This document shows positions 1-64,000 of a stretch of DNA of 64,000 nucleotides, one piece after another. Position numbers and translations under genes: made by a program. The notes beneath the pieces are model-generated. The model was given only the letters and a program-made list of their open reading frames with translations, did not search any database and was not told where the DNA came from. This DNA comes from Eledone cirrhosa. Its lineage: Eukaryota. Location: positions 328,042,001 to 328,106,000 of the forward strand of contig OZ024742.1 in NCBI GenBank assembly GCA_964016885.1, written 5' to 3'. How positions within the stretch are numbered: position 1 is the first letter of the stretch; each line of letters begins with the position of its first letter.

Positions 1-85
1 GATATTTATGTTACATAATACCATCCACTACGTCGAGCACAACTAACTAACTGGTAAGGTTTTCTTCGTTTTTTTATTGTTACCT

Positions 86-127
<42 letters not shown>

Positions 128-158
128 GTAGGTAACAATAAAAAAACGAAGAAAACTT

Positions 159-189
<31 letters not shown>

Positions 190-231
190 TCGCGCGCGCG
201 CGCGTGTGTGTGTGCGCGTGTATATATATAT
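86..231. repeat. Compound (CA)n/(TA)n/(TG)n/(CG)n microsatellites
   Basis: Directly visible dinucleotide runs. Confidence 0.95.
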
Positions 232-847
232 TTGGGGTGTCCCCCAAAGATGTATACATACGTCAACTGCGTTCTAATAAATATTTCCTGTGCGTAATTA
301 AGGTGTGTATACATTTTGGGGGGACACCCTATATATATATTTATATATATTATCGCACAAACAAAGATTACAACTGCTTTAAAAGTAAATTCCTTCATTT
401 GATATCAATATTCAAAGAATGGGAGATAACTATTCCCCAAGGTATTTTGTATGTTGAAAAACACATTTCTTTTGACCGGTCATCAAGTACAAGGCCTTGA
501 TCTAGTCTAGAAACAAAGAGTGTTTTCGATCACCAGACCAACATATAGTTTCAATGATAATTTAGCTCGCAATCAGTAAATGTATGTGTGTATGTTTGTA
601 TGAATGTTTTTATGTAAGTAAGAAGTATGTATGTAGTTTGTATGTATGTATGCATGTATGTATGTATGTATGTATGTATGTATGTATGTATGTATGCATG
701 TATGTATGTATGTATGCGTATACGTAGGTATGTATGTATGTTTGTTTGTGTGTATCTATTTATCTATCGATATATCTATGTGTTTATTTGCTTCGCAACC
801 GACAGACCATAATCTGGTCCGCACATCTCTGTTCGGTTAACCTCATA

Positions 848-967
<120 letters not shown>

Positions 968-1180
968 CGTTTCTGAATTTGTTTAGCAAGATTCTTTATC
1001 TGAAATCGTGTGTTGAAACCGATATTGTTATACTTTGGGAGGGTCATGTTGCCAATAAGAAACACACGCACCAGTTGCTTTCACTTCAATTTAATTTATT
1101 ATATATTTATAAATTTACAAATTTATAAATTTCTGGTTGGTTGGTTGGTTCCACAACCAGATAGTTGTTTATATATATAT

Positions 1181-1225
1181 AGTCATAGTTCTTTCGTCAC
1201 ACACTCTGTGACCTCTTCAGTGACT
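1181..1225 (-). ncRNA. Minimal type I hammerhead ribozyme in the PLE-A tail
   Basis: Minus strand reads AGUCA-CUGAAGA-G-GUCACA gagug UGUGAC-GAAA-G aa C-UA|UGACU; stems I and II pair fully. Confidence 0.8.
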
Positions 1226-1530
1226 GGGGATTTCTTTCTTCGTTTCTGTGCCTTTCCTTTCTTCTATCCTACGCCATTTTGTTTGTGTGTGGGTTGCGTG
1301 CTCAGTTTGCGCATGCGCCACATCCGGGTGTCTGTGTGTGTTTGTGTTCATTTTTCTATTTTTCTATTTATATTTTTCTATTTGTTTATTTATTTATTTA
1401 TTTATTGTTGGTTGGTTGTTTGTTCTATGTGTGTGTGTGTTTTCATTTTGTCTTGTGTGTGTTTTCATTTTGTGTGTGTTTTCAATTATAAGTTGTTTGT
1501 TCTATGTGTGTGTGTGTTTTCATTTTGTCC

Positions 1531-2020
1531 TTAATTGTAAGTTGTGATGTTGCTGTTCCACTCATATTTTCTATTTAATTTTGGTTTTAATTCTTTTATG
1601 CTTACTGCCTCTGTAATTTGCCTAAACATTGCGTCTTTCTTGTGTGTGGATTCTATTTTTATTTCTATGCTCTCTAATTTACCCCTGTGTTCTATCTTAG
1701 CATGTTGGTAGAGCACAGATGATTCTTTATTATCTTGGAGGTCTCGCCAGTGTTCATTTATTCGTTCCCCTATACTACGAGCTGTCTCACCTATGTACAC
1801 TATATTTTTGTTTCTACATTGTCCTTCAGTACATCTTATGCTATATACTACATTTCTAGTTTTACAGTTAATATGGGGGCTTATTTTACAGGTTATACAT
1901 TTCTTATCTATACATGAGGGTCTTTGGAACGGGTATGTCTTGCTAATAAGTGTTTTTACGGAGGTACCAGGTCTTTCTACTATCTTAATATTGAGATTAT
2001 GTTTCTTTAGGGCCCTTCTA
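1531..2020 (-). pseudogene. PLE Cys-linker + GIY-YIG endonuclease C-terminal fragment
   Basis: Translation contains CIDKKCITC..CKTRNVVYSIRC, VYIGETARSIGERINEH and RQITEAVSIKELKPKLN; the annotated ORF start (2130) is spurious because it reads through a TA repeat. Confidence 0.9.
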
Positions 2021-2033
2021 AATTTGTAGAGGT

Positions 2034-2067
<34 letters not shown>

Positions 2068-2071
<4 letters not shown>

Positions 2072-2215
2072 ACCTCTACAAATTTAAAGATAATGCCACC
2101 CACACCCAGCGCATCAGCAAGGAATCTCACTTTATTAACAAATACGGACCCCGTCTAAACACTATCTTAATATTGAGATTATGTTTCTTTAGGGCCCTTC
2201 TAAATTTGTAGAGGT

Positions 2216-2249
<34 letters not shown>

Positions 2250-2786
2250 ACCTCTACAAATTTAAAGATAATGCCACCCACACCCAGCGCATCAGCAAGG
2301 AATCTCACTTTATTAACAAATACGGACCCCGTCTAAACACTTCTCCCTAAGACGAACCCACAACATACACACGTCAACATACATACCTACATCAGCATAC
2401 ATCTCTATACACATATAAACACAATGACATACGTAAACACACATGTTCTATGGTGCAACACAAATATACACAAATTTGCATACCTTTTGATGTCTATAGA
2501 TATAAACGTGCCGACACACACACCTAACATATACGCACACATGCATTGCACACTGATGGGCACATACATATTTGTACACAAGTATTCCAATACGGCAAGG
2601 CCTAATGGATTCCCCTTGCAGTACGTACAATCTGGACACTCACACACACCTTGGTCTTATGCCAATACCATATATCATTTCACACCTTTTATTATTAAGG
2701 TTTTTGATGTTCTATTGAGAGAATCGTTTTTACTGAAAATATCGAATAATGTACACCATTTTTACCGGTATCACAAAAATACTGGT

Positions 2787-2825
<39 letters not shown>

Positions 2826-3537
2826 CACACACACATACATTAACATACGAAGAGACATATACACACACACACACACACACTTCTCCGTATAAGACAAGAG
2901 CTGAAAAATATCTTTTAACATGTTAAAATCCCCCCCACACACACGTACAGACACATTCATACTGACCGATCCCTCTACCACGAATTACTCTGCTACACAC
3001 ACACAGACACACACACACACACTTGTCTTAATAGGCATTTTGAACTGTTGACCTGTCAGCAGGCATCGGTTCGCACACACATCCCTGCTGACCATTATCA
3101 CAACAACGAACCTCTTTACTACTACTACACACACACACACACACACGCACACACATATTTGTCTTAAAAGACTTATTTTTCAGTGACTTCTCAATCAGCC
3201 AAGACAAACCTACATTTGGCGCAAAATCAATTATTAACATTCACATGACCTCTACCGACCAATCAAAATTGTTTTGACCACAAGAATTTTTTCATACATC
3301 TGGAGCCACTTTTTTTTACATAAAACAGGTAGAATTTCTAAAACTAATCAGATTAGAGCAAACATCACGGGCGCTCTATCTCAAAATTATTTTTGAAAAG
3401 CATTAGAAATGCGCAACCGGTAAAACTTAAAACCAAAACTGAATACTAAACAATACTGGTACTAATTTTTACTTATTCCTAATTAAACTATTTTTCACTG
3501 GGAACAATTTGTCAGCATTTTCTTTTTCTTTTACCAA
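2068..3537 (+). mobile_element. Extremely 5'-truncated PLE (PLE-B): GIY-YIG C-terminus plus putative long 3' region
   Basis: Plus frame reads INLYKFKDNATHTQRISKESHFINKYGPRLNTSP*, matching the R..E..FI...P.LN end of PLE endonucleases; bounded by (TA)n at both ends; the 3' extent is inferred. Confidence 0.6.
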
Positions 3538-3664
<127 letters not shown>

Positions 3665-4024
3665 GGTGGGGAAATGACATATTGAGGGATGTGGTTATAC
3701 ATACACTCTATCAGTAAAAGACAGGCAAATTGTTCATGCCTGGACTACTTTGTATTTCAACTGTACAACGATTTGATCTATTTTTACATAACAACAGTAT
3801 CAGCAACAACAACTACAACACCATATATCTACTGTGGTACTCATATATCTAATGCACACAAGACATTCTTCCATCTTAAGCATACAATTCCACAGTTAAT
3901 TCCTTCACTAGATTATCGAATATTTTCCAAAATATTTACAAAGAAATTGAAAAGATTTTATCTTTTAACTACTCTTTATTGTAAAATGTTACACGGTTGC
4001 TAGGATATCCATTTATGAAATAAT

Positions 4025-4108
4025 TAATTGTTTCTACTTTTGGCACAAGGCCAGCAATTACCCAGTGCATTACTGGTACTTTGTTTTATCGACCCCGTAA
4101 GGATGAAA
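4025..4108 (-). mobile_element. SINE family 1, 3' fragment
   Basis: AATTGTTTCTACTTTTGGCACAAGGCCAGCAAT...GACCCCGTAAGGATGAAA is shared with 6568, 7967 and (reverse complement) 8855-9020. Confidence 0.75.
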
Positions 4109-4223
4109 TTAATGTGTGTAAAGTTGCTCCAGCATGGCCGCATCCAAATGATTGGAACTATAGGAATAGTAAAAGCATATTTCGTTTTAAACCAATAAGG
4201 GAAAGGCGTATATTTTCTCTTCT

Positions 4224-4277
4224 AATTTGCACTGATGAATTTCGAGGAAACGAAATGTTTTGGGATATATACAAATT
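4224..4277 (+). ncRNA. Degenerate minimal hammerhead ribozyme
   Basis: AAUUUGCA-CUGAUGA-aUUUC gag GAAAc-GAAA-UGUUU ug GGAUA-UA|UACAAAUU; core intact, single mismatches in stems I and II. Confidence 0.6.
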
Positions 4278-5484
4278 GAATGATTAAGTTAAACTAATTA
4301 TGTTGTTATATTTCTACAACAGACGAAGGTAAAATAAAACAAAAACCATTGACTATAACCAAAGAAAGAATAACTAGATAAATAGATCAATAGATTCTAC
4401 ATAGTAGTAATCCTATATTTCTCTTTCTCTCCCCCGATATCTCTTCGGCGGGAATTTATTATATTTATTATTTTACTGAATCACATAGATCCACGGATCT
4501 TGTGATAACTTTTAATGTTTGTAGCGATATAGTGATAAGTGATAAAGATCTTCGGGTTTAGGAAGTTGTTTCAAACAGGGAAATTAAACTTGGCGTAGTA
4601 AATCTATGAATCCTTATTAATTTTTCATCACTGCTAATTATGACAGTGAATTAAACCATGGTGGTCTACCTACAACATTGTGGACTTGGTAATTGATTAT
4701 GGGTATTGATCCAGAATATACTGTGTGCTGGACCCCCGTCAGCTCACTGTTTATAAAAATAAAAATAACAACAACGAAAACCTAATGCTGGCGTGCATTT
4801 CTAATAGTTAATGTCAATATATAAAGTTTCATGAATTGCTTATGTATTACTTTTAGAATAAAGTTTTATTGAATAAAGCGAAATAGCAGTTCATTTTCTT
4901 AATTATTCCCATTTCTTAACAGTAAGGTAGTAAATTAGTGTATATAAGACTACAGTATCCGATGAATCCTTTTTCTGATGACAGCATGGTGAGAGTTGAG
5001 AGGGTTTTCACTTAAACCTCTAGGAGATTTTACATCGTAGCGTCTTCATCGTTGTTTCGTTTGTCTGGGTGGGAAAACAGAATGAAAGATTTTTTTTTAT
5101 ATATTACAGTGAAGATAACGAACAAGACTGAAACACGTGTCTGCGATTAAAACACTTATGGTTTATAATATTTTCATATATTTCTTCCTGGTGAACCGAT
5201 AAACTCTTTATTAATAGAAAGATAAATAAAAAAGTATTTACTTGAAACAGTGAAAAATATTCTATAAGTAAAAAAAAATCTCCCCCAAAACATACATTAA
5301 ATTCCGGTTCATATCTTTTTTTCTCCTAGGTACATGCTGTGTCTTTAAAAGGTTCAGCCTCACCGTGGCTCAGATCTTTGAGGACATGTGCTTGGATTTA
5401 GTAAAAGACGTGTAATTCATGAAAAAATACCTTCTTTTGAAAAAAATATTGGCTTGAATAATCTTGCGACTCTTCTTGACGCGT

Positions 5485-6250
5485 TTACTCAATGAATCCT
5501 CCGTAAGCATAGATGACAGCTTCAATACGAGGTCTGAAACGTTACCATCCCCAAATCAGATGACAACTATTTTAGAATTTGTGCTAGTTATGGCGGACTT
5601 CAGAGATTTAGGGTATTAATTGACTTCTCGCAAGTTTACGTCCCGTACGCAGGAGTGCTATGGATCTCCATCTGAATATCTACGAGGCCATATGTTTGGG
5701 AAGACATAGTCGGGGAGTTTGTATCTCATTCATTTCTAGGTCGTCTTGAGACAGCGCAGTCTCGTTGGTAGGTGTACAGACTTTTTCCTCACGTTCTCTA
5801 TTGAAGGCCTCACCTCCTCTCCAAAATGTCCTTGTAGCAGCATTGACCCTTAAGCCTTAACGCAAGAAGCAGGGAGGTATGACATCTTCCTCTCTTCTCA
5901 CGACTCACAGAATCATTAACGCTTCCCGAAGCTTTGTACGCTTGCCTTTTGGAACGTCTTTAGTGTCTCGGTATAACCATCTGTTATTCCATTAGTTTCA
6001 TCTTTGTGTCCGGATCAAAGAGTTTCTCATCAGAGAAAAATCAAAGCATACCAAGAGAGCCCTGCATGGATCAGACTGTTTTTTTTTTTGTTTTTTTTTT
6101 GCTGGCATGAATTGGCCTTTCTGCATCACATATGAATTATATCGAAGGTCCTCATGCACAATGAACTGCTTTTAACGTAGCCATTACAGTGTCTTTTAAT
6201 TTATTGAGTTAGCGTGATGTCTGTTATCAGTAATCTGGAAAGGAATGAAG
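5485..6250 (-). pseudogene. Decayed Tc1/mariner-superfamily transposase
   Basis: Frameshifted minus-strand translation gives VHEDLRYNSYVMQKGQFM, FFSDEKLF, NNRWL, PPCFLR*GLRVNAA, NIWP and FRPRIEAVIYAYGGFIE*, which are DDD catalytic-domain motifs; many stops. Confidence 0.8.
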
Positions 6251-6429
6251 ATCAGATAAAAGTTAGATGATATTTAGAGCTATTAAAAAACATATACTCA
6301 GTTACATATATACAGACACACACATGTGTTCTTGTGTGTAGTGTATGTGTATGTGTGAATGCATGTATGTGTACATATATGATTATCTGTGATATTTTTT
6401 GTATCTATATTTATGATTATATCCTGTAA

Positions 6430-6565
6430 CTTAGCGGTTCGACAAAAAGGCGATCGATGAAATAAGTACCACTCTTGAAACAATAACTATATTCGAGGAT
6501 GATATGATCGTGTAAAATCCCTTTAAAGCCGTGCCCCACCATGTCAGAATAAGATTAAAAGAATA
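6430..6565 (+). mobile_element. Degenerate SINE-like 3' fragment
   Basis: TTAGCGGTTCGACAAAAA...AATAAGTACC...GCCCCACCATG...AAAAGAATA; partial similarity to 4120-4175 (CTCCAGCATGGCCGCA). Confidence 0.45.
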
Positions 6566-6567
6566 AT

Positions 6568-6735
6568 ATAATTGTTTCTACTTTTGGCACAAGGCCAGCA
6601 ATTACCTCAGTGCATTACTGGTACTTTATTTTATCGACCCCGTAAGGATGAAAGGTAAAGTTAACCTCGGCGGGACGTAACTCTATGCTGGAAAGCATGG
6701 TGTCTGACCCTCTACCGATACTACCAATCCACCAT
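6568..6735 (-). mobile_element. SINE family 1 copy
   Basis: Aligns by eye with the reverse complement of 8855-9020 over nearly its whole length. Confidence 0.8.
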
Positions 6736-7159
6736 TAAAAGAATAAAATAATAAATATATGACTTTTTTCTATGACTTTTTTCCTGTGATAATATTTCCT
6801 TTCACCTCCTCGTATCGCATATTAGGTTTCTTTTATAAATACGAGACTCTTTAGAAAGTAATTACACAAATTCCTTCGCGAGGCCGTTTCGTTGTTATTC
6901 TTCGGGTGCTTTTCTTGTTTTCGTTTTGTTTCCTTTACAACGGAAGTGGCGGTGTTAGATCAAAGGCAGCGAGGGGTCAGTGAAATCTATAACAACAGTT
7001 TAATTGTATGTATTAGAAGACAACAGGCGTTTGTTCCATTTAAGTAGAACTACAGGGGTTCTTCGGGTTATGGTTATGGTTAGGATAAATATATACATAT
7101 GTGTGGAAAAATAAATAAACAATTATTACTTATATGCATGTATGTACGTATACACACGC

Positions 7160-7450
<291 letters not shown>

Positions 7451-7595
7451 CCGATATAAATTTGAACACTTGTGTTCATAGACATTTTATTCGCATATAA
7501 CATGACTTTCTATCTATCGATATATATATTCTTTCTCCTCTCTTTTTTTTTTTTTATATATCTCTATGGGACGTTATATGCATATTTTAATATAC

Positions 7596-7815
7596 TGTGT
7601 GAAGGCACATGGCTGAGTGGTAAGAGAATTGGATTCACAATTGTGAGGTTGTATGTTCGATTCCTGGACTGGGCGATGTGTTATGTCCTTGAGCAAGACG
7701 TTTTTTTCATGTTGCTTCTTCTTCCTGGATTTGCGACCGATAGAAAGTATTAGCAATTGGAAAGACCAACGGAAACATTGTTACCCCGGTCCGATTTGAC
7801 GAAAGGCGATCTTCA
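7596..7815 (+). mobile_element. tRNA-derived SINE family 2
   Basis: A-box TGGCTGAGTGG and B-box GTTCGATTCC; matches the reverse complement of 12816-13040. Confidence 0.8.
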
Positions 7816-7966
7816 AATTTAGTATACTGTGTATTTATTTTATTATTTTTATATGTGTGTATATGTGTATGCGTATGTGTATGTATATATATGTGTGTGT
7901 ATGTATAGAGAGTTATATATATATATGTTACGTGAATGCTTATGGATGTATGTATATGATTATAAT

Positions 7967-8070
7967 TGTTTCTATTTTTGGCACAAGGCCAGCAATTATC
8001 CAGTGCATTACTGGTACTTTATTTTATTGACCCCGTAAGAATGAAAGGCAAAGTTAACCTCGACGGGATT
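7967..8070 (-). mobile_element. SINE family 1 3' half, fused to a 28S rRNA fragment
   Basis: Matches 8918-9015 (reverse complement); truncated inside the B-box. Confidence 0.8.
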
Positions 8071-8229
8071 ACGAGAGGCTGCACACCTTGGAGACCTGCT
8101 GCGGATGGTGGGTACGGACCGACTCGAGAGCTGCGAATCGTTACGGACCCGGATTTTCCAGGGCCGCCGAGAGCGCACCGGACGCCGACCGAGACGCGGC
8201 GCTCTACAGTTACCATATCCGTATCTCGA
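8071..8229 (-). pseudogene. 28S rRNA internal fragment (retrocopy)
   Basis: Minus strand contains the conserved eukaryotic LSU segments GGCGTCCGGTG...GGCCCTGGAAAATCCG and CGTACCCA..ATCCGCAGCAGGTCTCCAAGGTG..CAGCCTCT; GC-rich island in AT-rich DNA. Confidence 0.9.
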
Positions 8230-8402
8230 TTATAATGTTCATATCTGTGCATGTTTAGTACAAGATACATCTTTTAATGTATGACGTTATACGTATACTT
8301 TAGTATATTGTAGTTTTTTTTATAGATGTGTATGTATGTTTGTGTATGTATATATATATATATGTGTGTGTATATATATATATATATATATGTATATATG
8401 TG

Positions 8403-8507
<105 letters not shown>

Positions 8508-8545
8508 GCGTATATGTGTATGTGTGTGTGTATATATATATATAT

Positions 8546-8719
8546 AATAAATACATTATACAATTATCAATGTTGTGTTCAAATCATTTAATAGCTGACA
8601 ATCGTTTCTTCCAAACTCTTGTTTGGAATCATCGGAGCTCAAACGAGAGTTTGGAAGAAACGATTGTCAGCTATTAAATGATTTGAACACAACTTTGATA
8701 ATTGTATAATTTATTTATT
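8546..8719. repeat. ~74-bp inverted repeat (8546-8619 / 8646-8719), probable PLE terminal remnant
   Basis: Near-perfect reverse-complement arms next to (TA)n; overlaps a hammerhead. Confidence 0.85.
8593..8639 (-). ncRNA. Minimal hammerhead ribozyme (CCGAUGA core variant)
   Basis: Minus strand reads AGCU-CCGAUGA-UUCCAAAC aaga GUUUGGAA-GAAAC gauu GUC|AGCU. Confidence 0.75.
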
Positions 8720-8854
8720 TAACTGCTCTGTAAAACAACTGATGTTCATACATTGAGCTATTTCTCTTACTGGTAATAAGGTAATTAAGAAATTACTGAC
8801 CTTCCTGTTTATAGATGTTTATACTATATATATAACTATAAATAGTATTATTAT

Positions 8855-9020
8855 TGGTAGAGGGTCGGACGCCATGCTTTGACTCATAGAGTTACGGCCC
8901 TTGCCATTCTGAGTTCAAATCCCGCCGAAGTTAACTTTGCCTTTCATTCTTACAGGGTCAATAAAATAAAGTACCAGTAATATTGCTGGCCTTGTGCCTA
9001 AGGTAGAAACAATTATTATT
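8855..9020 (+). mobile_element. SINE family 1, longest copy
   Basis: B-box GAGTTCAAATC, body shared with three other copies, ends in (ATT)n. Confidence 0.8.
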
Positions 9021-9313
9021 ATTATATATATATATACATTTATTTATTTATTTATTTACTTATTTATTTATTTATATGTGTGTATGTATACATGCATGTA
9101 GGTGTATGCATGTATGTATTTGGTTACATTGTTTATATTTGTTTATATTTGTCCTTTCATGGATGATCCTGTACGATCCATTGTGCAGTTTTATATGACT
9201 GTGTGTATATCATATTTGAGTACGGATAGATATATATATGCGTGTATGTATCTTTGTAGATGTACGAGGGCACGGAAGCAATTCTGCGCGCATTTGTTTG
9301 AATGTATATGAGC

Positions 9314-9386
<73 letters not shown>

Positions 9387-9453
9387 GTGCACCTACTGTA
9401 GGATAAGGGCTTGTTTGTTTGTGTGTATATTTATGTGTGTGTACATATACATG

Positions 9454-9497
<44 letters not shown>

Positions 9498-9732
9498 TGT
9501 GTGTGTGTGTGTTTGGGAGAGCCTCTATATACGGACACGTGTGTGTATGTGCGTGTGCGTGCCTATGTATATGTCTGTACGTGGTTGTGTATATGAGCAG
9601 ATATACGCGTACGCATGTGTGTGTCCATGTATGCGTGTGCGTGTGTGTGTGTGTGTACGCGTGTGTGTGCGTGTGAGAGCTGATGTACGCGAGCATGTAG
9701 GCAGGCGTCTGTGGACGCGTATGTTGTTAGTT

Positions 9733-10139
9733 ACATCACAACTTACAATTAAGGACAAAATGAAAACACACACGCACATAGAACAAACAACCAACCTGTA
9801 ACATGTAAATAAACAAATAAATAAACGAATATAAACACACACAGACACTCGGATGTGGGGCATGCGCAGATTGAGCACACAACACACACACAGAAACAAA
9901 ATGGCGTAGGACAGAAAGGAGAGGCACAAAAACAAAGAAAAGAATCCCCAGTCACTGAAGAGGTCACAGAATGTGTGGCGAAAGAACTTTGACAATATAT
10001 AAACAACCATCTGGTTGTGGAACCAACCAACCAACTGGAAATTTATAAATTCCTAAATTTATAAATTTATTATAATAAATTGAAGTGAAAGCAACTGGTG
10101 CGCGTGTTTCTTATTGGCAACATGACCCTCCCAAAGTAT

Positions 10140-10146
<7 letters not shown>
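9733..10146 (+). mobile_element. PLE-A family 3' end/pLTR copy
   Basis: Reverse complement of ~1023-1550, including the last codons and stop; ends in (TA)n. Confidence 0.85.
9950..9993 (+). ncRNA. Minimal hammerhead ribozyme (PLE-A family)
   Basis: GUCA-CUGAAGA-G-GUCACA gaaug UGUGGC-GAAAG aa CUU|UGAC; one stem II change gives a U-G wobble. Confidence 0.7.
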
Positions 10147-10233
<87 letters not shown>

Positions 10234-10236
10234 TTG

Positions 10237-10270
<34 letters not shown>

Positions 10271-10383
10271 TGGTGAGTACTATTGTAGAACAATAAAACT
10301 ATGCATATATCAGATAAGTACCACTCAACAGTTGGTAGAACTGGAGTATATATAATAAAGAAGAAATTAAAAGATGGTCAAAA

Positions 10384-10649
10384 GAGTTCCATATATTTTA
10401 TTATGCGCATTTAGAATACAAAATCATCCTGGAACAAAAATTGTGTTCTCATCAGATAAAATAAGGTAACATGATATGAGGCATAATAGCACTTGTTTAC
10501 AGGAAAGTGGTAAGTCTACATAGCACTTTCCTGTAAACAAGTGCTATTATGCCTCATATCATGTTACCTCATTTTATCTAATGTGAACTCACTTTTTGTC
10601 CCAGGATGACTTTGTATTCGAAGTGCGTATAATAAAATATATGGAACTC
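10384..10649. repeat. 126-bp-arm inverted repeat (10384-10509 / 10524-10649) carrying decayed hammerheads
   Basis: Arms are reverse complements; a homologous single copy lies at ~22590-22730. Confidence 0.85.
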
Positions 10650-10676
10650 ATTATTATATATATATATATATATATA

Positions 10677-11121
10677 TTAGAACTGGTGCTCTGAAATAGC
10701 GATATATATATGAATGTATATATAGTGTATTTTGCAATACACTGTATGCTTAATTAAAAGCATTTCGAAGACCTTACGCTATTGTTTTAGAGTAGTGACA
10801 GTCTCACTTACTTTAAATTTTCAGCAAACAGGGGGAGATAAAGCTGACAGAGCTCTGTTTCGTACTATTTGGTACTTATCAAAGCTAAGTACTCCACCTG
10901 TTTGCTGAAAATCACGAATGTTTGATTCTTATAGAATTCTAGTAATAATCAGGAACTCATTATACAGAGCGGTTACCGGTCAAGCAGAAATTGAAAATTA
11001 GAATTGGTGCCCTGAAATAGCGATATATATATGAATGTATATATAGTGTATTTTGTATGTTTAATTAAAAGCATTTTGAAGACCTTACGCTATTGTTTTA
11101 GAGTAATGACAGCCTCTCTTA
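10677..11121. repeat. ~130-bp diverged direct repeat (10677-10811 and 10998-11121)
   Basis: TTAGAA.TGGTGC.CTGAAATAGCG...CTTAC occurs twice, immediately upstream of PLE-C. Confidence 0.8.
10842..10886 (-). ncRNA. Decayed minimal hammerhead with palindromic stem III
   Basis: AGCU-uUGAUaA-GUAC caaaua GUAC-GAAAC AGAGCUCU GUC|AGCU; two core substitutions. Confidence 0.6.
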
Positions 11122-12646
11122 CCTGGGTGACGGGCTGTACAGAGACGACCAAGGTAGGACTTAAAGTAGAGATGGAACCCAATAGAAAAGTAGTGAATTT
11201 CCTGGACACCACCCTCAACCTCAACACCAAGCTACACCACCCATATCATAAACCCAATGAGAAGCTGGTGTATATCAACGCTGGGTCCAATCACCCTAGA
11301 TCTATAGTTAAGGCCGTAGTTAAGTGTGTCTCTGATAGGATCTCTAACTTGTCGGCCAATAAAGAGATCTTCAATAGTAACGCTGATTACTATAACTCAG
11401 CGCTAGCCAAGGCGTCCCACAGCCATAGGATCAGCTACAACCCTAAGGGACATGGTCGAGATGACCCAAGGGTACCCCGGACCAATACCCTCAGGGGCAT
11501 GAGTCGCCCACCTAATACTTCGGTGACCAGTAGTAACACTCCCAGACCCCTATCCGTCATCACCCCCGGCAGAAGGTCCCGCATACCCCACTGGTCTAAT
11601 ACCTACAACGCTGAAGATCACTGTGTTGCGGAGCATAGGCACCCTGCACCGGCCCCACCACCCGCCGAACCCTAATTGAGCAGAGAGGCCGCACCTTGCA
11701 GGTTTATAGCCCCAGGGTGGGCCCATACAACCCTCATGATAGTGACCGCTCAGCACACCTGAGTGACACCAACCGAGCTCGACCTGAGCTGTGCACAACC
11801 ACGCGATGGACCACGGCGGACACCCCAAAACCCCGCAAGAATAGGACCAGGAAGGTCACATGGTATAACCCTCCGTACTCTGTGGGTCTACGTACCAGCC
11901 TGGCTAGAACATTCTTTAGAGTACTGGATAAATGTTTCCCTAGGGCCCACAAGTACCATAAAATATTCAACAGGCACACGGTGAAACTTTCCTACTCACC
12001 CACACGCTCCGTAGCCCAGCACCTAGCTGGCATAAATAGGAATAGGCTCGCTGCCTCTAATATCACCGTAAACCCCGGAGCCACCCAACAGAACCATAAC
12101 GCGGGACGCACCGGAACCCGGACAGGCCCAACTAGCACACCGAAACCCAACGACCCTGTGCTGATTGCGGAGGCTACCCAGCCAACCCCGAGTGATGGTA
12201 ACCATGCAGTACATGTGGTGGGGCTTAAGAAGTCATGTAATTGCAGAGACCCATCACTATGCCCCCTTAGTAATGAATGCATGACGAAAAACGTAGTCTA
12301 CAGGTGCAAGGTCACAATCCCCAACTCGGAGCACCACTACATAGGATCCACAGCGACGAACTTCAAAGATCGGTGGTATAACCATCGCCATTCCTTTAAC
12401 AGAATAGATAAGGGGAAATGTACGGCCCTTTCTGAATTGATCTGGAAGCTCAAACTTGAAAAGACCTCGCACTCTCTGCTCTGGTCCGTGGTTAGAAAGG
12501 TTCCCCCAGACAGAGGCGGGTCTGGTATTTGCAACCTCTGTCTTAGTGAGACACTCGAGATACTTCATGACGGAACCAAGCTATTAAACAGAAGGACACC
12601 TAAGGACGGGAACTTTCCTCAAGCTATATGGATAAACTCCGGTTAA
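11122..12646 (+). pseudogene. PLE-C: 5'-truncated Penelope-like RT C-terminus + linker + GIY-YIG (Naiad-like)
   Basis: VNFLDTTLNL, YINAGSNHP, WYNPPYS, KIFNRHTVKLSYS, CNCRDPSLCPLSNEC..NVVYRC, YIGST, RWYNH, CNLCLSE, LLNRR; in-frame TAA at 11673-11675; the clade name is an inference. Confidence 0.9.
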
Positions 12647-12815
12647 GCCCCCCCCCCCCTGTAGGTCCCCTACACCCCGTACCAATGACCAATAGACAAT
12701 AACAACTATCCATAGTCTGTGGTCCCTATGGTGGATCGTCCACCGGATCCTCTACTGGTTACGAGTCATCAAAACCACGTTTTATTGAACCTGATTTTAT
12801 ATATATATATATAAA

Positions 12816-13037
12816 GGAACGATCGACTTTCGTCAAATCGGACTGAGGAAACAATGTTTCCGTTGGTCTTTCCAATTGCTAATACTATCTATCGGTCGCA
12901 ACTTCAGGTAGAAGGAGCAACGTGAAATAAAGTGTTGCCTTTATTTCACCTTGCCCAAGGACATAACGCATCCAGGAATCGAACTCACAACCTTACGATT
13001 GCGAATACAATTCTCTAACCACTCAGCCACACGCCTT

Positions 13038-13040
<3 letters not shown>
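12816..13040 (-). mobile_element. tRNA-derived SINE family 2
   Basis: Minus strand GGCGTGTGGCTGAGTGGTTAG...GAGTTCGATTCC; homologous to 7596-7815. Confidence 0.8.
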
Positions 13041-13109
<69 letters not shown>

Positions 13110-13156
13110 GTGTATATATGTATATATTTTATATGTGTATATATGTGTATTTTATC

Positions 13157-13221
<65 letters not shown>

Positions 13222-13560
13222 TCATTAGTTAAACAAAACAAGACCACAAATTTTACAAGGAAGACATTATTAAAAGATTGTCAACATATTTAGTTTGATG
13301 CAAAGAATGTAGAGAATAATAATAATAATAATATTAATAATAATAATGCCCGTTTACAATTGTTTCGCTACTCCGTATAATATTTCTGGATCAGATGACT
13401 ATGTATCATAATTGATCTGGTTCAGTTGAAAATAATTAACATATTTAAAAAAACACAGAGTGGCTCATCGGAACTCAAAGGAATATAAATTAAAATAATG
13501 TTACATAATATAATGTTCCATATATTAGATTTTACTATGGTGCCTTTGTTTCATCAGCTC

Positions 13561-14921
13561 TCTATCACCATCGAGCTGAACCATAAAGTAGGAAACTTCC
13601 TAGACGTCACTCTTGATCTCAACAATAACCTTTATAACCCAACCCTTATCATAAACCAGGCGAAATACTCACATATATTAGCCCACACTCTAACCACCCA
13701 CCGGCAGTCATCAGAGCAGTAATCAAATCTATCTCCTATATGATCTCGATGCTATCAGCAAATGAAGAGATATTTATAAACCACGCACAATATTATAATA
13801 AGGCTCTCTCTGAATCTGGTTATAAACAATCAATTTATTACATACCAAAATGCCATAACACAGCAACTCACCATAATAAAATTAACACTAGAACTAGTAA
13901 TACCTTAGCATATAGCCAGATTCGCCGGAATTTTAGCAGTAACAGCACCTATACAGTGAACTTTAATGGTGGCAGCGGCCTGCTTCCCCACTCCTAGTAG
14001 CAAACTAAGAATCAACCCTAGCATAGGAATGAGAAATGGGATGACAAATAACAAACCCCCAGGTAATAATAACCCTAGGAAGGCCCCTACCAACTCCACT
14101 AGAACCCCTAGAAAGAATAGGCCTAGAAATATCACCTGGCTTAACCCACCATTCTCATCTAATCTAGCCACTAATATCCCCAATCGCTTCTTCTCTATCC
14201 TATCCAAACACTTCCCACTAACCATAGATATTACAAACTCTTTAATAATAAAAACAACATTAAAATCTCATTCTCCACTACACCTAACCTAGCTAGCCAC
14301 ATCGCGTTCAGTAACCATCATAAGCTAAGACACTATAACTCCCACACCGCGGTACCACCACTCCTATCAAATACACCACGCCACTACACCAATAATTACT
14401 CTAGTAGCACACCTCCCCCATCTAATCCTTCTAGCACGGACCAACTGCTTAGGTTAAATAACCCTACTCTCACTAACCGCAGAAGCAACTGCAACTGCCG
14501 CTACCCCAATGCATGCCCATTAAATGGACACTGCCTGACACTCAACATAGTCTATAGGTGCACAGTTGAGACTGCTTCGAATACCAGCTCTTACATCGGG
14601 TCTACCTCTAACCCTTTTAAGGTACGCTATAACGCGCACTCTTTTTCCTTCCGAGATCCTAGCAACAGATGTTCGACATCGCTAGCTAGGCTCATTAAAA
14701 ACCTTAAATTAAACAAAGTTCAACACTCACTAAAATGGGATATCGTAGCTAGGGCACAACCGTTCAATGGACGAAGGAAATCTTGTGATCTCTGTGTTAC
14801 GGAAGCGTATTACATAACTCTATCAAGACCTCTACCAATTAACGATAGAACTGAGGTAACCATTAGCTGTCAACATCGAAGGGCTAATTCCTTCGCCAAT
14901 AGAGTTTTTGACCCAACTTAG
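13561..14921 (+). pseudogene. PLE-D RT C-terminus + GIY-YIG, frameshifted (Naiad-like)
   Basis: GNFLDVTLDL, SNHPP, WLNPPFS, CNCRYPNACPLNGHCL..NIVYRC, YIGSTS, RYNAH, CDLCVTE, SCQHRR; stop at 14919-14921. Confidence 0.9.
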
Positions 14922-15284
14922 TCATGTAGCCCCATCAATAATTGTAGCTAATATGTTAAATTGCTATGAACAACTCGATAATTATAAGTTACCTCCCCTA
15001 CATTGTCTCTCAATTAAATAATTTAAATACTAGCGCTTAACTATAAAATACACACAATCTCTAATCTCTCGAGAAGTTACTTCCCCTGAAACCACCCTCT
15101 AATTAGTAAGGTAAATATGCCCTTTGGCAGCCATCTTGTTACCCATAGGCAGATCTCACACAATGCAGCCTCGACAGATGAGTACTGCTTGATTATGGCT
15201 GACAGCTGATGAAACAAAGGCACCATAGTAAATATATATGGAACATTATATTATGTAACATTATTTTAATTTATATTCCTTTGA

Positions 15285-15407
15285 GTTCCGATGAGCCACT
15301 CAGTGTTTTTTTAAATATGTTAATTATTTTCAACTGAACCAGATCAATTATGATTCATAGTCATCTGATCCAGAAATATTATACGGAGTAGCGAAACAAT
15401 TGTAAAC
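15285..15407 (+). ncRNA. Hammerhead-like motif with greatly extended stem II (inverted copy at ~13352-13474)
   Basis: GUU-CCGAUGA-GCCACUC..~84 nt..GAGUAGC-GAAAC AAUU GUA|AAC; palindromic stem III ACAAUUGU. Confidence 0.6.
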
Positions 15408-15640
15408 GGGCATTATTATTATTATTATTATTGGCGACCTACGTAGTAAATCGTATCATCGTGAGCTCCGCAAAGGTTTGTTATTTCCGTTTGTTAAAAA
15501 TTGCCATTCATGGAAAATTTTTATTGTTAACCATATATAAGCAGACATACATTGTTTTCCGAAAAGGACACCCAAAAAGATTGGGGCCTTGTGCCCAAAA
15601 TTTAAACTTTTATTATTATCAAAAATTTCTTTGAAAAAAA

Positions 15641-17608
15641 ATGGCTAATTCACCTCTGCACCAAGCAGCTGAAAGCCTTCCTCACAAATTAACACCTCAC
15701 ACCGACACCATCATTGTAAATGTTACTACGTTTGCCAACACAAAAAAATATAAGCAGTAGCAATATTTTAAATTTGTCTCAGGCAGACATTCATTTCCCG
15801 CCATTACCAATGACTGCAGGTGTTAAAGCCTCCACCACCACCACCACCGCGACAACCCCCCCCCAACCACCACCGCGACAACAGAAACAAAAGAAGAAAA
15901 AAATAAATTAACTCGTGATGTCGAAATGAAATCAAGCAAATGGACTCTTCCGCACCAAAGACGACTGACGTCACCACCACCACAACTGAAACTAAAATTA
16001 ATATTAACATAAATAACGATAGCAACAACAACAACAATGACATTATAAAACCGACCCTCAGTTTCGCCAGAGTAGCAAAACAGTTCGAAGCATTTACGGT
16101 ATCTCAGGAGGATTTAGAAAATGCCAAACAAATGGTAAAGAAAGATGGGTACACGGTCAGCCTCACCCCCCACCTAATAAAATGGAGCATCGGCGCCTAT
16201 GCACCGTGTCGTATAGAACAATAAATGTAAAATCGCGCCGAGTGGAACGGGCATCCGAGTCCCAAATCCAAAAAGATTTGGGACATGTGTGGGCAAGAAA
16301 AACCTACATCAGACGTGGACAAAAGTATGGAACCGTGGACGTGTTCTTTGAAACACCAGAGGAGGCTAGAGAACACTCCATCGCCCCATTAAGAAGTGAC
16401 GACTTCACACTCGTCCCAAGCTATTGTGGCCAGAGACTCGTAAAGATCAGGGTGACCCACGTTCCACCGGCCATCGAAATTCCCTGGCTAATAGCGGCCG
16501 TCCTCGCCGGCATCGAAGCCAACACGAAAATAATAGCAATAGCAAAAGAAAAGCAGGAGAACTGGTCCGGATCTGGGATGGAGCTCCTGATCCAAGCGGA
16601 CCAAAAAAGCATTGAGGAGATCCCAGAGGTAATAGACCTCATTGACGGCAGCCACCTCACGGTAATTGTCGAGGGCAGAAGACCTAGGTGTGTCGTTTGT
16701 GGTGAAGGAACCCACCTAAGGGCTTTCTGCCCTCAGGCTAAAAGGTTGAGGTCACCTCTCCTACCCACCCCAGTGACACAACCATCAACACCACCAGTAG
16801 CAGAGATGGCAGCAACAACTGTAGCAGCAAAAACAGTAGCAACTATAACAGCAACAACGCCAGCAACAGTAGCAAAACCAACACCACCACCACCACCACC
16901 CAACGCTTCAGAACTAGCACCAGCGCCTACACCATCCACCACGCCACAACCAAAACTAACGCCTGTGGAGGATTTTCCACTCCCCGGCCTATCACAACTG
17001 GAGACAGATTGTGACGACGAGGAGTGGGAAACGATATCCTGAAAAAAAAAGAAACCAAAAAAGAAAAAATTCTCTTCCTTCCCCCTCCAAAAACAAAATA
17101 CAGAGGAAAACAAATAAACTAAGAAACAAAAAAGTTAGGACAGATATGCCACCATCCACACCAGCATCACCAACCCCATCAACCCAAACACCAACACCAT
17201 CACCATCATTAACTCCAACACCACCATCACCTACACCACAAAAGTCACCAAAATGCGAAACAGAAACAAACCCACAACAAACGCAAACAAAACAAAACAA
17301 CCAAAACGATACACACTACACAGCATTAAATTTGAACAACAAGCAATTATTACACTACATCCAACACAACACCAGCATCACAGAAAAAGACTACACAACA
17401 ACCCCAAAATTCACACCACCTCCACACATACAAATCACTCGCATCACACATAAAACGTACATGACACTAAAACAAAAAATTCCCCAAAGACATCGGAGAC
17501 TTCCGACAAGCACTCTCCAGGAGGATTTATAAGGACATCCTTCCTGAGGAGGCCACAAGCAGTGAACAGGATGGAAAAACCGTCCTTCCCCTACGAGAAG
17601 TAAGGTAA
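15641..17608 (+). pseudogene. Tx1-1 ORF1 (gag-like, CCHC knuckle), frameshifted
   Basis: RGQKYGTVDV, CVVCGEGTHLRAFC and C-terminal FPKDIG align with family-2 ORF1; several frameshifts. Confidence 0.85.
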
Positions 17609-17642
17609 GTGGTCTTTCCCATCTTTTCCACTCCTTTTCAAC

Positions 17643-20600
17643 ATGACCTCACTCAGAATAGGCAGCATAAATGCGCGTGGATTGGGGTCGTCATGGAAGC
17701 AGGGCCACCTGCTCAACGACCTCAGGTCACTAAACATAGATGTAGTGGCCATCAGCGAGACCAGAATCTCCGAAGCACAGGCTTTCGCACCGATCTTCGG
17801 CGGCTACGATGTGTACGCATCTCCCAGCCGTCCGGGATCGGGGGAGGAGTTGCTGTGCTTTTTCGGAGAGGTTTGGATCTTGCCATACGGGCCATCTTCC
17901 TGGACCCAGAAGGTAAGTTGGTGGTGCTGGACGTGACCAGCGGAGACGAGCAAGCTTTCAGGTTAGTGGCCGTCTATGCCCCGACAGGAGCAGGGCGGCC
18001 TGATTTCTTCCGGCGTCTGGAGACCTTTCTTGGAACGTCCCGCTCTTTAGTGTTAGTGGGCGACAGGAACGGGATCTTAGATGCACGCTGGGATTGTGTG
18101 GGATTAGTGGATAGGGAAGGAGGGTGCAAGAGTCTCACCAACCTGCTCAGACGTTTTGAACTGTCTGACAGGTACCGATTGGATTTCCCGAATGTACCAA
18201 TGTGGACTTGGACAAATCGCATAGGGTCATCCAGATCATATCTAGATAGAGTATTTTGTAGGGAAATAGATAGGTCTAGCATAGGCTGTCCACAATTCAA
18301 GATAGTCAGCTACACGGACCACAAATTCGTGATCTGTGTGCTTGAATTAGATAGGCTTCATAGGCGAGGACCCGGCTACTGGAAGCTAAACGCGTCCTTA
18401 CCAGCGCGCAAGGCCTAGAGAGACCGGATTAGCGAACTAGTTAAGCGGGCGTTGACGGGGGCCATCGTCAACAACAAGTGGTGGTTTGCTCTGAAAAGAG
18501 CGATTAGAATAGAGTCCATTAGGTTTAGTAAGACTTTAGCAATAGAGAAAAATAGAGCAGAGGGAGAACTAGTTAGAAAATTAGATGAGGCGCTTAGCAA
18601 AGGCATCGCGACCGACGTACTTGCGGCGAAATTGGCCCTTGACCAATTCTTCAATGCAAAGCACGAAGGCTGCGTTGTCAGAGCTAGGGTGCGTGCTCTC
18701 AGACACGAGGGGACGAAAGCCGTTCAATGGGCCCGAGTGGAGGAGGCGCGTCGTGGCAACAAAGCCACGATCCGGTCTTTGGTGGACCACGACGGGCGCA
18801 TGCTACTCGATCCCGGGCAAATGTGTGAAGCTTTTCAGCGACACTTCGCTCAACTGTTCGGGGGCAGTGGCGGGCCGGATCGAGGGATGGACTTTAGTGT
18901 CTACCTCGACGGACTGCCGCGGCTTTCGGCCACTGAGGCGGAGTGTTGCGAAAAGCCGATAACAACCGCTGAAGTACGGGATGCAATGACTAGTTGCACA
19001 AGGGGTAAATCGCCTGGTTTGGATTGTCTGCCCTATGAACTTTACTTGCAAATGCCAAACTTGTTCGGAGGCCTCTTGGCGGATGTCTACTGCAACTGGC
19101 AACAGAACGTTAGAATTTCCAGCTCTGTGAGCCGAGGAGCGGTGGCGCTGCTGAGAAAGGATCCGAACAAGTGGGATAACATAGACAATTTTAGGCCCAT
19201 AACTCTACTAAACACAGAGTTCAAGATTTTGGCCAAGGTGCTAGCAAAGAGGTTGGCGCTTGTCGTTGGTGGTCTGGTGGGAGAGGCACAGACATGCGCC
19301 ATTCCCGACAGATCCATCCACGACAACCTCCACCTCATGCGATACATCGTAGAGAGGGTAGCTAGGGAACCTGGCACGGGTGGGTCTTTGATCAATTTAG
19401 ATCAGTCGAAAGCCTTCGATAGGGTCGACCATCGTTACCTAGCGGCAGTCCTGAGGGCGGCTGGCTTGGGCCCGTCTTCACAGGCTGGATCGCTGCCATG
19501 CACAGCGACATCTGCTCTGTAGTGAGAGTGAACGGTCACCTTTCGGAACCGTTCAACATCATGCGCTCGGTCCGCCAAGGTTGTCCCCTCTCGTCCCTAT
19601 TGTACGTATTGACTCTCGAGCCCTTACTGCACAAACTGGAGACGTTGAGGGGGATCCCGCGCGAACTAGGATGCGGAAGATCCGTGCCAGCATATGCCGA
19701 CGATGTCACCGTAGTGGTGTCGAACGCCAAACACATCGAGGCGATCGGCACTACACTAAGAGAATACGAAGCGGTGACAGGAGCAATGATCAACCAGGAA
19801 AAGTCAGTGGGCCTGCAGCTCGGCACCTGGAGAGGCAGGTCCATGCCGTCCAACAGCGTCGTCGGACGCTGGACGGACGGACCGGTTAAATTGCTAGGGG
19901 TCTGGTTCAGTCCGGACCTCCAGACGGACAAAAACTGGGACGAGGTGACGAGCAGGGTGGCTTCTCTCACCCAGAAATGGGCCGAGAGGAAGCTATCCCT
20001 GAAAGGTCGAGCGGAGGTGGCTAACGCGTACATCGCGTCCGTCATCTACTACCGCCTGACCGTCGTACCTTGTCCTAAGCCCCGCCTGACTGCGCTGGAA
20101 CGTTTGCTCTTTCGCTTCTTGTGGAAGGGACGCGCTCCGATGGTCAGGCGGTCCATCTGCTGTCAACACCCGCTACGTGGAGGGCTGGGCATGCCGTGGC
20201 TGATGATGCGCAGACACGCGCTCAGGCTACGACATCTCCACCTCTTCCTCGACGGTGATCAGGTGTGGTCGCCGTTTGCTAGACACGTATTTCCCCAGCT
20301 CGTCTCCTTGACGGAGCTGCTGTCCTGGGTCAAGCGAAGACCGAGAGGGAGCGCTTGGAGACTGGAATGTCTTCAGGCGCTCACAGCCCTCGACCAATCG
20401 GGCAATGTGATCGGTGGAAACTCCACCTTGGCGTTCTATAGGGGATTAGTGGAAGGGAAGAGCGACGACGTACTTGGAGAAACTCTAGGCGTCGACGAAA
20501 ATCAACTAGCCAATCTCTACGGAAGGACTTTCGGGCCGGGGCCTATGGACAACTTCCAGAAATCCCTGGCCTGGCAGTGCTACCGGGGTACTTTGCCAGT

Positions 20601-21060
20601 TCGGGATAAACTTTACAGGCATGGAGGTGCCGTCAGCCGGGAATGTCCGAGATGCGCACAGGGCGACGAAACCGTCCTGCACGCACTCGTCCAGTGTCCG
20701 AGCATTGCTGACTTGTGGGTTTATGTCGAACACCTGCTGTCACGTGTAGGACGGATCCAGCTATCAGCTGAGTCCATCGTGAGGATTGCCCCGCCCTCTT
20801 CCTTTAGCCGGGAAGGGCAGGCAGTTTTTATCTGCCTGGTGGCCATGGTGAAAGAGATAGTATGGTGGACACGTTTGAAAGGGCTGAAGACGAGCACTTA
20901 CCTCTTCGGTGATGCTCTGATTGACTTTTTCAAATTTCATTTGAAAAGTAAAATCAGAGTAGAGGGGGAAGTACTCTCTTCCCAGCATTTTGTTGAAAGA
21001 TGGGTGAGAGAAGCAAGAATGGCCCGAGTGAATGGGCCTTCTCTGAGTATGTGTCTCTAA
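17643..21060 (+). pseudogene. Tx1-1 ORF2 (APE endonuclease-RT-Zn finger), disrupted
   Basis: GSINARGL, VYAP, SYLDR, LDQSKAFDRVDH, RQGCPLS, YADD, CPRC..HALVQC, split over four ORFs by frameshifts and a stop. Confidence 0.93.
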
Positions 21061-21846
21061 ATTAAAGGTGGAAAACTGGGAGAGGGCACTTGCCCTGGTG
21101 GTCAGGGCCACTGTGGTCTTTTAATGGGCTTTCTCCACAAATGTCCCTCGGAAGTCTCCCCCCTATTGGGGAATTTTTCTTTGTTATTTTATTTCATCCT
21201 CTGTTTTTTTTACACGCAGAAATGCCCATTTGTACCGTCCTGTATTGTCCTGTACTGTCCTTAATGTCTACTTTATGTAAACCCTTGTGGTTAATAAAGA
21301 AAACATTATTATTAATATTATTATTATTATTATTCTCTACATTCTTTGCATCAAACTAAATATGTTGACAATCTTTTAATAATGTCTTCCTTGTGAAATT
21401 TGTGGTCTTGTTTTGCTTAAATAATGAATATTTCCAGCTCTGCGCACCTAACCTCTGCATGAACCCAGCCACCTAGCTGCTTTCTACTGCATATTGCACA
21501 TTGAGCACATGCCTTTACGCTTTGGCTTCTAACTAACTCACCAATCTTTCCTCTCATATCTCCTCTACTATCTCAATCTCTCTCTTTAAGATTGGTTACT
21601 CTTGAACTGTGTATATATATATATATATATTTTATATATATATATATGTATATGTGTATTTTTATATATATATATATATGTGTGTATATTTTATATATGT
21701 GTGTATTTTATATGTATGTATATTTTATATATATATATTTTATATATATATATATTTGATATATATATATGTCTTATATATATATATTTGATATATATAT
21801 ATATATATATACTTGTGCGTACATATATATACACACCTGTATAGAT

Positions 21847-22146
21847 TTGTGCGTGTAGACGTGTGTGTATCTGATGGGGTAGGTGTGAGTGTATGTACAA
21901 GTCAACCAACATAAGCCTTTTATTTCTAAATTTTCTAAACTATCTAAGTATTTTGACTCTAACCATTAATTTAAGTATTACCACCCCACATTAATTCCTC
22001 AATTTGTATGTGTGGATGTGTGTGTGTGTCTGTGGAGATGGGTGTGAGTGTACGTGCAAGCCAACCTACATAAGTCTTTTTATTTGTAAATTTTTTACTC
22101 TAAACATAAATTAAAGTAGCACCATTCCACATAAATTCCTCAATTT
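21847..22146. repeat. Diverged tandem duplication, ~150-bp unit
   Basis: GGTGTGAGTGTA.GT.CAAG.CAACC.ACATAAG...CCACAT.AATTCCTCAATTT occurs twice. Confidence 0.75.
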
Positions 22147-22451
22147 AAGAATGACCTGTAGTATCTATTTCATACTATTAATCTTAATTGAATATATATC
22201 TGACCAGGAATGCTTTTTGTGAAAATCAGTCATATGGAACTATTGTCATCTTGCCTGACGGTTTGAACTTTACAACACCACCTGTCTCTTTGAGGTCAAA
22301 TACCAACCTACTAGCATCTACAAACTGACCAATGAGAATTAAGACTATTTCTGCTGACAACATTAAATTATTCCTAACAAGCTCATATGTCCCAAGGCTC
22401 TGATACCATCAACACTATCAACACAGATCTGGCATATCTAAGAACTGACTA

Positions 22452-22507
22452 ACTGCCTGATGAGGTCATAGCCATTCAATGGCTATCATCGAAATATATA
22501 CAGCAGT
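22452..22507 (+). ncRNA. Hammerhead ribozyme motif, probable PLE terminal remnant
   Basis: ACUGC-CUGAUGA-GGUcAUAGCCA uucaa UGGCUAUcAUC-GAAA UAUA UA caGCAGU; stem I is offset by 2 nt; followed by AATAAA and (TA)n. Confidence 0.7.
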
Positions 22508-22632
22508 AAATAAAGGAATTATGAGTTCATGCAATTGACTTATGTTTCGTCACTATATATATATATACATATATGTTGATTCAAAACTGCACTATTCACA
22601 AGTGTTTTTTAACCTTCATATCATGTCTTCCT

Positions 22633-22701
22633 ATTTTATCTGATGAAAACACAAATATTATTGCATGTTGATATTTGTTTTTGAAATGCGCATAATAAAA
22701 T
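22633..22701 (+). ncRNA. Hammerhead ribozyme with intact core and palindromic stem III
   Basis: AUUUUAU-CUGAUGA-(13/14-bp stem II)-GAAA UGCGCA UA|AUAAAAU; same family as 10384-10649. Confidence 0.8.
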
Positions 22702-22886
22702 ACATGGAACTCTTTTAACCATCTTTTGATCTTATATATTATATATACATATATATATTTATTCAAATAACAGATTAAAGTTTAAGCAAAGAATCGCTGC
22801 TTTCACCCTTAACGGGATCTTATATTTGATATATAATTATCCTCATCGAGCCCTCTTTGGATATTAGTCTTCAAATTTATTATTAC

Positions 22887-22919
<33 letters not shown>

Positions 22920-23160
22920 ACGTCTGTACATGTGTGTATATGTGTGTATGTGTGTGTGTTTGTTTGTGTGAATATGGCTAACTACATATACATTCTTTCT
23001 CTATTACAAACACTCACATAGTTCTCGATCCAACCAAATTCAGTAGAAATATTTATTTATATAGCTACCATCGGTTACCTCCTTAAGAGAGAACATTGTT
23101 GTCGTTAACAGCGAGCAGTCGTTCACCTTACATACGCTGGCTTTAACGTACAATTTCCGT

Positions 23161-23191
23161 TTGGTAGTAGTAGTAGTGGTAGTGTTAGTGA

Positions 23192-23222
<31 letters not shown>

Positions 23223-23436
23223 GATGGTGGTGGTGGTAGTAGTAATGGTGGCAGTAATAGTACTAGTAGTAGTACTAATAGTAGTAGTAGTGATGGTAGT
23301 GGTAGTAGTAGTAGTGGTGGTGGTAGTAGTGGTGGTGGTAGTAATAGTAATAGAAGTAGTAGTAGTGATGGTGGTGGTAGTAGTAATAGTGGTAGTAGTA
23401 GTAGTAGTAGTGGTGGTGGTGGTCGTGGTGGTGGAA

Positions 23437-23483
<47 letters not shown>

Positions 23484-23623
23484 GGAGTTAGTAATTGTAG
23501 TAGTAGTGGTGGTGGTGGTGGTGGTAGTAGTGGTGGTGGGGTAGTAGTAGTAGTGGTAGTAGTAGCAGTGGTGGTAGTAGTAGTAGTGGTGGTAGTATTA
23601 CATTTATTATTATTATTATTATT
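23161..23623. repeat. (GTA)n/(GTG)n compound trinucleotide repeat ending in (ATT)n
   Basis: Directly visible; resumes at 36286-36520. Confidence 0.95.
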
Positions 23624-23834
23624 GACGAAAGTGGATGTACGTTTTTTGAAGCTCCGTGAGTAAGCAATTTTTTGAGGATTAATTGTGGAGAATTGTTTAT
23701 TTTGTTGTACCGCTGAAGCATTATAAGACATTCATTTGTATCCTGTGAAGGAATAACTCATAATATTTGGGCCTTTTGGCCCAAATATTTGAACTTTATT
23801 TTGGAAAAATAATAATTTTTTTTCTCAAAAAAAC

Positions 23835-25762
23835 ATGGCGGAGCCACGCCCCCTAGAGGCGGGTCTGCTGTCGTGCAACGGCGACTTGAGCGTTGAGAGG
23901 AGAGGTGGGGCGAGGAGCGCCACCAGCACGAGTGTGAGCAGCGACAGTGCCAGCACCAACGGGCCGAGCGGCGCGGAAGGTGGTAACAGCGACAACACCA
24001 ACACCAACAAGCCGAACAGCGCAGAAGGTGGTAATAGCGAGAGCACCAATAAAACGAACAGCACAGAGAGTAATAGTAGCGACAGCAGCAGCACCAACAA
24101 GGCCAACAGCACAGAGGGTAACCACGACACAGGGGAGAACAACAACAGCAATAGCAGCAGCAACACCAACAAGAACAACAACAGTGACAACACCAACAAG
24201 AACACCTTCGCTGCTGTGGCAGCGGCTAAAAGGAGACCATGCTACAGCATCGACTTAACCAACAGAGAGGAAAAGTTGGCCCAGGCCTGGAAAATCATAA
24301 ATCAAGAGCAGACCTGGGCAGAGAGCAGACCTGGGCAAACTTAACTGTCCCGGCAGAAGCCATTGAGGCAGTGGAAAAAAGAACGGTGCATTTCAGATGC
24401 ATCTCAGTAGAGACAAAGAGGGCAGCGATAATCGCCCAAGCTGACATAGAAGCCGCACTGAAATACATCAGAGAGGACACAGACTTCATAGAGAGGGGCA
24501 GGCAATACGGCACCGTTTCGGTGCTGTTCAAGTCTGAAGCCCTCGCTGTGAAGCATTCAATGACCCCTTGCAAAACCAGCAAGGTCATAATGTACCCCTC
24601 CCACATGGGAAAACGAATAGCACGTGTGCGCATTCCCAGGATTCCACCAGGACTTGATATGTGGTGGCTCCTGGGTTGCGTAATCGTGGAAGGAACGGAT
24701 ACAGTCCCGGTAGAGGCAACGAGAACTGCCAGGGACGACTGGTCCGGGGTTGATCTGGAGATACTGCTCCAAATCAGACCCGAAAACGTGAAAGCAATCC
24801 CGGACCACATCCGCCTCCAAAACGGGAGGGTGTTGCATATAATGACTGAGGGCAAAAGGCCGCATTGTTTCCTTTGTGGGGAAACGACACACTTGCGAGC
24901 CTTCTGCCCTCAACTGCCGAAAAGCGCAAGGGGTCGAAAGATTCCACTGCTGGCGACGCCGGGACAAGGACCACCAGCAACACCGTCAACAATGGAACCA
25001 CCAAAATTGCACACCCAGGGGGGAAACGAGGAAAGCTCTCCCATTCCCCCTCCCCCCAAAAATACACACACGAAGAAGAACATAAACACTCACTCAGACA
25101 CAAACACGCTCACAGCCACAGACCCCTCATCCTCCAGCAGTGAAGATGAGGGAAAACCAAAGTCCCCCAAAATACAAAAAACAAAACACAAAAAAAAAAG
25201 AAATCCACAAAGCACAAACACCCCCACAAAAGAAAATACACACACCACCCACACAAACATTTTCCCCACAGCATCACCAACACAACCACCAAAATCCCCC
25301 AAACGCAAACAAGCTAAACAGACACAAGAACAAATAGACACACAAACATCAGAAACTACAGACACCCCACCCACAACAAACGCAGACACAATAGAAACAA
25401 CACTAACAAAGCTATCACCACCACAATCACACGAACAAATAAAACCCGAGCAACAAAACATTAAAAACTTCGTGCTTGCCAGAAGGGCCAACAAGGAATT
25501 GATGGCCCATGTAGCACGAAGCACAAACATCGAAAAAGACGGGGAAACATTTGAAGCGAGCACATTTCGCGTACCAGATAATTTGCTTCTGATGCGAATG
25601 TCGCTCGCTTCATACAAAGAAATTCGAAAGAGCTTTCCTCGGGATGTGGGAACCCCGAACGTAAAACCCACGTCAAGACTATTAAAGGGGTTCCCAAAAG
25701 AAACCCCACAAACCATGGAGGTCGAACCACCCGACCTTCACAAGACCCCGGAAGGTAAGTAA
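23835..25762 (+). pseudogene. ORF1 (Ser/Asn-rich N-terminus, CCHC knuckle, Thr/Pro/Lys-rich linker) with one frameshift
   Basis: CFLCGETTHLRAFC; a 17-nt duplication-insertion at 24321-24337, absent from copy b, shifts the frame. Confidence 0.88.
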
Positions 25763-25791
25763 ACCTTTCCTCTCCCATTCATCCTGCCAGC

Positions 25792-28700
25792 ATGGCCATA
25801 AGAGTAGGAAGTTTAAATGTTCGTGGCCTGGGGTCGCCCTGGAAGCAAGGTCACTTGCTCAACGACCTCAGGTCACTAGGAATGGATGTAATTGCCATCA
25901 GCGAGACCAGAATTTCCGACACACGCGCACTGGCGCCGATTTTCGACGATTATCAGATCTTTGCATCTGTTAGTCGGCCGGGAATGGGAGGTGGAGTGGC
26001 TGTGCTGTTTAGGAAATGTCTGGATCTCGAGGTAAGGTCAATCTTCCGGGATCCTGACGGAAAGTTGGTGGTCCTGGACGTGAGCAATAGCGAAGGTGGT
26101 GCCTTTAGACTGGTGGCCGTCTACGCCCCTACTGGGGCCGGTCGGCCGGACTTCTTTAGGCGCCTGGAAAACTTTCTGCTTACGTCTCGCCCTTTACTGT
26201 TAATAGGGGATTGGAATGGCATCTTAGAAGCACGCTGGGATTGTGTGGGAGTATCTGATAGGAGCGGGGGGTGCAAAAGCCTCAAGTACCTGATCAGCCA
26301 GTTTCAACTGTCTGACAGGTACCGACTAGATTTCCCTAATGCGCCAGTATGGACCTGGACCAATCGCATAGGGTCATCTAGATCGTACATAGATAGGATT
26401 TTCATTAGGAAAAGAGATAGAAATAGTGTAGGATGTCCACATTTTAAAACGGTTGCCTATTCAGATCACAAGCTTGTGATCTGTATGGTCGACCTAGATA
26501 AGACACGTAGGTTAGGACCTAGCTACTGGAAGCTAAACATGTCGTTTCCGGCACGTAAAGCTTACAGGGACCGGGTCAACAACTTAGTTAAGCAAAAGTT
26601 GACAGGGGGGGTTGTCAACAACAGGTGGTGGGGGGCACTCAAAAGAGAGATTAGAGCAACCTCGATAGGATTTAGCAAAGAAGTAGCAATAGAGAAAAAT
26701 AGAAAGGAGGAGGGGCTGATAGCTAAGTTAGACGAGGCTATTTGTAGTGGCATTGCAACAGACGTGCTAGCGGCGAGAATGGCACTAGACCATTTCTTCA
26801 ATGCGAAACACGAAGGTTGCATTGTCAGAGCTAAGGCGCGTGCTCTGAGGAACGAGGGAACCAAAGCTGCCCGATGGGCTCGCTTTGCAGAGACGCAGCG
26901 TGGAAATAAAACCACAATTCGGTCTTTGACGGATCGAGATGGACACGAACTGAGCGATTCCAAGCGGATGTGTGAGGCCTTTCGCCAGCACTTTGCTCGA
27001 TTGTTCGGGAGGATGGGTGAGTCGGAGACGGCGGCGGACTTCAGTCCCTACCTCGACGGCTTGCCACGCCTCTCGACGGCCGACGCTGGGCGCTGCGAAG
27101 AGCCGATAACATCAGCCGAAATTCAGGACGCCCTTGTCGGCTGCTCGAGTCGCAAGTCACCCGGTTTGGATGGTCTGCCCTACGAGCTTTACGTAAATAT
27201 GCCAGACTTGTTCTCCGATCTCCTCGAAGCGCTCTACTGCAACTGGCAGCAGAACGGGAGCATTCCCAGTTCTGTGAGCCGTGGCGTAGTGACGCTGATA
27301 AGGAAAGACGAGAACAAGAGGGACACACTAGATAATTTCAGGCCCATAACCCTGCTCAACACAGAGTTTAAGATTTTGGCCAAGGTGTTAGCGAAAAGGT
27401 TGGCGCTTGTCGTCAAAGATTTGGTTGGGGAGGCGCAAACTTGCGCAATCCCGACCAGGTCCATACACGACAACCTCCACCTCATGCGATACATCATAGA
27501 GAGGGTTGGGTGCAAACCTGGCTTCGGTGGGGCTCTGATCAATTTAGATCAATCGAAAGCATTCGATAGGGTCGACCATCGGTACTTGGAGGCTGTCCTC
27601 GAGGCGGCTGGCTTCGGCCCCGTCTTCAGAAGCTGGATCGCTGCAATGTACAGCGGCATCCGCTCGGTGGTCAAAGTTAATGGCCACCTCTCGGAACCGT
27701 TTCAGATCTCTCGATCGGTCCGTCAAGGGTGCCCTCTCTCCTCACTTCTGTACGTATTGACTCTTGAGCCTCTACTGCGGAAGCTGGAGTTGTTGCAGGG
27801 CATCCCGCTCGAACCGGGACGTAGAAAGGCTGCGTCCGCTTATGCGGACGACATCACCGTGATGGTGTCGGACACCTCGGAAATCGAGGTGATCCGCACC
27901 CATTTGGAGGAATATGAAAGGTTGACGGGAGCAAAACTTAACCCGGAAAAGTCGGTGGGCTTGCAGCTCGGCACCTGGAGAGGCAAGTCCATGCCGTCCA
28001 ACAGCGTCGTTGGGCGCTGGACAGACGGACCGGTAAAGTTGCTCGGGGTTTGGTTCGGACCAGACCTCCAGGTGGATAAGAATTGGGACGAGGTGACGAG
28101 CAGGATAGCCAACCTCACCCAGAAATGGGCGGAGAGAAAGCTATCACTGAAAGGGCGGGCGGAGGTGGCGAACGCGTACATCGCGTCCGTCATCTACTAC
28201 CGCCTGACCGTCGTGCCTTGCCCCCGTCCACGCCTCGCCAATTTGGAACGGCTCCTTTTCAAATTTTTGTGGAGGGGACGGGTCCCGTTGGTGAGGCGGT
28301 CCATCTGCTGCCAGCACCCTCTTCGTGGAGGGCTGGGCATGCCGTGGCTAATGATGCGCAGACATGCGCTGAGGCTGCGGCATCTCCAGATATTTTGCCT
28401 AAACGGTGAACAGGTGTGGTCGCCGTTTGTTAGACGGGCCTTTCCGCAGCTCATCTCTTTGACTGAGCTGCAGTCCTGGGTCAAGAAGAGACCGAGACTG
28501 GGCGACTGGCATCTGGAATGTTGCCAGGCGCTCACTGCACTCTGCAAGGTGGGCAATGCGGTCAGTGGAACTTCCACTCAAGATTTCTATAGAGGATTAG
28601 TGGAGGGCAAGTGCGATGACGTACTAGGAGAGGCTCTGGGCGTCAACGAAGTAGAACTGACCAGTATGTTCCGGAGGACTTTCGAGCCGGGGACGATGGA

Positions 28701-29211
28701 TAACTTCCAGAAATCCCTCGCTTGGCAGTGCTACCGGGGGGCGCTGCCGGTTCGGGATAAACTCTACAGGCACGGAAGTGCTGTCAGACGAACCTGCCCG
28801 AGATGCGCGCAGAGCGACGAAACCGTTCTGCACGCACTCGTCCAGTGTCCGTGCATTGCTGACTTGTGGGGTTATGTCGAACAGCTATTGTCGCGTGTAG
28901 AACGGATCCGGCTATCGTCCGAGTCCATAGTGAAGATTGACCCGCCGCCTTCTTTTGGTCAGGAAGGGCAGGCAATTTTCCTCTGCCTGGTGGCAGTAGC
29001 GAAAGAGGTTGCATGGTGGACCAGGTTGAAAGGACTGAAGACAGACACTTTTCTCTTCGGCCAATCCCTCATCAACTTCTTCAAGTTTCACTTGGAAAGG
29101 AAGGTGAGGGTGGAGAGAGAAGTGCTGCCCCCCAGTACATTTACTGAAAGGTGGGTGAATGTGGCGAGAATGGCCCGCGTGAGTGGGCCTACTCTGATCA
29201 TGCGCCTGTAG
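25792..29211 (+). CDS. Intact ORF2: APE endonuclease, reverse transcriptase, C-terminal Zn finger (1139 aa)
   Basis: GSLNVRGL, ISET, VYAP, GDWNG, SYIDR, SDH; KSPGLDG, FRPITLLN, LDQSKAFDRVDH, RQGCPLS, YADD; CPRC...HALVQC. Confidence 0.97.
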   Translation: MAIRVGSLNVRGLGSPWKQGHLLNDLRSLGMDVIAISETRISDTRALAPIFDDYQIFASVSRPGMGGGVAVLFRKCLDLEVRSIFRDPDGKLVVLDVSNSEGGAFRLVAVYAPTGAGRPDFFRRLENFLLTSRPLLLIGDWNGILEARWDCVGVSDRSGGCKSLKYLISQFQLSDRYRLDFPNAPVWTWTNRIGSSRSYIDRIFIRKRDRNSVGCPHFKTVAYSDHKLVICMVDLDKTRRLGPSYWKLNMSFPARKAYRDRVNNLVKQKLTGGVVNNRWWGALKREIRATSIGFSKEVAIEKNRKEEGLIAKLDEAICSGIATDVLAARMALDHFFNAKHEGCIVRAKARALRNEGTKAARWARFAETQRGNKTTIRSLTDRDGHELSDSKRMCEAFRQHFARLFGRMGESETAADFSPYLDGLPRLSTADAGRCEEPITSAEIQDALVGCSSRKSPGLDGLPYELYVNMPDLFSDLLEALYCNWQQNGSIPSSVSRGVVTLIRKDENKRDTLDNFRPITLLNTEFKILAKVLAKRLALVVKDLVGEAQTCAIPTRSIHDNLHLMRYIIERVGCKPGFGGALINLDQSKAFDRVDHRYLEAVLEAAGFGPVFRSWIAAMYSGIRSVVKVNGHLSEPFQISRSVRQGCPLSSLLYVLTLEPLLRKLELLQGIPLEPGRRKAASAYADDITVMVSDTSEIEVIRTHLEEYERLTGAKLNPEKSVGLQLGTWRGKSMPSNSVVGRWTDGPVKLLGVWFGPDLQVDKNWDEVTSRIANLTQKWAERKLSLKGRAEVANAYIASVIYYRLTVVPCPRPRLANLERLLFKFLWRGRVPLVRRSICCQHPLRGGLGMPWLMMRRHALRLRHLQIFCLNGEQVWSPFVRRAFPQLISLTELQSWVKKRPRLGDWHLECCQALTALCKVGNAVSGTSTQDFYRGLVEGKCDDVLGEALGVNEVELTSMFRRTFEPGTMDNFQKSLAWQCYRGALPVRDKLYRHGSAVRRTCPRCAQSDETVLHALVQCPCIADLWGYVEQLLSRVERIRLSSESIVKIDPPPSFGQEGQAIFLCLVAVAKEVAWWTRLKGLKTDTFLFGQSLINFFKFHLERKVRVEREVLPPSTFTERWVNVARMARVSGPTLIMRL

Positions 29212-29699
29212 GCTGGTGAATTCGAGAAGGAGAGGGGTGCCCTTCCCGGGTGCCCTAGGAGCGTCGGGTGGCTCAGGACTGGTGGGGTGCTTGAGTCAAC
29301 CCTGGGTGGTGATCCCTCTTATTGGGGAACTTTCATTGTTGTACTTTTATTGTTATTTTGTTTTTGTTTTTTTGTTATTTATACTTACTCGATCTCTATG
29401 TAAACCCCCACTGTCCCTGTCTATTGTGTTGTCCCCTATATGTCGGCCCTTGTGGCCAATAAATGAAATCATTATTATTATTATTATTGACGAAAGTGGA
29501 TGTACGTTTTTTGAAGCTCCGTGAGTAAGCAATTTTTTGAGGATTAATTGTGGAGAATTGTTTATTTTGTTGTACCGCTGAAGCATTATAAGACATTCAT
29601 TTGTATCCTGTGAAGGAATAACTCATAATATTTGGGCCTTTTGGCCTAAATATTTGAACTTTATTTTGGAAAAATAATAATTTTTTTTCTCAAAAAAAC

Positions 29700-31596
29700 A
29701 TGGCGGAGCCACGCCCCCTAGAGGCGGGTCTGCTGTCGTGCAACGGCGACTTGAGCGTTGAGAGGAGAGGTGGGGCGAGGAGCGCCACCAGCACGAGTGT
29801 GAGCAGCGACAGTGCCAGCACCAACGGGCCGAGCGGCGCGGAAGGTGGTAACAGCGACAACACCAACACCAACAAGCCGAACAGCGCAGAAGGTGGTAAT
29901 AGCGAGAGCACCAATAAAACGAACAGCACAGAGAGTAATAGTAGCGACAGCAGCAGCACCAACAAGGCCAACAGCGACACAGGGGAGAACAACAACAGCA
30001 ATAGCAGCAGCAACACCAACAAGAACAACAACAGTGACAACACTAACAAGAACACCTTCGCTGCTGTGGCAGCGGCTAAAAGGAGACCATGCTACAGCAT
30101 CGACTTAACCAACAGAGAGGAAAAGTTGGCCCAGGCCTGGAAAATCATAAATCAAGAGCAGACCTGGGCAAACTTAACTGTCCCGGCAGAAGCCATTGAG
30201 GCAGTGGAAAAAAGAACGGTGCATTTCAGATGCATCTCAGTAGAGACAAAGAGGGCAGCGATAATCGCCCAAGCTGATATAGAAGCCGCACTGAAACACA
30301 TCAGAGAGGACACAGACTTCATAGAGAGGGGCAGGCAATACGGCACCGTTTCGGTGCTGTTCAAGTCTGAAGCCCTCGCTGTGAAGCATTCAATGACCCC
30401 TTGCAAAACCAGCAAGGTCATAATGTACCCCTCCCACATGGGAAAACGAATAGCACGTGTGCGCATTCCCAGGATTCCACCAGGACTTGATATGTGGTGG
30501 CTCCTGGGTTGCGTAATCGTGGAAGGAACGGATACAGTCCCGGTAGAGGCAACGAGAACTGCCAGGGACGACTGGTCCGGGGTTGATCTGGAGATACTGC
30601 TCCAAATCAGACCCGAAAACGTAAAAGCAATCCCGGACCACATCCGCCTCCAAAACGGGAGGGTGTTGCATATAATGACTGAGGGCAAAAGGCCGCATTG
30701 TTTCCTTTGTGGGGAAACGACACACTTGCGAGCCTTCTGCCCTCAACTGCCGAAAAGCGCAAGGGGTCGAAAGATTCCACTGCTGGCGACGCCGGGACAA
30801 GGACCACCAGCAACACCGTCAACAATGGAACCACCAAAATTGCACACCCAGGGGCGAAACGAGGAAAGCTCTCCCATTCTCCCTCCCCCCCAAAATACAC
30901 ACACGAACAAGAACATAAACACTCACTCAGACACAAACACGCTCACAGCCACAGACCCCTCATCCTCCAGCAGCGAAGATGAGGGAAAACCAAAGTCCCC
31001 CAAAATACAAAAAACAAAACACAAAAAAAAAAAGAAATCCACAAAGCACAAACACCCCCACAAAAAAAAATACACACACCACCCACACAAACATTTTCCC
31101 CACAGCATCACCAACACAACCACCAAAATCCCCCAAACGCAAACAAGCTAAACAGACACAAGAACAAATAGACACACAAACATCAGAAACTACAGACACC
31201 CCACCCACAACAAACGCAGACACAATAGAAACAACACTAACAAAGCTATCACCACCACAATCACACGAACAAATAAAACCCGAGCAACAAAACATTAAAA
31301 ACTTCGTGCTTGCCAGAAGGGCCAACAAGGAATTGATGGCCCATGTAGCACGAAGCACAAACATCGAAAAAGACGGGGAAACATTTGAAGCGAGCACATT
31401 TCGCGTACCAGATAATTTGCTTCTGATGCGAATGTCGCTCGCTTCATACAAAGAAATTCGAAAGAGCTTTCCTCGGGATGTGGGAACCCCGAACGTAAAA
31501 CCCACGTCAAGACTATTAAAGGGGTTCCCAAAAGAAACCCCACAAACCATGGAGGTCGAACCACCCGACCTTCACAAGATCTCGGAAGGTAAGTAA
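29700..31596 (+). pseudogene. ORF1 copy b; a single +1 A in a homopolymer at ~31023-31033
   Basis: A11 here versus A10 in copy a; otherwise open, so this could be an assembly error. Confidence 0.85.
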
Positions 31597-31625
31597 ACCT
31601 TTCCTCTCCCATTCATCCTGCCAGC

Positions 31626-34600
31626 ATGGCCATAAGAGTAGGAAGTTTAAATGTTCGTGGCCTGGGGTCGCCCTGGAAGCAAGGTCACTTGCTCAACGAC
31701 CTCAGGTCACTAGGAATGGATGTAATTGCCATCAGCGAGACCAGAATTTCCGACACACGCGCACTGGCGCCGATTTTCGACGATTATCAGATCTTTGCAT
31801 CTGTTAGTCGGCCGGGAATGGGAGGTGGAGTGGCTGTGCTGTTTAGGAAATGTCTGGATCTCGAGGTAAGGTCAATCTTCCGGGATCCTGACGGAAAGTT
31901 GGTGGTCCTGGACGTGAGCAATAGCGAAGGTGGTGCCTTTAGACTGGTGGCCGTCTACGCCCTTACTGGGGCCGGTCGGCCGGACTTCTTTAGGCGCCTG
32001 GAAAACTTTCTGCTTACGTCTCGCCCTTTACTGTTAATAGGGGATTAGAATGGCATCTTAGAAGCACGCTGGGATTGTGTGGGAGTATCTGATAGGAGCG
32101 GGGGGTGCAAAAGCCTCAAGTACCTGATCAGCCAGTTTCAACTGTCTGACAGGTACCGACTAGATTTCCCTAATGCGCCAGTATGGACCTGGACCAATCG
32201 CATAGGGTCATCTAGATCGTACATAGATAGGATTTTCATTAGGAAAAGAGATAGAAATAGTGTAGGATGTCCACATTTTAAAACGGTTGCCTATTCAGAT
32301 CACAAGCTTGTGATCTGTATGGTCGACCTAGATAAGACACGTAGGTTAGGACCTAGCTACTGGAAGCTAAACATGTCGTTTCCGGCACGTAAAGCTTACA
32401 GGGACCGGGTCAACAACTTAGTTAAGCAAAAGTTGACAGGGGGGGGTTGTCAACAACAGGTGGTGGGGGGCTCTCAAAAGAGAGATTAGAGCAACCTCGA
32501 TAGGATTTAGCAAAGAAGTAGCAATAGAGAAAAATAGAAAGGAGGAGGGGCTGATAGCTAAGTTAGACGAGGCTATTTGTAGTGGCATTGCAACAGACGT
32601 GCTAGCGGCGAGAATGGCACTAGACCATTTCTTCAATGCGAAATACGAAGGTTGCATTGTCAGAGCTAAGGCGCGTGCTCTGAGGAACGAGGGAACCAAA
32701 GCTGCCCGATGGGCTCGCTTTGCAGAGACGCAGCGTGGAAATAAAACCACAATTCGGTCTTTGACGGATCGAGATGGACACGAACTGAGCGATTCCAAGC
32801 AGATGTGTGAGGCCTTTCGCCAGCACTTTGCTCGATTTTTCGGGAGGATGGGTGAGTCGGAGACGGCGGCGGACTACAGTCCCTACCTCGACGGCTTGCC
32901 ACGCCTCTCGACGGCCGACGCTGAGCGCTGCGAAGAGCCGATAACATCAGTCGAAATTCAGGACGCCCTTGTCGGCTGCTCGAGTCGCAAGTCACCCGGT
33001 TTGGATGGTCTGCCCTACGAGCTTTACGTAAATATGCCAGACTTGTTCTCCGATCTCCTCGAAGCGCTCTACTGCAACTGGCAGCAGAACGGGAGCATTC
33101 CCAGTTCTGTGAGCCGTGGCGTAGTGACGCTGATAAGGAAAGACGAGAACAAGAGGGACACACTAGATAATTTCAGGCCCATAACCCTGCTCAACACAGA
33201 GTTTAAGATTTTGGCCAAGGTGTTAGCGAAAAGGCTGGCGCTTGTCGTCAAAGATTTGGTTGGGGAGGCGCTAACTTCCGCAATCCCGACCAGGTCCATA
33301 CACGACAACCTCCACCTCATGCGATACATCATAGAGAGGGTTGGGTGCAAACCTGGCTTCGGTGGGGCTCTGATCAATTTAGATCAATCGAAAGCATTCG
33401 ATAGGGTCGACCATCGGTACTTGGAGGCTGTCCTCGAGGCGGCTGGCTTCGGCCCCGTCTTCAGAAGCTGGATCGCTGCAATGTACAGCGGCATCTGCTC
33501 GGTGGTCAAAGTTAATGGCCACCTCTCGGAACCGTTTCAGATCTCTCGATCGGTCCGTCAAGGGTGCCCTCTCTCCTCACTTCTGTACGTATTGACTCTT
33601 GAGCCTCTACTGCGGAAGCTGGAGTTGTTGCAGGGCATCCCGCTCGAACCGGGACGTAGAAAGGCCGCGTCCGCTTATGCGGACGACATCACCGTGATGG
33701 TTTCGGACACCTCGGAAATCGAGGTGATCCGCACCCATTTGGAGGAATATGAAAGGTTGACGGGAGCAAAACTTAACCCGGAAAAGTCGGTGGGCTTGCA
33801 GCTCGGCACCTGGAGAGGCAAGTCCATGCCGTCCAACAGCGTCGTTGGGCGCTGGACAGACGGACCGGTAAAGTTGCTCGGGGTTTGTTTCGGACCAGAC
33901 CTCCAGGTCGATAAGAATTGGAACGAGGTGACGAGCAGGATAGCCAACCTCGCCCAGAAATGGGCTGAGAGAAAGCTATCACTGAAAGGGCGGGCGGAGG
34001 TGGCGAACGCGTACATCGCGTCCGTCATCTACTACCGCCTGATCGTCGTGCCTTGCCCCCGTCCACGCCTCGCCAATTTGGAACGGCTCCTTTTCAAATT
34101 TTTGTGGAGGGGACGGGTCCCGTTGGTGAGGCGGTCCATCTGCTGCCAGCACCCTCTTCGTGGAGGGCTGGGCATGCCGTGGCTAATGATGCGCAGACAT
34201 GCGCTGAGGCTGCGACATCTCCAGATATTTTGCCTAAACGGTGAACAGGTGTGGTCGCCGTTTGTTAGACGGGCCTTTCCGTAGCTCATCTCTTTGACTG
34301 AGCTGCAGTCCTGGGTCAAGAAGAGACCGAGACTGGGCGACTGGCATCTGGAATGTTGCCAGGCGCTCACTGCACTCTGCAAGGTGGGCAATGCGGTCAG
34401 TGGAACTTCCACTCAAGATTTCTATAGAGGATTAGTGGAGGGCAAGTGCGATGACGTACTAGGAGAGGCTCTGGGCGTCAACGAAGTAGAACTGACCAGT
34501 ATGTTCCGGAGGACTTTCGAGCCGGGGACGATGGATAACTTCCAGAAATCCCTCGCTTGGCAGTGCTACCGGGGGGCGCTGCCGGTTCGGGATAAACTCT

Positions 34601-35046
34601 ACAGGCACGGAAGTGCTGTCAGACGAACCTGCCCGAGATGCGCGCAGAGCGACGAAACCGTTCTGCACGCACTCGTCCAGTGTCCGTGCATTGCTGACTT
34701 GTGGGGTTATGTCGAACAGCTATTGTCGCGTGTAGAACGGATCCGGCTATCGTCCGAGTCCATAGTGAAGATTGACCCGCCGCCTTCTTTTGGTCAGGAA
34801 GAGCAGGCAATTTTCCTCTGCCTGGTGGCAGTAGCGAAAGAGGTTGCATGGTGGACCAGGTTGAAAGGACTGAAGACGGACACTTTTCTCTTCGGCCAAT
34901 CCCTCATCTACTTCTTCAAGTTTCACTTGGAAAGGAAGGTGAGGGTGGAGAGAGAAGTGCTGCCCCCCAGTACATTTACTGAAAGGTGGGTGAATGTGGC
35001 GAGAATGGCCCGCGTGAGTGGGCCTACTCTGATCATGCGCCTGTAG
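31626..35046 (+). pseudogene. ORF2 copy b, disrupted
   Basis: TGG>TAG at 32046-32048, an extra G in the run at ~32439-32447 and CAG>TAG at 34282-34284 relative to copy a. Confidence 0.92.
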
Positions 35047-35314
35047 GCTGGTGAATTCGAGAAGGAGAGGGGTGCCCTTCCCGGGTGCCCTAGGAGCGTC
35101 GGGTGGCTCAGGACTGGTGGGGTGCTTGAGTCAACCCTGGGTGGTGATCCCTCTTATTGGGGAACTTTCATTGTTGTATTTTTATTGTTATTTTGTTTTT
35201 TGTTATTTATACTTACTCGATCTCTATGTAAACCCCCACTGTCCCTGTCTATTGTGTTGTCCCCTATATGTCGGCCCTTGTGGCCAATAAATGAAATCAT
35301 TATTATTATTACTA

Positions 35315-36285
35315 CTAGCAGTAAAGCCCGGCGTTGCTCGGGGTCGCTCAGTAGCTGTGTTAAAGTTACAATGTTAAGTTTCTTTCTTGGCTTAAAAACT
35401 GTTGTGTCTACTGTGCAGACTTGCATGTGGTGTTTTTGATTAATATTCCCTCAACCAACAATATGCCTTATGAAGTTAAGAAAACATAACGATAACCCGA
35501 ATGTTATAACAAAAGAGGATGCTGGGGATAGAAACTGCACTGGTTATTTATTAACAAAGATCGAAAATGTAAACACTGCAACGCAGAGAAAAACATTAGC
35601 GTAACCAAATTATCAGTTATGTCTGTCTGCACGCCTATATCACCTCTCTGCACGACTGTCTGTCTGCACGCCTATATCACCTCTCTGCACGACTGTCTGT
35701 CTGCACGCCTATATCACCTCTCTGCACGACTGTCTGTCTGCACTCCTATATCACCTCTCTGCACGACTGTCTGTCTGCACGCGTATATCACCTCTCTGCA
35801 CGACTGTCTGTCTGCACGACTGTCTGTCTGCACGACTGTCTGTCTGCACGCCTAACGACGAAATATTTGCTTGTTTTACGTAGTCTTTAAATAGACTTGT
35901 TTTCAAGTAAAAATATTGTTTTAAAATGCTTTTAAATGGAAATGAAGCAAAACGGAAGCTTAGTGTTCGAACTGATGAATTTTGCAGGTCAATATTTTGC
36001 TGGTTCGACAAAACGCTGAGAAAGCCAGCGTAATTTTTTACGTAAGACGCTCAATGTAAACAGAACAAAGGGAAATAACTGATAACTTACGCTCAAAAAT
36101 CGATACATTATATTCGATTTCGTCACATAGGGTGGGTCAATTTGAAATTTTTTTTTTCCGATGTCTTCGCTAGGGCTCAATGTACAAGTATAGCAATTTC
36201 GGTGCAATTCCGTGAGAGATTCTAAGAGGAGATGTGTGCCAAAATTCGATAGACAGACAGACAACCACAGTTTTATATATATAGA
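35315..36285 (-). mobile_element. Non-autonomous Helitron
   Basis: Minus strand starts A|TCTATATATATAAAAC..GTCTGTCTGTC and ends with hairpin CCCG-agcaacgc-CGGG, 8 nt, then CTAG|T; inserted between A and T with no TSD. Confidence 0.85.
35620..35853. repeat. ~37-bp minisatellite inside the Helitron
   Basis: About five copies of GTCTGTCTGCACGCCTATATCACCTCTCTGCACGACT, then 16-bp subunits. Confidence 0.92.
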
Positions 36286-36520
36286 TTAATGGTAGTGGTA
36301 GTGGTAGTAGTAGTGGTGGTGGTGGTGGTGGTAGTAGTAGTAGTAGTGGTAACACCAGCAGCAATAGCAGCAGTAGTAAAAGTAGTAGAAGTAGTAGTAG
36401 TAGTAGTAGTAGCAGTAGTGGTGGGGGTAGTAGTAGTGGGGGTGGTAGTAATAGTAGTATCAGTAGATGCAGTAGTAGCAGCAGCAGCAGTAGTAGTAGT
36501 AGCAGTAGTAGTAGTAGTAG
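36286..36520. repeat. (GTA)n/(GTG)n/(GCA)n trinucleotide repeat
   Basis: Directly visible. Confidence 0.95.
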
Positions 36521-36654
36521 ATTATGATTCCCTTCTGTTTTCATGACTATGCTATCGTAAGGTCTTGACCAAATGTTGTATTTAAGTGTAGTGTTGATGT
36601 TATTGTTTGGTATGTGGTGGTGGACTCGTGTTGATATAAGTACTATAATTGGTT

Positions 36655-39600
36655 ATGTAGTTGTTGTTTTTGGTGATAGTGTTGGTATGGTGTTGTTGTA
36701 GTTGTTTTTGGTGATAGTATTGGTATGGTGTTGTTGTAGTTGTTTTTGGTGATAGTGTTGGTATGGTGTTGTTGTAGTAGTTGTTTTTGGTGATAGTGTT
36801 GGTATGGTGTTGTTGTAGTAGTTTTTGGTGATAGTGTTGGTATGGTGTTGTTGTAGTAGTTGTTTTTGGTGATAGTGTTGGTATGGTGTTGTAGTAGTTG
36901 TTTTTGGTGATAGTGTTGGTATGGTGTTGTTGTAGTTGTTTTTGGTGATAGTGTTGGTATGGCGTTGTTGTAGTTGTTTTTGGTGATAGTGTTGGTATGG
37001 TGTTGTTGTAGTAGTTGTTTTTGGTGATAGTGTTGGTATGGTGTTGTTGTAGTTGTTTTTGGTGATAGTGTTGGTATGGTGTTGTTGTAGTTGTTTTTGG
37101 TGATAGTGTTGGTATGGTGTTGTTGTGGTTGTTGTTTTTGGTGATAGTGTTGGTATGGTGTTGTTGTAGTTGTTTTTGGTGATAGTGTTGGTATGGTGTT
37201 GTTGTGGTTGTTGTTTTTGGTGATAGTGTTGGTATGGTGTTGTTGTGGTTGTTTTTGGTGATAGTATTGGTATGGTGTTGTTGTAGTAGTTGTTTTTGGT
37301 GATAGTGTTGGTATGGTGTTGTTGTAGTTGTTTTTGGTGATAGTGTTGGTATGGGGTTGTTGTGGTTGTTGTTTTTGGTGATAGTGTTGGTATGGTGTTG
37401 TTGTAGTTGTTTTTGGTGATATTGTTGGTATGGTGTTGTTGTTGTAGTAGTTGTTTTTGGTGATAGTGTTGGTATGGTGTTGTTGTAGTAGTTTTTGGTG
37501 ATAGTGTTGGCATGGTGTTGTTGTAGTAGATGTTTTTGGTGATATTGTTGGTATGGTGTTGTAGTAGTTGTTTTTAGTGATAGTGTTGGTATGGTGTTGT
37601 TGTAGTAGTTGTTTTTGGTGATAGTATTGGTATGGTGTTGTTGTAGTAGTTGTTTTTGGTGATAGTGTTGGTATGGTGTTGTTGTAGTAGTTGTTTTTGG
37701 TGTTAGTGTTGGTATGGTGTTGTTGTAGTAGTTGTTTTTGGTGTTAGTGTTGGTATGGTGTTGTAGTAGTTGTTTTTGGTGATAGTGTTGGTATGGTGTT
37801 GTTGTAGTTGTTTTTGGTGATAGTGTTGGTATGGTGTTGTTGTGGTTGTTGTTTTTGGTGATAGTGTTGGTATGGTGTTGTTGTAGTTGTTTTTGGTGAT
37901 AGTGTTGGTATGTGTTGTTGTGGTTGTTGTTTTTTGTGATAGTGTTGGTATGGTGTTGTTGTAGTAGTCGTTTTTGGCGATAGTGTTGGTATGGTGTGTA
38001 GTTGTTTTTGGTGATAGTGTTGGTATGGTGTTGTTGTAGTAGTTGTTTTTGGTGATAGTGTTGGTATGGTGTTGTTGTAGTTGTTTTTGGTGATAGTGTT
38101 GGTTTTGTGTTGTTGTAGTTGTTTTTGGTGATAGTGTTGGTATGGTGTTGTTGTAGTTGTTTTTGGTGATAGTATTGGTATGGTGTTGCTGTAGTTGTTT
38201 TTGGTGATAGTGTTGGTATGGTGTTGTTGGGGTTGTTTTTGGTGATAGTGTTGGTATGGTGTTGTTGTAGTAGTTCTTTTTGGTGATAGTGTTGGTATGG
38301 TGTTGTTGTAGTTGTTTTTGGCGATAATGTTGGTATGGTGCTGTTGTAGTTGTTTTTGGTGATAGTGTTGCTATGGTGTTGTTGTAGTAGTTGTTTTTGG
38401 TGTTAGTGTTGGTATGGTGTTGTAGTAGTTGTTTTTGGTGATAGTGTTGGTATGGTGTTGTTGTAGTTGTTTTTGGTGATAGTGTTGGTATGGTGTTGTT
38501 GTAGTTGTTTTTGGTGATAGTGTTGGTATGGTGTTGTTGTGGTTGCTGTTTTTGGTGATAGTGTTGGTATGGTGTTGTTGTAGTAGGTTTTGGTGATAGT
38601 GTTGGTATGGTGTTGTTGTGGTTGTTGTTTTTGGTGATAGTGTTGGTATGGTGTTGTTGTAGTAGTCGTTTTTGGTGATAGTGTTGGTATGGTGTTGTAG
38701 TTTGTTTTTGGTGATAGTGTTGGTATGGTGTTGTTGTAGTAGTTTTTGGTGATAGTGTTGGTATGGTGTTGTTGTAGTAGTTGTTTTTGGTGATAGTGTT
38801 GGTATGGTGTTGTTGTAGTTGTTTTTGGTGATAGTGTTGGTTTTGTGTTGTTGTAGTTGTTTTTGGTGATAGTGTTGGTATGGTGTTGTTGTAGTTGTTT
38901 TTGGTGACAGTATTGGTATGGTGTTGTTGTAGTTGTTTTTGCTGATAGTGTTGGTATTGTGTTGTTGTAGTTGTTTTTGGTGATAGTGTTGGTATGGTGT
39001 TGTTGTGGTTGTTTTTGGTGATAGTGTTGGTATGGTGTTGTTGTGGTTGTTTTTGGTGATAGTGTTGGTATGGTGTTGTTGTAGTAGTTGTTTTTGGTGA
39101 TAGTGTTGGTATGGTGTTGTTGTGGTTGTTTGCGGTGATAGTGTTGGTATGGTGTTGCAGTAGTTGTTTTTGGTGATAGTGTTGGTATGGTGTTGTTGTA
39201 GATTTTTTTTGGTGATAGTGTTGGTATGGTGTTGTTGTGGTTGTTGTTTTTGGTGATAGTGTTGGTATGGTGTTGTTGTAGTTGTTTTTGGTGATATTGT
39301 TGGTATGGTGTTGTTGTTGTAGTAGTTGTTTTTGGTGATAGTGTTGGTATGGTGTTGTTGTAGTAGTTTTTGGTGATAGTGTTGGCATGGTGTTGTTGTA
39401 GTAGATGTTTTTGGTGATATTGTTGGTATGGTGTTGTAGTAGTTGTTTTTAGTGATAGTGTTGGTATGGTGTTGTTGTAGCAGTTGTTTTTGGTGATAGT
39501 ATTGGTATGGTGTTGTTGTAGTAGTTGTTTTTGGTGATAGTGTTGGTATGGTGTTGTTGTAGTAGTTGTTTTTGGTGATAGTGTTGGTATGGTGTTGTTG

Positions 39601-42600
39601 TAGTAGTTGTTTTTGGTGTTAGTGTTGGTATGGTGTTGTTGTAGTAGTTGTTTTTGGTGTTAGTGTTGGTATGGTGTTGTAGTAGTTGTTTTTGGTGATA
39701 GTGTTGGTATGGTGTTGTTGTAGTTGTTTTTGGTGATAGTGTTGGTATGGTGTTGTTGTGGTTGTTGTTTTTGGTGATAGTGTTGGTATGGTGTTGTTGT
39801 AGTTGTTTTTGGTGATAGTGTTGGTATGTGTTGTTGTGGTTGTTGTTTTTGGTGATAGTGTTGGTATGGTGTTGTTGTAGTAGTCGTTTTTGGCGATAGT
39901 GTTGGTATGGTGTGTAGTTGTTTTTGGTGATAGTGTTGGTATGGTGTTGTTCTAGTAGTTGTTTTTGGTGATAGTGTTGGTATGGTGTTGTTGTAGTTGT
40001 TTTTGGTGATAGTGTTGGTTTTGTGTTGTTGTAGTTGTTTTTGGTGATAGTGTTGGTATGGTGTTGTTGTAGTTGTTTTTGGTGATAGTATTGGTATGGT
40101 GTTGCTGTAGTTGTTTTTGGTGATAGTGTTGGTATGGTGTTGTTGGGGTTGTTTTTGGTGATAGTGTTGGTATGGTGTTGTTGTAGTAGTTCTTTTTGGT
40201 GATAGTGTTGGTATGGTGTTGTTGTAGTTGTTTTTGGCGATAGTGTTGGTATGGTGCTGTTGTAGTTGTTTTTGGTGATAGTGTTGGTATGGTGTTGTTG
40301 TGGTTGTTGTTTTTGGTGATAGTGTTGGTATGGTGCTGTTGTGGTTGTTGTTTTTGGTGATAGTGTTGGTATGGTGTTGTTGTAGCAGTTGTTTTTGGTG
40401 ATAGTGTTGGTATGGTGTTGTTGTAGTTGTTTTTGGTGATAGTGTTGGTTTTGTGTTGTTGTAGTTGTTTTTGGTGATAGTGTTGGTATGGTGTTGTTGT
40501 AGTAGTTTTTGGAGATAGTGTTGGTATGGTGTTGTTGTAGTAGTTGTTTTTGGTGATAGTGTTGGTATGGTGTTGTTGTAGTTGTTTTTGGTGATAGTGT
40601 TGGTTTTGTGTTGTTGTAGTTGTTTTGGTGATAGTGTTGGTATGGTGTTGTTGTAGTTGTTTTTGGTGATAGTATTGGTATGGTGTTGTTGTAGTTGTTT
40701 TTGGTGATAGTGTTGGTATGGTGTTGTTGTAGTTGTTTTTGGTGATAGTGTTGGTATGGTGTTGTTGTGGTTGTTTTTGGTGATAGTGTTGGTATGGTGT
40801 TGTTGTAGTAGTTGTTTTTGGTGATAGTGTTGGTATGGTGCTGTTGTGGTTGTTTTTGGTGATAGTGTTGATATGGTGTTGTTGTAGTTGCTTTTGGTGA
40901 TAGTGTTGGTATGGTGCTGTTGTAGTTGTTTTTGGTGATAGTGTTGCTATGGTGTTGTTGTAGTAGTTGTTTTTGGTGATAGTGTTGGTATGGTGTTGTT
41001 GTAGTAGTTGTTTTTGGTGATAGTGTTGGTATGATGTTGTTGTAGTTGTTTTTGGTGATAGTGTTGGTATGGTGCTGTTGTAGTTGTTTTTGGTGATAGT
41101 GTTGGTATGGTGTTGTTGTTGTAGTAGTTGTTTTTGGTGATAGTGTTGGTATGGTGTTGTTGTGGTTGTTTTTGGTGATAGTATTGATATGGTGTTGTAG
41201 TTGTTGTTTTTGGTGATAGTGTTGGTATGGTGTTGTTGTAGTAGTTGTTTTTGGTGATAGTGTTGGTATGGTGTTGTTGTAGTAGTTGTTTTTGGTGATA
41301 GTGTTGGTATGGTGTTGTTGTGGTTGTTTGTGGTGATAGTATTGGTATGGTGTTGCAGTAGTTGTTTTTGGTGATAGTGTTGGTATGGTGTTGTTGTAGT
41401 TTTTTTTGGTGATAGTGTTGGTATGGTGTTGTTGTGGTTGTTGTTTTTGGTGATAGTGTTGGTATGGTGCTGTTGTGGTTGTTGTTTTTGGTGATAGTGT
41501 TGGTATGGTGTTGTTGTAGTAGTTGTTTTTGGTGATAGTGTTGGTATGGTGTTGTTGTAGTTGTTTTTGGTGATAGTGTTGGTATGGTGTTGTTGTAGTT
41601 GTTCTTGGTGATAGTGTTGGTATGGTGTTGTTCTAGTTGTTTTTGGTGATAGTGTCGGTATGGTGTTGTTGTGGTTGTTGTTTTTGGTGATAGTGTTGGT
41701 ATGGTGTTGTTGTTGTTGTTGTTTTTGGTGATAGTGTTGGTATGGTGTTGTTGTAGTTGTTTTTGGTGATAGTGTTGGTATGGTGTTGTTGTGGATGTTG
41801 TTTTTGGTGATAGTGTTGGTATGGTGTTGTTGTGGTTGTTTTTGGTGATAGTATTGGTATGGTGTTGTAGTTGTTTTTGGTAATAGTGTTGGTATGGTGT
41901 TGTTGTAGTTGTTTTTGGTGATAGTGTTGGTATGGTGTTGTTGTGGTTGTTGTTTTTGGTGATAGTGTTGGTATGGTGTTGTTGTAGTTGATTTTGGTGA
42001 TAGTGTTGGTATGGTGTTGTTGTTGTAGTAGTTGTTTTTGGTGATAGTGTTGGTATGGTGTTGTAGTAGTTTTTGGTGATAGTGTTGGTATGGTGTTGTT
42101 GTAGTAGTTTTTGGTGATAGTGTTGGTATGGTGTTGTTGTAGTTGTTTTTGGTGATAGTGTTGGTATGGTGTTGTTGTAGATGTTTTTGGTGATAGTGTT
42201 GGTATGGTGTTGTTGTAGTTGTTTTTGGTGATAGTGTTGGTATGGTGTTGTTGTGGTTGTTGTTTTTGGTGATAGTGTTGGTATGGTGTTGTTGTTGTTG
42301 TTTTTGGTGATAGTGTTGGTATGGTGTTGTTGTGGTTGTTGTTTTTGGTGATAGTGTTGGTATGGTGTTGTTGTGGTTGTTTTTGGTGATAGTATTGGTA
42401 TGGTGTTGTAGTTGTTTTTGGTGATAGTGTTGGTATGGTGTTTTTGTAGTTGTTTTTGGTGATAGTGTTGGTATGGTGTTGTCGTGGTTGTTGTTTTTGG
42501 TGATAGTGTTGGTATGGTGTTGTTGTGGTTGTTTTTGGTGATAGTATTGGTATGGTGTTGTTGTTGATTATGGTGATAGTGTTGGTATGGTGTTGTTGTA

Positions 42601-45600
42601 GTTGTTTTGGGTGATAGTGTTGGTATGGTGTTGTTGTGGTTGTTGTTTTTGGTGATAGTGTTGGTATGGTGTTGTTGTAGTTGTTTTTGGTGATAGTGTT
42701 GGTATGGTGTTGTTGTTGTAGTAGTTGTTTTTGGTGATAGTGTTGGTATGGTGTTGTTGTAGTCGTTTTTGGTGATAGTGTTGGTATGGTGTTGTTGTAG
42801 TAGTTTTTGGTGATAGTGTTGGTATGGTGTTGTTGTGGTTGTTGTGGTTGTTGTTTTTGGTGATAGTGTTGGTATGGTGTTGTTGTTGTTGTTTTTGGTG
42901 ATAGTGTTGGTATGGTGTTGTTGTAGCAGTTGTTTTTGGTGATAGTGTTGGTATGGTGTTGTTGTAGTTGTTTTTGGTGATAGTGTTGGTTTTGTGTTGT
43001 TGTAGTTGTTTTTGGTGATAGTGTTGGTATGGTGTTGTTGTAGTTGTTTTTGGTGATAGTTTTGGTATGGTGTTGTTGTGGTTGTTGTTTTTGGTGATAG
43101 TGTTGGTATGGTGTTGTTGTGGTTGTTGTTTTTGGTGATAGTGTTGGTATGGTGTTGTTGTAGTTGTTTTTGGTGATAGTGTTGGTATGGTGTTGTCTTG
43201 GTTGTTGTTTTTGGTGATAGTGTTGGTATGGTGTTGTTGTGGTTGTTTTTGGTGATAGTATTGGTATGGTGTTGTTGTTGATTATGGTGATAGTGTTGGT
43301 ATGGTGTTGTTGTAGTTGTTTTTGGTGATAGTGTTGGTATGGTGTTGTTGTGGTTGTTGTTTTTGGTGATAGTGTTGGTATGGTGTTGTTGTAGTTGTTT
43401 TTGGTGATAGTGTTGGTATGGTGTTGTTGTTGTAGTAGTTGTTTTTGGTGATAGTGTTGGTATGGTGTTGTTGTAGTCGTTTTTGGTGATAGTGTTGGTA
43501 TGGTGTTGTTGTAGTAGTTTTTGGTGATAGTGTTGGTATGGTGTTGTTGTAGTAGTTGTTTTTGGTGATAGTGTTGGTATGGTGTTGTTGTAGTAGTTGT
43601 TTTTGGTGATAGTGTTGGTATGGTGTTGTTGTAGTAGTTTTTTGTGATATTGTTGGTATGGCGTTGTTTTAGTAGTTGTTTTTAGTGATAGTGTTGGTAT
43701 GGTGTTGTTGAGGTAGTTGTTTTTGGTGATAGTATTGGTATGGTGTTGTTGTAGTAGTTGTTTTTGGTGATAGTGTTGGTATGGTGTTGTTGTAGTAGTT
43801 GTTTTTGGTGATAGTGTTGGTATGGTGTTGTTGTAGTAGTTGTTTTTGGTGTTAGTGTTGGTATGGTGTTGTTGTAGTAGTTGTTTTTGGTGTTAGTGTT
43901 GGTATGGTGTTGTAGTAGCTGTTTTTGGTGATAGTGTTGGTCTGGTGTTGCTGTAGTTGTTTTTGGTGATATTGTTGGTATGGTGTTGTTGTAGTCGTTT
44001 TTGGTGATAGTGTTGGTATGGTGTTGTTGTAGTAGTTTTTGGTGATAGTGTTGGTATGGTGTTGTTGTAGTAGTTGTTTTTGGTGATAGTGTTGGTATGG
44101 TGTTGTTGTAGTAGTTGTTTTTGGTGATAGTGTTGGTATGGTGTTGTTGTAGTAGTTTTTTGTGATATTGTTGGTATGGCGTTGTTTTAGTAGTTGTTTT
44201 TAGTGATAGTGTTGGTATGGTGTTGTTGTAGTAGTTGTTTTTGGTGATAGTATTGGTATGGTGTTGTTGTAGTAGTTGTTTTTGGTGATAGTGTTGGTAT
44301 GGTGTTGTTGTAGTTGTTTTTGGTGATAGTGTTGGTATGGTGTTGTTGTGGTTGTTGTTTTTGGTGATAGTGTTGGTATGGTGTTGTTGTAGTAGGTTTT
44401 GGTGATAGTGTTGGTATGGTGTTGTTGTGGTTGTTGTTTTTGGTTATAGTGTTGGTATGGTGTTGTTGTAGTAGTCGTTTTTGGTGATAGTGTTGGTATG
44501 GTGTTGTAGTTGTTTTTGGTGATAGTGTTGGTATGGTGTTGTTGTAGTAGTTTTGGGAGATAGTGTTGGTATGGTGTTGTTGTAGTAGTTGTTTTTGGTG
44601 ATAGTGTTGGTATGGTGTTGTTGTAGTTGTTTTTGGTGATAGTGTTGGTTTTGTGTTGTTGTAGTTGTTTTTGGTGATAGTGTTGGTATGGTGTTGTTGT
44701 AGTTGTTTTTGGTGATAGTATTGGTATGGTGTTGTTGTAGTTGTTTTTGGTGATAGTGTTGGTATGGTGTTGTTGTAGTTGTTTTTGGTGATAGTGTTGG
44801 TATGGTGTTGTTGTGGTTGTTTTTGGTGATAGTGTTGGTAAGGTGTTGTTGTAGAAGTTGTTTTTGGTGATAGTGTTGGTATGGTGCTGTTGTGGTTGTT
44901 TTTGGTGATAGTGTTGATATGGTGTTGTTGTAGTTGCTTTTGGTGATAGTGTTGGTATGGTGCTGTTGTAGTTGTTTTTGGTGATAGTGTTGCTATGGTG
45001 TTGTTGTAGTAGTTGTTTTTGGTGATAGTGTTGGTATGGTGTTGTTGTAGTAGTTGTTTTTGGTGATAGTGTTGGTATGATGTTGTTGTAGTTGTTTTGG
45101 TGATAGTGTTGGTATGGTGCTGTTGTAGTTGTTTTTGGTGATAGTGTTGGTATGGTGTTGTTGTTGTAGTAGTTGTTTTTGGTGATAGTGTTGGTATGGT
45201 GTTGTTGTGGTTGTTTTTGGTGATAGTATTGATATGGTGTTGTAGTTGTTGTTTTTGGTGATAGTGTTGGTATGGTGTTGTTGTAGTAGTTGTTTTTGGT
45301 GATAGTGTTGGTATGGTGTTGTTGTAGTAGTTGTTTTTGGTGATAGTACTGGTATGGTGTTGTTGTGGTTGTTTGTGGTGATAGTATTGGTATGGTGTTG
45401 CAGTAGTTGTTTTTGGTGATAGTGTTGGTATGGTGTTGTTGTAGTTTTTTTTGGTGATAGTGTTGGTATGGTGTTGTTGTGGTTGTTGTTTTTGGTGATA
45501 GTGTTGGTATGGTGCTGTTGTGGTTGTTGTTTTTGGTGATAGTGTTGGTATGGTGTTGTTGTAGTAGTTGTTTTTGGTGATAGTGTTGGTATGGTGTTGT

Positions 45601-48600
45601 TGTAGTTGTTTTTGGTGATAGTGTTGGTATGGTGTTGTTGTAGTTGTTCTTGGTGATAGTGTTGGTATGGTGTTGTTCTAGTTGTTTTTGGTGATAGTGT
45701 CGGTATGGTGTTGTTGTGGTTGTTGTTTTTGGTGATAGTGTTGGTATGGTGTTGTTGTGTGTTGTTGTTTTTGGTGATAGTGTTGGTATGGTGTTGTTGT
45801 AGTTGTTTTTGGTGATAGTGTTGGTATGGTGTTGTTGTGGATGTGTTTTTGGTGATAGTGTTGGTATGGTGTTGTTGTGGTTGTTTTTGGTGATAGTATT
45901 GGTATGGTGTTGTAGTTGTTTTTGGTAATAGTGTTGGTATGGTGTTGTTGTAGTTGTTTTTGGTGATAGTGTTGGTATGGTGTTGTTGTGGTTGTTGTTT
46001 TTGGTGATAGTGTTGGTATGGTGTTGTTGTAGTTGATGTTGGTGATAGTGTTGGTATGGTGTTGTTGTTGTAGTAGTTGTTTTTGGTGATAGTGTTGGTA
46101 TGGTGTTGTTGTAGTAGTTTTGGGTGATAGTGTTGGTATGGTGTTGTTGTAGTAGTTTTTGGTGATAGTGTTGGTATGGTGTTGTTGTAGTTGTTTTTGG
46201 TGATAGTGTTGGTATGGTGTTGTTGTGGTTGTTGTTTTTGGTGATAGTGTTGGTATGGTGTTGTTGTTGTTGTTTTTGGTGATAGTGTTGGTATGGTGTT
46301 GTTGTGGTTGTTGTTTTTGGTGATAGTGTTGGTATGGTGTTGTTGTGGTTGTTTTTGGTGATAGTATTGGTATGGTGTTGTAGTTGTTTTTGGTGATAGT
46401 GTTGGTATGGTGTTTTTGTAGTTGTTTTTGGTGATAGTGTTGGTATGGTGTTGTTGTGGTTGTTGTTTTTGGTGATAGTGTTGGTATGGTGTTGTTGTAG
46501 TTGTTTTTGGTGATAGTGTTGGTATGGTGTTGTTGTTGTAGTAGTTGTTTTTGTTGATAGTGTTGGTATGGTGTTGTTGTAGTAGTTTTTGGTGATAGTG
46601 TTGGTATGGTGTTGTTGCAGTAGTTGTTTTTGGTGATAGTGTTGGTATGGTGTTGTTGTAGTAGTTTTTGGTGATAGTGTTGGTATGGTGTTGTTATAGT
46701 AGTTTTTGGTGATAGTGTTGGTATGGTGTTGTTGTAGTAGTTGTTTTTGGTGATAGTGTTGGTATGGTGTTGTTGTAGTAGTGATTTTTGGTGATAGTGT
46801 TGGTATGGTGTTGTTGTAGTAGTTTTTGGTGATATTGTTGGTATGGTGTTGTTGTAGTAGTTGTTTTTAGTGATAGTGTTGGTATGGTGTTGTTGTAGTA
46901 GTTGTTTTTGGTGATAGTATTGGTATGGTGTTGTTGTAGTAGTTGTTTTTGGTGATAGTGTTGGTATGGTGTTGTTGTAGTAGTTGTTTTTGGTGTTAGT
47001 GTTGGTATGGTGTTGTAGTAGTCGTTTTGGTGATAGTGTTGGTATGGTGTTGTTGTAGTAGTTGTTTTTGGTGATAGTGTTGGTATGGTGTTGTTGTAGT
47101 TGTTTTTGGTGATAGTGTTGGTATGGTGTTGTTGTAGTTGTTTTTGGTGATAGTGTTGGTTTTGTGTTGTTGTAGCTGTTTTTGGTGATAGTGTTGGTAT
47201 GGTGTTGTTGTAGTTGTTTTTGGTGATAGTGTTGGTATGGTGTTGTTGTGGTTGTTGTTTTTGGTGATAGTGTTGGTATGGTGTTGTTGTGGTTGTTTTT
47301 GGTGATAGTATTGGAATGGTGTTGTAGTTGTTTTTGGTGATAGTGTTGGTATGGTGTTTTTGAAGTTGTTTTTGGTGATAGTGTTGGTATGGTGTTGTTG
47401 TGGTTGTTGTTTTTGGTGATAGTGTTGGTATGGTGTTGTTATAGTTGTTTTTGGTGATAGTGTTGGTATGGTGTTGTTGTTGTAGTAGTTGTTTTTGGTG
47501 ATAGTGTTGGTATGGTGTTGTTGTAGTAGTTTTTGGTGATAGTGTTGCTATGGTGTTGTTGTAGGAGTTGTTTTTGGTGATAGTGTTGGTATGGTGTTGT
47601 TGTAGTAGTTGTTTTTGGTGGTAGTGTTGGTATGGTGTTGTTGTAGTAGTTTTTGGTGATAGTGTTTCTATGGTGTTGTTATAGTAGTTTTTGGTGATAG
47701 TGTTGGTATGGTGTTGTTGTAGTAGTTGTTTTTGGTGATAGTTTTGGTATGGTGTTGTTGTAGTAGTTGTTTTTGGTGATAGTGTTGGTATGGTGTTGTA
47801 GTAGTTTTTGGTGATATTGTTGGTATGGTGTTGTTGTAGTAGTTGTTTTTAGTGATAGTGTTGGTATGGTGTTTTTGTAGTAGTTGTTTTTGGTGATAGT
47901 ATTGGTATGGTGTTGTTGTAGTAGTTGTTTTTGGTGATAGTGTTGGTATGGTGTTGTTGTAGTAGTTGTTTTTGGTGATAGTGTTGGTATGGTGTTGTTG
48001 TAGTAGTTGTTTTTGGTGATAGTGTTGGTATGGTGTTGTTGTAGTAGTTGTTTTTGATGTTAGTGTTGGTATGGTGTTGTAGTAGTTGTTTTTGGTGATA
48101 GTGTTGGTATGGTGTTGTTGTAGTTGTTTTTGGTGATAGTGTTGGTATGGTGTTGTTGTAGTTGTTTTTGGTGATAGTGTTGGTATGGTGTTGTTGTGGT
48201 TGTTGTTTTTGGTGATAGTGTTGGTATGGTGTTGTTGTAGTAGGTTTTGGTGATAGTGTTGGTATGGTGTTGTTCTAGTTGTTTTTGGTGATAGTGTCGG
48301 TATGGTGTTGTTGTGGTTGTTGTTTTTGGTTATAGTGTTGGTATGGTGTTGTTGTAGTAGTCGTTTTTGGTGATAGTGTTGGTATGGTGTTGTAGTTGTT
48401 TTTGGTGATAGTGTTGGTATGGTGTTGTTGTAGTAGTTTTGGGAGATAGTGTTGGTATGGTGTTGTTGTAGTAGTTGTTTTTGGTGATAGTGTTGGTATG
48501 GTGTTGTTGTAGTTGTTTTTGGTGATAGTGTTGGTTTTGTGTTGTTGTAGTTGTTTTTGGTGATAGTGTTGGTATGGTGTTGTTGTAGTTGTTTTTGGTG

Positions 48601-51600
48601 ATAGTATTGGTATGGTGTTGTTGTAGTTGTTTTTGGTGATAGTGTTGGTATGGTGTTGTTGTAGTTGTTTTTGGTGATAGTGTTGGTATGGTGTTGTTGT
48701 GGTTGTTTTTGGTGATAGTGTTGGTAAGGTGTTGTTGTAGAAGTTGTTTTTGGTGATAGTGTTGGTATGGTGCTGTTGTGGTTGTTTTTGGTGATAGTGT
48801 TGATATGGTGTTGTTGTAGTTGCTTTTGGTGATAGTGTTGGTATGGTGCTGTTGTAGTTGTTTTTGGTGATAGTGTTGCTATGGTGTTGTTGTAGTAGTT
48901 GTTTTTGGTGATAGTGTTGGTATGGTGTTGTTGTAGTAGTTGTTTTTGGTGATAGTGTTGGTATGATGTTGTTGTAGTTGTTTTGGTGATAGTGTTGGTA
49001 TGGTGCTGTTGTAGTTGTTTTTGGTGATAGTGTTGGTATGGTGTTGTTGTTGTAGTAGTTGTTTTTGGTGATAGTGTTGGTATGGTGTTGTTGTGGTTGT
49101 TTTTGGTGATAGTATTGATATGGTGTTGTAGTTGTTGTTTTTGGTGATAGTGTTGGTATGGTGTTGTTGTAGTAGTTGTTTTTGGTGATAGTGTTGGTAT
49201 GGTGTTGTTGTAGTAGTTGTTTTTGGTGATAGTACTGGTATGGTGTTGTTGTGGTTGTTTGTGGTGATAGTATTGGTATGGTGTTGCAGTAGTTGTTTTT
49301 GGTGATAGTGTTGGTATGGTGTTGTTGTAGTTTTTTTTGGTGATAGTGTTGGTATGGTGTTGTTGTGGTTGTTGTTTTTGGTGATAGTGTTGGTATGGTG
49401 CTGTTGTGGTTGTTGTTTTTGGTGATAGTGTTGGTATGGTGTTGTTGTAGTAGTTGTTTTTGGTGATAGTGTTGGTATGGTGTTGTTGTAGTTGTTTTTG
49501 GTGATAGTGTTGGTATGGTGTTGTTGTAGTTGTTCTTGGTGATAGTGTTGGTATGGTGTTGTTCTAGTTGTTTTTGGTGATAGTGTCGGTATGGTGTTGT
49601 TGTGGTTGTTGTTTTTGGTGATAGTGTTGGTATGGTGTTGTTGTGTGTTGTTGTTTTTGGTGATAGTGTTGGTATGGTGTTGTTGTAGTTGTTTTTGGTG
49701 ATAGTGTTGGTATGGTGTTGTTGTGGATGTGTTTTTGGTGATAGTGTTGGTATGGTGTTGTTGTGGTTGTTTTTGGTGATAGTATTGGTATGGTGTTGTA
49801 GTTGTTTTTGGTAATAGTGTTGGTATGGTGTTGTTGTAGTTGTTTTTGGTGATAGTGTTGGTATGGTGTTGTTGTGGTTGTTGTTTTTGGTGATAGTGTT
49901 GGTATGGTGTTGTTGTAGTTGATGTTGGTGATAGTGTTGGTATGGTGTTGTTGTTGTAGTAGTTGTTTTTGGTGATAGTGTTGGTATGGTGTTGTTGTAG
50001 TAGTTTTGGGTGATAGTGTTGGTATGGTGTTGTTGTAGTAGTTTTTGGTGATAGTGTTGGTATGGTGTTGTTGTAGTTGTTTTTGGTGATAGTGTTGGTA
50101 TGGTGTTGTTGTGGTTGTTGTTTTTGGTGATAGTGTTGGTATGGTGTTGTTGTTGTTGTTTTTGGTGATAGTGTTGGTATGGTGTTGTTGTGGTTGTTGT
50201 TTTTGGTGATAGTGTTGGTATGGTGTTGTTGTGGTTGTTTTTGGTGATAGTATTGGTATGGTGTTGTAGTTGTTTTTGGTGATAGTGTTGGTATGGTGTT
50301 TTTGTAGTTGTTTTTGGTGATAGTGTTGGTATGGTGTTGTTGTGGTTGTTGTTTTTGGTGATAGTGTTGGTATGGTGTTGTTGTAGTTGTTTTTGGTGAT
50401 AGTGTTGGTATGGTGTTGTTGTTGTAGTAGTTGTTTTTGTTGATAGTGTTGGTATGGTGTTGTTGTAGTAGTTTTTGGTGATAGTGTTGGTATGGTGTTG
50501 TTGCAGTAGTTGTTTTTGGTGATAGTGTTGGTATGGTGTTGTTGTAGTAGTTTTTGGTGATAGTGTTGGTATGGTGTTGTTATAGTAGTTTTTGGTGATA
50601 GTGTTGGTATGGTGTTGTTGTAGTAGTTGTTTTTGGTGATAGTGTTGGTATGGTGTTGTTGTAGTAGTGATTTTTGGTGATAGTGTTGGTATGGTGTTGT
50701 TGTAGTAGTTTTTGGTGATATTGTTGGTATGGTGTTGTTGTAGTAGTTGTTTTTAGTGATAGTGTTGGTATGGTGTTGTTGTAGTAGTTGTTTTTGGTGA
50801 TAGTATTGGTATGGTGTTGTTGTAGTAGTTGTTTTTGGTGATAGTGTTGGTATGGTGTTGTTGTAGTAGTTGTTTTTGGTGTTAGTGTTGGTATGGTGTT
50901 GTAGTAGTCGTTTTGGTGATAGTGTTGGTATGGTGTTGTTGTAGTAGTTGTTTTTGGTGATAGTGTTGGTATGGTGTTGTTGTAGTTGTTTTTGGTGATA
51001 GTGTTGGTATGGTGTTGTTGTAGTTGTTTTTGGTGATAGTGTTGGTTTTGTGTTGTTGTAGCTGTTTTTGGTGATAGTGTTGGTATGGTGTTGTTGTAGT
51101 TGTTTTTGGTGATAGTGTTGGTATGGTGTTGTTGTGGTTGTTGTTTTTGGTGATAGTGTTGGTATGGTGTTGTTGTGGTTGTTTTTGGTGATAGTATTGG
51201 AATGGTGTTGTAGTTGTTTTTGGTGATAGTGTTGGTATGGTGTTTTTGAAGTTGTTTTTGGTGATAGTGTTGGTATGGTGTTGTTGTGGTTGTTGTTTTT
51301 GGTGATAGTGTTGGTATGGTGTTGTTATAGTTGTTTTTGGTGATAGTGTTGGTATGGTGTTGTTGTTGTAGTAGTTGTTTTTGGTGATAGTGTTGGTATG
51401 GTGTTGTTGTAGTAGTTTTTGGTGATAGTGTTGCTATGGTGTTGTTGTAGGAGTTGTTTTTGGTGATAGTGTTGGTATGGTGTTGTTGTAGTAGTTGTTT
51501 TTGGTGGTAGTGTTGGTATGGTGTTGTTGTAGTAGTTTTTGGTGATAGTGTTTCTATGGTGTTGTTATAGTAGTTTTTGGTGATAGTGTTGGTATGGTGT

Positions 51601-54600
51601 TGTTGTAGTAGTTGTTTTTGGTGATAGTTTTGGTATGGTGTTGTTGTAGTAGTTGTTTTTGGTGATAGTGTTGGTATGGTGTTGTAGTAGTTTTTGGTGA
51701 TATTGTTGGTATGGTGTTGTTGTAGTAGTTGTTTTTAGTGATAGTGTTGGTATGGTGTTTTTGTAGTAGTTGTTTTTGGTGATAGTATTGGTATGGTGTT
51801 GTTGTAGTAGTTGTTTTTGGTGATAGTGTTGGTATGGTGTTGTTGTAGTAGTTGTTTTTGGTGATAGTGTTGGTATGGTGTTGTTGTAGTAGTTGTTTTT
51901 GGTGATAGTGTTGGTATGGTGTTGTTGTAGTAGTTGTTTTTGATGTTAGTGTTGGTATGGTGTTGTAGTAGTTGTTTTTGGTGATAGTGTTGGTATGGTG
52001 TTGTTGTAGTTGTTTTTGGTGATAGTGTTGGTATGGTGTTGTTGTAGTTGTTTTTGGTGATAGTGTTGGTATGGTGTTGTTGTGGTTGTTGTTTTTGGTG
52101 ATAGTGTTGGTATGGTGTTGTTGTAGTAGGTTTTGGTGATAGTGTTGGTATGGTGTTGTTCTAGTTGTTTTTGGTGATAGTGTCGGTATGGTGTTGTTGT
52201 GGTTGTTGTTTTTGGTGATAGTGTTGGTATGGTGTTGTTGTTGTTGTTGTTTTTGGTGATAGTGTTGGTATGGTGTTGTTGTAGTTGTTTTTGGTGATAG
52301 TGTTGGTATGGTGTTGTTGTGGATGTTGTTTTTGGTGATAGTGTTGGTATGGTGTTGTTGTGGTTGTTTTTGGTGATAGTATTGGTATGGTGCTGTAGTT
52401 GTTTTTGGTAATAGTGTTGGTATGGTGTTGTTGTAGTTGTTTTTGGTGATAGTGTTGGTATGGTGTTGTTGTGGTTGTTGTTTTTGGTGATAGTGTTGGT
52501 ATTGTGTTGTTGTAGTTGATTTTGGTGATAGTGTTGGTATGGTGTTGTTGTTGTAGTAGTTGTTTTTGGTGATAGTGTTGGTATGGTGTTGTTGTAGTAG
52601 TTTTTGGTGATAGTGTTGGTATGGTGTTGTTGTAGTAGTTTTTGGTGATAGTGTTGGTATGGTGTTGTTGTAGTTGTTTTTGGTGATAGTGTTGGTATGG
52701 TGTTGTTGTAGATGTTTTTGGTGATAGTGTTGGTATGGTGTTGTTGTAGTTGTTTTTGGTGATAGTGTTGGTATGGTGTTGTTGTGGTTGTTGTTTTTGG
52801 TGATAGTGTTGGTATGGTGTTGTTGTTGTTGTTTTTGGTGATAGTGTTGGTATGGTGTTGTTGTGGTTGTTGTTTTTGGTGATAGTGTTGGTATGGTGTT
52901 GTTGTGGTTGTTTTTGGTGATAGTATTGGTATGGTGTTGTAGTTGTTTTTGGTGATAGTGTTGGTATGGTGTTTTTGTAGTTGTTTTTGGTGATAGTGTT
53001 GGTATGGTGTTGTTGTGGTTGTTGTTTTTGGTGAGAGTGTTGGTATGGTGTTGTTGTAGTTGTTTTTGGTGATAGTGTTGGTATGGTGTTGTTGTTGTAG
53101 TAGTTGTTTTTGTTGATAGTGTTGGTATGGTGTTGTTGTAGTAGTTGTTGGTGATAGTGTTGGTATGGTGTTGTTGCAGTAGTTGTTTTTGGTGATAGTG
53201 TTGGTATGGTGTTGTTGTAGTAGTTGTTTTTGGTGATAGTGTTGGTATGGTGTTGTTGTAGTAGTTTTTGGTGATAGTGTTGGTATGGTGTTGTTATAGT
53301 AGTTTTTGGTGATAGTGTTGGTATGGTGTTGTTGTAGTAGTTGTTTTTGGTGATAGTGTTGGTATGGTGTTGTTGTAGTAGTGATTTTTGGTGATAGTGT
53401 TGGTATGGTGTTGTTGTAGTAGTTTTTGGTGATATTGTTGGTATGGTGTTGTTGTAGTAGTTGTTTTTAGTGATAGTGTTGGTATGGTGTTGTTGTAGTA
53501 GTTGTTTTTGGTGATAGTATTGGTATGGTGTTGTTGTAGTAGTTGTTTTTGGTGATAGTGTTGGTATGGTGTTGTTGTAGTAGTTGTTTTTGGTGATAGT
53601 GTTGGTATGGTGTTGTTGTTGTAGTTGTTTTTGGTGTTAGTGTTGGTATGGTGTTGTTGTAGTAGTTGTTTTTGGTGTTAGTGTTGGTATGGTGTTGTAG
53701 TAGTTGTTTTTGGTGATAGTGTTGGTATGGTGTTGTTGTAGTAGTTGTTTTTGGTGATAGTGTTGGTATGGTGTTGTTGTAGTTGTTTTTGGTGATAGTG
53801 TTGGTATGGTGTTGTTGTAGTTGTTTTTGGTGATAGTGTTGGTTTTGTGTTGTTGTAGCTGTTTTTGGTGATAGTGATGGTATGGTGTTGTTGTAGTTGT
53901 TTTTGGTGATAGTGTTGGTATGGTGTTGTTGTGGTTGTTGTTTTTGGTGATAGTGTTGGTATGGTGTTGTTGTGGTTGTTTTTGGTGATAGTATTGGAAT
54001 GGTGTTGTAGTTGTTTTTGGTGATAGTGTTGGTATGGTGTTTTTGTAGTTGTTTTTGGTGATAGTGTTGGTATGGTGTTGTTGTGGTTGTTGTTTTTGGT
54101 GATAGTGTTGGTATGGTGTTGTTATAGTTGTTTTTGGTGATAGTGTTGGTATGGTGTTGTTGTTGTAGTAGTTGTTTTTGGTGATAGTGTTGGTATGGTG
54201 TTGTTGTAGTAGTTTTTGGTGATAGTGTTGCTATGGTGTTGTTGTAGTAGTTGTTTTTGGTGATAGTGTTGGTATGGTGTTGTTGTAGTAGTTGTTTTTG
54301 GTGGTAGTGTTGGTATGGTGTTGTTGTAGTAGTTTTTGGTGATAGTGTTTCTATGGTGTTGTTATAGTAGTTTTTGGTGATAGTGTTGGTATGGTGTTGT
54401 TGTAGTAGTTGTTTTTGGTGATAGTGTTGGTATGGTGTTGTTGTAGTAGTTGTTTTTGGTGATAGTGTTGGTATGGTGTTGTTGTAGTAGTTTTTGGTGA
54501 TATTGTTGGTATGGTGTTGTTGTAGTAGTTGTTTTTAGTGATAGTGTTGGTATGGCGTTTTTGTAGTAGTTGTTTTTGGTGATAGTATTGGTATGGTGTT

Positions 54601-57600
54601 GTTGTAGTAGTTGTTTTTGGTGATAGTGTTGGTATGGTGTTGTTGTAGTAGTTGTTTTTGGTGATAGTGTTGGTATGGTGTTGTTGTAGTAGTTGTTTTT
54701 GGTGTTAGTGTTGGTATGGTGTTGTTGTAGTAGTTGTTTTTGATGTTAGTGTTGGTATGGTGTTGTAGTAGTTGTTTTTGGTGATAGTGTTGGTATGGTG
54801 TTGTTGTAGTTGTTTTTGGTGATAGTGTTGGTATGGTGTTGTTGTAGTTGTTTTTGGTGATATTGTTGGTATGGTGTTGTTGTGGTTGTTGTTTTTGGTG
54901 ATAGTGTTGGTATGGTGTTGTTGTAGTAGGTTTTGGTGATAGTGTTGGTATGGTGTTGTTGTGGTTGTTGTTTTTGGTGATAGTGTTGGTATGGTGTTGT
55001 TGTAGTAGGTTTTGGTGATAGTGTTGGTATGGTGTTGTTGTGGTTGTTGTTTTTGGTGATAGTGTTGGTATGGTGTTGTAGTTGTTTTTGGTGATAGTGT
55101 TGGTATGGTGTTGTTGTAATAGTTTTTGGTGATAGTGTTGGTATGGTGTTGTTGTAGTAGTTGTTTTTGGTGATAGTGTTGGTATGGTGTTGTTGTAGTT
55201 GTTTTTGGTGATAGTGTTGGTATGGTGTTGTTGTGGTTGTTGTTTTTGGTGATAGTGTTGGTATGGTGTTGTTGTAGTTGTTTTTGGTGATAGTGTTGGT
55301 ATGGTGTTGTTGTAGTTGTTTTTGGTGATAGTGTTGGTATGGTGTTGTTGTGGTTGTTGTTTTTGGTGACAGTGTTGGTATGGTGTTGTTGTAGTAGGTT
55401 TTGGTGATAGTGTTGGTATGGTGTTGTTGTGGTTGTTGTTTTTGGTGATAGTGTTGGTATGGTGTTGTAGTTGTTTTTGGTGATAGTGTTGGTATGGTGT
55501 TGTTGTAATAGTTTTTGGTGATAGTGTTGGTATGGTGTTGTTGTAGTAGTTGTTTTTGGTGATAGTGTTGGTATGGTGTTGTTGTAGTTGTTTTTGGTGA
55601 TAGTGTTGGTTTTGTGTTGTTGTAGTTGTTTTTGGTGATAGTGTTGGTAAGGTGTTGTTGTGGTTGTTTTTGGTGATAGTGTTGGTATGGTGCTGTTGTA
55701 GTTGTCTTTGGTGTTAGTGTTGGTATGGTGTTGTTGTAGTTGTTTTTGGTGATAGTGTTGGTATGGTGTTGTTGGGGTTGTTTTTGGTGATAGTGTTGGT
55801 ATGGTGTTGTTGCAGTAGTTGTTTTTGGTGATAGTGTTGGTATGGTGTTGTTGTAGTTGTTTTTGGTGATATTGTTGGTATGGTGTTGTTGTTGTTGTTT
55901 TTGGTGATAGTGTTGGTATGGTGTTGTTGTAGTAGTTGTTTTTGGTGATAGTGTTGGTATGGTCTTGTTGTAGTAGTTGTTTTTGGTGATAGTGTTGGTA
56001 TGGTGTTGTTGTGGTTGTTTGTGGTGATAGTATTGGTATGGTGTTGCAGTAGTTGTTTTTGGTGATAGTGTTGGTATGGTGTTGTTGTAGTTTTTTTTGG
56101 TGATAGTGTTGGTATGGTGTTGTTGTGGTTGTTGTTTTTGGTGATAGTGTTGGTATGGTGCTGTTGTGGTTGTTGTTTTTGGTGATAGTGTTGGTATGGT
56201 GTTGTTGTAGTAGTTGTTTTTGGTGATAGTGTTGGTATGGTGTTGTTGTAGTTGTTTTTGGTGATAGTGTTGGTATGGTGTTGTTGTAGTTGTTCTTGGT
56301 GATAGTGTTGGTATGGTGTTGTTCTAGTTGTTTTTGGTGATAGTGTCGGTATGGTGTTGTTGTGGTTGTTGTTTTTGGTGATAGTGTTGGTATGGTGTTG
56401 TTGTTGTTGTTGTTTTTGGTGATAGTGTTGGTATGGTGTTGTTGTAGTTGTTTTTGGTGATAGTGTTGGTATGGTGTTGTTGTGGATGTTGTTTTTGGTG
56501 ATAGTGTTGGTATGGTGTTGTTGTGGTTGTTTTTGGTGATAGTATTGGTATGGTGTTGTAGTTGTTTTTGGTAATAGTGTTGGTATGGTGTTGTTGTAGT
56601 TGTTTTTGGTGATAGTGTTGGTATGGTGTTGTTGTGGTTGTTGTTTTTGGTGATAGTGTTGGTATGGTGTTGTTGTAGTTGATTTTGGTGATAGTGTTGG
56701 TATGGTGTTGTTGTTGTAGTAGTTGTTTTTGGTGATAGTGTTGGTATGGTGTTGTTGTAGTAGTTTTTGGTGATAGTGTTGGTATGGTGTTGTTGTAGTA
56801 GTTTTTGGTGATAGTGTTGGTATGGTGTTGTTGTAGTTGTTTTTGGTGATAGTGTTGGTATGGTTTTGTTGTAGATGTTTTTGGTGATAGTGTTGGTATG
56901 GTGTTGTTGTAGTTGTTTTTGGTGATAGTGTTGGTATGGTGTTGTGGTTGTTGTTTTTGGTGATAGTGTTGGTATGGTGTTGTTGTTGTTGTTTTTGGTG
57001 ATAGTGTTGGTATGGTGTTGTTGTGGTTGTTGTTTTTGGTGATAGTGTTGGTATAGTGTTGTTGTGGTTGTTTTTGGTGATAGTATTGGTATGGTGTTGT
57101 AGTTGTTTTTGGTGATAGTGTTGGTATGGTGTTTTTGTAGTTGTTTTTGGTGATAGTGTTGGTATGGTGTTGTTGTGGTTGTTGTTTTTGGTGATAGTGT
57201 TGGTATGGTGTTGTTGTAGTTGTTTTTGGTGATAGTGTTGGTATGGTGTTGTTGTTGTAGTAGTTGTTTTTGTTGATAGTGTTGGTATGGTGTTGTTGTA
57301 GTAGTTTTTGGTGATAGTGTTGGTATGGTGTTGTTGCAGTAGTTGTTTTTGGTGATAGTGTTGGTATGGTGTTGTTGTAGTAGTTGTTTTTGGTGATAGT
57401 GTTGGTATGGTGTTGTTGTAGTAGTTTTTGGTGATAGTGTTGGTATGGTGTTGTTGTAGTAGTTGTTTTTGGTGATAGTGTTGGTATGGTGTTGTTGTAG
57501 TAGTGATTTTTGGTGATAGTGTTGGTATGGTGTTGTTGTAGTAGTTTTTGGTGATATTGTTGGTATGGTGTTGTTGTAGTAGTTGTTTTTAGTGATAGTG

Positions 57601-60600
57601 TTGGTATGGTGTTGTTGTAGTAGTTGTTTTTGGTGATAGTATTGGTATGGTGCTGTTGTAGTAGTTGTTTTTGGTGATAGTGTTGGTATGGTGTTGTTGT
57701 AGTAGTTGTTTTTGGTGATAGTGTTGGTATGGTGTTGTTGTAGTAGTTGTTTTTGGTGTTAGTGTTGGTATGGTGTTGTTGTAGTAGTTGTTTTTGGTGT
57801 TAGTGTTGGTATGGTGTTGTAGTAGTTGTTTTTGGTGATAGTGTTGGTATGGTGTTGTTGTAGTAGTTGTTTTTGGTGATAGTGTTGGTATGGTGTTGTT
57901 GTAGTTGTTTTTGGTGATAGTGTTGGTATGGTGTTGTTGTAGTTGTTTTTGGTGATAGTGTTGGTTTTGTGATGTTGTAGCTGTTTTTGGTGATAGTGTT
58001 GGTATGGTGTTGTTGTAGTTGTTTTTGGTGATAGTGTTGGTATGGTGTTGTTGTGGTTGTTGTTTTTGGTGATAGTGTTGGTATGGTGTTGTTGTGGTTG
58101 TTTTTGGTGATAGTATTGGAATGGTGTTGTAGTTGTTTTTGGTGATAGTGTTGGTATGGTGTTTTTGTAGTTGTTTTTGGTGATAGTGTTGGTATGGTGT
58201 TTTTGTAGTTGTTTTTGGTGATAGTGTTGGTATGGTGTTGTTGTGGTTGTTGTTTTTGGTGATAGTGTTGGTATGGTGTTGTTATAGTTGTTTTTGGTGA
58301 TAGTGTTGGTATGGTGTTGTTGTTGTAGTAGTTGTTTTTGGTGATAGTGTTGGTATGGTGTTGTTGTAGTAGTTTTTGGTGATAGTGTTGCTATGGTGTT
58401 GTTGTAGTAGTTGTTTTTGGTGATAGTGTTGGTATGGTGTTGTTGTAGTAGTTGTTTTTGGTGGTAGTGTTGGTATGGTGTTGTTGTAGTAGTTTTTGGT
58501 GATAGTGTTTCTATGGTGTTGTTGTAGTAGTTGTTTTTAGTGATAGTGTTGGTATGGTGTTTTTGTAGTAGTTGTTTTTGGTGATAGTATTGGTATGGTG
58601 TTGTTGTAGTAGTTGTTTTTGGTGATAGTGTTGGTATGGTGTTGTTGTAGTAGTTGTTTTTGGTGATAGTGTTGGTATGGTGTTGTTGTAGTAGTTGTTT
58701 TTGGTGTTAGTGTTGGTATGGTGTTGTTGTAGTAGTTGTTTTTGATGTTAGTGTTGGTATGGTGTTGTAGTAGTTGTTTTTGGTGATAGTGTTGGTATGG
58801 TGTTGTTGTAGTTGTTTTTGGTGATAGTGTTGGTATGGTGTTGTTGTAGTTGTTTTTGGTGATAGTGTTGGTATGGTGTTGTTGTGGTTGTTGTTTTTGG
58901 TGATAGTGTTGGTATGGTGTTGTTGTAGTAGGTTTTGGTGATAGTGTTGGTATGGTGTTGTTGTGGTTGTTGTTTTTGGTGATAGTGTTGGTATGGTGTT
59001 GTTGTAGTAGGTTTTGGTGATAGTGTTGGTATGGTGTTGTTGTGGTTGTTGTTTTTGGTGATAGTGTTGGTATGGTGTTGTAGTTGTTTTTGGTGATAGT
59101 GTTGGTATGGTGTTGTTGTAATAGTTTTTGGTGATAGTGTTGGTATGGTGTTGTTGTAGTAGTTGTTTTTGGTGATAGTGTTGGTATGGTGTTGTTGTAG
59201 TTGTTTTTGGTGATAGTGTTGGTATGGTGTTGTTGTGGTTGTTGTTTTTGGTGATAGTGTTGGTATGGTGTTGTTGTAGTTGTTTTTGGTGATAGTGTTG
59301 GTATGGTGTTGTTGTAGTTGTTTTTGGTGATAGTGTTGGTATGGTGTTGTTGTGGTTGTTGTTTTTGGTGATAGTGTTGGTATGGTGTTGTTGTAGTAGG
59401 TTTTGGTGATAGTGTTGGTATGGTGTTGTTGTGGTTGTTGTTTTTGGTGATAGTGTTGGTATGGTGTTGTAGTTGTTTTTGGTGATAGTGTTGGTATGGT
59501 GTTGTTGTAATAGTTTTTGGTGATAGTGTTGGTATGGTGTTGTTGTAGTAGTTGTTTTTGGTGATAGTGTTGGTATGGTGTTGTTGTAGTTGTTTTTGGT
59601 GATAGTGTTGGTTTTGTGTTGTTGTAGTTGTTTTTGGTGATAGTGTTGGTAAGGTGTTGTTGTGGTTGTTTTTGGTGATAGTGTTGGTATGGTGCTGTTG
59701 TAGTTGTTTTTGGTGTTAGTGTTGGTATGGTGTTGTTGTAGTTGTTTTTGGTGATAGTGTTGGTATGGTGTTGTTGAGGTTGTTTTTGGTGATAGTGTTG
59801 GTATGATGTTGTTGCAGTAGTTATTTTTGGTGATAGTGTTGGTATGGTGTTGTTGTAGTTGTTTTTGGTGATAGTGTTGGTATGGTGTTGTTGTAGTTGT
59901 TTTTGGTGATAGTGTTGGTATGGTGTTGTTGTAGTAGTTGTTTTTGGTGATAGTGTTGGTATGATGTTGTTGTAGTTGTTTTTGGTGATAGTGTTGGTAT
60001 GGTGCTGTTGTAGTTGTTTTTGGTGATAGTGTTGGTATGGTGTTGTTGTAGTAGTTGTTTTTGGTGATAGTGTTGGTATGGTGTTGTTGTGGTTGTTTTT
60101 GGTGATAGTATTGATATGGTGTTGTAGTTGTTGTTTTTGGTGATAGTGTTGGTATGGTGTTGTTGTAGTAGTTGTTTTTGGTGATAGTGTTGGTATGGTG
60201 TTGTTGTAGTAGTTGTTTTTGGTGATAGTGTTGGTATGGTGTTGTTGTGGTTGTTTGTGGTGATAGTATTGGTATGGTGTTGCAGTAGTTGTTTTTGGTG
60301 ATAGTGTTGGTATGGTGTTGTTGTAGTTTTTTTTGGTGATAGTGTTGGTATGGTGTTGTTGTGGTTATTGTTTTTGGTGATAGTGTTGGTATGGTGCTGT
60401 TGTGGTTGTTGTTTTTGGTGATAGTGTTGGTATGGTGTTGTTGTAGTAGTTGTTTTTGGTGATAGTGTTGGTATGGTGTTGTTGTAGTTGTTTTTGGTGA
60501 TAGTGTTGGTATGGTGTTGTTGTAGTAGTTTTTGGTGATAGTGTTGGTATGGTGTTGTTGTAGTAGTTGTTTTTGGTGATAGTGTTGGTATGGTGTTGTT

Positions 60601-63600
60601 GTAGTAGTTGTTTTTGGTGATAGTGTTGGTAAGGTGTTGTTGTAGTAGTTTTTGGTGATATTGTTGGTATGGTGTTGTTGTAGTAGTTCTTTTTGGTGTT
60701 AGTGTTGGTATGGTGTTGTTGTAGTAGTTGTTTTTGATGTTAGTGTTGGTATGGTGTTGTAGTAGTTGTTTTTGGTGATAGTGTTGGTATGGTGTTGTTG
60801 TAGTTGTTTTTGGTGATAGTGTTGGTATGGTGTTGTTGTAGTTGTTTTTGGTGATAGTGTTGGTATGGTGTTGTTGTGGTTGTTGTTTTTGGTGATAGTG
60901 TTGGTATGGTGTTGTTGTAGTAGGTTTTGGTGATAGTGTTGGTATGGTGTTGTTGTGGTTGTTGTTTTTGGTGATAGTGTTGGTATGGTGTTGTTGTAGT
61001 AGGTTTTGGTGATAGTGTTGGTATGGTGTTGTTGTGGTTGTTGTTTTTGGTGATAGTGTTGGTATGGTGTTGTAGTTGTTTTTGGTGATAGTGTTGGTAT
61101 GGTGTTGTTGTAATAGTTTTTGGTGATAGTGTTGGTATGGTGTTGTTGTAGTAGTTGTTTTTGGTGATAGTGTTGGTATGGTGTTGTTGTAGTTGTTTTT
61201 GGTGATAGTGTTGGTATGGTGTTGTTGTGGTTGTTGTTTTTGGTGATAGTGTTGGTATGGTGTTGTTGTAGTTGTTTTTGGTGATAGTGTTGGTATGGTG
61301 TTGTTGTAGTTGTTTTTGGTGATAGTGTTGGTATGGTGTTGTTGTGGTTGTTGTTTTTGGTGATAGTGTTGGTATGGTGTTGTTGTAGTAGGTTTTGGTG
61401 ATAGTGTTGGTATGGTGTTGTTGTGGTTTTTGTTTTTGGTGATAGTGTTGGTATGGTGTTGTAGTTGTTTTTGGTGATAGTGTTGGTATGGTGTTGTTGT
61501 AATAGTTTTTGGTGATAGTGTTGGTATGGTGTTGTTGTAGTAGTTGTTTTTGGTGATAGTGTTGGTATGGTGTTGTTGTAGTTGTTTTTGGTGATAGTGT
61601 TGGTTTTGTGTTGTTGTAGTTGTTTTTGGTGATAGTGTTGGTAAGGTGTTGTTGTGGTTGTTTTTGGTGATAGTGTTGGTATGGTGCTGTTGTAGTTGTT
61701 TTTGGTGTTAGTGTTGGTATGGTGTTGTTGTAGTTGTTTTTGGTGATAGTGTTGGTATGGTGTTGTTGAGGTTGTTTTTGGTGATAGTGTTGGTATGGTG
61801 TTGTTGCAGTAGTTGTTTTTGGTGATAGTGTTGGTATGGTGTTGTTGTAGTTGTTTTTGGTGATAGTGTTGGTATGGTGTTGTTGTAGTTGTTTTTGGTG
61901 ATAGTGTTGGTATGGTGTTGTTGTAGTAGTTGTTTTTGGTGATAGTGTTGGTATGATGTTGTTGTAGTTGTTTTTGGTGATAGTGTTGGTATGGTGCTGT
62001 TGTAGTTGTTTTTGGTGATAGTGTTGGTATGGTGTTGTTGTTGTAGTAGTTGTTTTTGGTGATAGTGTTGGTATGGTGTTGTTGTGGTTGTTTTTGGTGA
62101 TAGTATTGATATGGTGTTGTAGTTGTTGTTTTTGGTGATAGTGTTGGTATGGTGTTGTTGTAGTAGTTGTTTTTGGTGATAGTGTTGGTATGGTGTTGTT
62201 GTAGTAGTTGTTTTTGGTGATAGTGTTGGTATGGTGTTGTTGTGGTTGTTTGTGGTGATAGTATTGGTATGGTGTTGCAGTAGTTGTTTTTGGTGATAGT
62301 GTTGGTATGGTGTTGTTGTAGTTTTTTTTGGTGATAGTGTTGGTATGGTGTTGTTGTGGTTGTTGTTTCTGGTGATAGTGTTGGTATGGTGCTGTTGTGG
62401 TTGTTGTTTTTGGTGATAGTGTTGGTATGGTGTTGTTGTAGTAGTTGTTTTTGGTGATAGTGTTGGTATGGTGTTGTTGTAATAGTTTTTGGTGATAGTG
62501 TTGGTATGGTGTTGTTGTAGTTGTTCTTGGTGATAGTGTTGGTATGGTGTTGTTCTAGTTGTTTTTGGTGATAGTGTCGGTATGGTGTTGTTGTGGTTGT
62601 TGTTTTTGGTGATAGTGTTGGTATGGTGTTGTTGTTGTTGTTGTTTTTGGTGATAGTGTTGGTATGGTGTTGTTGTAGTTGCTTTTGGTGATAGTGTTGG
62701 TATGGTGTTGTTGTGGATGTTGTTTTTGGTGATAGTGTTGGTATGGTGTTGTTGTGGTTGTTTTTGGTGATAGTATTGGTATGGTGTTGTAGTTGTTTTT
62801 GGTAATAGTGTTGGTATGGTGTTGTTGTAGTTGTTTTTGGTGATAGTGTTGGTATGGTGTTGTTGTGGTTGTTGTTTTTGGTGATAGTGTTGGTATGGTG
62901 TTGTTGTAGTTGATTTTGGTGATAGTGTTGGTATGGTGTTGTTGTTTTAGTAGTTGTTTTTGGTGATAGTGTTGGTATGGTGTTGTTGTAGTAGTTTTTG
63001 GTGATAGTGTTGGTATGGTGTTGTTGTAATAGTTTTTGGTGATAGTGTTGGTATGGTGTTGTTGTAGTTGTTTTTGGTGATAGTGTTGTTATGGTGTTGT
63101 TGTAGATGTTTTTGGTGATAGTGTTGGTATGGTGTTGTTGTAGTTGTTTTTGGTGATAGTGTTGGTATGGTGTTGTTGTTGTTTTTGGTGATAGTGTTGG
63201 TATGGTGTTGTTGTTGTTGTTTTTGGTGATAGTGTTGGTATGGTGTTGTTGTGGTTGTTGTTTTTGGTGATAGTGTTGGTATAGTGTTGTTGTGGTTGTT
63301 TTTGGTGATAGTATTGGTATGGTGTTGTAGTTGTTTTTGGTGATAGTGTTGGTATGGTGTTTTTGTAGTTGTTTTTGGTGATAGTGTTGGTATGGTGTTG
63401 TTGTGGTTGTTGTTTTTGGTGATAGTGTTGGTATGGTGTTGTTGTAGTTGTTTTTGGTGATAGTGTTGGTATGGTGTTGTTGTTGTAGTAGTTGTTTTTG
63501 TTGATAGTGTTGGTATGGTGTTGTTGTAGTAGTTTTTGGTGATAGTGTTGGTATGGTGTTGTTGCAGTAGTTGTTTTTGGTGATAGTGTTGGTATGGTGT

Positions 63601-64000
63601 TGTTGTAGTAGTTGTTTTTGGTGATAGTGTTGGTATGGTGTTGTTGTAGTAGTTTTTGGTGATAGTGTTGGTATGGTGTTGTTATAGTAGTTTTTGGTGA
63701 TAGTGTTGGTATGGTGTTGTTGTAGTAGTTGTTTTTGGTGATAGTGTTGGTATGGTGTTGTTGTAGTAGTGATTTTTGGTGATAGTGTTGGTATGGTGTT
63801 GTTGTAGTAGTTTTTGGTGATATTGTTGGTATGGTGTTGTTGTAGTAGTTGTTTTTAGTGATAGTGTTGGTATGGTGTTGTTGTAGTAGTTGTTTTTGGT
63901 GATAGTATTGGTATGGTGTTGTTGTAGTAGTTGTTTTTGGTGATAGTGTTGGTATGGTGTTGTTGTAGTAGTTGTTTTTGGTGATAGTGTTGCTATGGTG
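36655..64000. repeat. G/T-rich satellite array >27 kb; 38-bp base unit GGTGATAGTGTTGGTATGGTGTTGTTGTAGTTGTTTTT with 35/41/44-bp variants
   Basis: Uninterrupted tandem units to the window end; length variants mostly differ by GTT/GTA triplets. Confidence 0.98.

Follow-up and report, generated by a model that had tools for sequence, protein, structure and literature searches.

A young octopod family of L1-type LINEs occupies ATT repeats in nearly every copy, with a single orientation and phase

A 64,000-nucleotide stretch of the Eledone cirrhosa genome (contig OZ024742.1 of assembly GCA_964016885.1, positions 328,042,001 to 328,106,000; here the window) contains three full-length LINEs bordered by runs of ATT, and the locus raises the question of whether this repeat is the site that the elements seek or only a tail that they carry. 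The elements and their borders, in window positions, are as follows.

15412..15432, + strand: pure (ATT)7 run bordering E1 on its 5' side, without the AAT interruption that a 13-20 nt target-site duplication (TSD) would copy from the target
15433..21304, + strand: E1, a full-length L1-clade LINE of family A with ORFs interrupted by stops and frameshifts, inserted where a multicopy host repeat has its (ATT)n tract
21305..21334, + strand: (ATT)3-AAT-(ATT)6 on the 3' side of E1; pre-existing target microsatellite that matches the empty paralogues
23606..23623, + strand: (ATT)6 at the 5' junction of E2, terminating a degenerate (GTA)n array
23624..29470, + strand: E2, a full-length family-B LINE of a young subfamily
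29471..29488, + strand: (ATT)6 spacer between E2 and E3
29489..35298, + strand: E3, also a full-length LINE of family B, with broken ORFs and greater divergence than E2
35299..35311, + strand: (ATT)4+A at the 3' junction of E3

The element boundaries proposed from the letters alone proved exact, each copy opening at ATT|G and closing at C|ATT; poly(A) is absent from all three, as had been claimed, and AATAAA stops 6 nt short of the element end in E1 and 7 nt short of it in E2 and E3. The sequence-only reading had also described two diverged families at independent loci. The divergence stands, with E1 at 76% nucleotide identity to E2/E3 over ORF2 only, but at least six 5' heads obey the same rule genome-wide; the independence stands in part, as E2 and E3 (98.6% identical) form a head-to-tail pair at one place but look like separate insertions, because the last 2,278 nt of E2 differ from E3 at 18 positions and from 36 of 39 dispersed copies at only 3-8. 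All three window copies have at least one damaged ORF, E1 and E3 being broken by stops and frameshifts and E2 by a frameshift in ORF1.

The rule at the 5' end extends to the whole genome. By exact 5' 20-mers, (ATT)3 followed by G marks 318 of 324 family-B 5' ends, against 10 of 57,182 background positions (0.017%). Among 164 distinct full-length heads of six kinds, 157 are preceded by at least 9 nt of in-phase repeat and 148 by at least 15 nt; the first base is G in all six kinds, and the 5' flanks are mutually unrelated in most full-length copies. The 3' end is similarly constrained: ATTAT directly follows 67 of 84 B-type ends on C1, compared with 0.30% of 677,988 background positions, while the opposite-strand ATAATA follows three and 17 begin with something other than ATTAT. 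Of 226 ends, 201 have the ATTAT junction. The target repeat is thus enriched hundreds- to thousands-fold at junctions. Runs of at least 12 nt follow 61% of 3' ends (2.7% in the background), an excess that could reflect either a preference for long tracts or added units.

Evidence that the 3' repeat was present before insertion comes from TSDs and from empty sites. In a set of 68 loci picked for short 3' runs, a selection from which the frequency of unit addition cannot be read, 29 of 58 truncated copies have a TSD of 13-20 bp that starts exactly at the 3' junction with ATTATTA (2 of 58 controls); the remaining 29 have no TSD by this criterion and are mostly older, with uncertain boundaries. 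The shortest site consists of two ATT units. Extra units are seen at two SINE copies (L107, L139) and one LINE (L368); seven LINE rows flagged as having added units were inspected by eye, and six were excluded as matches within simple repeats away from the boundary. All 25 readable paralogues of the E1 host repeat link the two flanks of E1 through an existing ATT tract; 23 of these contain the AAT interruption, which at E1 reappears only on the 3' side. An empty-allele joint across E1 was not found among the matches listed when four contig runs were compared with the E1 locus, repeat-end rows being left out; the LINE family itself is present in those runs, which span four organism labels. The 3' repeat is the target and not merely a tail, because TSDs start at the 3' junction and the empty paralogues already contain the microsatellite.

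These observations bear directly on the view that there is no targeting, with (ATT)n a 3' tail only and the 5' repeats arising from tandem duplication or chance insertion into abundant tails. Tandem arrays do exist, as in the 10 copies at C1:423.37-423.42 Mb, where neighbours are closer (5 mismatches) than dispersed copies (at least 9); however, unique TSDs begin at the first base past the element, the 5' flanks are mostly unrelated, and the uniform 5' ends, the empty paralogues and the TSDs of truncated copies together rule out both the tail-only and the tandem-duplication forms, so that this account is extremely improbable. Random 5' flanks with ATT just at the 3' end, the outcome that the sequence-only reading had named as fatal to its proposal of an (ATT)n-targeting lineage with strand and phase specificity, were looked for and not found, and the proposal is borne out genome-wide. 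The elements are a known kind of site-seeking element with a target that is new relative to the literature searched: a young L1-type family whose copies nearly all lie within ATT repeats, sharing orientation and phase.

In most full-length copies the 5' repeat probably has another origin than the 3' repeat. A 13-20 nt TSD is present in one of 10 informative full-length copies, compared with the 29 of 58 truncated ones (Fisher p=0.035), and duplicated non-ATT bases are absent from the other nine; a plain TSD is rejected as the origin of the 5' repeat for most full-length copies. The exception is L341, which keeps a 15-nt TSD. Of 20 family-A loci only L484 gives a clear TSD (22 nt), and in family A together with the related D head the 5' run is pure in each of the 5 full-length copies with a 3' flank that exits the repeat early. 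The fixed phase that had been proposed is seen at the 5' ends, but it does not directly reveal where the endonuclease cuts: most full-length copies are without the expected TSD and probably supply an ATT leader of their own.

The ORFs of E2 are as follows.

23835..25762, + strand: E2 ORF1, with predicted tandem RRM-like domains and one CCHC knuckle; frameshifted at a 17-nt duplication (24305-24337)
25792..29211, + strand: E2 ORF2, intact, 1139 aa; APE at aa 7-226, RT at aa 509-753 (YADD), zf-RVT at aa 974-1026

ORF2 is intact as first read, with APE, RT and zf-RVT domains matched by Pfam (PF03372, PF00078 and PF13966) and with unbroken APE and RT catalytic motifs; APE residues N9, E38, Y111, D140, N142, D201 and H226 align with human L1. 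Both ORFs are intact in 26 of 42 full-length family-B copies examined, and ORF1 is 620-636 aa long in intact genomic copies. The core model of ORF1 (pLDDT 85.6) best matches IMP3 RRM12 with an E-value of 4e-6, but with a TM of 0.3-0.5, and ORF1 also matches zf-CCHC/ZCCHC3-like clusters of the Atlas. Placement of the ORF2 lineage in the L1 clade in the broad sense is supported by its sequence features: an N-terminal APE, an RT and a C-terminal zinc-binding motif, a separate ORF1 with predicted RNA-binding domains, and TSDs of 13-20 nt. In the PDB, ORF2 matches human L1 ORF2p (E 4e-56, aa 4-853) far better than R2 (3.5e-22, RT only), a coarse comparison as just these two clades are there at full length. 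Target-specific insertion into multicopy sequence, a trait of the Tx1 clade, is found here, and no named Tx1 protein occurs among the homologs, clusters or Atlas matches searched. A quick tree was built from 41 database matches (P0071 failed the length filter) and eight genome copies, each represented by a single tblastn segment, with no named Tx1 sequence included. The nine genome rows in it form a group with a protein from Argonauta hians and one NCBI protein (support 100), and proteins of 40% identity are the sister of this group. Eighty metagenome loci (24-39% identity) contain no ATT/AAT run of at least 5 units and are too distant to inform; TC or TG runs lie at contig ends in a few of them.

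A model that joins these features, to which we assign a probability of about 60%, has the APE nick the AAT strand of the repeat and AUU repeats at both RNA ends pair with the target. The element 3' end abuts 5'-ATTAT(T), and in truncated copies the duplicated 13-20 bp begin there, which places the first nick after 5'-AATAAT of the bottom strand and the second nick 13-20 nt further downstream; both would be made by the APE domain of ORF2, and we infer that this endonuclease likely cuts the ATT repeat specifically. The AATAAA 6-7 nt from the end would set cleavage and polyadenylation in the downstream repeat, so that the RNA would end as element-(AUU)n-poly(A); the primer would pair with AUU units and reverse transcription would begin where the element ends, in most cases without extra units and occasionally with one or two. 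At the other end, the pure (ATT)n|G junction of full-length copies is seen even where the target exits the repeat after two units. Transcription would begin within the upstream repeat, the cDNA, ending in (AAT)n, would anneal to the overhang of the top strand, and the flap left unpaired would be trimmed; an (AUU)n leader is thus probably supplied by the full-length element itself and anneals to the target. The like has been proposed for R2, for which leader-directed uniform 5' junctions are a precedent (PMC3774820). Pairing with the target is not obligatory, as seen from L341 and from L251, whose insertion starts at GTTATT with a clean 16-nt TSD. Every insertion would leave fresh ATT targets on both sides, giving rise to nested and head-to-tail piles.

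Two rivals to this model place the specificity or the 5' repeat elsewhere. The APE may nick AT-rich DNA loosely, with only those nicks extended that pair with read-through (AUU)n, so that specificity would lie in RNA-DNA pairing and not in the protein; the two-unit minimal site is in keeping with this, the APE hairpin-loop region aligns gap-free with that of the promiscuous human L1 (the tip is extended in Tx1L, PMC1950540), and the added units of L107, L139 and L368 show that AUU-containing templates are copied. However, at L251 the end of the primer would then have been mismatched, TSD lengths vary little (13-20 nt), and the characterised Tx1L endonuclease is sequence-specific in vitro (PMC1950540); selection by RNA is considered unlikely, though a serious competitor. 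Less probable still, and rather doubtful, is targeting as described with a pure 5' (ATT)n that is not an RNA leader: the RT would jump or slip on target DNA after the G start, or later slippage would purify the tract. Microsatellites mutate fast, and all six heads start with G, as capped or ribozyme-cut RNA could; but a jump onto the top-strand end predicts a whole TSD and variable phase, against the single phase of nearly all 5' junctions, and the young, 99% identical copies L167, L177, L358 and L372 already lack a TSD. The heads have no Rfam ribozyme match (a scan of 13000-36600 gave nothing near the gathering score), though HDV-like ribozymes can escape Rfam models.

The 3' ends of both families carry a further shared feature, read from the sequence:

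21280..21298, + strand: family-A 3' stem-loop AACC-CTTGT-GGTT, then AATAAA
29445..29463, + strand: family-B 3' stem-loop GGCC-CTTGT-GGCC, then AATAAA

Across 430 sites the stems around this one CTTGT loop covary (GGCC/GGCC 151, AACC/GGTT 69, TGGC/GCCA 53); the 3' hairpin alone is no stabler than shuffles (z -1.2 and -1.5). A tRNA-like SINE has both this covarying stem-loop and the insertion signature in common with the LINEs: ATTAT is next at 101 of 122 SINE ends, and a TSD of at least 12 nt is present at 19 of 97 informative ends against 6 controls. The common part is the stem-loop only, with no long 3' tail. In the preferred leader-and-primer model, ORF2 would recognise the CUUGU stem-loop of the RNA and also mobilise the SINE into the same sites; the two likely form a stringent-type L1-clade pair in an animal, judged from their sequences.

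How APE-type elements target microsatellites at the molecular level is said to be poorly understood (PMC3812793), and the present lineage opens the question to testing: natural copies reveal the nick position and the TSD length, the step at the 3' end is separable from that at the 5' end, and many young copies with both ORFs intact are at hand. With ~9,700 A-type and ~1,500 B-type 3' ends in the genome, the elements are a sizeable force on its ATT tracts, and annotations that read the 3' ATT as a tail will put element ends in the wrong place. It is possible, though we hold this only tentatively, that the full picture describes an uncatalogued octopod lineage living wholly within (ATT)n, with transcription start in the upstream repeat, polyadenylation in the downstream repeat, pairing of both RNA ends, an (AAT)n-specific APE, a CUUGU-loop SINE partner and convergence with Dong-like elements on one microsatellite.

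Among known systems, the nearest in kind of target are the Tx1 families Kibi on (TC)n, Koshi on (TTC)n and those of crocodilians on (TTCC)n/(TTTC)n (PMC4494074, PMC3812793), which are likewise APE-type, L1/Tx1-like and microsatellite-specific; here the host is an octopod and the AT-only (ATT)n target is an addition to the L1/Tx1 repertoire. No description of an ATT- or AAT-targeting L1 or Tx1 element was found in the literature searched, and the supplements of PMC4494074 could list further Tx1 targets. In Octopus vulgaris, 13 recently active L1-Tx1 families with 421 insertions are reported (PMC13282606); they probably include relatives of the present families, and the text consulted contains no target-site analysis. 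A mammalian-type relaxed L1, with a poly(A) tail and a TTTT/AA nick, is rejected on the missing poly(A) and the ATTAT junctions. Dong, of the R4 clade, shares the microsatellite class, with TAA targets in silkworm, mosquito and snail (PMC3812793, which groups Dong with APE types), and Dong-R4 is the LINE type with the most recently active insertions in O. vulgaris (PMC13282606); Dong-like 3' ends lie tail-to-tail with the present LINEs in this genome. R4 elements carry a restriction-like endonuclease (PMC4640811), and membership in Dong/R4, which have a single ORF with this enzyme at the C-terminus, is rejected, as two ORFs and an N-terminal APE are found here. The Dong-like neighbours, in contrast, have a C-terminal CCHC and PD..D..K motif (read by eye) and lie on the opposite strand; two unrelated LINE clades thus use one microsatellite on opposite strands.

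R2 has comparable uniform 5' junctions, explained by cDNA-target annealing, and its RNA keeps 9-36 nt of upstream target (PMC3774820); it differs in its restriction-like endonuclease, 28S rDNA target and HDV-like ribozyme, none of the last being detected here. SART1 and TRAS are APE elements that also insert in fixed phase and orientation into a short tandem repeat of which few units suffice, but they belong to the R1 clade and use telomeric repeats, and SART1 depends on a poly(A) tail and on three or more TTAGG units (PMC7265360), whereas the present insertions occur without poly(A) and can make do with two ATT units. Stringent-type L1-clade LINE/SINE pairs are described in maize/sorghum and Chlamydomonas (PMC3747384), and SINEU/Tx1-Mar in crocodilians (PMC4494074); in these, as here, the SINE has a 3' stem-loop or a target preference in common with its LINE, whereas the present animal L1-clade lineage and its putative SINE have both the covarying 3' stem-loop and the target signature, without poly(A).

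The elements E1, E2 and E3 are full-length L1-clade LINEs of two families, A and B, each bordered by (ATT)n repeats:

13315-15411 and 21305-21560: host of E1, a multicopy Penelope-like element with a broken ORF
15433-21304: E1, family A; (ATT)7 on the 5' side, (ATT)3-AAT-(ATT)6 on the 3' side
23624-29470: E2, family B; (ATT)6 upstream, (ATT)6 downstream shared as a spacer with E3
29489-35298: E3, family B; the (ATT)6 spacer from E2 upstream, (ATT)4 downstream

In all three the 5' junction reads ATT|G and the 3' junction C|ATT, poly(A) is lacking and AATAAA lies 6-7 nt before the element end; these features and the element positions, as described by the sequence-only reading, are borne out in the window sequence. 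The two families it had separated are indeed diverged (76% identity, over ORF2 only), and the ORF2 it had called intact in E2 (25792-29211, 1139 aa) contains APE (the N-terminal endonuclease), RT and zf-RVT domains; its APE and RT catalytic motifs can be aligned to human L1 ORF2p. In each of the three elements at least one ORF is disrupted. E2 and E3 share 98.6% identity; over its last 2,278 nt E2 shows 18 differences from the adjacent E3 and just 3-8 from 36 of 39 dispersed copies, and the two therefore seem to have inserted separately and not to stem from a local duplication. Downstream, a 27-kb TG-rich satellite (36656-64000, ~38/79-nt period) reaches the window end, and its minus-strand ORFs are probably repeat artefacts.

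By exact-pattern counts, the 3.0 Gb genome holds 324 family-B 5' ends, 1,538 B-type 3' ends and 9,671 A-type 3' ends. Among 42 full-length family-B copies, drawn mainly from the best E2 matches and so biased to young copies, ORF2 is intact in 35, ORF1 in 28 and both in 26. The nearest named homologs come from Argonauta hians (67%) and a cuttlefish, which makes the host octopod-like; the ORF1 core is predicted to fold as tandem RRM-like domains with a CCHC knuckle, and in a quick RT tree nine genome rows cluster with the Argonauta hians protein and one unnamed protein. Placement in the L1 clade is supported. Ten family-B copies lie head-to-tail at ~5.83-kb spacing (G000:C1:423367686-423420171; loci L305, L306), the last adjoining an oppositely oriented B-type 3' end; adjacent copies are nearer to each other than to dispersed ones, which suggests some tandem amplification. 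Chimeric or internally deleted copies also occur (L172 at G000:C3:65912410-65919010, L208, L119) and possibly arose by template switching; in one example a D-head/A-type 5' half gives way to a B-type 3' half at a short common word.

The fixed-phase 5' (ATT)n flank noticed in the window is general: exact (ATT)3+G precedes 318 of the 324 family-B 5' ends genome-wide, against a background of 10 in 57,182 positions. The loci collected together contain 164 distinct full-length heads (5' ends), which fall into six kinds, namely A, B and four related subfamilies; a perfect in-phase repeat lies upstream of 157 of them for at least 9 nt and of 148 for at least 15 nt; the sequence beyond it is unrelated between most full-length copies.

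At the 3' side, the sample was the first 100 B-type 3' ends along contig C1, less 16 that pair with full-length 5' ends counted above, which leaves 84. One strand of the repeat is used: ATTAT directly follows 67/84 (background 0.30% of 677,988 positions), and opposite-strand ATAATA follows 3/84. Target-site duplications (TSDs) were sought at 3' ends whose repeat breaks off after ATTATTA (97 genome-wide; 68 examined, 8 previously collected and 60 in list order), and were called when they begin at the first base past the element and recur at the 5' boundary with at most one mismatch. A 13-20 nt duplication is present in 29 of 58 copies without a recognisable head (offset control 2/58), and the nick position is deduced from it; the other 29, mostly older copies, gave no TSD call. 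Where the left TSD copy is measurable, 10 LINE and 9 SINE insertions have runs of the same length on both sides and 6 have a longer left run; additional units at the right are credible for one LINE and two SINEs. The ATT tract of E1 lies inside the terminal repeat of its host (1,506 first-look candidates; inverted terminal-repeat copy at ~13315-13560; ORF 14175-14918 with a weak GIY-YIG match, E 0.079). This host offers a test independent of the TSDs: an existing ATT tract joins E1's left and right flanks in all 25 paralogous loci readable with the search pattern, out of 29 others, and in 23 of these 25 an AAT interruption follows at least four units; on E1 this is retained at the 3' side. Because the TSDs begin at the 3' junction and the host paralogues already have the tract, the 3' repeat is, as had been proposed, the target and not just a tail; that targeting is absent altogether is very improbable. 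Runs of at least 12 nt occur at 61% of ATTAT-starting 3' ends (background 2.7%), a surplus that may reflect preference or added units.

A pure 5' repeat goes with the element. E1 has a pure (ATT)7 there, without the AAT interruption that a 13-20 nt TSD would copy. Ten of the 68 selected loci have a head; in nine of these the in-phase run is pure (12-33 nt) and the expected TSD's non-ATT bases are absent, and one, L341, retains the TSD (Fisher p=0.035, headed versus truncated copies). Family-A/D-head copies in which the ATT run ends soon after the 3' junction are likewise pure at 5' in 5/5 cases, two differing by one base, possibly through later mutation. For most full-length copies a plain TSD is ruled out by these pure runs as the source of the 5' repeat, and variable TSD length cannot produce the single phase of 318/324 junctions. 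On the simplest reading, the RNA would begin within the upstream repeat and its cDNA would anneal to the target; an origin of the 5' repeat other than such a leader is considered improbable. A DPE-like 5-mer lies at element positions 10-14 in heads B, D, H and J and 11-15 in head I, with none in head A (window 23633-23637; heads in L172, L267, L354, L376). Taking the DPE consensus to be RGWYV with +28 spacing, the start site might fall on the A of the sixth upstream ATT unit, a weak, post hoc match. In R2 elements, which keep upstream 28S sequence where a putative (ATT)n leader would stand here, formation of the 5' junction by cDNA-target annealing has been proposed and tested (PMC3774820).

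The 3' stem-loop is common to both families and a ~185-nt repeat in which tRNA-like boxes can be made out by eye. Among 430 CTTGT-loop sites, counted as copies and not independent events, the stem arms covary: family B has GGCC/GGCC (151), family A AACC/GGTT (69) and the ~185-nt repeat TGGC/GCCA (53) or TGGC/GCCT (50); stability of the 3' hairpin on its own is not significant. ATTAT follows 101/122 ends of the ~185-nt repeat, and a TSD that begins at the 3' junction and spans 12 nt or more is found in 19/97 informative ends (6 controls), these again being copies; it is likely a SINE partner of the LINEs. Many B-type insertions are just 27-34 nt and begin shortly before the stem, as if RT frequently stalled there. 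Such mini-insertions, comprising the terminal stem-loop and AATAAA alone, each with its own TSD, were seen at L254, L342, L345, L357, L361, L363, L375, L386, L251, L268, L270, L277 and L292. The family-B 5' UTR has a strong hairpin (23762-23789, z -5.4); at the corresponding place in family A (15582-15599) stands GGGC-CTTGT-GCCC, like the 3' stem-loop (22 sites).

It is hypothesized that the APE domain picks the insertion site, that read-through AUU units base-pair with the primer, that a leader at the 5' end pairs with the top strand and that ORF2 is brought in by the stem-loop; to this whole chain we assign a probability of roughly 0.6. Selection guided by the RNA, with a relaxed endonuclease, is an unlikely but more serious alternative than the reading in which the 5' repeat does not come from a leader.

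Two sequences common after the 3' repeat are the 3' termini of two further LINE families that run the opposite way, end in (AAT)n and, on inspection by eye, encode a C-terminal CCHC plus PD..D..K motif; they lie tail-to-tail with ATT elements in the same repeat at L059, L198, L119, L009, L200 and L067. By that motif, and because Dong-R4 is the LINE type with the most recently active insertions in Octopus vulgaris (PMC13282606), they are tentatively classed as Dong/R4-like; Dong is a known TAA-targeting element (PMC3812793).

The L1-Tx1 families of Octopus vulgaris are catalogued as recently active, and no target analysis for them was found in the text consulted from PMC13282606. No ATT/AAT-targeting L1 or Tx1 element was found in the literature searched, which is thin in subscription journals; earlier annotation of the (ATT)n target, for instance in Repbase or Dfam, is possible. 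Distant metagenome relatives (~30% identity; L410, L411, L412, L413, L416) have (TC)n runs at 5' contig ends that recall Kibi-type targets. Microsatellite targeting is established for Tx1 through Kibi (TC)n, Koshi (TTC)n and crocodilian (TTCC)n/(TTTC)n families (PMC4494074, PMC3812793). The ATT lineage resembles these target-specific elements in behaviour, its clade support being for L1 only; that it is real and differs from them in target is well supported.
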